64,000 nucleotides of DNA from Octopus sinensis. Taxonomy: Eukaryota. The notes under the pieces are model-generated. The model ran no database searches, was not told where the DNA came from, and saw only the letters and a list, made by a program, of their open reading frames with translations. The DNA is taken from the NCBI RefSeq assembly GCF_006345805.1, contig NC_043017.1, positions 10,602,001 to 10,666,000 on the forward strand, read 5' to 3'. A program made the translations under genes and the position numbers. Below are positions 1-64,000 of this stretch, piece after piece (position 1 is the first letter of the stretch; each line of letters begins with the position of its first letter).

Positions 1-170
1 ATGGCTGTGTGGTTAAGAAGCTCCCTTCCCAACCACATGTTTTCAGGTTCCAGCGCCACTGCATGGCTTCTATCAAAGCCCAAGGCTAACCAAAGCCTTG
101 TGGGTGGATTTGGTAGAAGGAAACTGAAAGAAGCCTGTCGTGTGTGTTTAGTAGATAAAAACAAAAAGTC

Positions 171-202
<32 letters not shown>

Positions 203-206
203 CATA

Positions 207-545
207 GGCGCAGGAGTGGCTGTGTAGTAAGTAGCTTGCTAACCAACCACATGGTTCCAGGTTCAGTCCCACTGCGTGGCACCTTGGGCAAGTGTCTTCT
301 ACTATAGCCTCGGGCCGACCAAAGCCTAGAGTGGATTTGGTAGACGGAAACTGAAAGAAGCCCGTGGGTATATGTCTGTGTTTGTCCCCCTAGCATTGCT
401 TGACAACCGATGCTGGTGCATTTACGTCCCTGTCACTTAGCGGTTCGGCAAAAGAGACTGATAGAATAAGTCCCTGGGTCGAGTTGCACAACTAAAGGCG
501 GCGCTCCAGCATGGCCGCAGTCAAATGACTGAAACAAGTAAAAGA
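207..545 (+). mobile_element. SINE family A (tRNA-derived head)
   Basis: GGCGCAGGAGTGGCTGTG...GGTTCAGTCCC A/B-box-like head and CCTTGGGCAAG body; many copies in the window. Confidence 0.85.
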
Positions 546-732
546 TATATACACACACATGATTGTGCATGCATGTGATGTTTCTGCCCCCTCCTCCTCC
601 CAATGACAACCTGTGTTGGTTTGTCTACATCCCATCCCCATATTTAGCAGTTATGGCCACAGTCCAGTGATTGAAACAAAAGACTCACATACACAAAAGT
701 GTTTAATCATAGAAATATACTGATCAACTCAC

Positions 733-900
733 CAGACAAATGGAATGGAACTTCTTGTGGCAGGTCTTACATTGTTTCTGTGGGAGATGGTAGTCGGTGC
801 CATGGACGACACAGTAGCAGATGGTACATTCTTCAACTCCTTCAAATTTCTTGTCAATATATCGTTTCCACAGACACAGGCCATCCATGATATTGCCGTT
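733..900 (-). CDS. LTN1: LTN1 exon 31 (RING finger, N-terminal part); final exon lies outside the window
   Basis: [57 protein letters not shown]4HC3-type RING of listerin; AG/GTGAGT; 168 nt. Confidence 0.97.
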
Positions 901-967
901 CTGTCAGGGTATAAAAGTAGCAAGGATGAGTTTGTGTAGATGTAGGTGGATGGGATGAGATTAGAGA

Positions 968-1475
968 AGGGCCAGATTAAGACCCATAGAGGCCCTAAGC
1001 ACTGAAAAGAATTTGGTGCCCTTATATAAATATAATAAACCATAAAATAAATTTCTATTTTTCAAAATTAAACAAAAATAACAGTAAGATGGAAAATAAT
1101 ATTTTGACACCATGAATACTTTGAAATTATATTTCTGATCAGACAAACCACTTTGAATATTATTTTAGCAAAGTTTAAGGAAAGATGGAGAATAATGTTT
1201 ATTTTTATGTATACTTCCACCTGATTTATTTTTGAAAAGTTTCTTTTTCTTTAATTATAAATTCTTGGATCAGATCCTCACTTATGACACTATGAACACT
1301 TCCAAATTATATTTCCAATCATATAAACCAATTGGAATATTATTTTAGTGAGTTTAAAGGGATTTCTTTTGTGCTGTAAACCATTTACCATTTTTGTGGT
1401 GACCCCCCACCCCCACCCCCTTCCTTTGATGCTCTGAGCACTTGCTTATTTTGCTTTATGCTTAAACCAGTGCTG
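968..1475. mobile_element. Degenerate hAT-like non-autonomous element
   Basis: Ends GGGCCAGATTAAG... and ...CTTAAACCAGTGCTG; internal direct duplication (~1105-1180 vs ~1286-1360). Confidence 0.4.
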
Positions 1476-2625
1476 GGTTCGGATTAATTACAGATGGTCT
1501 GTGGTGTCATAATAAAGTTGTTTAGAAATAATAGAGTAATAGTAGTGGTGATAATAAATGGCCATAATGGTTGTTTCTTAACCACATGGTCTTAGGTTCA
1601 GTCCCATTGCATGGCACCTTGGGCAAGTGTCTTCCTCCATAGCCCTGAGCTGACCAAAGCTGTAAGTGGATATGGCAGATGGAAACAAGAAAAACACATG
1701 TGTGTGTGTGTGTGTGTCACTGTTATACAGTGTCAATCATTTCCAATGTGCCATGAAAACATGTCAGGTCATCCAGCAGCAGAAAATCTCAAAATTCTAT
1801 CTGACCCATGCATGCGTAGAAAAGCAGACAAAATGATTATATATAATATATATATATAAGGCATGTGCCTTATATATAAGGCATGTGCCGTCAGCTGGTG
1901 ATCTTTATATAGTAAAAGACACAAAAAAATAAGTAAAGCACAGGCACATGACTGAGTTGAAGGCGGATTTACTTCTACTTTTATAACATATAAAGAAAAC
2001 AGTGTTGTAGGAATGTATGCAGCACGTGTGCTACAGCAGTTCTGTGTGTAGCTTAAATACTGAAATTGAAAAGCAGGGACGAATTATGCCTACCTAATCT
2101 ACAAAAAAAAAAAAAATATTTGGCATTTTATCAGAGTAACCTTCATAATTTTATTGAATTAGATGCATATTTTGCCATAAAAGGAAAATGTTGCTATCAA
2201 TATTTTATTCAGAGTAGGCACTGCCCACCTACGCAGCATGTTCCTGGCACGTGTGTGTGTGTATTAGAAGACATTTGTCTGAGGTTCCACACAGTGGGGA
2301 TGAACCCCAAACCACGTGGTTGGGAAGAGCAAGCTTCTTACCACTCAGCCACATGTAGATCATCAACATCTTCTAATGGGTTGGATGGGTTGACAAGATC
2401 CAATGCATCAAGCTCCAATGTCTGATCTGTTTTGCTAGGGTTTCAACAGCAGCTGGACACCCATCCCAAATAGCTTACTTTACAATGTTTTGGGTGCCTT
2501 TTTTTTTTTTGTGTGTGTGTGTGACTGAAATTGGCAAAGTAACCAAGAAATTTGGAAGACAAAGAAAAAAAAAAGGGGGCCCCTTGACTGAGTGGGGTTG
2601 CAGAAGAGAAGATGACACAACTCAC

Positions 2626-2820
2626 CTGATGCTGTAAGAATATATTCAATTGTAATAACCATTTCTTGGAGATGTTACAAGAGATTCCCTTCCTCTGATC
2701 ACTGTGCACACTAATGGTACCCAGTGGGTAGTTCTCGGGTAAGGAGATCACCATCTCGATACTCACATCATCCAGGGTATACACAGCCACAATTTCACGA
2801 CTCATTGGACGAGCACGCAC
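2626..2820 (-). CDS. LTN1: LTN1 exon 30 (RWD domain)
   Basis: VRARPMSREIVAVYTLDDVSIEMVISLPENYPLG...WLLQLNIFLQHQ; AG/GTGAG; 195 nt. Confidence 0.96.
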
Positions 2821-3667
2821 CTAAAATAAAGAACCAGTTTTCTGTTAGTAGAAGTATTAATAATAGAATCAAGGATTATGGTAATGGTGGTGGTTGTAGT
2901 GGTGGTCATAGTAGGGAGGGTGGTAACAGTGGTGATGGTAGTTGTGTTGATGGTTACAATAAGGTGGAGGTGGTGGGAGTAACAATGAAAGTGGTGGTGG
3001 TGGTGGTAGTGTTATTGACAGTAGTAGCAAGTGGCCCTGATGATGATTGTAGTGGTGGTGAGGATGGTAGGAGAAATACTGATGGTGGTGGTAATAGTGG
3101 AAGTGGTGGTTCATAGCACTAGTAGTAGTGTTGAGCTAATCATGTATTCAACCAGACTATTGGATGTTGTTATACAACGCTTGTCACAATGCACTTTGCA
3201 CCCTGCTGGCTAGGCAAGCAGGCCAACATTCACCCTGACCAGAAGGTTACTCTGTCACAAGGTTATACATTTACAGCTGAGTGGACTGGAGTAACATGAA
3301 ATGAAGGGATTTTGCTCAGGAACACAATGCACAGCTCAGTCCAGGAATCGATCTCTCAAATGTAAGTGTGACACATCAAACCGTTATGCCATGTGCCTTC
3401 ACGTGTTGGGGTAAATATCTCGACCCTCAACCAACACATAAAACCTGATCTTTGCCCTGCACAATTAACCACTACATAACCCCACAAAAATTCTGTCCCA
3501 TTCTCTACACCACTCTGCCAACAAAATTATTCAAATCCAAAATATCCCAGAACTTTACCCTCCCGCTCCACTAACCCCTACCAATAGAATTCCCTCCCCC
3601 ACCAAATTCAACTTTCTCTCTGCAGCCTCCCCACCCTCCATACTCACACCCCACAAAAGCTCCTCAC

Positions 3668-3755
3668 CGTGATATTTGCCAAATTCATCTCCATACTCAG
3701 CAGATTCAATATTTCCTTTTTGCACAGCACTGGACTGATGAAAAGTTTGGTGAAG
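3668..3755 (-). CDS. LTN1: LTN1 exon 29
   Basis: FTKLFISPVLCKKEILNLLSMEMNLANIT; CAG/GTGAG; 88 nt. Confidence 0.9.
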
Positions 3756-3977
3756 CTGGAATGTAAAGCAACAGGTACAGGGATCAAATAACAGCTGATG
3801 CCGAATCAGAAAGACACACATACACACACAAAAGAAGACATTCACACTGGTGACAAATGGGACACCAAAGGATAAAAACAATAAAAATAAATGAAAAATA
3901 AAATAAAATAAAATATGGAGACAGACAAATGACATTTGGAGGAGGAAAAGGTTTTCTGACTTTGCAAAATTTTGCCC

Positions 3978-4124
3978 TGTGGTAAGTAGCTTGCTAACCA
4001 ACCACATGGTTCCAGGTTCAGTCCCACTGCGTGGCATCTTGGGCAAGTGTCTTCTGCTATAGCCCGGGGCCGACCAATGCCTTGTGAGTGGATTTGGTAG
4101 ACGGAAACTGAAAGAAACCTGTCG

Positions 4125-4159
<35 letters not shown>

Positions 4160-4352
4160 GTGTGTGTGTCCCCCTAGCATTGCTTGACAACCGATGCTGG
4201 TGTGTTTACGTCCCCGTCACTTAGCAGTTCAGCAAAAGAGACTGATAGAATAAGTACTGGGCTTACAAAGAATAAGTCCCGGGGTTGATTTGCTCGACTA
4301 AAGGCGGTGCTCCAGCATGGCCGCAGTCAAATGACTGAAGCAAGTAAAAAGA
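3978..4352 (+). mobile_element. SINE family A
   Basis: Near-identical to the 207-545 family; internal (TA)n(TG)n. Confidence 0.85.
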
Positions 4353-4506
4353 GAGTTAATATGGTGCATGACTTTGTAGAATGTCAGTAACAGCTCAGGA
4401 CTGAGATATATTTTATGATCCTGAAAAACAAGGTTCAATCTTTGGATTCTCTTTTTAATTTTTTGTTTGAAGAGAGAGAGATGAGGATGAAAGTGAAACT
4501 ACTTAC

Positions 4507-4636
4507 TTGTCAATAAAAGATGCAAAAGACCGATTCTGTTTAAGCCACCAGGTTCTAATGACTGCAGGAATGGTCTCCAGGGCTTCTTCATACAACATGC
4601 AGGCCATGTCTTGGAGTAATTTACCAGAAGGAGGTG
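4507..4636 (-). CDS. LTN1: LTN1 exon 28
   Basis: PPSGKLLQDMACMLYEEALETIPAVIRTWWLKQNRSFASFID (conserved LPAxVRxWW); AG/GTAAGT; 130 nt. Confidence 0.94.
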
Positions 4637-4921
4637 CTACAAGGCATCAAAAATAGTAGTCAGTACCCAGGGTAGAACAGCAATGTGTGTGTGTATATAT
4701 ATCACGTGATCATGTGACTTACCAGGCTATCAGATGTTGCTACACATCGCTGGTCACAATGCGCTTTGCATTGTTTTAGCCTTCAAATGACGTCACCCCA
4801 CTGGCTAAGCGAGCAGGCCAACAGAAGAAAGTTGTGGTGAAATGCCCGGTCTGGGAATCAAAACCGCGATCGTACGACTGCGAGTTCGCTGCCCTAACCA
4901 CTGGGCAATTGTGCCTCCACG

Positions 4922-4965
<44 letters not shown>

Positions 4966-5041
4966 CACACACACACACACCCCTAATTGGATTAGGTGAA
5001 TGGTCAAGGAAAAAACTGAAAAAGTGAATTATTTCACTTGC

Positions 5042-5210
5042 CTGATGTGCACAGCAGATCTCTTTTAAAGGCTGATGCAGCATTTGTTACTTCATCTTTC
5101 CTTGGTTGATGGGTTGAAACAAGGGATTCTGGGATCAGAGAAAAGATGTCCGAGAGAAAGACATCAATAAGGCTAAGATTGTCAAGGTAGCGGAGGTACT
5201 CGGCTCTCAG
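5042..5210 (-). CDS. LTN1: LTN1 exon 27 (GC donor)
   Basis: LRAEYLRYLDNLSLIDVFLSDIFSLIPE...DLLCTS; ends at CAG/GCAAGT, the donor that gives the required phase 1; 169 nt. Confidence 0.85.
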
Positions 5211-5906
5211 CTGGGAAACAGAGAAGAAAGACAGCTTCTAAGTATGAGTGCAGAAAGTGTCCACAAGAAATGGCTTATGGGTCAAACAGCTATACAGGAC
5301 AGAGGTCACAATGCTCACAGTCGTCATTTAATGTCCATCATTCTCTGTGCTCGCATGGGTTAGACAGAATTTGTTGAGGTAGCTTGCTTTTCCTGTTGCC
5401 AACCCATAACTGCTTCCAAGCAATAGCCACCACAAGCCCCAGTCCCTATGGTGGCTTATATGCATCAGTGTGACACCAAAAGTTATGCCCTTGGAGTGCA
5501 AGATTCTGGTAGAGCTTCTCATGCTGGACAGGTCAAAAGATAGGGACCAGATTAATATAGATCGCCTCTTTCCAGGGGTAAAAAATGGGTTTGCGTTGGG
5601 CCAACATTTCTACCTAGAAAAAAAGCAAAGTAAGAGAAGCACTGACAAGTCAAAATCCAGCAAGTCCCAGGAAAATATGAAGTGGAAATAAGGCACAGTT
5701 GGAAAAGCAGGGATCCAACTGGAAAAAATCAGAAAAGACAGCCCAGATTAAAGAACAATGGGAAAAAGTCATTGAAAAGGCTTTGCTCCATGAGGAATGA
5801 AAGGGCTTTGCTCCATGAGGAATGAAAGGGCTTATATAAGTAGTCATAGGTTCACCAAATATATGAGGGAAATAGAAATATAGTCAGAGAAAAAGATTAC
5901 GCTTAC

Positions 5907-6099
5907 CTCACTGGTAGCTGTTTTGATAAAATGTAGCTGAAGTTTCCAGGTGAGGAGGTACCCCAGGGTACAGTATGGTGGAACAGGTGGTTTTTCAATA
6001 CTTGTACTGCTACCACTACTACTGTTGCTGGCGTCCATGTGGTACTCAAGTGCCTGCCAGGATTCTAGAAGTGCTTGCATTAGGGCCTCGTTTGGTTGT
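5907..6099 (-). CDS. LTN1: LTN1 exon 26
   Basis: QPNEALMQALL...YCTLGYLLTWKLQLHFIKTATSE (conserved LGYLLTWKL); AG/GTAAG; 193 nt. Confidence 0.94.
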
Positions 6100-7287
6100 C
6101 TGCATCAACGACAAAAAACAGAAGGATTTTATTAATTAGCAGAGACATGGAGAACGAATACACAAACACACACACACGTTCATGTCTACTTTTTCATGCT
6201 TGCATGAGTTGGATGGAATTAACTGAGGCAGGTTTTCTATGGCTGGATGCCTTGGCTGTCACTGACTCTCACCTACTTCCAAGCAAGGTAATATCTCTCC
6301 ATGGCCAGACAAGTTTCCACATAACATTGGCAATGAACAACACCGCTTCTATGACAGTGACACTCATTTACAACTACCATAAAATATCAAAACAGGGAAA
6401 CAGAAACAACGCATATATATAGATGTTAGTGTATATAAATACATACATATATATATTGGTAAAAACGGTAAGATAACAAAAGAAAGAATGAGACCTCAAT
6501 ATTATGTAAATTGAGGAAATTTATCTGTAAAATAATATGTGACAATTATTCGGTAGCCAAGATAAAACTCTGAGTTTCGGATGCCGAGGTGGAAATCCAC
6601 ACCACCATCTCTTCAGTTATCTGGCCATATGAAAAACCTCTTTCATACATAAATATATATATATTTATGTATGAGAGGTTTGTTTCAGTTTGTGGCAACC
6701 AAATCCACTCACAAGGTTTTGGTCAGCCTGAGCCTATAAAACGAAACACCTGCCCAAGGTGCCACACCGTGGTACTGAACCCGGAGCCATGTGGTTGGGA
6801 AGTAAACTTTTTAACCACATAGCCATACACGTGTGTTGAGTATGCTACTGTCTCCTTGTCTTGGCATTGTGTGATAACTGTAAATGAGTGTCACTGTCAT
6901 ACAAGCAGTGTTGTTCATCTCCAGTCTTCCATGAAAAAAACATGTCTAGTCATGGGGAAATGTTACCTTACATGAAAACCGGTGAGGGTTGGTGACAGGA
7001 AGGGCATCCGGCCACAGAAAATCTGCCTCAATAAACTACACAAAACCCATGCAATCAATAAAACAGTAATGCATGATGAAGTCACATAATATACAACAGG
7101 CTTCTTCACAGTTTCCGTCTACCAAATTTCACTGACAAGTTATTACTGAGCCTGTAACTTCAGAAGAATCTTGCCCAAGTTGTCCTTCAGTGGTACTGGA
7201 CATGGAATTACAACCTTGTTAACCCCCGTCAGCCACACTGGCAGCAAACAGGTGCTACTGACCCAACAATGTCACCATTTTACTTAC

Positions 7288-7389
7288 CTTCCGCTGTTGT
7301 CATCTTCATCTCCATCAAACTGAGAACAGTACTGTTTCATGGCCTGCTGCTGGTGGACGGTAGCTTTGGACGTTTCCTCCACTCTCGTA
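7288..7389 (-). CDS. LTN1: LTN1 exon 25
   Basis: TRVEETSKATVHQQQAMKQYCSQFDGDEDDNSGR; CAG/GTAAGT; 102 nt; phase 2-2. Confidence 0.75.
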
Positions 7390-7496
7390 CTGAAATGTAA
7401 AGGCAGCTTATGTGAGGGATAAGAACGTGAGTGAGTGAATGTGTCAGTGTGTGTGTGAGTGAGTGAATGTGTCAGTGTGTGTGATTGAGTGAGTGA

Positions 7497-7534
<38 letters not shown>

Positions 7535-8519
7535 CTGTGAGAGTAGATGTGTGCGTGTTACCTTCCCCCAATGCTAGAGGCTATGATCATATCATAAGAG
7601 AGGTTTGAACTGAAGACCCTCTCCTTTGATAGTCTCTTGTGGCCCAAGAAAGACAACTCTGTATTTCTTGCTGAACAATCTGTGCAGACGGTTTGTAATA
7701 ATCGAATGCCTGGGCCATACATTAGTTCACTCCTTCCATCAAATCAACATTGCCTGAACAGGGGCACAGTGTGCCACTCGTCAAGTGTCAAAGTGATTGC
7801 AGACCAACACGAAATGAAGGGTTTTGCTCAAGAATACAATGCACTACCTAGTCCAGAGATTGAAACAGTGATCTTGTGACCAAGGGTGCAGCATTCTTAC
7901 CATCAGGCCATGCACTCTCATATCCAGTGACATATCAAACCATTAAGCCACCAGATTACAGTCTGTTCAGTGAGACTCACTCACCCCTCTCCCCATTTTT
8001 ATAGCTTCTCCTGAGAGAAGAGAGTTTCGGTGGACCCTTTTCATACAAATTTGCTTGATTCTGCCCCTGGTCCTACAATATATATTTCTTTACTATCCAC
8101 AAGGGGCTAAACACAGAGGGGACAAACAAGGACAGACAAATGGATTAAGTCGATTACATCGACACCCAGTGCGTAACTGGTACTTAATTTATCGACCCCG
8201 AAAGGATGAAAGGCAAAGTCGACCTCAGCGGAATTTGAACTCAGAACGTAACGACAGACGAAATACGGCTACGCATTTCGCCCAGCGTGCTAACGTTTCT
8301 GCCAGCTCGCCGCCTGATACAGCAGAAGTCCTACAATATAAACATCCTTGTTTTAAAATTTCATGTTATGTTCTAAACACTATTTTAATAAAGTTATTTT
8401 ACTAAATTCTTCATTATTATTTTCAAACCCAGTTGAAACTAAAACCGTTTGTTTCAACAGTTATATGGTAACAAAAGGGTTAAAGTGATCTAAATTAAAA
8501 CCTGCAATCAAAAGTTTAA

Positions 8520-8739
8520 CCCTTTTGTTACTGTATTTATTTTGAGATGCTCTGTGTTTCTTTCAATTACTTTAAATATAACAAAGAATTTAGTAAGATA
8601 TCTTTATTACCATTAAACTAGTGTTAGAAACATAAATTGTGACTAAGGTTTGGTGGAAGATTTTAATTCAAAACTTATGAAAACAAGACATTTGTACTCA
8701 CAGCCAGAGCCAGTTTCAGCCGGGTTGGTAACGAAAGGG
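8520..8739. mobile_element. piggyBac-like MITE
   Basis: TTAA-CCCTTTTGTTAC ... GTAACGAAAGGG-TTAA; related partial copies at ~8320-8483 and ~56300-56512. Confidence 0.75.
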
Positions 8740-8936
8740 TTAATATTTGTTTGAAAGCTTAATAACGACAAAGTTATTTTACTAAATTTTTCTTTTCAAA
8801 GGCAGAGCATTTCAACTGACATGGTAACAAAACAGCTGAGACCCAACCTTGTTATCCGTAATTGTCTCACCCTTGCACCAATTCAATTCCTTCAAAAGTT
8901 GGAACCAAGGAGATGATAAATATTGAGTTTACTTAC

Positions 8937-9014
8937 GAGAGTTTCTTGAATTTCTTCACACAGTCCATCTCAGTTGATTCTTGGGTTTCCAAACTGTGGA
9001 GTTCACCAACAATT
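8937..9014 (-). CDS. LTN1: LTN1 exon 24
   Basis: IVGELHSLETQESTEMDCVKKFKKLS; CAG/GTAAGT; 78 nt; phase 2-2. Confidence 0.75.
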
Positions 9015-9902
9015 CTGAGCAGATCAAAGAAAGAAATAGAAAATTTAACAGACATTTAATATGATCAAAAAAATTCCACCCATGCCCATCCAGTGTTGCA
9101 TGTTCTTCCTTTTTATTTTTAAGACAGCAGCTAGATTTTCTTTAGATTACATCCTACTATTTCTAACAGGCAGGTCAAGTGACTATACAGGGCAGAGGTT
9201 CTCAGTTGGGATCCACATGACTTTTAGGGTCCATATAAGGTTTTGTTAAAGTCCATGAGCAAAAACTTGGTTATACTTGTACAATACACAAAATATTTTA
9301 ACAACTGTTTGTTTTTTTTTTATACAATTCCTAAAAATATAATAGGATTTTAACCAGTAACCCTGTAATTCATTCTATTCCTCATCCTCATTTAATGTTT
9401 GTTTTCCATGCTGGCATGGGTTGGGTGGTTTAACAGGATCTGTAGGGGCTAAGGATCATGTGCTCCACTGTCTATTATAGTATCGTTTCTATGGCTGGGT
9501 GCCCTTCCTAGCAGCAACCCCTTTATAGCATGTACAGGGTCCTTTTTACTGTGACCCTGGCACCATACAGTACCATACGTATGGTACATACGGGCACCAT
9601 ACATTTTACAGGAGTATGAAACCCAATGAATGTTATGGGAGAAACCTGAACACCCCCACGTGACTGAAGATGGACTAACCGATTACAATAAATAAGTGAA
9701 CTGTCCGGTTGGGGGGGGGTAGTTGATGGTGTTAGTTTGACTGTATTGTTTAACAGTGAATACAGAGTATCGTACCTACGTTCAAGTTGTACGGAGTGCA
9801 ACCACAACCAACTATACCATTTTACACCAGACGTGTACACCCACATCATAACAAAGGAGAGGGCTTTATGCTAGGGGACGAAGGTTAAGAAGGTATGTGA
9901 GA

Positions 9903-10138
9903 AGGCGGCGAGCTGGCAGAAACGTTAGCACGCCGGGCGAAATGCGTAGTGGTATTTCGTCTGCCATTACATTCTGAGTTCAAATTCCGCCGAGGTCGAC
10001 TTTGCCTTTCATCCTTTCGGGGTCGATAAATTAAGTACCAGTTACGCACTGGGGTCGATATAATCGACTTAATCCGTTTGTCTGCCCTTGTTTGTCCTCT
10101 CTGTGTTTTATCCCCTTGTGGGTAGTAAAGAAATAGGT
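9903..10138 (+). mobile_element. SINE family B
   Basis: GGCGGCGAGCTGGCAGAAACG...GAGTTCAAATTC...GCCTTTCATCCTTTCGGGGTCGATAAA; TSD AGGTATGTGAGAAG. Confidence 0.85.
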
Positions 10139-10275
10139 ATGTGAGAAGAGATGGTGGACTTGGTTCTTCATGGCTACAATTACTGTGAAATTAGGACAAA
10201 AATCAGGACAAATTAAAAATGATAAAATGAAGAGGAGGCAAGAGATTTTTCTGCATCAGATTTCTTCTCACTTAC

Positions 10276-10510
10276 TTGTCAAGGACATGGTAAGCTGTTA
10301 TTTGGACAGCATAGAGTTTCGATAAAAGCATCGGGCAGAACTGGTCTAGAATGGCTTCCAGCTTCTCGCTGGACGACAGACTGGTAGAGCTGGTTTCCTT
10401 CAGAGGTGTGTTCAATAGTCGGTCTTGTGGGCAGTGGGTTAGAACCTGTCCTAGCCAAGCAACGACAGGGTGTTGTTTGTCAGAGTCCTTCTCTGATGAC
10501 AATACACTTT
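10276..10510 (-). CDS. LTN1: LTN1 exon 23
   Basis: ESVLSSEKDS...FCPMLLSKLYAVQITAYHVLDK; AG/GTAAGT; 235 nt. Confidence 0.92.
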
Positions 10511-10820
10511 CTGGAGTGACAGAGAAATAATAATAATAATAATCTTAATGGCAAATAATAATAAGAATAATTGTTTCTTTTATTGGCCACAAGGGCTAAT
10601 ATATACAAACATAAAAGGACATACAATAACATTATACAATGGGTTTTCACATTTGTGCAGACAGTAAATAACAAAAAATTAAATATAAAACTCCCAATAG
10701 GTGCTTTGAGGGTTACTCATGGAAAAACAAAAGCTATGAGTGCCTGAATTTGAACTTAAATGGACAAATTGCCACTAAATATTTCATCCAGTAAGCTAAC
10801 CATTCAGCCAGCTCACTGCC

Positions 10821-10858
<38 letters not shown>

Positions 10859-11209
10859 CCTGTCTACTATAGGCAGGAGGGGGATAGTTGACACCACCCC
10901 CCCGTACTGAACTGGTATTTATTTTATCAACCCTAAAAAGATGAAAAGGAAAGCTGACCTTGGTAAAATGTGAACTTAAAACATGAAGACGGACAAAATA
11001 CTGACAATTCTAAAATCCCTTCAAATTCTTGGCACAAGGCCAACAATTTTAGAGGTTAAGTTGATTACATTGACCCCAGTACATTACTGGTATTTTATTT
11101 TATTGACCATAAAAAGAATGAAATAACAAGGGAGGAAGAAGAGGAAGAGATAATGAAAAATAGTTTGAAGAGAAGAATAGGAAAAGAAGAAAAGAAAGAA
11201 GGGACTCAC

Positions 11210-11414
11210 CTGCCGTTTGGATATAGAGTGGAATAACCAGAGCGTAAACGGTTTCACTGAAGAATTCATTCCATTCCGAGATGACATTGTCAGGGATGTT
11301 GGTCTGTGAGTCTTGCAGGCTGGCAGCCATCTCATAGAGCAGCTTACATATTCCTACCATAAATAGTTGCACCTGTACAGGTGAGCCACTCGGGCATTTC
11401 GTCTCACTGGCGCT
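11210..11414 (-). CDS. LTN1: LTN1 exon 22
   Basis: SASETKCP...IPDNVISEWNEFFSETVYALVIPLY (conserved EWxEFFS); AG/GTGAGT; 205 nt. Confidence 0.92.
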
Positions 11415-13006
11415 CTGGGAACAATAAATAAATTAAGATAGGAAGGTACAGAGACAGGTATGTAATTAGGTGGATATTGGGTTCAGGTTCAGCCCTGTAG
11501 TGCAGTACCTTGGGGGGGGGGGCAAGGGTCTTCTATAGCCCCAGGTTGGTTGGCCAATGCTTTGTGAGTGAATTCAATAGAAACTGTGTAGAAAGCCATT
11601 GACTGTGGCCATGCTGGTGCACTGCCTTGAAGAATTTTAGATTTGTTGAACTGCTAAGTCATGGGGACATAAACACACCAACACCATTGTCAAGCAGTGG
11701 TAGGGGACAAACACACATTCATATGACAGGCTTCTGTGTGCATGTGTTCCCCACCTGCTGCTTGACAACTAATGTCCCCTGCAACAGCATTTCAGCAAAA
11801 GAGACCAACGTCCTTGGGTTGATTCAAGGCGATGCTCCAGTATGGCTACAGTCGAATAACTGAAAAAAGATAAAAAAATAAGATAATAATCATCATCATC
11901 GTTTTAACATGCACTTTCCATACTTGCATGAGTCAGGGAAATGTATGTTGGTGTATTTATGACCCCTGTAACTTAGCAGTTCAGCAAAAGAAACTGATAG
12001 AATAAGTATCAGACTTTAAAAAAAAAAGTACTGAGGTTGATTTGTTTGACTAACATTCTTCAAGGCAGTGCCCCAGCATGGCCACAGTCTAATGACTGAA
12101 ACGAGACACACACACACACAATGGGCTTCTTTCTGTCGTCATCTGCAAAACTCACTCACAAGGCAATGGTCAGCCTGGGGCTCAAGTCAAAAGCTATTTG
12201 ACCAAGGTTCTATACAGTGTGACTGAACTCTAAAAGCACATGGTTGGCAAGCAAATCCCTCAACCACATAACCATGCCTCTGTGGACCCAAAAAAGGACG
12301 TGGCTCTGCCAGGGTTAAAATGCTCACAGTATGTCATCATGGTGCCCCCTATAACGCCATCAGGAGTTGAGGGTTCAAGGAGAGAGGGATCCAACTGTCT
12401 TACAAGTTAAAGAGGACATTAAATAATGAAGACCAGGAAGAAAAAAGGAGACTTGGAAAGCCTTGATTAGGGGTCAGCTTGTTGAAGGCCAGCCTGGAAA
12501 TCAACACTAACAACCATTTCATATCCTTTATGGTGTAACTCCATCAATTATCAATCCCAAATTTCCCAAGATTTCACATACCTTACATGATCCTTGGTCC
12601 AAATCTGTTTCAATTAATCCCCTCACTACCAGCTCTAAATTTCAAAGATCTGCTCTGACCACTGAATCTCAGATCTTCAATAATCTAAATGTACCATATC
12701 AAACCCCACCACCTCATTAACCAATCAGATCCGACTCTGAACAGCTAGACTCCCTACTGCCAGCCCCTAACAATCTTAATTCACACCTTCCATCATTTAA
12801 TTCTACTTTCTCTGACTCCCTTCCATCCTATCAGGTCTGACCCAATAACATTGCAAGTAGTTATTTTCTTTGACCCCACATCCTGTTTCAAAAAACACTA
12901 ATACTTCGTGGCCCCTCACCCTGCCCTGCTGCACTTCTGACACAAGAACTCCTCCCCAGACGAAATGCAGCTGACTGCCACCGTGTAACGGAAGGTCCCA
13001 TCTTAC

Positions 13007-13148
13007 CTGAAGCCATGAAACAGCACTGCAGAGAATGAAATCACACTGGTCGTTGTCGAGGGCTGACAGCTGTGACCACATCAGCTTGAGGAAGTTCATC
13101 ACCTCCACGTTAAAATGAACAGCATGAGGAGATGCTGAGGTGATGTTG
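13007..13148 (-). CDS. LTN1: LTN1 exon 21
   Basis: NITSASPHAVHFNVEVMNFLKL...CDFILCSAVSWLQ (listerin WDFIxCS..W-like motif); AG/GTAAG; 142 nt. Confidence 0.92.
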
Positions 13149-13787
13149 CTGTAATCAAAACAAATAACTTGAGATTACTGACTGAAAAAAAAATATGTTG
13201 AGGTGGGTGGGGCAGAGATGAAAATGTAGTCCGAGAAGAAGGACCAGAGTAGGTGACAGGAGATTCAGGGCTCATAAACTTTGCAGATTCTTTCAGAATG
13301 GTGTAAAGTTAATATGATTGATATAACAGCTTAGATTTTGCATATACACACACTGGTGTCATGTAAACAATAGCACTAGTGTTAATGCCATGTAAAAAAA
13401 AAACACCAGTGTTAGTGCCACATCAAAAGTATTCAGTAGACTCTGTAAGGTGGTTGGCTTAGGAAGGGTAACCAGCTGTAGGAATCATGCCAGAACAGGC
13501 TATGAAATCAGGTGCAGTCCCTGGCCTTGCCAGCTCCTGTGAGACAGTCCAACCCATGCCAGCATGGAAAATGGATGTTAAATGTTGATCCGGTCTTTCA
13601 AAATGTGACTACGTGTGTACCGTTGGCGATTTTTTTTTCCCCTCTGTCTTCCCTTCTCCTATGTTTCCAACGAAGAGCTCCGCTCAAAACGTTACACCCT
13701 CCTTCTTTCCTGAGCGTCCAATAATACTATATTTGTTCCACGTCCTCGCGTTGTTGTTTTTTTGTGCTTTCTTGTTTGGATTAACTT

Positions 13788-13846
<59 letters not shown>

Positions 13847-14588
13847 GTATCAATGTGTATGTATCATCATCATTTTAACATCCACCTTCCCAGGCTTGTA
13901 TGGAGTCAGACAGAATTCATTAATGTAGATTTCCTATGTCTGGTTGCCCTTCCTGTCACCAACTCTTGCCTGTTTCTAAGCAAAATAATATTTGCTCATG
14001 GTCAGACATCATCACCGTTTAATGTCTGTTGTCCCTGCTGGCATGGGTTGGATGGTTTGACCAGGGCTGGCAAGCTGGAAGGTTGCACCAGACTCTAGTC
14101 TGATTTGGCATGGTTTCCATGGCTGGATGCCCTTCCTAATACAAAATGACACTGCTTATATGACTGCCAAAACTATGAGACACATGCACACACACAAGTG
14201 AGGAGCTATAGGGAACAAAATGCCCAAGGTGGCATGCAGTGGAACTGAACCAGAGACCATGTGGTCGAGAAGCAAAGTTCTGAACCACACAGCCATGCTT
14301 GTCCACACATACACACAGGGACTAAATGTGAGCGTAGTGGGTGAAGGAGATTTAGGGACTCAATGCATTTGTTTTGGGGAGGGGAAAAGGACATGGGTGT
14401 CTGGTGGACAGGTGTTAGCAGGGTGAGAAATGGAGGCGAGGTGGGTGAATTGATTGCAACAACATGCACACATCAAACAACAACAACTATTATTAGCACA
14501 GTAAACCTTAGAAATAAAAGAGAAAGTCGTCCACAGTGAGACAATAACAACACAAATGTAACAGCCATAACATACATCACGTACTTAC

Positions 14589-14733
14589 ATGTGGAAAAGG
14601 AAATGGTCCCCAGAGTTACGCCATTCACTCAGAGTATTTAAGAGGTCAATGAAGATCGACTGTTTGTCAGGGTCTTCATGGAACTTCCATTTACCTGTTG
14701 CCATGGTGATAAGGGGCAGCAGACCTACAGCAC
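14589..14733 (-). CDS. LTN1: LTN1 exon 20
   Basis: CAVGLLPLITMATG...LLNTLSEWRNSGDHFLFH; AAG/GTAAGT; 145 nt. Confidence 0.85.
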
Positions 14734-15124
14734 CTTGAAGATGAAAAAGGAGAAAGAGTGACAGAGAGAAAGAACATTACAATTTATCTAAGACATATCT
14801 AATTTTGTATTATGATGATGATGATGCTGATGATGACAGCAACAGTGATAAGAACAATGCAGCATCTCAGTGTCATCACTGCTTGTACTGAAGAGAAGAG
14901 AGAGCTTCTACATGGTCATATGACTTGCTAGAAACAACAGTCAAACCTGTTTTAAATTACAACATGACTGCCTTAATCAAGGTAAGACACATTAGATGAT
15001 GTAGTCCTGTATGTATTGTGCTTAGGGAAAAGACAAGGTAGGCACAGGTGGAATACTTTTGATCACTGGTCTGATTGATTTAAACTGACCTGGGGTTAAA
15101 TAACAAAAAACAAGCAACTGTGTA

Positions 15125-15470
15125 GCAAGCTGACAAGAGAGACAATGCGAAGTCATTGCCTGAAAATAAGATGGGATAGTCATGGCTGGAACAGCTTTGA
15201 TCATAACTGTACTCAGTAGTGGCTGAGCTGGGGTTAAACAACCACAAATGTGTAACAAGCTGATGAGGTAGCCTCTATGAGAAGTCATTGCCTGAAAATG
15301 AGATGGGATGGTCATGGCTGGAACAGCTTTGATCATAACTGTACTCAGTAGTGGTTGCTGAGCTGGGGTTAAACAACTACAAATGTGTAACAAGCTGATG
15401 AGGTAGCCTCTATGAGAAGTCATTGCCTGAAAATGAGATGGGATGGCCATGACTGGAATAGCTTTGATCA
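15125..15470. repeat. Tandem array, ~3 units of ~120 bp
   Basis: AAGTCATTGCCTGAAAAT...GGAACAGCTTTGATCA repeated three times. Confidence 0.85.
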
Positions 15471-15542
15471 CGAGTGTATTCTCAGTTCTGGGTTGACCTG
15501 GGACTAAACAGCTACAAAGAAAGCAAGAGAGGGTTTACTTAC

Positions 15543-15700
15543 AACTGAGAGAGAAGAGGTTGTCACTGGGTAACGAGAGCAGCTTCGTTACAAGGACTTG
15601 TGTAATGTTCCAAGAAGCAGACGAGGTGCAATGCTGTATCAACATCCGTAACATTTGCAGGTGTTTCTCTGTGAATTCTTCTTCAAAATAGGAACCAATT
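15543..15700 (-). CDS. LTN1: LTN1 exon 19
   Basis: IGSYFEEEFTEKHLQMLRMLIQH...NLFSLS; AAG/GTAAGT; 158 nt. Confidence 0.83.
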
Positions 15701-16844
15701 CTTAGAAAGGAGAAGAAAAAAAAGACAAAAAAAAACATGGAAATAAATAAATATAATTGAACAGAACAAATTAAATTAACCGTTTAGCATTCAGATTATT
15801 TTATCAAATGCGATGATTGTTCCTTCCCGTTGTTTCAGAATTAGTCATACATCATCTTGTTCTAAAAGCAGCGAAATTCTTAGCAGTATTTCGTCTGTTT
15901 TTATGTTCTGAGTTCAAATTCCACTGAGGTCGACTTTGCCTTTCATCCTTTCGGGGGTTGAGAAATTAAGTACCAGTAACGTACTGGGGGTCGATCTAAT
16001 CGACTGACTCCCTCCCCAACAAAAAAACTTCTGGCCTTGAGCTTAGAGTAGAAAAGATTATCTTGTAGTTCCAACAAGATTCTGATAATATGATTGTTTA
16101 TTTTCAGAATGACATTGTAGGGTAGGTATGAGAAGCTGGATCTAGCTAGTATGGACATAAAACAGGTATTTTAGCCAGATTAAATGCTAAAGGATTTACT
16201 GTTCATTTAATAACACTGTTTTGAATTAATCCTGTATTAATCTCCATAATAACTGCAAGAGTTTGATGATGCAATTATTTTTAGAATGACAATGTAGGGT
16301 AGGTGTGAGAGGCTGGATCTGGCCAGTTTGAACATAAACAGGTAAAACATTGTGGCTGGATATACTTTACTTTTATTTGTTTCGGTCATTAGACACTGTG
16401 GCCATGCTGGGACACCACCTTGAAGAATTTTAGAAGTTGAATGAATCGACCCCAGGATTTAGTTTTAAGCCTGGCACTATTGGTCCCTTTTAACCAAACT
16501 GCTAAGTTACAGGGACATAAACAAACCAACACTTGTTGTCAAGTGGTGAGGGAGAGACAAACAGACACAAAAGCATGCACACATAGATATATGTATATGT
16601 GATGGGCTTCATTCAGTTTCCATCTACCAAATCAATCACTCACTCACAAGGCTTTGGTCAGCCTGAGATTATGACTGAAGATCCTTGCCCAAGGTGTCAT
16701 GCAGTGGGACTAAACCCAGAACCATGTGGTTGGGAAGCAAGCTTCTAACCACACAGCTACACCTACTAAATTCTGTGATACTACTACTACTACTATTATT
16801 GTTGTTGTTGTTGTATCTGATCTTTGTTCTGTTCTTTTTTGCAG

Positions 16845-16919
16845 GATTGTTCACTAAGAAACTCTGCCGAAGATTTAATCCTCATTTTGTACAAATTTGT
16901 TCTGGAAACCGATTTGACT
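16845..16919 (+). pseudogene. Inverted partial copy of LTN1 exon 13 inside intron 18
   Basis: Reads DCSLRNSAEDLILILYKFVLETDLT on +; 4 mismatches to exon 13 over 75 nt; the acceptor and upstream intron are copied too (from ~16691); no donor. Confidence 0.9.
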
Positions 16920-17084
16920 TACCACATAGCCTCACCTGTGCCTGTGATATGAAAATTTTTTTAAAAAGAAACTCCGATGACCCTAATGGAGAAAGTTATA
17001 TTTTTTTATGTTTTTGTAAATAATAAAAAATAGATTTAAAAGAAAACAGAATTTCTTACTGTTTATGTCTTGATTTGTATTTAC

Positions 17085-17168
17085 CTGTTTTCTGAGAGTT
17101 TTTCATGGAATTTTTGTTCCAACAGAAACTGCAAGCCCATAGCTTGCCAATGTCCATCTGATAAGACA
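17085..17168 (-). CDS. LTN1: LTN1 exon 18
   Basis: VLSDGHWQAMGLQFLLEQKFHEKLSENR; AG/GTAAAT; 84 nt; phase 2-2. Confidence 0.8.
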
Positions 17169-18617
17169 CTGAAAGAGGAAATAAGTAAACATCAAAATTC
17201 ACATTTGTGTATGTGTGTATATATAAATACATATTTGGTATTAATTATTAGTGTGAACAAAAGTGCAACTCTGTTGCACTTTCCATGTATGTATAATTGC
17301 TTCTACACATAAACCAGTGTTTGGGGGTGGGGTGGAAATGGGTGCATCATAATTATATAAATATTTCTTAAAAATATAACGTTGATATATTTTATTATTT
17401 CTAACATAGTGTTCAAAATCCCTGAAAAAGAAAAAAAAAGCACTCAGCATGCTATGTAAAGTGGTTGGTGCTAGGAAGGGCATCTTGCTTTAGAAACCTT
17501 GCAAAGGCAGAGCTGGAGCACAATGCAGTCCTTGGAACACTCGGAGAACATGACATAGATGAGTCCAATTAAATAAAATCACTGTCTTCCTCACAGACAG
17601 GCTTGTCCTTTCAGGTGCAGGTGTCACTTAAAAAGCATCCATGTCAGTGCTGCGTTATTGCACCTGTACTAGTGCTACATAAACACACCTGTGCTGGTGG
17701 CACATGAAAAGCACCCAGCACACTCTGTAAAGTGGTTGGCGTTAGGAAGGGCATCAAGCCATAGAAACCATGCCTCAACAGATAGTTGGAGTCTGGACAG
17801 CTTCTAGCTGGCCAGCATCATGTCAAACTGTTCAACCCATGCCAGCAGGAAAAGAGGACATTAAACGATGATGATGATGATGTATATATTATATACATAT
17901 ATGCACCAGACTCCAATTGTCTGGTTTGGCATGGTTTCTGCAGCTGGATGCCTTTCCTGATGCCAACCACTTTACAGAGTGTACTGGGTGCTTTGTGTGT
18001 GGAACTAGTTCAGGGGCTTATCATGCTTGCATGATTGGATGGAATTTTTTGAGGCAGATTTTCCTACAGCCAGATGCCCTTCCTGTCACCAACCCTCACC
18101 TGTATTCCAAGCAAGGTAACATTTCCCATGGACAAATGAGTTTTTCTTGAAACCTTAAAACAAACAACATCACTTGTATGATGGCAATGTGCATTTTACA
18201 ATCACCAGGTGATGTCAAGACAAGGGTACACATACTTTATATTGTTTCTGCCAACTAAATCTACTCACAAGATTTTGATTGGCCTGGGGTTGTTGTAGAA
18301 GACACTTGCCCAGGGTGTCATGCAGTTGGACTGAACCCAAGACACATGGTTGGCAAGGAAGCTTCTTAACCACACAGCCACGCCTGCACCTATTAGCTCA
18401 TTCAAAGTCAGCAGTAATTGTTTAGTGTTACATCAGACAATCTGTAGTAAAAGGCATTCCAGTCATGACCATCCTATAAACATAGGTCATCTCTTTTGAA
18501 GAGGAGGGAATGGAATGGGAAGGAAATTTAGCTGCAGTTTCTAATGAGTCAAGCAACAATGGAGAAGCTGTAATGAAGTGGTGGTTATAGTAGTAGTAGT
18601 AGCAAGTAGCCACTGAC

Positions 18618-18727
18618 CGTTGTGTGAAAAGGTCCAGTAATGTATCAGTCTGTTTATCGTCCAGGTTATCAAGATGTTTGGTCACCTGCTTGTGTAATGT
18701 CATCACAGATTTCTTCAGTTCACTATT
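18618..18727 (-). CDS. LTN1: LTN1 exon 17
   Basis: NSELKKSVMTLHKQV...LLDLFTQR; poly-T + CAG acceptor, GTCAGT donor; 110 nt. Confidence 0.83.
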
Positions 18728-19379
18728 CTGCAAAAAAAAACAACAACAATAAGGGTTTCAAATTTTGGCACAAGGCCAGCAACTTCGGAAGAAGGGGTAA
18801 GTAGACTATATTGACCTCAGTGCTCAACTGGTACTTATTTTATCGACCCCGAAAGGATGAAAGGCAAAAATCGACTTCAGCAGAATTTGAACTCGGAATG
18901 TGCAGACAGATGAAATGTTACTAAGCAATTTTTGCGACATGCTAACGATTCTGCCAGATCACTGTCATAATAATAATAAAAGTAAAAATGGATGCAAGAC
19001 TACAGGTTTTTCAAGGACCTCCATTATCAGGAATAATAATAATGGTTTCAAATTTTTGCACAAGGCCGGTAATTTTAGGGGTGGAGGTTAGTCAGTACTT
19101 GACTGATACTTCATTGCTCTTGAAAGGATGAGAAACCAAGCTGGCCTCAGAAGGAATTGAGCACAGAACATTAAGGGCTGGAAAGACTGCAGCAAAAGCA
19201 TCATTTCCAAGACTCTAAAGATTCTACCAGCTCCATGCATTTGTGAAATATCATTCGATGAAAAGAGGCATTGAACTACAAATGGTCGAGAATTACTGGT
19301 CTAACCCAAGCCAGGATGGAAAAATAGACATAAAAATGAATGCAAAACAAAAAAATATAAATAAAGTGACAGTTTTTAC

Positions 19380-19664
19380 CGTGTTGTAGGTATCGACCCA
19401 ACATTCGGAAACAGCAACGGAACAGAGCAAGTTGTAAAGGACATCAAGAAGTTGGGGTGGATTAAGTAAGCTGGTCAAGGGGTCACTAGAATCCTCTGAT
19501 AGATCATCTTGCAAGAAATCTAATAGAGATGTATGGAAGAGGCTAGTGAAGACTGTGGAAGTAGGGAAGTCTCCAGGTGGAACCTCGGGGTTTAGTTTAT
19601 TGTGTCTTTGACAATCCCAGTAAGTGGCGCTTAGCTGTCCGGTTATCATGAGATATTCTTCAAA
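19380..19664 (-). CDS. LTN1: LTN1 exon 16
   Basis: FEEYLMITGQLS...LYNLLCSVAVSECWVDTYNT; AG/GT; 285 nt. Confidence 0.87.
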
Positions 19665-20307
19665 CTGAAAGACAAAAACAAAAATTTTTTTTAATTAAAA
19701 TAAAATCGAAATCAATCAACATCAATGGAAATTGCAGCTGTGATACCAGTGCGCCGTTGGTATGTAAGAGAACCATCCGAACGTGACCGTAGCCTGCGCC
19801 ACCCCAACTGGCCTCGTGCCGGTGGCACGTAAAAAGCACCATTTGATCGTGGCTGTTGCCAGCCTCGTCTGGCACGTAAAAAGCACCCACTACACTCAAG
19901 GAGTGGTTGGTGTAGAAACATTGCCAGATCAGACTGGGCCTGGTGCAGCCTTCTGGCTTCCTAGACCCCAGTTGAACTGTCCAACCCATGCTAGCATGGA
20001 AAGCGGACGCTAAACGATGATGATGATGAAAATAAAATAAAAGTAAAATAGTTTCATATTTCAGCACGAGGCCAGCAATTTTAAGGGGGAAGAGAAAGTC
20101 TATTACATAAACCCCAATAGTTGACTGGTACTTTATTTTATCAACCTAGAAAGGATGAAAAGCAAAGCTGACAATAACAGAATTTGAAACTTGAACAGCT
20201 GGATTAAATGCACCAGACATTTTGTCTGCTGCTCTACCAATTTTGCTAGTTTGCAATCCTAATTGTTTCTCATTTCAAAACACCTTAGCAGAAATGGAGA
20301 TCCTTAC

Positions 20308-20449
20308 CTGTTTAGGTGGCAACACATGTTCTGTCACACTGAACAGGTGACTGAAGTGCTCAACCAAAAATGGACTGGTTAAACCGTTGTCTACTTCTGC
20401 AAACACTGTGTGTAACAGAGTCTTTACTTCTCCAAAGACAGTTTGTAAT
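20308..20449 (-). CDS. LTN1: LTN1 exon 15
   Basis: LQTVFGEVKTLLHTVFAEVD...HVLPPKQ; AG/GTAAG; 142 nt. Confidence 0.85.
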
Positions 20450-21340
20450 CTGCAAAGAATGAGAAAAAATTAAAATAAGGGAGGTTCAATGTCACGAGAA
20501 GAGGGAGAGAGAGAGGAAAGAGTTGAGAAAAAGCAGATGTTATCATTTTAATGTTCACTTTGTATTGTTCTCAGGAGTTATGCAATTTGTTGAGGCATAG
20601 ATCCTGCAGCTGGATGCTCTTCCTGTTGCTTACCCTCATCTGTTTCCAAGTAAGATAATTCCCTCAAGATTAGATATGTCTTGGAGGAAATGAAGGACAC
20701 CACTAGCATGATGGCAACATCTGTTTACAACTATTGATGATGATGATGGAATGGCAAGGAGATAGCAATGCATATGCACACACACACACACATACATACA
20801 TACATGATGGGCTTCTTTTAGTCTCCATCAACCAAATCTACTCACAAGGATTCTGTCACCCCAGCTCTAGTAAAAACACTTGTCCAAGGTGCCAAGCAGC
20901 GGGACAGAACCCAGAATAATGTGGTTGGAGAAGCAAACTTCTTACCATAAATTAATATATTAATTATCATCCAATTTCTTTATTAGCCACAAGGGCCCAA
21001 AAATAGAGGGGGACAATACAGCCTGATTTGGGTCAGACACACAATGATTATATGACTTCTAAAATTTTACAAAATATAATGAAATCGAATGAGATACAAC
21101 AAGGACGTAATACAAACATGAGATGAAGCAGAGAGATGGCTTACGCTCCGACCCCACGAGCCCCATTCTCCTTTCCTCATTGCCGCCATCACCATCACCA
21201 CCATCAACATCGTTGCTGTCACTACCACCACCACCATCATTATCATCATACCTCATTTTTAAGGGGTCCAATTACAAAGAGGAAGCCACGCAATTAGAAA
21301 GTTAATGAATTTACTGCAGGACACTAAACGAGGTACTCAC

Positions 21341-21497
21341 TGTTCTGTTGTGGCCACTTTGTACATAACTGTATCTCGAACTGCCTGGAAAACGTTGAGG
21401 AAAAACCTACTGGTGCCCTTCGATGTTGCAGGCTGGCGACGGTAGAGAGTCTGCATTCCATTGATACAAACTTGACGAACTTCCTTTCGAGTGTGTT
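21341..21497 (-). CDS. LTN1: LTN1 exon 14
   Basis: EHTRKEVRQVCINGMQTLY...KVATTEQ; AG/GTGAGT; 157 nt. Confidence 0.85.
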
Positions 21498-21724
21498 CTA
21501 TGGGATGAAGACAAATTATAACAAACATCAGTTAATGAGAGAAACGTTCAAAACTAACAGAATTCTAATTGGTACAAGTAACTTTATATATATACATATA
21601 TTCACAGATACACATACCAGGGATGGCTGTGTGGTTAAGACACTAAAATGATGATTATGATGGTGTCATATATGACAAAATTAAAGGAATCAAGTCGAAA
21701 CAAAGTTATAGAAATAAGTATATA

Positions 21725-22112
21725 GGCACAGGAGTGGCTGTGTGGTAAGTAGCTTGCTAACCAACCACATGGTTCCGGGTTCAATCCCACTGCGTGGCAT
21801 TTGGGCAAGTGTCTTCTGCTATAGCCCCGGGCCGACCAATGCCTTGTGAGTGGATTTGGTAGACGGAAACTGAAAGAAGCCCGTCGTATATATGTATATA
21901 TATATATATGTGTTTGTCTCCCCTAGCATTGCTTGACAACCGATGCTGGTGTGTTTACGTCCCCGTCACTTAGCGGTTCGGCAAAAGAGACTGATAAAAT
22001 AAGTACTGGGCTTACAAAGAATAAGTCCCGGGGTCGATTTGCTCGACTAAAGGCGGTGCTCCAGCATGGCCGCAGTCAAATGACTGAAACAAGTAAAAGA
22101 GTAAAAGAGAGT
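21725..22112 (+). mobile_element. SINE family A, full length
   Basis: Complete head through AAAAGAGT tail. Confidence 0.85.
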
Positions 22113-22270
22113 AAGAGTATAAAATTATGTACAGATTTAACTGAAAAGCTGGAGAATCTAACTCAACAGAGACATTACTTATAGCCAACTCTTATCTGCA
22201 CCAATTCCATATTCCACACACACACACAAGAAAAAAACAGATAATAGTTTAAGAATCTGAAGGAATTTAC

Positions 22271-22352
22271 CTGAAACAGTCAAATCGGTTTCCAGAACAA
22301 ATTTGTACAAAATGAGGATTAAATCTTCAGCAGAATTGCTTAGGGAACAATC
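22271..22352 (-). CDS. LTN1: LTN1 exon 13
   Basis: DCSLSNSAEDLILILYKFVLETDLTVS; strong pyrimidine tract + AG, GTAAAT donor; 82 nt; needed for phase continuity. Confidence 0.87.
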
Positions 22353-23019
22353 CTGCAAAAAAGAACAGAACAAAGATCAGATACAACAACAAGAGTAGTA
22401 GTAGTAATGGTGGTAGTAGTAGTAGTAATAGTAGTATCACAGAATGTAGTAGGTGTAGCTGTGTGGTTAGAAGCTTGCTTCCCAACGTGGTTCTGGGTTC
22501 AGTCCCATTGCATGACACCTTAGGTAAAGTGTCTTCTGCTACAACCTTGGGCTGATGAAAGCCTTCTCAGTAGATTTGATAGATGGAAACTGAAAGAAGC
22601 CCATCGTGTGTAGGTGGGTGTCATTGTGTACGTATTTTTCTTCCACTACCACTTGACACCAGTGTTGGTTTGTGTATGTCCCCATAACTTAGCAGTCCAG
22701 CAAAAGAGATGGACCGAAGAAGCACTAGGCGTAAAAAAAAAGTCTCAATTTTTTTTATAGCTGGATGCCCTTATCATCATCACCAATAACCCTTATGGCT
22801 TAATCCCTTGGCATTCAGATTACTCTCTCAAATGTAATGCTTATTTTATCAGCATTGTTTTGAATTAATCGTGCATCATCCCATAGCTTCAAGATTTCAA
22901 TGATGCTATTGTTTATTTTTAGAATGACATTGTAGGGCAAGTGTGAGGGGCTGGATCTGGCCAGTTTGAACATAGAACAGGTAGAAAATTTGGGCCTGAT
23001 ATGGTTGGTAAAATCTCAC

Positions 23020-23171
23020 CTCTAATCCCTGGAAGAAACTAGCCAACACTTTGGCAACAAACTGCATCGAGAGGTCAGTCTTATGGTTGTCCTTACACAG
23101 TTTTAACTTCTTCAATGTTGAGTGAATGACAAAAAATATCTTTTCAATATATTTCATCTGAAGAAGTGGTT
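23020..23171 (-). CDS. LTN1: LTN1 exon 12
   Basis: EPLLQMKYIEKIFFVIH...SFFQGLE; AG/GTGAG; 152 nt. Confidence 0.87.
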
Positions 23172-23328
23172 CTGAAACAAAAGGAAAAAGAGTTAAAAAA
23201 ATTTTTTGCATCTTATATTTTATAACAAAATTTAATTTTTTTTTCATAAAACTCAAAACAGGAAGCTTGCATCATAGAACCAGGCTGGGTGGTCGTGAGT
23301 GGGTTGGTGTCAAAAGGGTTCAACATAC

Positions 23329-23569
23329 CTGATTGAGAATTTGATGACAAAGCCACAGTGAGGACAGACCAGTTGTCCTCGACAACTGAAAGTTCAACCC
23401 CAGCAGTTGGTGGGACAAGAGCCTGGGCACACACGTCTTCAGTGATGGACACAAGCAGCTCACCGAGGGTAGACGTTTCCAGCCACTTGGATATGGCTGT
23501 GACCTTCCAACGCGACGACAGCAGCTCCAGCAAGAACACTTTCAGCAAATGTCTGTCACCATCGAGATT
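23329..23569 (-). CDS. LTN1: LTN1 exon 11
   Basis: NLDGDRHLLKVFLLELL...WSVLTVALSSNSQS; AG/GTATG; 241 nt. Confidence 0.87.
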
Positions 23570-24514
23570 CTGTTGAAGGAAATGGTAAAATGTCAGACTC
23601 AACACCAAAATAGTTTTGAGGGTACATACCCCAGATTGTTCTTGAGGACTCAAAAATGTCTCATGGCTTGAGCACAAGACCAAAAGGGAGATTTATGCTC
23701 TCATTCCACCAATTTCTAATGTTGACAGGCTTTGCTAGTCACTGCCATTGTTCTGGATGTTATATTTTGGAGACTTCAGCATCGGAATAGTGGATAAAGA
23801 CAATTATATTGCAGGTATAACTAGCACCCCATTGGTTATGATGATGAGGGTTCCAGTTGGTCCGATGAATGAAACAGCCTGCTCGTGAAATTAACATGCA
23901 AGTGGCTGAGCACTCCACAGACATATGTACCCTTAACGTAGTTCTCAGACAAGTTCAGCTGTGATACAGGTGACAAGGCTGGCCCCTGGTGAATTACAGG
24001 TACAACTCGTTTTTTGTCAAATGAGGACAAGATGTGTCATTGGCAATCAAATTCCTGACCTTACAATTGTCAGCCAAATATCCCGAACCATTGGGCCATG
24101 CACCTTCACACATTAAGGTTACACAGAGATACAGACACACACACACGCAATAAGAATTTGGGGACTGAGTTAAAGCTAATGCAGAATTGGGACCCCTGCT
24201 TTGGGGTAGTGTGAGGACACAGAACTTGACTGCAAAAGCTTGAAGAAGCAGCTTACATCATTAGAATAACTTAATGGTGATATTGCTGACATTGTAGAAT
24301 AACAATCTACCTAGGAGAAATATGATACAGGTGTGAGATGTTTTGGCATTGCCATTTTGCGGCTGCTGATTCAATACTGACTTATTTGACATCAGAGGTT
24401 TCCATGTCTCTCTTCTCTATCTACTCATCCCACTGTCAGTCTGTCGCTGTTTATGTGTGTGAATATATTTCTATGTGTGTGTCTGAGGAGAGAGAAAGTA
24501 TTTATGTCAATCAC

Positions 24515-24805
24515 GTTTAGTCATGACTTTAGGAAACATTTTTTCACGTTGAGAGTTGCTGAAGCATGGAACAAACAGCCGGCATCAGTTGTTAGTTGTC
24601 GGAGCACTGCATCCTTCAAAACTTCCATGCTTTCTGAGATTCGCCAACACTACACCTGATTTCTTCCCCTCCATACACACACAAGCATGTATCTGACTCA
24701 TACATTGTTCGCTTTCCAGACATTTGTACATTACTGCATATGCTTTATACGCACTTTCTGACAAGTTGTGGTGCACCTGAGCACTGTATACAATAATTTC
24801 ATTAT
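24515..24805 (+). mobile_element. CR1/L2-like LINE 3' end
   Basis: FRKHFFTLRVAEAWNKQPASVV...SFK motif; the same tail recurs at ~48036-48085. Confidence 0.7.
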
Positions 24806-25743
24806 ATATATTATAAATTGCAATGTCTCTCTCTCTCTCTCTCTCTCTCCCCACCTCTCTCTCTATCAGTTTGTATGAGTATGAATGTATTTCTCTTTAT
24901 GTGTATGATGAGAGAGAAAGTGTTTGTCAGTCATATTCAGTTAATAAATTGCAATCTCTCTCTGACTTTCTCTCTCTCTCTCTTTATGTGTATGTCAGTA
25001 TATTTCTCTCTGTGTTTGAGGAGAGGGTAAAGTGTTTATGCCAATCATGTTCAGTTAATAAATTGTTGTCTCCCTTTCTCTCTCTCACTCACTCATCATC
25101 ATTGTTTAACGTCCGCTTTCCATGCTAGCATGGGTTGGACGATTTTGACTGAGGGCTGGCGAACCAGATGGCTGCACTAGGCTCCAATCTTGATTTGGAA
25201 CCTGGTTTATTGTAATCTCTCTCTCTCTCTCTCCCCACAACCCTCTCTGTGTATCTGTCTTTTTGTCTCTATGTGTATATATCTGAGAATAAGTGGCTGT
25301 CTGTTTACCTCTGCTGCCAAAAACAGGCCGAATGTCCAGTCAGCTGTGCCAAACCATCAATGTCCAAAAACGGCTGCACATGACTCGTCTCATTCTGATA
25401 TAACATAGCAACCACAGGAATTAGTCTCGGGACATCACTTGGCGTTAGGAAGGGCATCCAGCCATAGAAACATTGCCAGATCAGACTGGGCCTGGTGCAG
25501 CCTTCTGGCTTCCCAGACCCCAGTTGAACCGTCCAACCCATGCTAGCATGGAAAGCGGACGCTAAATGATGATGATGATGATTACTCACAGACAAGAGGG
25601 CCACATCAACAGGTGGCATCACTTGGAGCTCAGAAGCATTAACCGACAGAGTAAGACTAAACAATGAGATGACAGCAATGACCCAGAGTTGAGTGTGTGA
25701 GTGCATGGGAAGGAATTTTCTGAAAAAAATTGGGTTAACTTAC

Positions 25744-26520
25744 ATGGCACAGGTGGTCCAAGAAGGTGACAATATGGCCAGTATCATTAAACAATGGTAA
25801 CATCATAAAGATGGCATTAAACACATAGACATCACTTTGTCGTTGTTGTTGTTGCTGCTTTTCAGAATGATGCATTTTGTGGAGCCAATTTAGAAGCATG
25901 TCAGTGGCAAAACTCCTGAAGATATTCCCATCCTGACGCTTGTCTTTCACAGGAACAAGTTGCTCGATGATGCTTTCTGATGGATAGAGTCGCAGGTATT
26001 TGACAAAAAGGTAGAGGCGCCATTCTTCAAGGTTGTCGTTGACGAGTGAGAAGGCCTTGTGGATTAATTTTGATATATATCGCTCCTGGAAACGGTTTAG
26101 TGATGCAGTGCTGCTAACTGAAGTTGACATGGATCGTTCATCGATAGAGAGGTCAAACGTCGGTGAACTTGAGAACTTTACAGATGATGCCTTACCAGAT
26201 GGGTTCGCAGGAGATTTCTTTGAGTAAAGCAAAAGCTCAGCAAGTTGAGTGAGTCTCTCTGGTAAATAGTTCCTTGAAGAACACTCTTCTTTGGTCAAGG
26301 AATCGATACATTCTAATGTGATCTCTGTGATGCTGGTCCAGCATCTGTGTGCAATGCTGTCGCTGATATCATTGTCAGCGTCCTTCGCAAATGTGTTCTC
26401 TACACCTGAGGAATGGAGTTCAGTTAAGGAGTTGAGCAGAGTGCCTAGCTGATTATAAAGGGTAGATTTCGAAAGGGTCCCTCTCCGTTCCACAAGAGAT
26501 TCTAACACCAAGGGTTCAAG
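25744..26520 (-). CDS. LTN1: LTN1 exon 10 (large central exon)
   Basis: Open 777-nt exon LEPLVLESL...FLDHLCH within ORF 25735..26526; AG/GTAAGT. Confidence 0.92.
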
Positions 26521-27059
26521 CTGCAACAGTAAAACAGAAATATAAGGGTTTCAAATTTTGACACAAGACCAGTAATTTCATGGGGAGGAAGTCGATTAGA
26601 CTGACCCCAGTGCATAACTGGTAATTATTTTATTGGCTCTGAAAGGATGAAAGACAAAGTTAACCATGGTGGAATTTTAAACTCAGAAGAAATGCTGTTA
26701 AGACTATTTTCTGGTGTGCAAATGATCCTACCAGCATGCTGGCTTAGACTGTTGACTAAAAAAGAGAAATCTCTAACAAGGACAATTAAGCATTTACATA
26801 TTTCTCATGGCACCTGTGTCGGTGGCACATAAAATCACCCACTACACTCTCGGAGTGGTTGGCGTTAGGAAGGGCATCCAGCTGTAGAAACACTGCCAGA
26901 TCTGACTGGCCTGGTGCAGCCTTCGGGCTCCCCAGACCCCAGTTGAACCGTCCAACCCATGCTAGCATGGAAAACGGACGCTAAATGATGATGATGATGA
27001 AGGTACCCAATTCTATTTTCATATTTTTCCAGATTATTTTGGCTTCATTAGCAATCCCA

Positions 27060-27570
27060 CAGTTATATATAGCTTAAACCAAAGAGAAAAGGGTAGACTA
27101 AAGACATGGAAGTCAGATCTCTGCAGAGAAATCAAAATATTGTGCTTTGGAAGATCTGTTGAGTCAGTGTTGCTATATGGAACAGGGAGATGGACCCTGA
27201 CTCAAGCACCTGAGAAGAAACTGGACACTAAAATGTTTAAGGTTGTACAAAAACATAAACTGGGGTCAATGTATAACAAATGAAAGTTTCAATGGAAACT
27301 TGCTCAAGATAACAACTACAATTGCTCAAAGATGGTTGATATTTGTTGGACATTGCAGGAGAAGCAAGCAGGAAATGATACACAAACTACTGTTGTGGGA
27401 ACCAGCTTGTGGGAGACACATGAGGGGAAGACCTGCTTGAAGATTCATTGATCAGCTCTCTAATGATAAAAACCTCAGTGAAGGGCAGTAGCCAGGAGCA
27501 ATGGAAAATAGCGAATTGTGAAGAGACTTTGCCAAGAATGCTCGACCATGGTCACAAGAGTGATAAACTA
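27060..27570 (+). mobile_element. Degenerate RTE-like LINE 3' fragment
   Basis: WKSDLCREIKILCFGRSVESVLLYG...W, then FVGHCRR...LLLWEP...RGRP. Confidence 0.65.
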
Positions 27571-27658
27571 ACGACCACCAGAAAGAAAGAAAGAAAGACA
27601 GAAAAACGGATCACCGTGTGAAAATGGAATATGTTAGATTATATATCAAAACACTAAC

Positions 27659-27800
27659 CTGGTCCATGAATACATGATGACAATTGTTTAAATCCTCATC
27701 TCTCAAGTCCATCTTCACCATGTAGTGGACACATTCCATAAAGGAAGTGACCATGGCTGAACACTCACTGCCACTCCACTGGACACTGTCTTTACAAATG
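27659..27800 (-). CDS. LTN1: LTN1 exon 9
   Basis: ICKDSVQWSGSECSAMVTSFMECVHYMV...FMDQ; AG/GTTAGT; 142 nt. Confidence 0.9.
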
Positions 27801-27949
27801 CTGGAAAGGACAAGAATGGGGAAGAGAAAAAGAATAAAATACTAATAATGGTGGAGGTGTCTGATGCAGATGGTTTAGTACCAGGCAGCAGCACACAAAG
27901 AATTTGATTTCTATTTCACTATCACAATCTGCAAGGTGTTTTAGCATTA

Positions 27950-28166
27950 TACTCTTTTACTTGTTTCAGTCATTTGACTGCGGCCATGCTGGAGCACCGC
28001 CTTTAATCAAGCAAATCGAGCCCAGGACTTTTTCTTTGTAAGCCCAGTACTTATTCTATCGGTCTCTTTTGCCGAGCCGCTAAGTGACGGGGATGTAAAC
28101 ACACCAGCATCGGTTGTCAAGCAATGCTAGCGAAACAAACACAGACACACAAACACATACACACTA

Positions 28167-28211
<45 letters not shown>

Positions 28212-28376
28212 TACAACAGGCTTCTTTCAGTTTCCGTGTACCAAATCTACTCACAAGGCATTGGTCGGCCCGGGGCTATAGCAGAAGACACTTGCCCAAG
28301 ATGCCACGCAGTGGGACTGAACCTGGAACTAGGTGGTTGGTTAGCAAGCTACTTACCACACAGCCACTCCTGCGCC
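27950..28376 (-). mobile_element. SINE family A
   Basis: Reverse-complement full-length copy. Confidence 0.85.
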
Positions 28377-28746
28377 TATATACGTATTAAATATGCATAT
28401 GTGCAGGAATGGTCGTGCAGCTGAGAAGTTTGCTTCCCAACCATATGGTTCCAGGTTCAATCCCACTGTGTGGAAACTCAAGCAAGTGTTTTCTACTAGA
28501 GCACAGAGCCGACCGAAAGCTCTGTGAGTGGATTTAATAGACAGAAACTGAAAGACAACCGTTGTGTGTATGTACACTGTTTGACTGGTGTCGGTTTGTT
28601 TACATCCTTGTGACACTGGATTGGCATAAGAGACTGATAGAATAAGTAGTAGGCTTAGAAATAAGCACTGAGACAAGCTAGTCAACCCAGCATGGTCACA
28701 GTCCAATGACTGAACCAAGTAAAAGAGAAAAAATAAAACCACACAT

Positions 28747-28780
<34 letters not shown>

Positions 28781-29181
28781 TCTTTTACTTATTTCAGTCA
28801 TTTGACTGTGGCCATGCTGGAGCACTGCCTTTAATCAAGCAAATTGACCCCAGGACTTATTCCTTGTAAGCCTAGTACTTATTCTATTGGTCTCTTTTGC
28901 TGAACTGCTGAGTTACAGGGACATAAACACACCAGCATCAGTTGTCAAGCGATGTTGGAGGGATAAACACAGACACACAAGCATATACACACACATATAT
29001 ACGACAGGCTTCTTTCAGTTTCCACCTAGCAAATCCACTCACAAGGCTTTGGTCAGCCTGAGGCTATAGTAGAAGACACTTGCCCAATGTGCCATGCAGT
29101 GGGACTGAACCCGTAACCATGTAGTTGGTAAGCAAGCTACTTACCACACAGCCACTCCTGTGCCTATACACACACACACAC

Positions 29182-29216
<35 letters not shown>

Positions 29217-29603
29217 TCTTTTACTTATTTCAGTCATTTGACTGTGGCCATGCTGGAGCACAGCCTTTAATCAAGCAAATTGACCCCAGGACTTATTCCT
29301 TGTAAGCCTAGTACTTATTCTATTGGTCTCTTTTGCTGAACTGCTGAGTTACAGGGACATAAACACACCAGCATCAGTTGTCAAGCGATGTTGGAGGGAT
29401 AAACACAGACACACAAGCATATACACACACATATATACGACAGGCTTCTTTCAGTTTCCATCTAGCAAATCCACTCACAAGGCTTTGGTCAGCCTGAGGC
29501 TATAGTAGAAGACACTTGCCCAATGTGCCACGCAGTGGGACTGAACCCGTAACCATGTAGTTGGTAAGCAAGCTACTTACCACACAGCCACTCCTGTGCC
29601 TAT

Positions 29604-29640
<37 letters not shown>
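28781..29640 (-). repeat. Tandem duplication of a SINE family A copy (2 x ~436 bp)
   Basis: Units offset by 436 bp; near-identical, see ORFs 28887 and 29323. Confidence 0.9.
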
Positions 29641-29823
29641 CACACACACAGACAGACAAGTTATAGATTATGTACCTTATTGCATTTTGTTATGTGTGAT
29701 TCCATCACTTCTGTAAAAAAAAAGCCGTCTTGCATGAAAGCAGTCTGCAGTAAAAAATACAGTTGAGAACCACATTTCTAAGACTCACACACATTACACA
29801 AATGCACATGATACATACATGCA

Positions 29824-30229
29824 TAAACACATACAATCCATGGATGGAAGCACTCCATCGGTTACGACGACGAGCGTTCCGGTTGATCCGAATCAACGGA
29901 ACAGCCTGCTCGTGAAATTAACGCGTAAGTGGCTGAGCACTCCACAGACACGTGTACCCTTAACGTAGTTCTCGGGGATATTCAGCGTGACACAGAGAGT
30001 GACAAGGCCGGCCCTTTGAAATACAGGTACAACAGAAACAGGAAGTAAGAGTGAGAGAAAGTTGTGGTGAAAGAGTACAGCAGGGATCACCACCATCCCC
30101 TGCCGGAGCCTCGTGGAGCTTTAGGTGTTTTCGCTCAATAAACACTCACAACGCCCGGTCTGGGAATCGAAACCGCGATCCTATGACCACGAGTCCGCTG
30201 CCCTAACCACTGGGCCATTGCGCCTCCAC
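29824..30229 (-). mobile_element. SINE family D (tRNA-derived)
   Basis: Head GTGGAGGCGCAATGGCCCAGTGGTTAGGGCAGCGGACT...GGTTTCGATTCC; near-identical to 48482-48867. Confidence 0.85.
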
Positions 30230-30283
30230 ATACAATCCCTACACACTGAACAACAGAGACACACACACACACACAATACTAAC

Positions 30284-30474
30284 CCAGTTTTGAAGCAGGA
30301 GAAGAACTGCTCATAGAACTGTAGAGATTGTCCATTAAAGTCTTTGGGGAATTTGCTGAGTAATGGCAGAATACTAGGACTGATAACTGCAGCGTTTCCG
30401 TGGCAACCTTCAGTCAGCACATTTCTGAATTTAGGCCACACAGCTTTCGGCACACTTACAAACTGCCAACATTC
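30284..30474 (-). CDS. LTN1: LTN1 exon 8
   Basis: ECWQFVSVPKAVWPKFRNVLTEGCHGNAAVISPSILPLLSKFP...FFSCFKTG; AG/GT; 191 nt. Confidence 0.93.
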
Positions 30475-31289
30475 CTGGAAAATAGAATTACATTTTATAT
30501 ATGTGTGTGTGTGTGATAAGAACTCACATAGACAGGCAGACAGATACAGAAGGTGACAAGGCTGGCCCCTGGTGAATTACAGGTACAACTCGTTTTTTGT
30601 CAAATGAGTGCTTGCTTATTCAATTGTTTTGTATTAATCAAGCTTAACCTCATAGCTCGGAGATGTCGATGATGCGAATGTTTATTTTTAGAATGACATT
30701 GTAGGACAAGTGTGAGAGACCAGATCTTGACAGTTTTAACATAACACGAGTAAAATGAGGAGGAGATAAATAACCTGTGAAGTTAGATAAGTAAAACATA
30801 TTGGAGAGAAAAAAAAGCACAAAAATATAAAGCAAAATCAATAGCAATCAAAGAATGGGTACAATGAAAATGGAAGGGGACATCTATCTTTTACTCGCTT
30901 CAGTCACTGGACTGTAGCCATGCTGGAGCACTACACCTTGAAGGGTGTAGCAGATCAAATAAACCCTGAGCATTTATTTTTCATATTTATTCAATTTTTT
31001 TGTTGAGCGAGTCATGGGGACATAAACAAACCAACACTGGTTGCCAAGCGGTGGAATTACAAAGATATACACATAGACATGCACACACATGACAGGTGTT
31101 TTCAGTTTCTTTCTACCAAATCCACTCACAAGCCTTTTGGTTGGTTCTGGGTTGCAGTCAAAGACATTTGCTCAAGGTGCTATGCAGTGAGACAGAAGAG
31201 GATTGAACATTTTCGGTTATACTCTTTATCAAAAAGAAGAGAAAGAAACTGACACAGAGGAGAAGATAAATGATGAAGACGACACTTAC

Positions 31290-31463
31290 TGATGATATAT
31301 TGATGAGGGAGAGTACAGCTTCCCAAACAGAGCCACTGACAATGACCTCATTCTCATCTAGGTTTAGTAGAATGCAGGGACTAAGTTTCTTCATATTGTC
31401 AATAGCAACGTCTGGAAGAACTAGGCAAAGACTGGCCAGAAACAGGTAAGATGAGCTGCGTAT
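31290..31463 (-). CDS. LTN1: LTN1 exon 7
   Basis: IRSSSYLFLASLC...LDENEVIVSGSVWEAVLSLINISS; AG/GTAAGT; 174 nt. Confidence 0.92.
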
Positions 31464-32792
31464 CTGCAAGACAAATTGGAAACAGGTCTTGGTTCTTGGA
31501 AAACAAAAATCACAAATCTCAGCGTGAAAAATTACCATCACCATCATCCTTTTAACAACTATTATTCTCTACTTGCATAGGTTGGATGGAATTTAGAGGC
31601 AGATTTCTTATGGCTGGATGCCCTTCCTGTCACCAACCTCTTGTTTCCAAACAAGGTAATATTCCCCCATGACCAGACATTTTTTTGTCACAGGAAACGA
31701 AGGACATCACTTCTACGACAGGGACACTTGTTTACGACTATCACACAATGTCAAGACAAGGAGGCACAGCCACACACTTCCTTGGACAAAGGATTGTTTC
31801 AGTTTTCATCTACCAAACCCACTCACAAAGTTTTGGTCAGCTCAGGGGTTATAATAGAAGACACTTTCTCAGGGTTCCATGCAGCGGAACATAACCTACA
31901 ATCCCATATATGGGAAACAAACTTTTCACCACACAGTCACACCTGCATGCATATATATATATATATATAAAATTTAATTTCAAGAAAGAGGTTGTGAATC
32001 CAACCAACTAAGGGATAATATCTATCCAGTATACTGCTGGTAGAATACCCAATTATTAATACACAAGTGTTTTTTCATTGCATGGCAATTACACTACTGA
32101 ATGTAATAAATGGGTGAGAGTAAAAAGTTGTTTTACCCTTCATTTATACGGGAATAAGAAAACGACATATATGTAAAGCATAATATGTTATGCATGTATG
32201 TATATTTTTATAATTGTTTTTTTTTTCTTAAATAAGTCGACATAATATAATGTCTAAAAGTTGATGAATACCACTTCTTGATCCCCTCCATTTTCTTATT
32301 GCTGAGTGCATATATATATATATATAAAGTACCTTGAAGGTACACCCTGAGTCTCCCTGACTGTAGTTACCATGTATCTCCTCTACTGCAAGAGACCTGC
32401 TTCTGTTGTCCCTCTATCGTATTTTAACCTCTCTCACCTGGTGGCACAAAGCCACCTCACTCAAAACCACACCTGGTCTCAGTCAAGGGTTCTTTTTCTT
32501 GCAAGTTACCTGCTGATCTCACAGGTGCCATGTCAAAAAAAAGCACCCAGTACAGTCTGTAAAGTGGCTGGTATTAGAAAAGCATCCAGTAGTAGAAATC
32601 TTGTCAAAACTGCCATTGGAGCTTGATGCAGTCTTGTGGGTTACTGGGCCCTCTCAAACTTGTTCAAACCCTAGCATGGAAAACTGACATTATTAATGCT
32701 GATGGTAACAATAACATCAAGACTGAGACCCGATACTAAATCAGGAACCAACTCCCTAATTTCTTGAGAATACTAAAAAACATATTCCTTAC

Positions 32793-32973
32793 CGAATTAA
32801 CTGGCGATTTTGGTAACTTCCAGAATTTTGGAGAATCCAAAAGCTTAGAGATTTTCTCCTTTGATATATTTTTAGAATTATCAGTAAATGCTTTCAGAAG
32901 TTTGCAGATGGACAACAGTGATGAAGAAACGACTCTGTGGTATTTGCTTGTTAACTCATCTGGAGACGACACT
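32793..32973 (-). CDS. LTN1: LTN1 exon 6
   Basis: VSSPDELTSKYHRVVSSSLL...KFWKLPKSPVNS; AG/GTAAG; 181 nt. Confidence 0.92.
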
Positions 32974-33160
32974 CTGAAGAGAAAAAAAATTCATAAGCAA
33001 CAGGGGTAAGGGTTCCAAGGCACCGACATTAAAAGGAAGGGCTGTGCATAGAAGGGATTAGCGCAGAGCCTGGGGTGGGAGACACAATAAGGCTGATGGG
33101 AGGAGGAAGAAAGCTGAGTCAGGGTCACATGATATATTAATGTAGAAAATGACTACTTAC

Positions 33161-33213
33161 TTAGGGTCACCAAGTGTTTCAGGTTTTTGGTTGAGTAAAT
33201 TATCAATAGTGAA
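33161..33213 (-). CDS. LTN1: LTN1 exon 5
   Basis: FTIDNLLNQKPETLGDPK; AG/GTAAGT; 53 nt; phase fits neighbours. Confidence 0.9.
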
Positions 33214-33605
33214 CTGGGAAAAAGAAAAAAAACAAAGAAAACATTTTTAATAAACTACACAGGGTGTATGAGTGTTTATACAGTCAATTTTAATAAGTTG
33301 GTGTGTGAGTAAGGCAGTGAACCAGCCATAAAACATCTCCCCAAAGCCCTGTTTTAACCCCTTAGCATTCAGATTATTGTCAAATGCAATGCTTGCTTAT
33401 TCAATTGTTTTGTATTAATCAAGCTTAACCTCATAGCTCGGGGATGTCGATGATGCGACTGTTTATTTTTAGAATGACATTGTAGGACAAGTGTGAGAGA
33501 CCAGATCTTGACAGTTTTAACATAAAACTGACAGAATAGTTTGGCTGGATATGGCTGGTTTAAAAGTTAATCTTAAGGATACACATATATTTTTATAATA
33601 CTTAC

Positions 33606-33836
33606 ATCCAATATGGCTTCTTGGCAAAAGGTCAACGCTTGAGCCTGTTTTGCTGCAGGAAACGCAATATTGAAGGCCTGTTGTGCAGCAGTTGCAACTG
33701 TTGGATAGGGATCACACATACCAAGCAACCAGCTTGCCATTAGCTTCTTGAGATGTGGTGCCAACTCCCGGTGTAAAGAACCAGCTAAGACCGCCATGGA
33801 CTGTTGGGCAGCTTCACGTACCCTGTGGTTGTCATC
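33606..33836 (-). CDS. LTN1: LTN1 exon 4
   Basis: DDNHRVREAAQQSM...LAPHLKKLMASWLLGMCDPYPTVATAAQQAFNIAFP; AG/GT; 231 nt. Confidence 0.95.
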
Positions 33837-35078
33837 CTACAAGAAATAAAGAATGGTAAATGAAGGAAATAGTTAAGACAGTCTTGGGGAGGGTTAAAAA
33901 AAAAAGGAGTAGGGGTTGGATTCCTTAAGAGTGACACATCTATCCTCTCTCCCACTCCAAGTTCCCTACCCTCACTACAGGCCATCTAGCTTCACTACCA
34001 CAAACATCATAGTCATTCCTGGCCCCTACATTTGCCATAGTCACTACAAGTCCCTACAAACACTCACCAAACAACCACACTACTGTCATTAACAAATACA
34101 CAATACAGTTACTAAAAGTCCCCTACATATCCTATACAATCACTATAGGCCCCTTACATACAACCACTATACAGTTAATAGAGGTCATCTACCCTCACTA
34201 CCACATACACCATTAAGTCTCCTACATTCATCATACAGTCATTGCAGGTCATTTACCCTCAATACCACATATTTTCTTCACTCATACCATTTTCATGACC
34301 ATTAAAAATGTGTAGATGTCTGTTAAGCTACAGGTAACTGTTAAAAGGGTCGATGCTTGCTTCTGGTTTTATTTCGCTAAGTGGATGAGAAACAAATCTG
34401 CTCCTGGAAAGAAACTCTGGCCCATCACACACAACATTCCCAGAGGATCTGTTTGTTACCTATTCCTGGCAGCCAAGGTGAACTACTGAAGCAGCATAGA
34501 ATTCAGAATATACCTACCCCCACCAAATGTACAGCAAACTGTCTGCAAGTGGGTTTGAACCCAAGACTGAGGAGCCAATAATTGAATACTCTGAATATTG
34601 CAACCTCATGGCCATTTAGTTCTACCAGGGCTGTTCTCATGAAAAACCTAAAAAGGGTTTCCAAAACCTTTTAGAATGACCTAATATCACTGTACATCAT
34701 GTAAAGGTATGTGAAAATAGTTTGTTTTCAATCAGATATCAATATTAGGACAATTTCTTCCAGATCTAAACTATTTGGAACACATAAAAACAAATAGTTC
34801 TCTCGAAAATGTTACATCCATTTTTGTCACACATCTCACCCCAGATAAACGAGAATTGTGACCATAGCCATTGTTGTCCAGCAAACTCAATTAAAATTGT
34901 TTGGAAATTTCAAGGTCAGCAGTAAATAAATACCATCAGCCATTTTATGTTGCTCGGCAGAAATCCACCAGAATTAACAGTTTATATCTTCAGATGGAAA
35001 ATGTTATTTTCTGTTATGTCATGTTGATGTTTAGTATTTACCTGGATAGTCAAACTTTGCTGAGAAAAATGAATCAAT

Positions 35079-35299
35079 ACCTATTTCTTTATTACCCACA
35101 AGGGGCTAAACACAGGACAGACATAGGTATTAAGCCAATTACATCAACCCCAGTGAGTAACTGGTACTTAATTTATCGACCCTGAAAGGATGAAAGGCAA
35201 AGTCGACCTCGGCAGAATTTGAACTCACAACGTAACTGCAGACGAAATACCGCTAAGCATTTCACCCGGCGTGCTAACGTTTCTGCCAGCTCGCCGCCT
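35079..35299 (-). mobile_element. SINE family B
   Basis: TSD AAATGAATCAATACC on both sides. Confidence 0.85.
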
Positions 35300-35500
35300 T
35301 CCAAATGAATCAATACCATTCTAGTAAACTGTTTGGGATATGCAGTTTGGTTATTTCATAATTTGTGTCTCTGAGAGTCTTGAGTACCTCATACAAGAAT
35401 GACCCAACTCCACCACTTCAACAATCATCTTCACCGCTCCCTCTTCAAAAAAATATATAAATAAAAAGCAAAACAAAAAACAAACAACAACATGGATTAC

Positions 35501-35599
35501 CATTGATATTTTGGAGTAGATTCGGGGCCAATATGGAAGTACTGCTTTAGCATCTTTGCATTCCTTGTCTTTAATCAAAGCATTGAACTCTTGTAATGC
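35501..35599 (-). CDS. LTN1: LTN1 exon 3
   Basis: ALQEFNALIKDKECKDAKAVLPYWPRIYSKISM; AG/GT; 99 nt. Confidence 0.95.
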
Positions 35600-36330
35600 C
35601 TGAAAGGAAGAACAGAAATGAAAACCCAGAAACACAACAAATTATGGTAATCTTAGTTTCGTTAAAATTCAGAATGCATTACATGGGGAAGTTAAGTTAA
35701 GTTAAGTTAATTTTTTGGCTCAAAAAGCAAGGCCATGTAAGGGGACATGGAGTTATGTACAGGGTGGTTTTCATGCAAAGAGTTCAGGCCATTTGTGGTC
35801 AAGGGAGACTTTGAACCGAGCGGTCGTCGGCGAAGAGAGCACTAAAAATGAAAACCAGCAACAGCTGGAGATGGTAGTGGCTGTGGTGGCACTAATGCTG
35901 CAACAGATTGGTGTCCTCTTCAGAGGGGCAAGTACTGGACTCTTGGCCATTTACATACTCTGGAAACTAGAATAAGCTTGAGCCTGATGTACCTTACAAC
36001 AGAGCTAAGAAACGCACAAGGATATAAAAGACAGTGGCTTCAAACTAAATAGATCAGGAACTACACTGAAATACAGATAAACTAGCAGAGGCACTCGGCA
36101 TTGCCTGGGAATGAAATTTTTCCTGATAGTATATTGGAAGAAAAAAGCAAAATATGTTGTATCAATATTTTTTTATTTTTAAGAAAAAAAAATCAAATGA
36201 AGACCCTATTATATGTCCAAAGTGGAATTATTCATGCATCACAAGTATGGAAGTAATTGGTGAAACCGTTTTCACGTGAAAAGCGAATACACACACACAC
36301 ATCTCTATTTTATATATCAGATTAGATTAC

Positions 36331-36534
36331 CTTGATTTTGGTGATGCTGTCTTTCTTGGAGAGCTTCCTGAGGACCAAGCGCAAGTCCGCATCGAGGGCC
36401 ATATCAGCAGAGTGATCCAGATCCACAACAGGTACATAACCCATATCTGTTGTGGTGGATCCGAATCCAATGAAACCTTGGGTTGTTGTTCCAGATTCAC
36501 TGAGGAGTTGTGCTGCTTGGCTACTGTTTGAAGG
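36331..36534 (-). CDS. LTN1: LTN1 exon 2
   Basis: PSNSSQAAQLLSESG...GFIGFG...DADLRLVLRKLSKKDSITKIK, the conserved NEMF/60S-binding N-terminal region; AG/GT ends; 204 nt. Confidence 0.95.
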
Positions 36535-37630
36535 CTACAAAGATACACGAGAGAACAAGTAACAATTTATCATATTCTTTTATTTGTTTCAATCATTAGA
36601 CTGTGGCCATGCTGGGGCACTGGCATGAAGAATTTTTAGCCAGACGAACTGACCCCAGGACTTATTTTTTTTTTTAGCATGGTACTTATTCTATTGGTTG
36701 AACCACTAACTTATGGGAATGTAAACACACCAACACCGGTTGTCAAGTGATGGTGAAGGACAAACATTAATGCAAACACACACAGAGTGGTTGGCATTAG
36801 GAAGGGCATCCAGGTGTAGAAACACTGCCAGATCAGACTGGAACCTGGTGCAGCCTCCTGGCTTCCCAGACCCCAGTTGAACCGTCCAACCCATGCTAGC
36901 ATGGAAAACGGACGTTAAACGATGATGATGATGACATACATGAACGCACACAAGCTTCTTTTCAGTTTCTATCACCCAAATCCATTCACAAGGTGTTGGT
37001 TGGGTCAAGGCTTTAGTCCAGTGGTTCCCAACCTTTTCACCACCAAGGACCCCTTTTATTTAAACGAGTTTTCCCATGGACCCCAGGTCCATTGAAATCT
37101 GTCATGGGAGCCAGTCAAGGGGTACTGGCATCAGCCACATTTGGATGGCACTTTTTACGTGCCACCAGCACAGGAGCCTGTCAGGAGGAGGCATAATTGT
37201 GTAGTAAGAAGTTTGCTTCTGGGTTCAGACCCCCATTGTGTGGCCCCTAGGCAAGTATCTCCTATTGCCTCAGGTTGACCTAAGCCTTGTGAGTGGATAT
37301 GATAGACGGAAACTGAAAGAAGCCCATCGTTTGTGTGTGTGTGTGTTTTCCCCCCACCACAACTTGACAACTAGTGTTGATATGTTTGTGCCTCTATTAT
37401 CTCAGAAGTTCAGCAAAAGAGACCAGGCTTTAAAAAATGAGTGATGAGGTCGATTCTTCAAGGCCTCAGTCTAATGACCAAAACAAGTAATGGAAACATA
37501 TAGCTCCGAGGAAGTTGTAAGACGTTGCACAAGCACTCAGCTCCAAGTGCAAGCTTTTTATGGTAGAAACTGCTGTAAACTAATCGAAGGTGGTCACATA
37601 ACACCTGTTCATACTTTGAGTACTATTTCC

Positions 37631-37866
37631 TACCTGTTTCTTTATTACCCACAAGGGGCTAAACACAGAGGGGACAAACAAGGGCAGACATAGGTATTAA
37701 GTCGATTATATCGACCCCAGTGCGTAACTGGTACTTAATTTATCGACCCCGAAAGGATGAAAGGCAAAGTCGACCTCGGCGGAATTTGAACTCAGAACGT
37801 AGCGGCAGACGAAATACCGCTAAGCATTTCGTCCGGCGTGCTATCGTTTCTGCCAGCTCGCCGCCT
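37631..37866 (-). mobile_element. SINE family B
   Basis: TSD TTTGAGTACTATTTCCTACC on both sides. Confidence 0.85.
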
Positions 37867-38081
37867 TTGAGTACTATTTCCTACCACCCAAACGGACTTT
37901 ACTAAAAAGCATTTTCTTTTAACGAAATGTTCGTTATCAATAGTGTCGTGCATAAAACTATCATAAAATTTAGAAGCAAGAAAAATAAAAAGGAAAAAAA
38001 AGCAAGAATTTAATCGTAATTTACTCCTCCGAAAACTTATCTCCGGAAAATCTCGTAAAAACAATTACGCATTTAACAAAG

Positions 38082-38104
38082 TCCGAAGTGAAGCGGAAGT
38101 GACG
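38082..38104. promoter_or_regulatory. Tandem ETS/GABP-like sites in LTN1 intron 1
   Basis: CCGAAGTGAAGCGGAAGTGACG: one full CGGAAGTG, a degenerate copy and a TGACG half-site. Confidence 0.35.
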
Positions 38105-38677
38105 GGGGGGGGACGATCCTCTGAGAGAAAAGAAAAACATTTTCTTTCAAGTTTCATTAAAATTAATTATTATTTTTTAAGAAGGATATCGGAAAGCAAA
38201 GTCTTGATTGGTGAAGGACATATTTTAGTAGTTGTGGCCTAAATACAATGTGTCAGAAAGGAAAATAAGCTGGTCGCAGTTGGAAAGTCGGTCTTTTAAT
38301 CTTGCCATCTTAATAAATGTTGACCAGGGGTTAAAAAAAACCAAAAAAACCATCGACAACAACTGTCATTGAATCAGCATGGAGTCACTCGAACCAACAA
38401 TGGGATTTCCAAACGCTCGCTCAGCCTGCCAGAAATAGTAGCCAATAACCCTCAAATGACACTTGAGTGGTCTTAGAAAAGAAAGACGGGTTGGATAAAC
38501 GTGGAAATAGGTGCACTGTGTCTAAGTAAAAAGACGTGACACTCGCGGCTGGAACGTCTTGGACCATAGGTCTGTTGTATATATTATCAGGGCTGACATA
38601 TGGTTAAACAAGGAGAACAACATATGATGTGTAAATAAATGGGGGTCGGGGACACAGACATAAACAAAACTACTCAC

Positions 38678-38731
38678 GCGAACATTGCCTTTCGTTCTTT
38701 GTGACTGTTTCTTGTTTGGACGACCAGGCAT
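38678..38731 (-). CDS. LTN1: LTN1 (listerin E3 ubiquitin ligase) coding exon 1
   Basis: ATG...MPGRPNKKQSQRTKGNVR then GTGAGT donor; resembles the conserved listerin N-terminus (KQRTKGNxRPS); 54 nt. Confidence 0.93.
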
Positions 38732-38759
38732 GTTTGTTTCTCGTCGCTAATGAGAACTT

Positions 38760-39010
38760 ATAACTTTATTTAAATACAACGGCGGTGTCGTGAAGAGTAT
38801 AAATAGTTTTAAAAATGACGGTGGAGTCAAGAAATACAAGCTGGAACTTAAGCAGAAGTTGGTCCCAAACTTCAGCATGAGTCGAGGGAATGGTGGACGT
38901 CAAGTTGTTACAAGACGTGACGTCAGATACAACCGGTGCAAGCAGAAATATAGTCTCTCGGTTGCACAACTTCCGTTTCATTTATTTATTTATTTTTCTG
39001 GCATTGTTGT
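38760..39010 (-). promoter_or_regulatory. Putative LTN1 proximal promoter
   Basis: CpG-containing, repeat-free stretch upstream of the ATG with a perfect CRE TGACGTCA (38918-38925) and an ETS core ACTTCCG (38969-38975); TSS not determinable. Confidence 0.5.
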
Positions 39011-39891
39011 TTCACCATTGTCACCATCACCACCATCCGGTTGACCTATGTCGACATACAACGTGAGAATTGTGTAACTGAGTGATTATTTCGTCATCAC
39101 AAGTAAGCTAGTAGGGAGGGTGGTGTACAGGTAGAATCTTATGTTTCTAATATCAGACAACGTCAGATAGTTTTGTTTATTTTTTGTTTTCTTCTTTCCT
39201 TATATCTCCTATTATAAAGTGCTTCTTCGTTTCTAGAACCCCATCAAAATGAAAAGTATTTTTACTTCGTCAAAACAAAATGTTTCCCTACAGTAGCATG
39301 GTCAGTGGGGGCGATAGGGCAGTCCACCCCAGGCGGCACTTCTGGATCTACTGTATAAGCCCGAATAAGGTGCTGCAAGTAATAGTGGTGGTGGTGGCTG
39401 TGGAATCGGGGCTGCTCTAAGTGGGACACACGCTCTCCAGGAACAACTTGTTAAGCCAGGGCGCAAAATGAAAATGTTTTTCATAGACTAAATGTGAAGG
39501 TTTCTTATTTTTCTTCTTCTTATTATTATTAAAGCATAAGGACAGAGACTTTCGTCTTTGGTAGAGCTCTCATCGATTTTTTCAAGTTTCTAAAGAAAAG
39601 TGATGATGGAGAGGGAGGTGCTGTCCTTAAGTGGATTTATTAAAAGGCGAGTGAAAGTTGCAAAAAATGGCAAGAGTGAATGGCACCACTCTAAGGAATT
39701 GAAGAGGGCATCTGCCCTTGATGTTCAGGGAGATCTTGGACGGTAGTGTTCCTCGATTATCCCTTGAGGTCCTTCTGTGACAGGAGGTCCACATCACTAA
39801 CATCATTCTCCACTTCCTTTTAATTTATTTTTTAAATTTCATTTTATTTTTATTACGGTATCCTATGTGTGCGAAGTGATGTTTTTCTCTC

Positions 39892-40116
39892 GGATCTTTT
39901 CCTTTTGAACGGCAGTTTTCAACACAATTCTAGTTAACTAAACACTTTTAAACTTCGTATACTGGTAGAATGTGTTTATAAAACATCATTTTTTCTCGAC
40001 TTTATTGAGAAAATTCTATAGTTTGTAACATATTTCGACTTTAATTTCGAGCATTTCGGCAGTGTTTAGTTAACTAGAAATTGTGTTGAAAACTGCCGTT
40101 CAAAAGGAAAAGATCC
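39892..40116. mobile_element. MITE with ~55-bp TIRs
   Basis: GGATCTTTTCCTTTTGAACGGCAGTTTTCAACACAATT... and its reverse complement at the right end; TSD not clear. Confidence 0.7.
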
Positions 40117-41835
40117 TTTCTTTGCTCATGTTTGTTTTCGGTAACAATAAAGAAAAATAAACCTTCTTGCATGTGGTTATGCAAACAGAGAGAGAGTGTG
40201 TGTGTGTGTGTGCGTGCACGAAAGAATAATAAAGGGGAACAACTTTGGCAGGCGTGGCGGTGTGATTAAGAAGATAGTTCTCTTCTTATCTCCCGCGGAA
40301 TTTCGGTTTCGATCCTTCTGTTCGGTATCTATGAGCGTTTACCTCGCTATTTAATTCTCATCAAAATTTCATGTCAGCAGCATAAAAAATAAATAGGTGA
40401 ATTTTTACAATTACACCCGTTTCACGAGACTGGTGTAATAGTAAATATATTTCTTTACTACCCGCAAGGGGCTAAACACAGGGGGGACAAACAATGACAG
40501 ACAAACGGATTAAGTCGATTACATCGACCCCCAGTGAACTGGTACTTAATTTATCGACCTCGAAAGGATGAAAGGCAGAACGTAGCGGCAGACGAAATAC
40601 GGCTACGCATTTCGCCCGGTGTGCTAACGTTTCTGCTAGCTCGCGGCCCTGAAGTTCGTGAGTGGCTTTTGGTAGACACAAACTTAAAGGAACCTGCCGT
40701 GAGAGTGTGTATTTTCTTCTGTCTTAATTAAATTCTTCCTCCAGGGAAGGAGCTGGTTTTTAATAAAGATCGTAGATAACAAAAACAATGTCACATTTAA
40801 ACTTGAGAAAAGTCTTGTATATTTTTACTGTTCCACTTACAAATTGTATCTATGAGTGAGTGAGTTGATTTCTTTTTCTATGTATGTGTTGGTCTGTCTC
40901 CTGGCCTTCACATATGCATATACACACATGCACTTATATACACATACATATATACATATACACAAAACTCCACTAGAGTGGACGTAAGCGCTAATATATG
41001 ATATATGATTTATAAAAACATGTAACATACTAATAAATATCTGTAAATACAAAACCATCCAGGTTTCTGAGTACCTCATTTCTTCTAATATATAATACCT
41101 GTACATCATCTCCAAACCTTCTAATATACATATACATATATATTCATACACATGCAGACATATATTTACACATACACACACACACACATGAATATGCATG
41201 GACTAGCGTAGCTAGAGTATGCCACCCAGGGTGGCCCTTCCATTTGCCGCCCCTGGACCCTCATAAAAATCACATATTGCCTACAGCAGACCCAAAAGCA
41301 GTGCCCTTTTAAAAGTTCCACATAGTTCTCAGGGTTATTCTGCACGACATACAGTATGTGACAAGGCTGGCTCTTTGAATAACAGGGTAGGGCTCATATT
41401 AGCTAGCCGAATGGACTGGAGCAACATGGAACAAAGTGTCTTGCTCAAGGACACAATGTGTCACCAAGAATCGATCTCACGACCTTACACTTGTGAGCCA
41501 AATCACTAAGCCTCCCACACACACACACAATGTAGATAAAACAAGAAAAACAAGAAACAAGGCAAAAGTGGCGAATGAAGAAGAAAGAAGATGAAGGTAA
41601 AAAAGAAATACAAAACAGCAATATCGAAAGTGAAAGTAGATTTCTTTTTTATTAATCATTAATCATTATTCAGGATACACGTCAGATGGATGTTCATGGG
41701 ATAGAGTGACCAAAAAGAAAAAAGTTTCTTATTGAGCTTGAGCCTAAAACTATGGATTTGCAATTCAGAGATAAACTTATTTTAATTCTATGTCTGCATA
41801 ACAAACATGAATAATAATAATAATAATAATAATAA

Positions 41836-42391
41836 ATGCCCTGATGCAGTACCAGGCAGTGGCTCTCATGGCTTCTGATCTTAACTGACTGGAAGTGTTA
41901 TCATGTACATTGTTTTGTCTTGGTATAAAAGATGGGCTACAGCAAATATTCTGCTCAATACCACAGATTTGCTTGTCAGTTGTTTGACCTTAACCAGTTG
42001 AGCATGTCCCTTAGTGGCTGACGATATGTGCATCTCTGATCACGAGCAGAAGTAGTGGGGGAGCATCATAGCCATGTGTTGAGAGGGATTCTTTGGGGTT
42101 TGAATAGTTCACCTCTGGAAACATGGGTGGTTCTTTCAACATCCTTAAACAACCCTTATTCAGGGACCGTTTGAGCGGGATGGGCTACTCAACCTGAAGA
42201 GAATTCTAACTGGGCCCCACCTGCAAGGTCATGTGCTGTTTATCTTGATATGAGATCACCATGTCGTGCACATATGGTTGTGATGCATGTGCCTGGTGTA
42301 CCTTTATCAGACAGGTAGTCATGATGGGTATATTGGGCTTCGTATATTTTACCCCAGTGTCACTTTGATGGCATGAACTGCTCTCTCACTC
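41836..42391 (+). mobile_element. ~560-bp retroposon-like repeat between (AAT)n tracts, copy 1
   Basis: Highly similar to the reverse complement of 45151-45700; AAT repeats on both sides. Confidence 0.7.
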
Positions 42392-42919
42392 AATAATAAT
42401 AATAATAGTTTCAAATTTTAGCACAAGGCCGGCAATTTTGCAGGAGGGGCTAAGTGATACATCAACCCCAGTACTCGTTTAATTGACTTCAAAAGGATGA
42501 AAGGCAAAGTCAACCTCAGTGGTATTTGAACCCAGAATGTGAAGACAGACGAAATGCCACTAAGCATTTTACTTGATGCACTAACAATTCTGCCAGCTTA
42601 CCAAACAGAAACCAATATAATTAAGGACTGCTAGAATACTTGAGAAGGTTCTTGGCATTTAAAATTACTTGTGTCCCAATGATAGGAATAAAATGGCTTA
42701 CACAGCCCTTTGCAAGACTAACAAACAAATCTTTTATGGAAATTTTCGAAACAGGTGCAGGTGTGGCTGTGTGGTAAGAATCTTGCTTCCCAACCACATG
42801 GCTCTGGGTTCAGTCCCATTGTGTGGCACCTTGGGCAAGTGTCTTCTACTATAGTCTCAAGTCGACCAAAGCCTTGTGAGTGGATTTGGTAGATGGAAAT
42901 TGAAAGAATCCTATTGTGT

Positions 42920-42928
42920 GTATATATG

Positions 42929-43007
<79 letters not shown>

Positions 43008-43030
43008 ATATATATATATATGTATGTATG
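42920..43030. repeat. (TA)n microsatellite inside a SINE
   Basis: Seen directly. Confidence 0.95.
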
Positions 43031-43571
43031 TACATTGCTTGACAACTGATGTTGGTGTGTTTACGTCCCCATAACTTAGCAGTTTGGTGAAAGAGACTGA
43101 TAGAATAAGTACTAGGCATACAAGGAGTAAGTCTTGGAGTTGATTTGTTTGACTAAAGGTGGTGCTCCAGCTTGGCCGCAGTCAAATGAATGAAACTAAT
43201 AAAAGAATAAAAGGTGTAGTCATGTGGTAAGAAGGCATGTGGTGGTGAGCTGGCAGAATCGTTAGCACGCCGGACGAAATGCTTTGCGGTATTTCGTCTG
43301 CTGTTATGTTCTGAGTTCAAATTCCGCCAGGGTCGACTTTGCCTTTCATCCTTTCGGGGTTGATAAATTAAGTACCAGTTACACACTGGGGGGGGGGGCC
43401 GATGTACTCGACTTAATCCCTTTGTCTGTCCTTCTTTGTCCCCTCCATGTTTAGCCCCTTTCATCCTTTCGGGGTTGATAAATTAAGTACCAGTGAAACA
43501 CCAGGGTCGATGTAATTGTCTAGTCCCCTCCCCACAAATTTCAGGCCTTGTGCCTTTTGTAGAAAGGATTA

Positions 43572-43613
43572 TAATTATTATTATTATTATTATCATCATC
43601 ATTATCATTATTA

Positions 43614-43653
<40 letters not shown>

Positions 43654-43736
43654 CATTATTATTATTATTATGATCATCGTGATTATCATTATTATTGTTA
43701 TTATTATTATTGTTATTATTATTATTATTATTATTA
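43572..43736. repeat. (ATT)n microsatellite
   Basis: Seen directly. Confidence 0.95.
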
Positions 43737-44367
43737 TGAAAGTGGTAATTCAGCAGAAACATTAGAACACAAGAAAAACAAAAAAAAAGGCTTTTGCAGT
43801 GTTTGTTTTTATCATCGTCATCATGATTTTTTGGGGTTTTTTTTTTGTTTTTTGTTCATGTTTAGAATTCAAATGAAACCAAAGACAGCTTTACCTTCCA
43901 TTTTTTTGTAGTGTGGTGGTGGTGGTGATGGTGGTGGTTTTAGTGGTGATGGTGGTGGTTTTAGTGGTGGTGGTGGTGGTTTTGGTGGTGGTTGTTAAAA
44001 TCAAACAAGAGTTTGATTTTACTAACTTGCATCCTTTAAAACGTACAGACTTGCATCTAAAGCATCATCATCACCAACACCATCATTAGCATCATCATCA
44101 TCATCAGCAACTTCAAGACAACCATCATTGTCCATGCCATCATCATCATCATCATCATCATCATCGTCGTCGTCATCGTCGTTGTTGTTCTTATATATGT
44201 GAGGTATAGCAGTGATAGAGCTGTGTGTGCATGTGTTTATTTATGTGTGTGTGCTGTGCCTGTGTGTGTGTGTGCGTGTGTGTGTCTGTGCATATATGTG
44301 TTTTCAGGTGCATCTGTGCATGGAATTGTGTGTGCGTGCATGTGTGTGTGTGTGTGTGCATGTGTGA

Positions 44368-44573
44368 TTAACCTGCTATATTCGTAGGACCTTCTATTTG
44401 CACAGGACCTTCTATATGCATACTACCGTGTATGGGTGTAGAACCTTCTATATTCGTACAATAACCGGCAGCCAGGAAGAAAGTCAATGCCGCAATCGAG
44501 GACATGATGTAACACGCATACATCGTTATTTCGTTAAAACCATATATAAATATTCCAGTCATTATAGTCAATC
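44368..44573 (-). CDS. Claudin-like gene A, exon 3 (to stop; 172-aa protein)
   Basis: GLTIMTGIFIYGFNEITMYACYIMSSIAALTFFLAAG (TM3/TM4), repeat tail, TAA; CCAG acceptor. Confidence 0.85.
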
Positions 44574-44816
44574 CTGGAAGTAAAAGAATAAATAAACAAA
44601 TGACATCGTCATCATCATCGTCATCATCATCAAAAACAACAACAGTAAAGGTGGAGAGCTGGTGGAATCATAGCATCCACATTTAATTCTGCTGAGGTCG
44701 ACTTTGCCTTTCATTCTTTTAGGGTTGATGAAACAAGTACCAGTTGAACACAGGGGTCAATAAAATCGACTTATCCCCACCCCTAAAATTGCTGGCCTTG
44801 AGCCCAAATTTGAAAC

Positions 44817-45132
44817 CGTGTCTGTGGCACGTAAAAAGCACCATCTGAATCGTGGCCGAAGCCAGTGCCGCCTCGACTGGCTTCTGTGCAGGTGGCACGT
44901 AAAATGCACCAATCCGACCGTGGCCGATGCCAGCCTCGCCTGGCACCAGTGCAGGTGGCACGTAAAATGCACCCACTACACTCACGGAGTGGTTGGCATT
45001 AGGAAGGGCATCCAGCTGTAGAAACATTGCCAGATAAGACCGGAGCCTGGTGCAGCCTTCTGGCTTCCCAGATCCCCGTCGAACCGTCCAACCCATGCTA
45101 GCATGGAGAACGGACGTTAAACGATGATGATG
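44817..45132 (+). mobile_element. Retroposon family C 3' portion ending in (GAT)n
   Basis: GTGGTTGGCRTTAGGAAGGGCATCCAGC...AACCCATGCTAGCATGGA...AAACGATGATGATG; related copies at ~19760-20030, 25440-25580, 26810-27000, 36784-36935. Confidence 0.75.
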
Positions 45133-45150
45133 ATTATTATTATTATTATT

Positions 45151-45700
45151 GAACGAGAAAGCAATGTATGCCATCAAAGTGACACTGGGGTACAAATATA
45201 CAAAGCCCAATATACCCATCATTGTTTGATAAGGGTACACCAGGTACATGCATCACAACCATATGTGCATGACATGGTGATCTTATATCAAAATAAACAG
45301 CGCATGATCTTGCAAGTGAGGCCCAGTTAGGATTTTTCTTCAGTTCAAGTAGCTCATTCCACTCAAAAGGACCCTGAATAAGGGTTGTTTAAGGATGTTG
45401 AATGAAACACCCATGTTTCCAGAGGTGAATCATCCAAATCCCAAAGAATCCCGCTCAACACATGGCTATGATGCTCCCCCACTACTTCTGCTCGTGATCA
45501 GAGATGCACATATCGTCAGCCACTAAGGGACATGCTCAACTGGTGAAGGTCAAACAACTGACAAGTAAATCTGTGGTATTGAGCAGAATATTTGCTGTAG
45601 CCCATCTTTTATACCAAGGCCAAACAATGTATATGATAACACTTCCAATCAGTTAAGATCAGAAGCCATGAGAGCCACTGCCTGGTACTACATCAGGGCA
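45151..45700 (-). mobile_element. ~550-bp retroposon-like repeat between (TTA)n tracts, copy 2
   Basis: Inverted copy of 41836-42391. Confidence 0.7.
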
Positions 45701-45715
45701 TTATTATTATTATTA

Positions 45716-45749
<34 letters not shown>

Positions 45750-46059
45750 CATTATTATTATTATTAAGAAGGCAGTGAGCTGGCAGAATTGTTAGCATGC
45801 TGGATGACATGCTTCGTGGTATTTCATCCATCGCTACATTCTGAGTTCAAATCCCGCCAAGGTTGACTTTGCCTTTCATCCTTTCAGGGTCAACAAATTA
45901 AGTACCAGTTGAGTACAGGGGGTGGATGTAAATGACTCATCCCCTCCCCCAAAGTTACTGCCCATGTGGAATAATTTGAAACCATTATTATTATCATCGT
46001 TATTATTACTATTATTATTATAATTATTAATCTGCTTGCTGCTGTCTTCTCATATATAT

Positions 46060-46093
<34 letters not shown>

Positions 46094-46389
46094 CATATGT
46101 ATATATACATACATATATATGTATATATACATACATATATATGTATATATACATATATAACGGGAAGCTTTATGAAAATAGACAAAAGACGAAGGCAGGT
46201 TTATGGAAATAAGCAAAAGACGAAGGCAGGTGGAATACAAACAAACAATTGTATTAGTATGGCGCTCAGGAAATATAAATAAAACAAGTCTTTAACGTTT
46301 CGAGCCTACGCTCTTCAACAGAAAGATACACAGAGAAGAAACACAGAAAGAAGGAGAGAAAAAAAAATGCGTGCAGAGGCTAGCAAATC

Positions 46390-46600
46390 AACATACATAC
46401 ATGCATATATACACACACACACACACACACACATGTGTGTGTATATATACATATACACACATGCATACACACACACGTGCAGACACATACATACACACAC
46501 ACACATACATGTGTGTGTGTATATATACATATACACACATACATGTGTGTGTGTATATATACATTTACACACATGCATACACACACACACATATGCATGT
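46390..46600. repeat. (CA)/(TA) compound microsatellite
   Basis: Seen directly. Confidence 0.9.
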
Positions 46601-46841
46601 ATGTATAAGTAAAAGCACTCAGTCCACTCCGTGGAGTGGTTGGTGTTAGGAAGGGTGTGCGGGCGAAATACCTTGCCAAATCAAACACTGAAGCCCGGTG
46701 CAGTCTTCTGCCAAGTCACCTCCTGTCAAACCATCCAACCCATGGCAGATAGAAAGTGGACGTTAAATAGAGAAGATGATGATGAAGTATGTATACACGT
46801 AGGCATGTATGTGTGTAGGTATGCATACTCATCTGACTTAC

Positions 46842-46985
46842 CTGTAAATAAACAAAGGCCTGCAAGTGCAGCTTGCAAATGTAGAATCTCAACATTCGTA
46901 TAAAACTTCAGAATTAAGAGTATAGAAACAATTGCGGCAGCAAGCAGTCCCAGCACTTCCATGCTCCGGAACGCCCTGAAAGTCA
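46842..46985 (-). CDS. Claudin-like gene A, exon 2
   Basis: VTFRAFRSMEVLGLLAAAIVSILLILKF...LAGLCLFTG (TM2, start of TM3); CAG/GTAAGT; 144 nt; phase 1-1. Confidence 0.87.
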
Positions 46986-47042
46986 CTGCAAAACAGAGAA
47001 AACAATAGAAAACAATATGTGGCGTCCCCTAGTGATTCGTTA

Positions 47043-47447
47043 GGCGCGGGAGTGGCTGTGTGGTAAGTAGCTTGCTAACCAACCACATGGTTCCGGGTTC
47101 AGTCCCACCGCGTGGCATCTTTGGCAAGTGTCTTCTGCTTATAGCCCCGGGCCGACCAATGCCTTGTGAGTGGATTTGGTAGACGGAAACTGAAAGAAGC
47201 CCGTCGTATATATGTATATATATATATATATGTGTTTGTGTGTCTGTATTTGTCCCCCTAGCATTGCTTGACAACCGATGCTGGTGTGTTTACGTGCCCA
47301 TCACTTAGCGGTTCGGCAAAAGAGACCGATAGAATAAGTACTGGGCTTACAAAGAATAAGTCCCGGGGTCGATTAGCTCGACTAAAGGTGGTGCTCCAGC
47401 ATGGCCGCAGTCAAATGACTGAAACAAGTAAAAGAGTAAAAGAGAGT
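47043..47447 (+). mobile_element. SINE family A
   Basis: Full-length copy just outside gene A exon 2, on its acceptor side. Confidence 0.85.
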
Positions 47448-48481
47448 AACTATTTCTTCATTATATTTGGCAGGATTAGAAGTTTTAATTTGAAATTGAG
47501 GAATAAAGAAGAAGGCGCATAAGAAGTTGTGTGTTTTGTAAGGGAAGCTGGTCATGAATCATACATTTTAACAGATGTACTCGTAGCAGGGATGTTGGTG
47601 GAATCAGAGTCCCAAACAACTCTCCTCCTAGGAATTGAACCCAGAACCAGTGTGTGTATGTGAAAGTTATTGTACACATGGGAACAGGTTCTTGTCAGGG
47701 ATTGTTGATGTCAGCAAGCAACTAATCTTTCAGATCCCTGATAAACACATTATGAACTTGTTATTTTCAGCATCTGGGAAAATTGCTGAAGCTGTTGTAA
47801 ACCATTTGGGGCATAAACAACTTATTAGAATGCTATTAACAATTTTGTCTTTGGTGTGTTTTCTTTGATAGATCCTTTGGTTTATATAGATGGTTTTTCT
47901 CATATCTGACAAGCAGTTGTTATACAGCTAAGATTAATTGCTGCAGGAATGTATGCCCTACCCAACTGGTATTGCTATTCACAATCGTTGGAGTTGCACG
48001 CATCTTGCATGGAAACACATAAACAGACCCACTAAAAGTTGTGGTGCACCTGAGCACTGTATACAATAATTTCATTATTATTATTATTTTTTTTTTTTAA
48101 ATGTTTTTCTTTTCTCATTAATGACAACAGCTTTTTGTTACCAATTAATAAATATCTTTATATTTGGACTAGGTTTTTTTTTTCTATTGTCAGCCAACTA
48201 AATATTTTGTGATGTACATACCCATGCTGATTTTCTTACATAGGAGAGTTCTATCAATGTTGCTGACTTCAACTGCTGTGCAGAATGAAGAATCTAATAG
48301 TATTAAATTCTTCATTCAGACCAGGAAAATCCATCAAAAATAAGTGCTTTAACCTGTTATGCTAAAATACACAACCTTTGTTTCAATTGATTTTAAAAAT
48401 AGATGAGTATTGCATGTGTTTTCTTTTTTCATAACTGTATACCTAATTTTGCACTCTGCCTGTATATATATGTATACATGG

Positions 48482-48867
48482 AATGGAAGCACTCCGTCGG
48501 TTACGACGACGAGGGTTCTGGTTGATCCGAATCAACGGAACAGCCTGCTCGTGAAATTAACGTGTTAGTGGCTGAGCACTCCACAGACACGTGTACCCTT
48601 AACGTAGTTCTCGGGGATATTCAGCGTGACACAGAGAGTGACAAGGCCGGCCCTTTGAAATACAGGTACAACAGAAACAGGAAGTAAGAGTGAGAGAAAG
48701 TTGTGGTGAAAGAGTACAGCAGGGATCACCACCATCCCCTGCCGGAGCCTCGTGGAGCTTTTAGGTGTTTTCGCTCAATAAACACTCAACGCCCGGTCTG
48801 GCAATCGAAACCGCGATCCTATGACTGCGAGTCCGCTGCCCTAACCACTGGGCCATTGCGCCTCCAC
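48482..48867 (-). mobile_element. SINE family D
   Basis: Near-identical to 29824-30229; partial copies at ~4705-4920 and ~23840-24010. Confidence 0.85.
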
Positions 48868-48889
48868 ATATGTATACATACATACATAC

Positions 48890-49890
48890 ATATGCTGCCG
48901 ACATCCTCTATGATGATGACCTTGCTCTAATTGCTGAGTCACTATCAGAACTAGAGGAGGAGTTTCAGGTGTGGAAGCAAGGATTAGAATTGAAGGGCCT
49001 TAGAGTCAACCTAGCTAAAACCAAAGTCCTAATAAGTAGGAAGGCAGGCAAACTACAAATCCCTTCAGGTAGATGGCCCTGCTCGATCTGTAGAAAAGGC
49101 ATGAGTAGAAACTCAGATGTACCCAGTGTAAGCTATGGGCACATATGAGGTGCAGCAATATCAGAGGACGGTTAACTGGGAAGATAGTTTTGTGTGTGGC
49201 AAATGCTCAGGAGCAATAAACACTGAAAATGTGCAGAGAACAACTTCCACCACATTCCAGGGAGAATAACCAGAAGTAGTTGATAGCTTCTGTTACCTAG
49301 GTGACCAAGTCAGTAGCGGGGGTATAAACAGCCATGCTACATGGCAGTGAAACATGGGCTGTGACTGCTGAGGACATGCGTAAGCTTGCAAGAAATGAAG
49401 CCAGTATACTCCGCTGGATGTGTAATGTCAGTATGCATACTCGACAGAGTGTAAGTACTTTGAGAGAAAAGTTGGACCTAAGAAGCACGTACAAGCTGAT
49501 GGTTATGGAAATTTCCTTGTCTTTGTCATGCCCTCTTTGGCATCCCTTAGCACATGGCACCCCAGGCAACTGCCCAAATTGCCAGTACCTTGAGCCGGCC
49601 CTGATAGTAGAAGACACTTGGCCAAAGTGCAACATGGTGGGACTGAACCTGGAACAATGTTCTTACCATACAGCCAAGTCTACACCTATATGTATGTATG
49701 TATAAAACAGACAGATGGACAGCTGAATAAAGAAGTGCTGAGATCTAATTATGAAGGGTACCTGTGGAAGGGGTAGACCCAGGAAGACATGGGACAAAAC
49801 GGTGAGAAAGGATCTTTGGATGCTGGGCCTCACTGAGAAAATGACAAGGGACCAACAGATGTGGAGATTTGCTGTACCTGGATAAGACAT
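48890..49890 (+). mobile_element. RTE-type LINE 3' fragment, interrupted
   Basis: LYDDDLALIAES...GLRVNLAKTKVL (RT C-terminus), MLHGSETWAV...ILRWMC, GRGRPRKTW; stops and frameshifts. Confidence 0.85.
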
Positions 49891-50953
49891 GTCAAGCTAA
49901 GTAAAACCGCTGTCTTCCACAGATACAGGCTTGTCCTTTCAGGTGCTGGTGCCACTTAAAAAGCATCTGTACCGGTGCTGCGTGAATGCCCCCGTTCCAG
50001 TGGCACATAAACGGCACCTGGCACTCTCTGTTAAGCGGTTGGCATTAGGAAGGGCATCCAGCTATGGAAACCATGCTTCAACAGACAGGAAAAGTATAAA
50101 AAAAAGTTGTTACAATATTTTGTGTAGAAGTTTGACTAATTTACTGAACATGAACTTTAACAAAAAAAAAAAAAACTTTTATGGACCACCAAGAGTGGAA
50201 CCACTTAAGTAAAACATATGGGATGGTCACCACTGGTACGTCAATGATATAAGTCTATTGGAAAACAGGCTGAACTTTAGCTTAAATATCAAGGCGACAA
50301 CAAATCATATATTGTTACGAAACCAAATGACTGAACGTCTACGTGGTCAGTATAGACTGCTAGAAATAGCAGCCAAATTGCCATCGACTTACTGTTTACT
50401 TTTAAAAGAAACACTGGAAGAATACATTGCATGACATAGTTGTGAATGAGAGAGAGAGAGAAAGAGGAAGAAAGAAAGAAAGAAAGAAGGTGAAAAAAGT
50501 AAGAAAGAAAAAGAGGGAAATGGGGAGAGAAAAAGAGAGAAAGAAAAGGAAATGGGAAGAGAAATAGAGACAGACAGAAGGAAAATCAGAAAGAAAGAGA
50601 AAAAGACAAAAGTCTTTTGTGGGGTGTTTTGGGTAAGAGGGGAAGAGGTTGGCCCAAAAGGCAAGTATAAGTAATGAAATAACGTTTTCAAATTTTGACA
50701 CAGAGCCAGCAGTTCTTGAAGGGATCGATTGAGCACTGGGGCCAACTGGTACTTAATTTATCGACCACACCCACCGCTCCTGAATGGGTAAAAAAATAAA
50801 GTCGACCTCTGCGGAATTTGAACTCAGAACATCAAGCCAGACGAAATGCCGCGACGCATTTTGTCTGGCGTGCTAACGGTTCTGCCAGATGGCCGCCCTA
50901 GGATGCAACGAAATAATCACAGGAAACGGATTTTTTTTTTGTCACTTTTGTAC

Positions 50954-51122
50954 CTGAACTCCCTTCGTATTCGCGACATTCTTTTTCAGTACAGATCCGC
51001 CAAAGGCCTTCACTTCCGTCCTGATATTTGTACCAATACGGAAGAGACACTGATAATAGATGAAACACTGTGATAGTTATACAGAGGATGACGAGTACAT
51101 CGGATTTTCGGTTACGTTCCAT
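50954..51122 (-). CDS. Claudin/PMP22/EMP-like tetraspan gene A, exon 1
   Basis: MERNRKSDVLVILCITITVFHLLSVSLPYWYKYQDGSEGLWRICTEKEC: TM1 plus W-GLW-C-C signature; CAG/GTAC donor; 169 nt. Confidence 0.88.
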
Positions 51123-51644
51123 AATTTTGAAAGTCTTTTCGGAGGGAGTTATGGGGTTCTTCTGAGTGTTTTTACTGGTTGAGGCTTCAAGCTTTTGGTG
51201 TGAAAGCTTGGAAAGAAATTGGAAGTTTTCAAGGCTTCGAAAGTTTTAATCTTTTGAACGCCGTTCTTCTTGGATCGCTTGAACACACGTGGCATTGATG
51301 ATACTCGTGTGTGTGAGTGTAAGCATATACTTACAAATATACATACCAACACATATACACATACGCATGCATAAGTACATACACACACCTTTATATACAT
51401 ATGTACATATACATAAACTTATATTTATACATGCCTATGTTCGTACATAAATACGTACGCATACATACATGTATACACACACACACACGCACACATACAT
51501 ACGTAGATATACATGCACACATACATTCTTATACACATATACATAAATACCTAAACGTGTATACAATACACGCTTACATACACACATGCATTCTTACGGT
51601 TTATGCATAAACGGTAAATTGGAAGGTTCAGTCGAACAACTCTC

Positions 51645-52031
51645 TTTTTTTACTCTCTTTTTACTTGTTTCAGTCATTTGACTGCGGCCATGCTGGAGCA
51701 CCGCCTTTAGTCGATCAAATCGACCTGGGGACTTATTCTTTGTAAGCCCAGTACTTATCCTATCGGTCTCTTTTGCCGAACCGCTAAGTAACGGGGATGT
51801 AAACACATCAGTATCGGTTGTCAAGCAATGCTAGGGGGACAAACACAGACACACATATATATATACATATATACGACGGGCTTCTTTCAGTTTCCGTCTA
51901 CCAAATCCACTCACAAGGCATTGGTCGGCCCGGGGCTATAGCAGAAGACACTTGCCCAAGATGCCACGCAGTGGGACTGAACCCGGAACCATGTGGTTGG
52001 TTAGCAAGCTACTTACCACACAGCCACTCCT
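51645..52031 (-). mobile_element. SINE family A
   Basis: Reverse-complement copy in the intergenic spacer. Confidence 0.85.
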
Positions 52032-52353
52032 ATTGACAAAATTTAGGTCAATATACAGTTTGAGACTGGTTAACGAAAACAAAAAAGAAAAACAGCGTAT
52101 TAGGTATAAAAGAATATGTAGAAAACGAATATGGAAATAATTGCACAAACGAACGGGAGGAGGGTCCCACGAGGGTTCCAGACCCCAGCAATGGACTCAT
52201 TTGCATACAGCCAATCAGAGCTCACCTTGACCTTGTCGAGTTAACAAACACACTCTACCAAGTAAATTCATGACGAAGAACGGTGTTTTAAGTCGACCAA
52301 TCGCCAAGTTATGCCTGATTTTAGAATTTAGGAGACAAGTAATTAGATGGATT

Positions 52354-52746
52354 GGCGATCTTTCGTCTCTAGTAGACCTTTCCGTAAAATTTTTTTTTTT
52401 TACATATGGTCTTGCGGGAACTTTTCAAGTAATATACATACATATACACATACACCGAGTAAAAAATTTCAGTTATCTCTCTCTTTCACACATTACCCTC
52501 TCTGTCTCTTCACACACACTAACAGAAGCACTTCACTTACACAACATACTGTCTGTCTCCCACACCCCATCAAACACACACACACACATGCATGGTAACT
52601 TCAAAAGAACTTCCCTCGTCATACAATCGCTTTCTCTTAGTTTCTTTCGCTCTCATTACTTCAAAAGTTCCCGCAAGCCCATATGTAAAAAAAAAATTTT
52701 TTTTACGGAAATCGACGGAAAGGTCTACTAGAGACGAAAGATTGCC
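52354..52746. mobile_element. MITE copy 1, Merlin-like
   Basis: ~80-90 bp TIRs starting GGCGATCTTTCGTCTCTAGTAGA; 8-bp TSD GATGGATT/GATAGATT (1 mismatch). Confidence 0.8.
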
Positions 52747-53110
52747 GATAGATTTGCATCTATACGTATTATTGGATCTTGTTAGGGTCCCATACGATAA
52801 AGATGTGGATGGAAAAAAACGTGGGTAGAAGGTGATGTGCTAGCAACCTTCTCCCCTACGCAGAGGCAGCCATGGTTGAAACAAGAACAAGAACAACAAG
52901 CATTATTAAAAGGGAAAAGAAGCATAGTCATTCCTTACCCAAGTGACCTTATCGCCCATCACTTGTTATGCACTCATAAATTAGTTTGATGATTGAGCTC
53001 TGATTGGCTGTATGCAAATGAGTTCATAACTGGCGTCGGGAACTCCTGTGTGGGAAAAAAAATTCGGAGGGAAGGGAATTTCAGAAAATTTACAAGATCA
53101 GGAAAATTGG

Positions 53111-53541
53111 GGCAATCTTTCGTCTCTAGTAGAACTTTCCGTCGATTTCCGTAAAAATTTTTTTTTTTTTTACATATGGGCTTGCGGGAACTTTTGAAGT
53201 AATGAGAGCGAAAGAGACTAAGAGAAAGCGATTGTATGACGAGGGAAGTTCTTTTGAAGTTACCGTGCATGTGAAGCATTGATGTACATGTGTGTGTGTG
53301 TGTGTGTTTGATGGGGTGTGGGAGACAGACAGTATGTTGTGTAAGTGAAGTGCTTCTGTTAGTGTGTGTGAAGAGACAGAGAGAGTAACGTGTGAAAGAG
53401 AGAGATAACTGAAATTTTTTACTCGGTGTATGTGTATATGTATGTATATTACTTCAAAAGTTCCCGCAAGCCCATATATAAAAAAAAAAATTTTTTGTTA
53501 CGGAAATCGACGGAAAGGTCTACTAGAGACGAAAGATCGCC
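53111..53541. mobile_element. MITE copy 2, Merlin-like, inverted relative to copy 1
   Basis: Same interior as copy 1 in reverse; TIR GGCAATCTTTCGTCTCTAGTAGA; perfect 8-bp TSD AAAATTGG (53103-53110 and 53542-53549). Confidence 0.85.
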
Positions 53542-53769
53542 AAAATTGGATATATATTGATGAAATTTTATGGAAATACCGTTCAAATGGCACAATTTAC
53601 GATTATAAAGAATTTCAGGGAAAATGTTTTCCGAAGGAGTGGGGTGTCCGAAAATACTCACGATCCGTTTTTTTCCCTCATAACTTTCAGGAGAGTGCAT
53701 ATCTTTTATTGAAATTTTACAGAAACACCTTTCAAACAGCATAGATTACGACTATACGTGTGACATAAA

Positions 53770-54070
53770 GGCAGTGTTGGCGAAATGGCAGTATGTTTCT
53801 GAATTTGTAGCTTAATATCCTCTTGAAAACGTCTGTACAGGTCGTGCAACTGCTTTGTTCAATGACACTGCTCTGGCGCATTTTCGTAACATTTTGAAAG
53901 GCAGGATAAAGCAGACTTCTTTTGATACGTTTCTAATGAAACGACCTGCAAGTTTAATAATTGAAGAAGGTGTGACCAAAAAGCCTAAATTAAGCCAAGT
54001 GAGAGAGAAGACGCCAGAAATTGTTCTTCCTGAAGTCTTAGTGGAAGGAGATCCTCCTTCCAAACAGTAA
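53770..54070 (+). mobile_element. pogo/Tigger-type transposase C-terminal relic
   Basis: KWQYVSEFVA*YPLENVCTGRATALFNDTALAHFRNILKGRIKQTSFDTFL resembles Tigger-family C-termini (KQxxLDxF); in-frame stop. Confidence 0.7.
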
Positions 54071-54149
54071 TCCTCCTCCTCCTGCTCCATCGTCTTCTTC
54101 GTGCACAAATCGTCCCAGCTTTAAAGTAATTCAATCAATACGAAATACG

Positions 54150-54380
54150 TATTTCTTTATTGCCCACAAGGGGCTAAACATAGAGGGGACAAACAAGGAC
54201 AGACATAGGTATTAAGTCGAGTACATCGACCCCAGTGCGTAACTGGTACTTAATTTATCGACCCCGAAAGGATGAAAGGCAAAGTCGACCTTGGCGGAAT
54301 TTGAACTCACAACGTAGCGGCAGACGAAATACCGCTAAGCATTTCGCCCGGCGTGCTAACGTTTCTGCCAGCTCGCCGCT
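54150..54380 (-). mobile_element. SINE family B
   Basis: Full copy; an opposite-orientation partial copy follows at ~54465-54620. Confidence 0.8.
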
Positions 54381-54625
54381 TTGTCTATTACATAATATTA
54401 ACACACAATACAAGTTTACTGACGATAAATTTAACTTTTAAAGAAATGTTAATAGCTGCAATTTGGTATTTCGTCTGCCGCTACGTTCTGACGTTCAAAT
54501 TCCGCCGAGGTCGACTTTGCCTTTCATCCTTTCGGGGGTCGATTAAATACGTACCAGTTAAGCACTGGAGGCGATGTAATCGACTTAATCCGTTTGTCTG
54601 TCCTTGTTTGTTCTCTCTGTTTGTC

Positions 54626-54800
54626 AGACAATGGCATCACCATGCTTTCTTTCCCACCTCACTGCACACACAGGTTACAGCCGATGAACAAAGCGGTCTA
54701 TGGACCACTGAAGAAGTACAGAAGCACAACCATCCTGGCCAGACCATGACCACTTATGACATTCCGTGTATTGTCAAAACCGCATGGCCATTGACTGCTA
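54626..54800 (+). mobile_element. DDE_1 (pogo/jerky-like) transposase fragment
   Basis: DNGITMLSFPPHCTHRLQPMNKAVYGPLKKY, then frameshifted NHPGQTMTTYDIP...AWP. Confidence 0.75.
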
Positions 54801-55621
54801 TACATTATTAAAATCTATAGTATTTATGCTGCAGTTTTATTTATGATATATTAATACAAATAATTCGTGGCCGCCCTCGCCGCCTCCCTCTTGGTACGCC
54901 ACTGGTACGTTTTAATGTATAGATGTGATACATATATTTGTTGGTATTTTGACATTTTTAGCATGCATCCTTGTACAGGTCATTGCTTATTTATTCTGTT
55001 CTTGTTTGATCTCTCACCTTTATACTTCAGAATTAAAGTTGTTCCCTTCAAATCCTGAGATCTGTCTTTACAGCATTTGTTTTACTGTTAAGTAGCATCC
55101 CACTTCTAATATATGCAGTCTATTTCTGAAATTTCACATTGTGACTAATTCAAGTTTTACATTATTATTCAATTTTAGATATTAAATAGGTTATATTAGT
55201 TAGATCCTAGCTTTTTACACATGTATATAAAAGTGATTTCTTTTTAAATTTTTTTAAAAAAATACCCTGTTATAACAGGTTAAATGACTAAAATTTGCTA
55301 CTGTAGTGAAAGCAAAGTCTAAAATTATTTACTCACTGACAATAATGTTAAATGTAAATATATGCACGCTTTAAGATGGATATAGTATGTGCACGCTTTA
55401 AGATGGATATAGTATGTGCACGTGCGCACAAACATATCAATTACTTGTATACACACCTGTGTGTGTGCGTGTGTGTGTGTGTTTTAACGTCGTGTCGAGC
55501 AAACCAGAGGAACGGCGTTCAAAAGATTGAAACATTCAAGCAAAAAAAAACAACAAAACCCCCACATTTCGGAGCATCAGAGACAAGTGAGAAAGCAAAA
55601 ACTAAAGGGACATTAAAAATA

Positions 55622-55790
55622 ATGGGAAACAGTTTAAAATCCAGTATCGTGGTCTTCTCCGCCCTTCTCGCTGTCCTGTTACAAATTATCTCAATAATAA
55701 TACCGTACTGGGACAAGATGGACAATTCTTACGGAGGACTCTGGATTTCTTGTGATGAAAATGAATGTCATAGTAATGTCAGAGGCAAAG
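55622..55790 (+). CDS. Claudin/PMP22/EMP-like tetraspan gene B, exon 1
   Basis: MGNSLKSSIVVFSALLAVLLQIISIIIPYWDKMDNSYGGLWISCDENEC: TM1 plus W-GLW-C-C; AAG/GTAAAA donor; 169 nt, same as paralog A. Confidence 0.88.
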
Positions 55791-55961
55791 GTAAAAACAA
55801 CACGAAACAACAAATTCTCTTATTCCTAATTCATTGTGTTACATTGTTGTTCAGCGAGAGATCGAACACTTGATCCAGCCGTGACTATCTCCGTCTATTT
55901 AAACTATTTGTTTGGTTTTTTAAAGATGTTCATCTACAACTATAATCATTTGATTTTTCGT

Positions 55962-56778
55962 ACATTTACTTGTGTAGGTTGAACTCTGTGAACTGTTAGA
56001 GAAAGGGACTTCGGTGTTTCTTGTTATAAATACCAATACGAGATACATCTAATGCAACATTTTTTCAGGGGCCCTTAAAATACTATTGTAGATCCCCAAT
56101 TTACTATTTCGTTGCATGGATCCCCTAAAATCTTATATGGGCCCTGATTGAAAACCACTAGTCTAGATGGTCAGTATTGACCTGCTAAAAATAACAGCCA
56201 AATTTCCTGTGAATCACACCCAATTTAAAGAGAGAGAGAGAAAGAGAAAGACGAAGGTCATATCAAATGATTATAGTTATGACCTTCGTCTCTCTCTCTA
56301 TACCAACCCCGCTGAAACCACCTCTGGCTCTGAGTACAAATGTCTTATTTTCATAAGTTCTGAATTAAAATCTTCCACCAAACCTTAGTCACAATTTATG
56401 TTCCTATCACCAGCTGAAAAATAACTAAGTTATTTTACTAAATTCTTTGTTATATTCAAAGTAATTGAAAGAAACACAGAGCATCTCAAAATAAATATAG
56501 TAACGAAAGGGTGAAATTGGGTGTGATTCACTGGAAATTTGGCTGTTATTTTTAGCAGGGCAGTACCGACTATATAGACTACTGGTTCGTAATCAGGACC
56601 CATATAAGATTTTAGGGGATCCATGTAACGAAATAGTAAATTGGGGATCTACAATAGTATTTTAAGGGCCCCTGAAAAAATGTTGCTTTAGATGTATCTC
56701 GTATTGGTATTAATTACAAGAAACAACGAAGTTCCTTTCTCTAACATTTCACACAGTTCAACCTACACAAGTAAATGT
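55962..56778. repeat. Long inverted repeat (arms 55962-56226 and 56514-56778)
   Basis: Arms are reverse complements over ~265 bp with scattered mismatches. Confidence 0.9.
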
Positions 56779-58804
56779 GGGAAAAACAAAACAAGGATTT
56801 TGAAATAAGTTTCTATAAAACTGGCAATGAGGGTCCACTGGATAAAATAGTAATCGAAGGAGTCCATAGATAAGAAAATGGTTGGGAGTTCCTGCTCTAG
56901 ACAGACGTTACTTTGATGTGTTGTTGTTCGTGGTGGTGGTGAGTTACGAATCGGTCCTCTTCCAGCAGATCTAAAATCAAAGACATTCCACTTGTAACCA
57001 TCACATATCGTTGTTTTGATATCAACGTAGTATTGTTTGAATTGTCGTTGGGCTACAGACCAGTTTCCCGGCTGATCAAGACATTCCATTTATGACCATC
57101 CCATTTCATTGATTTGATATCAATGAGTTGTTGTTGTTGTTGGTGATGGTAGTAGTAGTAGTAGTAGTGATCAAAGACATTCCAGTTGTGACCATCCTAT
57201 ATGTTTCAAGTGTAATTTACATAATGTGTACCTTTTTAAGTGTAATTTACATAATGTGTACCTTATATAGGGAGCATTGTTTCTCTCATTTGACTGCGGC
57301 CATGCTGGAGCACCACTTTTAGTCGAATAAATTGACCCCAAAATTTGCCAAATGTTTTGAAGCTTATCACAGATACTCCAGCTGGTCCCTTATGTGCAGG
57401 GAAGTCTTTCTTACTATCAGCAACATAGAATCCAGGGTGCTTGATGTCATTGAACTGTATGAGTTGTGGACCATCTCAGGGACAAATTGACAGGTGGCTC
57501 TCATTCTCATTGATGGTTAGCTTTTATCGTTTATTTGTTTCACTCATTGGACTGTGGCCATCCTGGGGCACCACCTTGAAGATTTTGGTTGGATTTATAT
57601 CTGATACCGGCTTAGACAATCTCATCTGAGATATCATAGTCCAGCAGGAAATATAACATGGCCCTTTAGTTGACAAGAATGAATGTCTTGAAGAAAGCAC
57701 AAGGCCCAAAGTTTTGGGGGAGGGGCCAGTTGATTAGATCGACCCCAGAATGCAACAGGTACTTAATTTACTGACCCCGAAAGGATGAAAGGCAAAGTTG
57801 ACCTCGGTGGAATTTGAACTCACAACGTAAAGACAGACAAAATACCTATTTCTTTACTACCCACAAGGGGATAAACACAGAGGGGACAAACAAGGACAGA
57901 CATAGGTATTAAGTCGATTACATCAATCCCAGTGCGTAACTACTTATTTAATCGAACCCGAAAGGATGAAAGGCAAAGTCGACCTTGGCAGGATTTGAAC
58001 TCAGAACGTAACGCAGATGAAATACCACTAAGCATTTTGCCCAGTGTGCTAACGTTTCTGCCAGTTCGCTGCTTAATGTCTTGAAAATATCCATAAATAC
58101 AATGATGCCTTTTTGTGGAGAGATTCCGGGCACTTTTCTGATTCTTCTTAGGGTGAGCATCTGCAACAGTACTGAGCAGTGTTTGTGGAAGCAATTTTGC
58201 TCTTGTCATAAGATGAATTTAATGTAACAAAAATTATATCATCCAATCATCCAATTACCTATATTTATATAATATGGGGGTCATCATGTAGCTCCCCTAT
58301 AGCAAGACACCTGTAGCTGTCCCTGGGTTATACTCTAGACCCTCAACACCTGGCATAAAGACACTTCTGAAATAGATCGCCACACTACTAACAAAAAATA
58401 ATGAATAGTACATACCAAAATTGAAAACAAATTCATATATAAGCAACTTAAACTAAATGTTTTAGTCTTAAAAGTTGAAATTTGCTTTTTGAATTCATCT
58501 TGGTGTTAAGAAAGGTATCCAATCATAGGAATTGTACCAAAGGAGACTCTGGAGCACAGTCGTTGGACTTAAAGGATCCTGTAAACCGATCAATGCCAGA
58601 ATGGAACATGGACATTAAATGGTAATAATGAGTATGATGAAAAGCATCCGGAACACTCTTTAAAGCGGTGGGCATTTGGAAGGGTATCCAGCCATAGAAA
58701 GCATGTCATAACGGACAGACACTGGAGCATGATGTGGCCCATAGACCCATCAGATCATGTCAAACTGTCTGGTCCATGCCAGCATGAAACAGCACGGACA
58801 TTCA

Positions 58805-59014
58805 TTGATGATGATGATGATAATGATGATGAAGATGATGATGATGATAATGGCAGTAGTGATGGTGGGGTTGTTGGTGGTGATGACAAAAATGATGAAG
58901 ATGACAATGATGATGTTGCTGCTGCTGCATCTGCTGGTGTTGGTAGTGATGACGACAAAGATGAGGAGGATACGAAGGTGATAATGATGATGATTAAATT
59001 GATGATGATGAAAT

Positions 59015-59045
<31 letters not shown>

Positions 59046-59047
59046 AT

Positions 59048-59078
<31 letters not shown>

Positions 59079-59100
59079 ATTCATGATGATGATGATAATG
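58805..59100. repeat. (GAT)n-rich microsatellite
   Basis: Seen directly; ends ~30 nt before the gene B exon 2 acceptor. Confidence 0.95.
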
Positions 59101-59131
59101 AGAATGTATTATCTTCTTTTTTTTTCCCTAG

Positions 59132-59275
59132 CTTATATGAAACTTTTCCAGGTTTTGGAAGTCATTGGTTTGTTCCTGGCAGCCATTGCTTGTGCCGTTT
59201 TGTCCTTGGGTAGTTACCACTTTATTTCAATAGATAAATTGATTTTAGTCCTTGTAACTCTTTTCATTTTGGCAG
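59132..59275 (+). CDS. Claudin-like gene B, exon 2
   Basis: AYMKLFQVLEVIGLFLAAIACAVLSLG...LVTLFILAG; poly-pyrimidine TAG / GTAAGT; 144 nt, same as paralog A. Confidence 0.88.
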
Positions 59276-59854
59276 GTAAGTCGAGTCAATTACACAGGTG
59301 TCCACAAAGTCATTAGACAAATAGAAAAACATTATGAAAATTACAACATCAATTGCGGTCATAAACATATAACATTAATAAAACTATTACCACGTGGAAG
59401 GTGTTTATAAGACATTAAAAACACACGCACAAAAAGAAAAAAAACTGTAAGATTCGCTTCAACATTTATATTCAATTTGTATCAAAATATTTTTGTTGCT
59501 TTGAAACCACTGACAAAATTTCGTGCTGCATCATTTTTAAATGGCTTATAAACACCTTCCATGCTGCAATTGTTTTTGTTTCATCACACAATCTCAGATC
59601 AAGTCACTTGCTATGCAAGTACATCTCCATAATTAATAAAACTATTAAAATTAAAATTATTAAAAAAACCTTAATAATGACATATTAATATGCACAAAAG
59701 TTTAGATGTCACATCTAAATTTTTTGTAATGACTTTTTGAAATTGTCTGAGGATTTTGTGGACTCCCTGTATATACATACAAAAGATACATATGTACAGA
59801 ATACATCCATATCTGTAGATGCAGGCACGGCTGTGTGGTAAGAAGCTTGCAGTA

Positions 59855-60088
59855 AGGCGGCGAGCTGGCAGAAATGTTAGCAAGCCAGGCGAAATGCTTT
59901 GTGGTATTTCGTCCGCCGCTGCGTTCTGAGTTCAAATTCCGCCGAGGTCGACTTTGCCTTTCATCCTTTCGGGGTCGATAAATTAAGTACCAGTTATGCA
60001 CTGGGGTCGATGTAATCGACTTAATCCCTTTGTCTGTCCTTGTTTGTCCCCTCTATGTTTAGCCCCTTGTGGGCAGTAAAGAAATAAG
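59855..60088 (+). mobile_element. SINE family B nested in a family A SINE (~59822-60495)
   Basis: TAAGAAGCTTGC of the host head is duplicated on both sides. Confidence 0.8.
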
Positions 60089-60232
60089 AAGCTTGCTTGC
60101 TTCTCAGCCACGTGGCGTTTGTTCTTGTGTCATTGCATGGCACCTTGGGCGAGTGTTTTCTACTATAGCCTTGGGGGCTGGCCAAAGCCCTGTGAGTGGA
60201 TTTGATAGATGGAAACTGAAAGAAGCCTATCA

Positions 60233-60271
<39 letters not shown>

Positions 60272-60926
60272 AAGAGAGTGTGTTTGTGTCTGTGTTTGAC
60301 CCGCACCCCCCACCCCTTGACAACCAGTGTTGGTGTGTTCACATCCCTGTAACATAGCAGTTCAGCAAAAGACACTGATAGAATAAGTACCAGGCTTATA
60401 AAGAAATAAATCCTAGGGTTCAGTTGTTTGAGTAAAATCTCTTCAAGGCAGTGCCCCAGCATGGCCAGAATCGAATGACTGAAACGATTGAAAGATAGAA
60501 AGTAAAGGGTCTGTGTATATGGATGGAGGGGCCACTTGGACATCTCCTTGCTATCATTTCCCTTTCCTTTTTCTCCCTTTCTCCTACTAAACATGAGTAG
60601 TCATGCAAATCCTATACAAGAACTTGCTCTCCCCCCACCCACCGCCCCAACCATCTCTCATACTTCAACCCTTCGTCCCCTGATCCCTTCACTCCCATCT
60701 TCTTCAGGGTTCATAATCCTGCAAGCTTCAGCTCATGCTCAATAGTGCTGGTGGCACGAAAAAGGCACCAAGGAAATGGCACACTGTGAAGTGGTTGGCA
60801 TTAGGAAGGGCATCCAAATGTAGACACAAGGTCAGACAAGACACTGGACTACTATGCAGTCCTTGGACCCTTTGGATCTTGTCAAATTGTCCAGTCCATG
60901 CCAGCACAGAACAGCGTGGACGTTAA

Positions 60927-60958
<32 letters not shown>

Positions 60959-60960
60959 GA

Positions 60961-60994
<34 letters not shown>

Positions 60995-61035
60995 GATGAT
61001 GATGGTGGTGGTGGTGATGATGATGGTGGTGGTGG

Positions 61036-61066
<31 letters not shown>

Positions 61067-61265
61067 GGTGATGATGAGGATGATGATCGTGGTGGTGGTG
61101 ATGATGGTGATGATGATGATGATGATGATCGTGGTGGTGGTGATGATGATGATGATGATGATGGTGGTGATGGTGATGATGATGAGGATGATGATCGTGG
61201 TGGTGGTGGTGGTGATGATTATTTTGATTTTGTTGTCGCTGATGATGATGATTGTGGCAATGGTA
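60927..61265. repeat. (GAT)n/(GGT)n compound microsatellite
   Basis: Seen directly; ends ~50 nt before the gene B exon 3 acceptor. Confidence 0.95.
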
Positions 61266-61314
61266 ATAATTAACATTCTTGTTAAACTATTTCTTCTTTC
61301 TCTTCTACTTCCAG

Positions 61315-61451
61315 GCTGTGCCATAATGGTGGGATTGTTCATATACGCCGTGAATGTATTACATTTGCATACCTGCTACATCATCTCATCAACCGGGGCT
61401 GCATTTTTCTTCTTTCTTGCAGGGGTTATCATATCATACGACAAGATCTGA
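61315..61451 (+). CDS. Claudin-like gene B, exon 3 (to stop; 149-aa protein)
   Basis: GCAIMVGLFIYAVNVLHLHTCYIISSTGAAFFFFLAGVIISYDKI*; CCAG acceptor; aligns with paralog A exon 3. Confidence 0.87.
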
Positions 61452-61480
61452 CAACCCTGATTCTCCACTGATCTACAAAA

Positions 61481-61530
<50 letters not shown>

Positions 61531-61999
61531 TATACACACACATCTGTGTGCACATGCACATGCTGTTGATACTATCAAACCCACCCTTAATAATAATAAT
61601 AATAAATGATGATGATGATGATGATAATGATGATGATGATGATGATGATGATAGTGGGTCTAAATCTTTCAAATGGTTTCGAGGGCAGTGAAGTCACAGA
61701 GTCATTAGCTTGTTATACAAAATGGCTAAGTGGTATTTCTTGTGGGTCTTTATGTTCTGAGTTCAAATCTTGCCAAGATCCACTTTGTTTTTAATTCTTT
61801 TTGAGCTCTAAAGAATAAAGTACTAAATGAGAATTGGATTGATGCATTTGACTAAACTCTTTGCCTTAAAACCCTGGCCTATAAGTTTGAAACCTATAAT
61901 AATAATAATAATTATTATCAATAATTATTATTATTATTAATAATTATTATTATTATTATTATTACTATTATTATTATTATTATAATTGTATTGCACAGC

Positions 62000-62491
62000 T
62001 TTTAACACTTGAGATGTACTACGGTGCCAGCTGTTCACTACCAGTGAACTAAGGTAACACCTCTTATTTTTCGAGCACCTTCCAGAGTATTTGAGTGGTT
62101 CCAAGCAGTGCTGTTTTCTGCAAGTGCTCCACCCTTACTGCAGCCCCTATTTGTTCCATGTGCTTCTTGAGATTTTTGCTCACTGTTCCCAGGGCTCCGA
62201 CAATTATTGGTACTACTGCTACCTTTGTCATCAACCACAACTGCTTAACTTCCCAAGCTAACCTGTCATATCTATCGACTTTTCTTTCTTCCTTATTGCA
62301 TACTTTGTTGTCAGCTGGGCATGCTATATCTATGATCCAGCATAGTTTGTTTTCTTTCTCAATTAAGACTATGTTCGACTTCCTATTCTCTATCTCATGG
62401 TCGCACTGAATCACAAAATCCCATAGGATATTTGCATTTTTTAATTTCGATGATGCCTTCAGGTTTGTAGTTGTACCAATTTTTTACTGCT
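62000..62491 (-). mobile_element. R4/Dong-like non-LTR retrotransposon 3' end (restriction-like endonuclease region)
   Basis: ILWDFVIQCD...IIDIACPAD...KVDRYDRLAWEVKQLW...VVPIIVGALGTV...LQKTALLGTTQIL; flanked by (TAA)n tracts. Confidence 0.85.
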
Positions 62492-62781
62492 CTATTATTA
62501 TTATTATTATTATTATTTCTACTCTAGGTAGAAGCCTCTGAAAATTTTTGGGGAAGGGGGCTCGTCAATTATATCAACCCCAGTGCATTTCATCAATCCC
62601 GAGAGTATGAAAGGCAAAGTCAACCTCGGTGGAATTTGAACTCAGAACATAAAGAAGTACGAAATACCACTAAGCGTTTTGGCCAGTGTGCTAATGATTC
62701 TGCCAGCTTGCTACCTTAATAGTAATAATAATAATAATAACAGTAATAATAATAATGATAATAATAACAGTAATAATAATA

Positions 62782-62812
<31 letters not shown>

Positions 62813-63063
62813 TTGCTTATTGAACATTAAAGAATGATGCTGATGATGATGATGATGATGATGATGCTGATGGTGTTTTCTTTATAAGCCACAAGTGCTC
62901 CAAGAGAAAAAGAAAGGCAATAAAAGAATGACATTTGTCCTTGAGCATGGATCTGAAAGGATTCCAAATTTCCCCTCTTCCTTAATCAAGTGTTTTAATC
63001 TCCCCAGCCCCTTCGGTGCTCAGATTCCTGGCTATGCCATGGTGGGGGTGGAATAAACGAGTT

Positions 63064-63123
<60 letters not shown>

Positions 63124-63548
63124 ATGAAGGAAGAACAATGAATGACTTTTATACAGTAAAATATAAAAATAAAAATTAATAAAATAAACATGCAAACAAT
63201 GACAATTTTTTTTTTTTAATTGAAACAAAATTAAACAAAATATTTGAAACAAATATATGTATTATAAGAATTAAATAAAAGCCAATTTGCCTGAATTATG
63301 GAACTGTAGGAACAATCTAGATTGTGAAGTTTTTTATGATACTCTGTCTTCATTTATTATTAAAAATTGGTTATTCCAGAAGCTGAAGTAAAGATTTTTA
63401 CCAACATAACATGGCAGTCCTGGTTTATGATGAATGTTGCTGTAATTTAGCCCCAGGAGACATCATCTCCAGCTGGCTATATGACACAATCTGTGTCCTT
63501 ATATTTTCGAACAAGGGAATCTAGCATCCCCACTCAGCTCAAAACAAT

Positions 63549-63783
63549 ACCTATTTCTTTACTACCCACAAGGGGCTAAACACAGAGGGGACAAACAACG
63601 ACAGACAAACGGATTAAGTCGATTACATCGACCCCAGTGCGTAACTGGTACTTTTTTAATCGACCCCGAAAGGATGAAAGGCAAAGTCGACCTCGGCGGA
63701 ATTTGAACTTAGAACGTAACAGCAGACGAAATACCGCTAAGCATTTCGCCCGGCGTGCTAACGTTTCTGCCAGCTCGCCGCCT
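63549..63783 (-). mobile_element. SINE family B
   Basis: Full copy; short TSD AACAATA; another copy at ~8083-8315. Confidence 0.8.
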
Positions 63784-64000
63784 TTAACAATATCTGTGTA
63801 TCATGATTTCCGGGTTATTTCCCTTCATCTGCATAGAATGATTGTTCAGCTAGCGGTGGCGCTGCCAAATTCCTGTTTGAAATATATAATTTTCAAAGTG
63901 ACAACTAGTCACTGATCTATAAATTAGAAAATTACTGGATTCCCTTGTTCGAAAATATAAGGACACAGATCGTGTTGTATAACCAGCTGGAGACGATGTC

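What the first reader, a model, noticed from the sequence alone, without database searches (positions are those of the whole stretch)
16691..16945. Antisense copy of LTN1 exon 13 and its 3' splice site embedded in intron 18
Seen: 16691-16919 is the reverse complement of ~22278-22521: SINE head, (TAC/TTG)n tract, the whole pyrimidine tract, the AG and 75 of the 82 exon bases with only 4 mismatches. It sits inside another SINE whose head resumes at 16920 (TTACCACATAGC...CCTGTGCC), suggesting a SINE-to-SINE template switch that copied through the exon and returned. Both copies are on the same pre-mRNA ~5.4 kb apart and could form a ~200-bp duplex. Known: coleoid cephalopods recode mRNAs heavily by ADAR using intronic complementary sequences, and duplexes over acceptors can cause skipping. 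Inference: a newly born editing-complementary or splice-masking element. Skipping the 82-nt exon would frameshift LTN1.
Basis: partly seen in the sequence, partly recalled or inferred. Interest (0 to 1): 0.75.

Follow-up and report, generated by a model that had tools for sequence, protein, structure and literature searches.

The report
Backwards exon copy in octopus LTN1
A 173-base backwards copy of most of one coding exon of the octopus LTN1 gene sits in a later intron of the same gene, likely left by a DNA-repair slip between two repeat elements; it is predicted to pair with the exon in unspliced RNA, but similar slips recur nearby, so it is likely a harmless scar rather than an RNA-editing or splicing switch.

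Summary
Observation confirmed with one correction: the copied piece is most likely 16747-16919 (173 nt, from 22278-22468), not from 16691. It holds 75 of the 82 bases of LTN1 coding exon 13 plus its acceptor, antisense, in intron 18, with 4 exon differences. It is not an assembly error: a read-derived contig carries the copy's own letters and has exactly the 115-nt length of the repeat. The anatomy (18-nt identical entry inside two related SINEs, 2-nt microhomology exit, host SINE resumes) fits one-sided template-switch repair. Two more cases of the same anatomy lie in 1.66 Mb around the window, and the scan has noted similar antisense exon scraps on other DNA, two in this genome (unchecked notes). 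A duplex is predicted, but the arms are 5.4 kb apart, the copy is transcribed after the acceptor, there is no A-C mismatch, and a run of another organism appears to lack it. Editing, skipping and circRNA were not tested: no RNA reads were laid. Verdict: real, young repair scar of a known kind, function not shown. Interest 0.25.

The parts
16747..16919 (+). Templated insert (173 nt), inverted copy of 22278-22468; antisense to the exon on the LTN1 pre-mRNA
16845..16919 (+). Copy of exon 13 nt 1-75; 4 differences, all at third codon positions (16853, 16859, 16862, 16868), three synonymous and one S>R if read in frame
16805..16844 (+). Copy of the last 40 nt of intron 12 (TTG tract end, pyrimidine tract, AG at 16843-16844), identical to the source
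16747..16804 (+). Copy of the donor SINE's end, its flank and the (TAC/TTG)n tract (18 nt shorter than in the source; one substitution at 16769)
16729..16746 (+). 18-nt block identical in host and donor SINE: inferred entry point of the switch
16360..16746 (-). Body of the host repeat (SINE label and head orientation rest on recalled tRNA-like box A/B motifs; no Rfam hit)
16920..16943 (-). Host SINE end resuming after the insert; 2-nt CT microhomology (16918-16919 vs 16745-16746); no target-site duplication or poly(A)
22271..22352 (-). LTN1 coding exon 13 (82 nt, residues 834-860 of P0001)
22278..22468 (-). Source (template) of the insert: exon 13 nt 1-75, acceptor of intron 12, microsatellite, end of donor SINE
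22451..22744 (+). Donor SINE in intron 12, same family as the host and opposite in orientation
17085..17168 (-). LTN1 coding exon 18; the insert begins 165 nt downstream of its donor on the pre-mRNA

Best explanation
A 173-base piece of LTN1 (end of a SINE, the intron-12 acceptor and 75 bases of exon 13) lies backwards inside a related SINE in intron 18; it likely arose in one germline repair event and is likely a neutral or nearly neutral scar whose predicted RNA duplex would cause at most low-level by-product editing. Inferred steps: a break or stalled fork in the host SINE freed a 3' end at about 16746; it paired with the oppositely oriented donor SINE 5.7 kb away, synthesis ran off the end of the donor SINE through the microsatellite, the pyrimidine tract and most of exon 13, and the new strand rejoined the other end of the host SINE at a 2-nt CT match, with no host sequence lost (one-sided invasion / template switch with end-joining). 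Shown: the two copies, their boundaries, the diagnostic SINE letters, uniqueness in the genome and read support. Predicted only: pairing with exon 13, most plausibly after introns 12-17 are removed and intron 18 is not yet, when the loop shrinks to 950 nt.
For: Entry in an 18-nt identical block and first donor-only letter at 16747; host SINE resumes at 16920 with 21/24 matches; no loss, no target-site duplication, no poly(A). Only two places in the genome. Same prime/run-out/return anatomy in 2 further pairs, 23 kb direct and 33 kb inverted; of 125 two-copy pairs found in 1.664 Mb, 23 lie 0.5-35 kb apart, and 16 of 31 pairs at 88% or more identity do so, against 4% expected for random positions. 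3 events in 1.664 Mb = 1.8 per Mb (95% range 0.4-5.3), so an exon being caught now and then needs no selection. Organism D's 307-nt contig runs through the exon without the break that the repeat causes in X1, so the copy is likely absent there. The changes are likely in the copy: 3 of 3 Octopus proteins keep S at the AGC/AGA codon and D has the exon's T at 16868. Full SINE pairs in introns 8-13 give stronger predicted duplexes (-633 and -705 kcal/mol) than this pair (-301; -114 for the exon part). In human Alus editing decays with distance on a scale of about 800 nt and is helped by being in the same intron (PMC4066801, abstract): factor 0.001 at 5358 nt, 0.3 at 950 nt.
Against: No RNA reads were laid, so 'neutral' is inferred, not measured. 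The predicted duplex is real substrate-like: 72 of 75 exon pairs have probability above 0.9 in the spliced intermediate, and the insert lowers the folding energy by about 99 kcal/mol; 20 exon adenosines lie in it, 15 of which would recode. All four exon differences fall on third codon positions within 16 nt (P 0.012 and 0.013, post hoc), which simple neutral drift does not predict; clustering also appears in the 23-kb case (4 of 5 differences in the last 22 nt), the codon phase stays unexplained. No empty (pre-insertion) allele was seen; runs X2 and X5 had no cover over the exon part, so the age and spread in sister species are open. The Alu distance rule comes from humans.
Confidence: 0.72

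Rival explanations
1. Same origin, but the insert now works as a newborn editing-complementary sequence: while intron 18 is unspliced it pairs with exon 13 and ADAR recodes LTN1 residues 834-858 at levels that matter.
For: 75-bp duplex with 2 mismatches and 2 G-U wobbles, pair probability 0.97 with a 950-nt loop in the spliced intermediate; 15 of 20 paired exon adenosines would recode; coleoids edit very widely, also housekeeping genes (PMC9068888, passages).
Against: No exon A faces a C, the feature PMC8891338 finds enriched at coleoid sites (passages); near-perfect duplexes give unselective editing (own knowledge); residues 834-860 are identical in 3 of 3 Octopus proteins; likely absent in organism D; the anatomy recurs without exons. 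No LTN1 entry in the two supplement files held (the editing tables themselves were not among them).
Confidence: 0.15
2. The insert masks the exon-13 acceptor or loops out exons 14-18, causing skipping (frameshift, stop after 60 codons, likely decay) or a 778-nt circular RNA, and so tunes LTN1 level.
For: The whole pyrimidine tract and AG are paired in the predicted duplex (-185 kcal/mol for 115 nt); skipping frameshifts and exons 14-18 sum to 778 nt.
Against: The copy is transcribed 5.4 kb after the acceptor, and introns 12 and 13 are short (667 and 773 nt), so co-transcriptional splicing would usually act first (inference); the host SINE already had inverted partners in introns 12 and 13 before the insert; the annotated protein includes exon 13.
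Confidence: 0.06
3. The piece was captured through RNA (retrotransposition with flank transduction, or RNA-templated repair from the LTN1 pre-mRNA).
For: Source and target lie in one transcript; the piece holds intron plus exon, as a pre-mRNA would.
Against: Only about 20 nt of donor SINE are copied, no poly(A), no target-site duplication, exact landing in the homologous position of a related SINE; no A-to-G changes on the mRNA sense; the 23-kb case is direct and the 33-kb case inverted, as DNA templates allow.
Confidence: 0.05
4. Assembly or polishing artefact (chimeric join through the SINE).
For: Both junctions lie in repeats; no junction-spanning contig was among the pieces shown.
Against: Copy-specific letters stand in a read-derived contig whose length (115 nt), end (16919) and depth (about 1.6x) are those of a two-locus repeat; the 16-mer with the four changes is unique in the genome.
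Confidence: 0.02

Closest known systems
Templated insertions by template switching (FoSTeS/MMBIR, MMB-TI; PMC8421209 abstract and first part of section 10 read; PMC4888836 passages)
   Same: Insert copied from a nearby template, inverted, with microhomology at a junction and return to the original template; found as germline variants in humans.
   Different: Entry uses long repeat homology (18 nt identical within a ~250-nt related SINE) rather than a few bases; template 5.4 kb away; the insert contains a coding exon with its acceptor.
One-sided invasion / SDSA coupled to end-joining between dispersed repeats (Belmaaza and Chartrand 1994: title seen only in the reference list of PMC4888836, content recalled; SDSA and Alu ectopic recombination in PMC7407515, passages)
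   Same: Homologous entry, synthesis of a few hundred bases beyond the homology, non-homologous exit, no crossover.
   Different: Known mainly from induced breaks in reporters; here a fixed or segregating natural product between octopus SINEs, seen 3 times in 1.66 Mb.
Editing-complementary sequences (GRIA2 Q/R type; recalled) and inverted-Alu duplexes (PMC4066801, abstract)
   Same: Intronic sequence complementary to a coding exon of the same pre-mRNA, downstream of it.
   Different: Five introns away rather than in the next intron; near-perfect and unselective; no A-C mismatch; young and likely lineage-restricted; no editing shown.

Membership tests
Templated insertion by template switch / one-sided invasion | Insert has a single nearby template | tested here: met
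   Only two genome places hold the exon part, 5.4 kb apart
Templated insertion by template switch / one-sided invasion | Homology or microhomology at both junctions | tested here: met
   18-nt identical block at entry, 2-nt CT at exit; 2 nt alone is weak
Templated insertion by template switch / one-sided invasion | Return to the original template | tested here: met
   Host SINE resumes at 16920, 21/24 match to other copies, in register with 16746
Templated insertion by template switch / one-sided invasion | Empty pre-insertion allele in a relative or another haplotype | tested here: inconclusive
   Organism D's contig runs through the exon unbroken (no second copy), but no contig joining 16746 to 16920 at this locus was identified among the rows shown
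Editing-complementary sequence | Complementary to the exon on the same pre-mRNA and able to form a duplex | tested here: met
   In silico only: -114 kcal/mol for 75 nt; pair probability 0.97
Editing-complementary sequence | A-to-I editing of the exon depends on it | not tested
   No RNA reads laid; no LTN1 entry in the two supplement files held
Editing-complementary sequence | Selective geometry such as an A-C mismatch at the target | tested here: not met
   Mismatches are C-U twice and U-G wobble twice; no exon A faces C
Editing-complementary sequence | Conserved across related species | tested here: inconclusive
   Likely absent in organism D; no cover in runs of organisms B and C
SINE/LINE transduction (retroposed flank) | Poly(A) or tail repeat, target-site duplication, element body copied with the flank | tested here: not met
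   None seen; only about 20 nt of donor SINE copied, landing at the homologous site of another SINE

The most novel reading that the evidence does not exclude
SINE-primed repair in octopus keeps writing antisense copies of neighbouring DNA into introns (about 2 events per Mb here, thousands genome-wide if uniform), and is a standing source of new editing-complementary sequences; this LTN1 insert is one caught at birth, switching on ADAR recoding of exon 13 in carriers only, so carrier and non-carrier species give a direct test of how coleoid recoding sites arise.
Probability: 0.12. Interest if true: 0.62.

Novelty: new member of a known kind. Interest (0 to 1): 0.25.

Why it matters
As a single locus it is most likely ordinary repair debris. 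Its value is as a test case: a dated, clean, 75-bp exon-intron duplex in an animal with very active ADARs, with a likely non-carrier relative as control, can show whether such accidents create recoding sites. The recurrence of the same anatomy (3 cases in 1.66 Mb) points to SINE-primed capture of flanking DNA as a regular mutational process in this genome; I found no paper on it in octopus (searches; listings only, closed-access papers not covered).

Tried and rejected
No RNA holder listed with more than a small share; no RNA run was laid, so expression, editing and skipping stay open. Runs X2 and X5 gave no cover over 16802-16889, neither copy nor true exon: a hole, not absence. The laid stretch included SINE sequence, which flooded the joint, loose-end and piece tables (183,427 pieces not shown). 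A processed pseudogene or paralog as source of the four differences: rejected, only two genome places and the 16-mer is unique. A second short template for the clustered changes: one 14/16 match at 9191-9206 on the minus strand, no flanking homology, 0.68 such hits expected per 1.66 Mb from 25 shuffles: rejected as likely chance. More distant cephalopod LTN1 proteins to polarise the S/R codon: the search returned only the Octopus cluster. Rfam: 0 matches at E<=0.1 in 16300-23000. LTN1/listerin in supplements of PMC8382921 and PMC9068888: 0 hits in one file each (64,827 and 3,805 characters); the editing-site tables were not among the files held and could bear on the claim. Two papers asked for by id were not held. 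PMC6923311 passages added nothing. Exon boundaries were partly mis-set; one search has the corrected ones and only those are used. The no-insert control fold left one base of the insert in place. A 5' splice-site-like GTG/GTAAGT at the return junction would extend exon 18 by 162 nt but into an immediate stop, and the motif comes with every sense SINE head (4 TGTGGTAAG in the gene): not pursued.

Full report
Gene and place. The window encodes LTN1 (listerin) on the minus strand: the largest exon matches P0001 at 99%, which its source names Octopus sinensis listerin; the cluster also holds O. bimaculoides and O. vulgaris proteins. Chaining P0001 on the window makes 22352-22271 the 13th coding exon (82 nt) and puts 17084-15701 in intron 18.

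The observation. 16805-16919 is the reverse complement of 22278-22392 with four mismatches, all in the 75 exon bases. Upstream, 16729-16798 matches 22417-22486 at 96% in a second register, because the (TAC/TTG)n tract is 18 nt shorter in the copy. A search of the whole genome with 16760-16925 gave 26 matches; only the copy and the source include the exon part. So this is a single local copy.

Is it in the animal? I laid four runs on 16560-17200. In X1 a contig of 115 nt has no difference from the copy, ends at 16919 and has depth 75.9, where other contigs of the run have 35-51. The perfect repeat is exactly 115 nt long (16805-16919), and if an assembler collapses two loci and pops the bubble made by the four differences, the expected depth is 1.46 times single copy; observed 1.56-1.64. 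The copy's own letters are therefore in reads, and the graph branches where the copy ends. X1 may be the sample of the assembly, and no junction-spanning piece was among the 32 shown, so long reads would still be the clean proof. In X11 (organism D) a 307-nt contig lies on 16832-16919 with four differences, has T at 16868 like the true exon, and runs on unbroken past the exon: D likely has the exon but no near-identical copy. X2 and X5 gave no cover here, which says nothing.

Where the copy starts and ends. Aligning 20 SINE stretches of the window and scoring each column shows the host keeping the majority letter at 16704 and 16725-16728, where the donor is derived; then 18 identical bases (16729-16746); then the first donor-only letter at 16747, shared by 0 of 18 other copies. 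After 16919 the host resumes with the 24 nt that the family has right after the position of 16746 (21/24 to three copies). The insert is thus 16747-16919, 173 nt, with no host loss, a 2-nt CT ambiguity at the exit, no target-site duplication and no poly(A). The label SINE and the head orientation rest on recalled tRNA-like motifs; Rfam gave no match.

Mechanism of origin (inferred). Long homology at the entry and microhomology at the exit is what one-sided invasion followed by end-joining, or a fork template switch with return, leaves behind. PMC7407515 (passages) describes SDSA synthesis of several hundred bases and ectopic use of Alus; PMC4888836 (passages) describes FoSTeS/MMBIR switches over 7-32 kb with return; PMC8421209 (abstract and first part of section 10) finds templated insertions as germline variants in humans. 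Sequence alone cannot tell these pathways apart.

Base rate. I compared 1.664 Mb of contiguous DNA around the window with itself. Filters: at least 80 nt aligned, at least 50 nt covered by no other match on both sides, gap at least 500 nt, low complexity left out. 125 pairs passed; 23 lie within 35 kb, and 16 of the 31 pairs at 88% identity or more do, against 4% expected. Six of the 23 include repeat sequence in both arms; I read the alignments of five of them (the 2.2-kb foldback was not read). Three, this one included, show the full prime, run-out and return anatomy: C21:10784229/10817804 (33 kb, inverted, ~205 nt flank) and C21:10038596/10062237 (23 kb, direct, ~135 nt flank). The other two are inserts into a repeat without priming by it. 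That is 1.8 per Mb (0.4-5.3), or 1,000-14,000 genome-wide if this repeat-rich region is typical. Coding exons are about 14% of the LTN1 span (5.4 of 38 kb), so catching one needs no special explanation. The scan's earlier notes list several antisense exon scraps, two in this genome, all judged repair scars; these are unchecked notes and I use them only as context.

What it could do to the RNA. Predicted duplex energies are -301 kcal/mol for the whole pair, -185 for acceptor plus exon, -114 for the exon part. They are not exceptional here: SINE pairs between intron 13 and intron 8 reach -633 and -705, among 138 inverted pairs in 24 kb. Masking the acceptor would need intron 12 (667 nt) to stay unspliced until a further 5.4 kb are transcribed; I rate that unlikely. 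If exon 13 were skipped, a stop would follow after 60 codons. Editing is the more plausible effect: once introns 12-17 are gone and intron 18 is not, the loop is 950 nt and 72 of 75 exon pairs have probability above 0.9. Twenty exon adenosines are paired, 15 of them recoding if edited, and none faces a C. In human Alus editing falls off with distance on a scale of about 800 nt (PMC4066801, abstract), giving factors of 0.001 and 0.3 for the two states. PMC8891338 (passages) places coleoid editing in local structures of 32-45 nt with A-C mismatches and notes that introns are largely ignored; PMC9068888 (passages) reports widespread low-level editing that may be a by-product. Low by-product editing here would not surprise; selected recoding is not indicated. 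No RNA reads were laid, so none of this is measured.

Against my reading. The four exon differences all sit at third codon positions within 16 nt (P 0.012 for phase, 0.013 for clustering; post hoc), while the 40 intronic bases before and the 51 exon bases after are identical. Three Octopus proteins keep S where the copy would give R, and D has the exon's letter at 16868, so at least two changes are likely in the copy; the other two are not polarised. No second template exists as an exact 16-mer, and a 14/16 match at 9191 is within chance. The 23-kb case also has clustered differences near its exit, which fits error-prone repair synthesis; the codon phase remains unexplained.

Verdict. Real, single, likely young templated insertion of a known kind; origin well supported (about 0.9), neutrality inferred (about 0.8). 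Novelty: new member of a known kind. Interest 0.25. The bold reading, a newborn editing-complementary sequence from a recurrent SINE-primed capture process, gets probability 0.12 and interest 0.62.

Noticed in passing
L042 (C21:10784229-10784691) and L046 (C21:10817804-10818265): Second SINE-primed capture: another SINE family primes, about 205 nt of unique flank are copied in inverted orientation 33 kb away, and the host SINE resumes; 2 differences in 217 unique nt.
   Followed up: partly
L134 (C21:10038596-10038871) and L137 (C21:10062237-10062509): Third SINE-primed capture, direct, 23 kb apart, about 135 nt of unique flank, host SINE resumes; 4 of 5 differences cluster near the exit.
   Followed up: partly
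C21:10063232 / 10068110; 10249441 / 10251387; 10268462 / 10270477; 10777071 / 10779457; 10909021 / 10912269: Further local two-copy pieces of 120-350 nt, 1.8-4.5 kb apart, 90-98% identical, some inserted into repeats: local templated insertion looks common in this genome.
   Followed up: partly
window 28740-29640: Tandem duplication of a whole SINE, 436 nt x 2.1, 98% identical, in LTN1 intron 8; very young or an assembly duplicate.
   Followed up: no
window 21713-22106 with 27947-28388, 28773-29171 and 29209-29595: Inverted SINE pairs up to 95% identical bracket LTN1 exons 9-13; predicted duplexes stronger than the one in the finding; a better candidate for back-splicing or intronic editing.
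   Followed up: partly
window 16915-16925: The return junction reads GTG/GTAAGT on the mRNA strand, a consensus donor 162 nt past the exon-18 donor; its use would hit a stop at once, and sense SINE heads carry most of the motif anyway.
   Followed up: partly
window 55949-56226 and 56514-56790: Two-copy inverted repeat, 278 nt, 92%, 288 nt apart (foldback-like).
   Followed up: no
window 15145-15518: Tandem repeat of 135 nt x 2.8 just after LTN1 exon 19.
   Followed up: no
window about 44300-61700: Several short exons on both strands that look like small four-pass membrane proteins; one has a weak PMP22/claudin hit (E 0.004, below the curated cut-off): possibly a tandem gene cluster beside LTN1.
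   Followed up: no
C21:9998285-10003395 (L170, L131): 2.2-kb inverted duplication, 99.3% identical, 779 nt apart.
   Followed up: no
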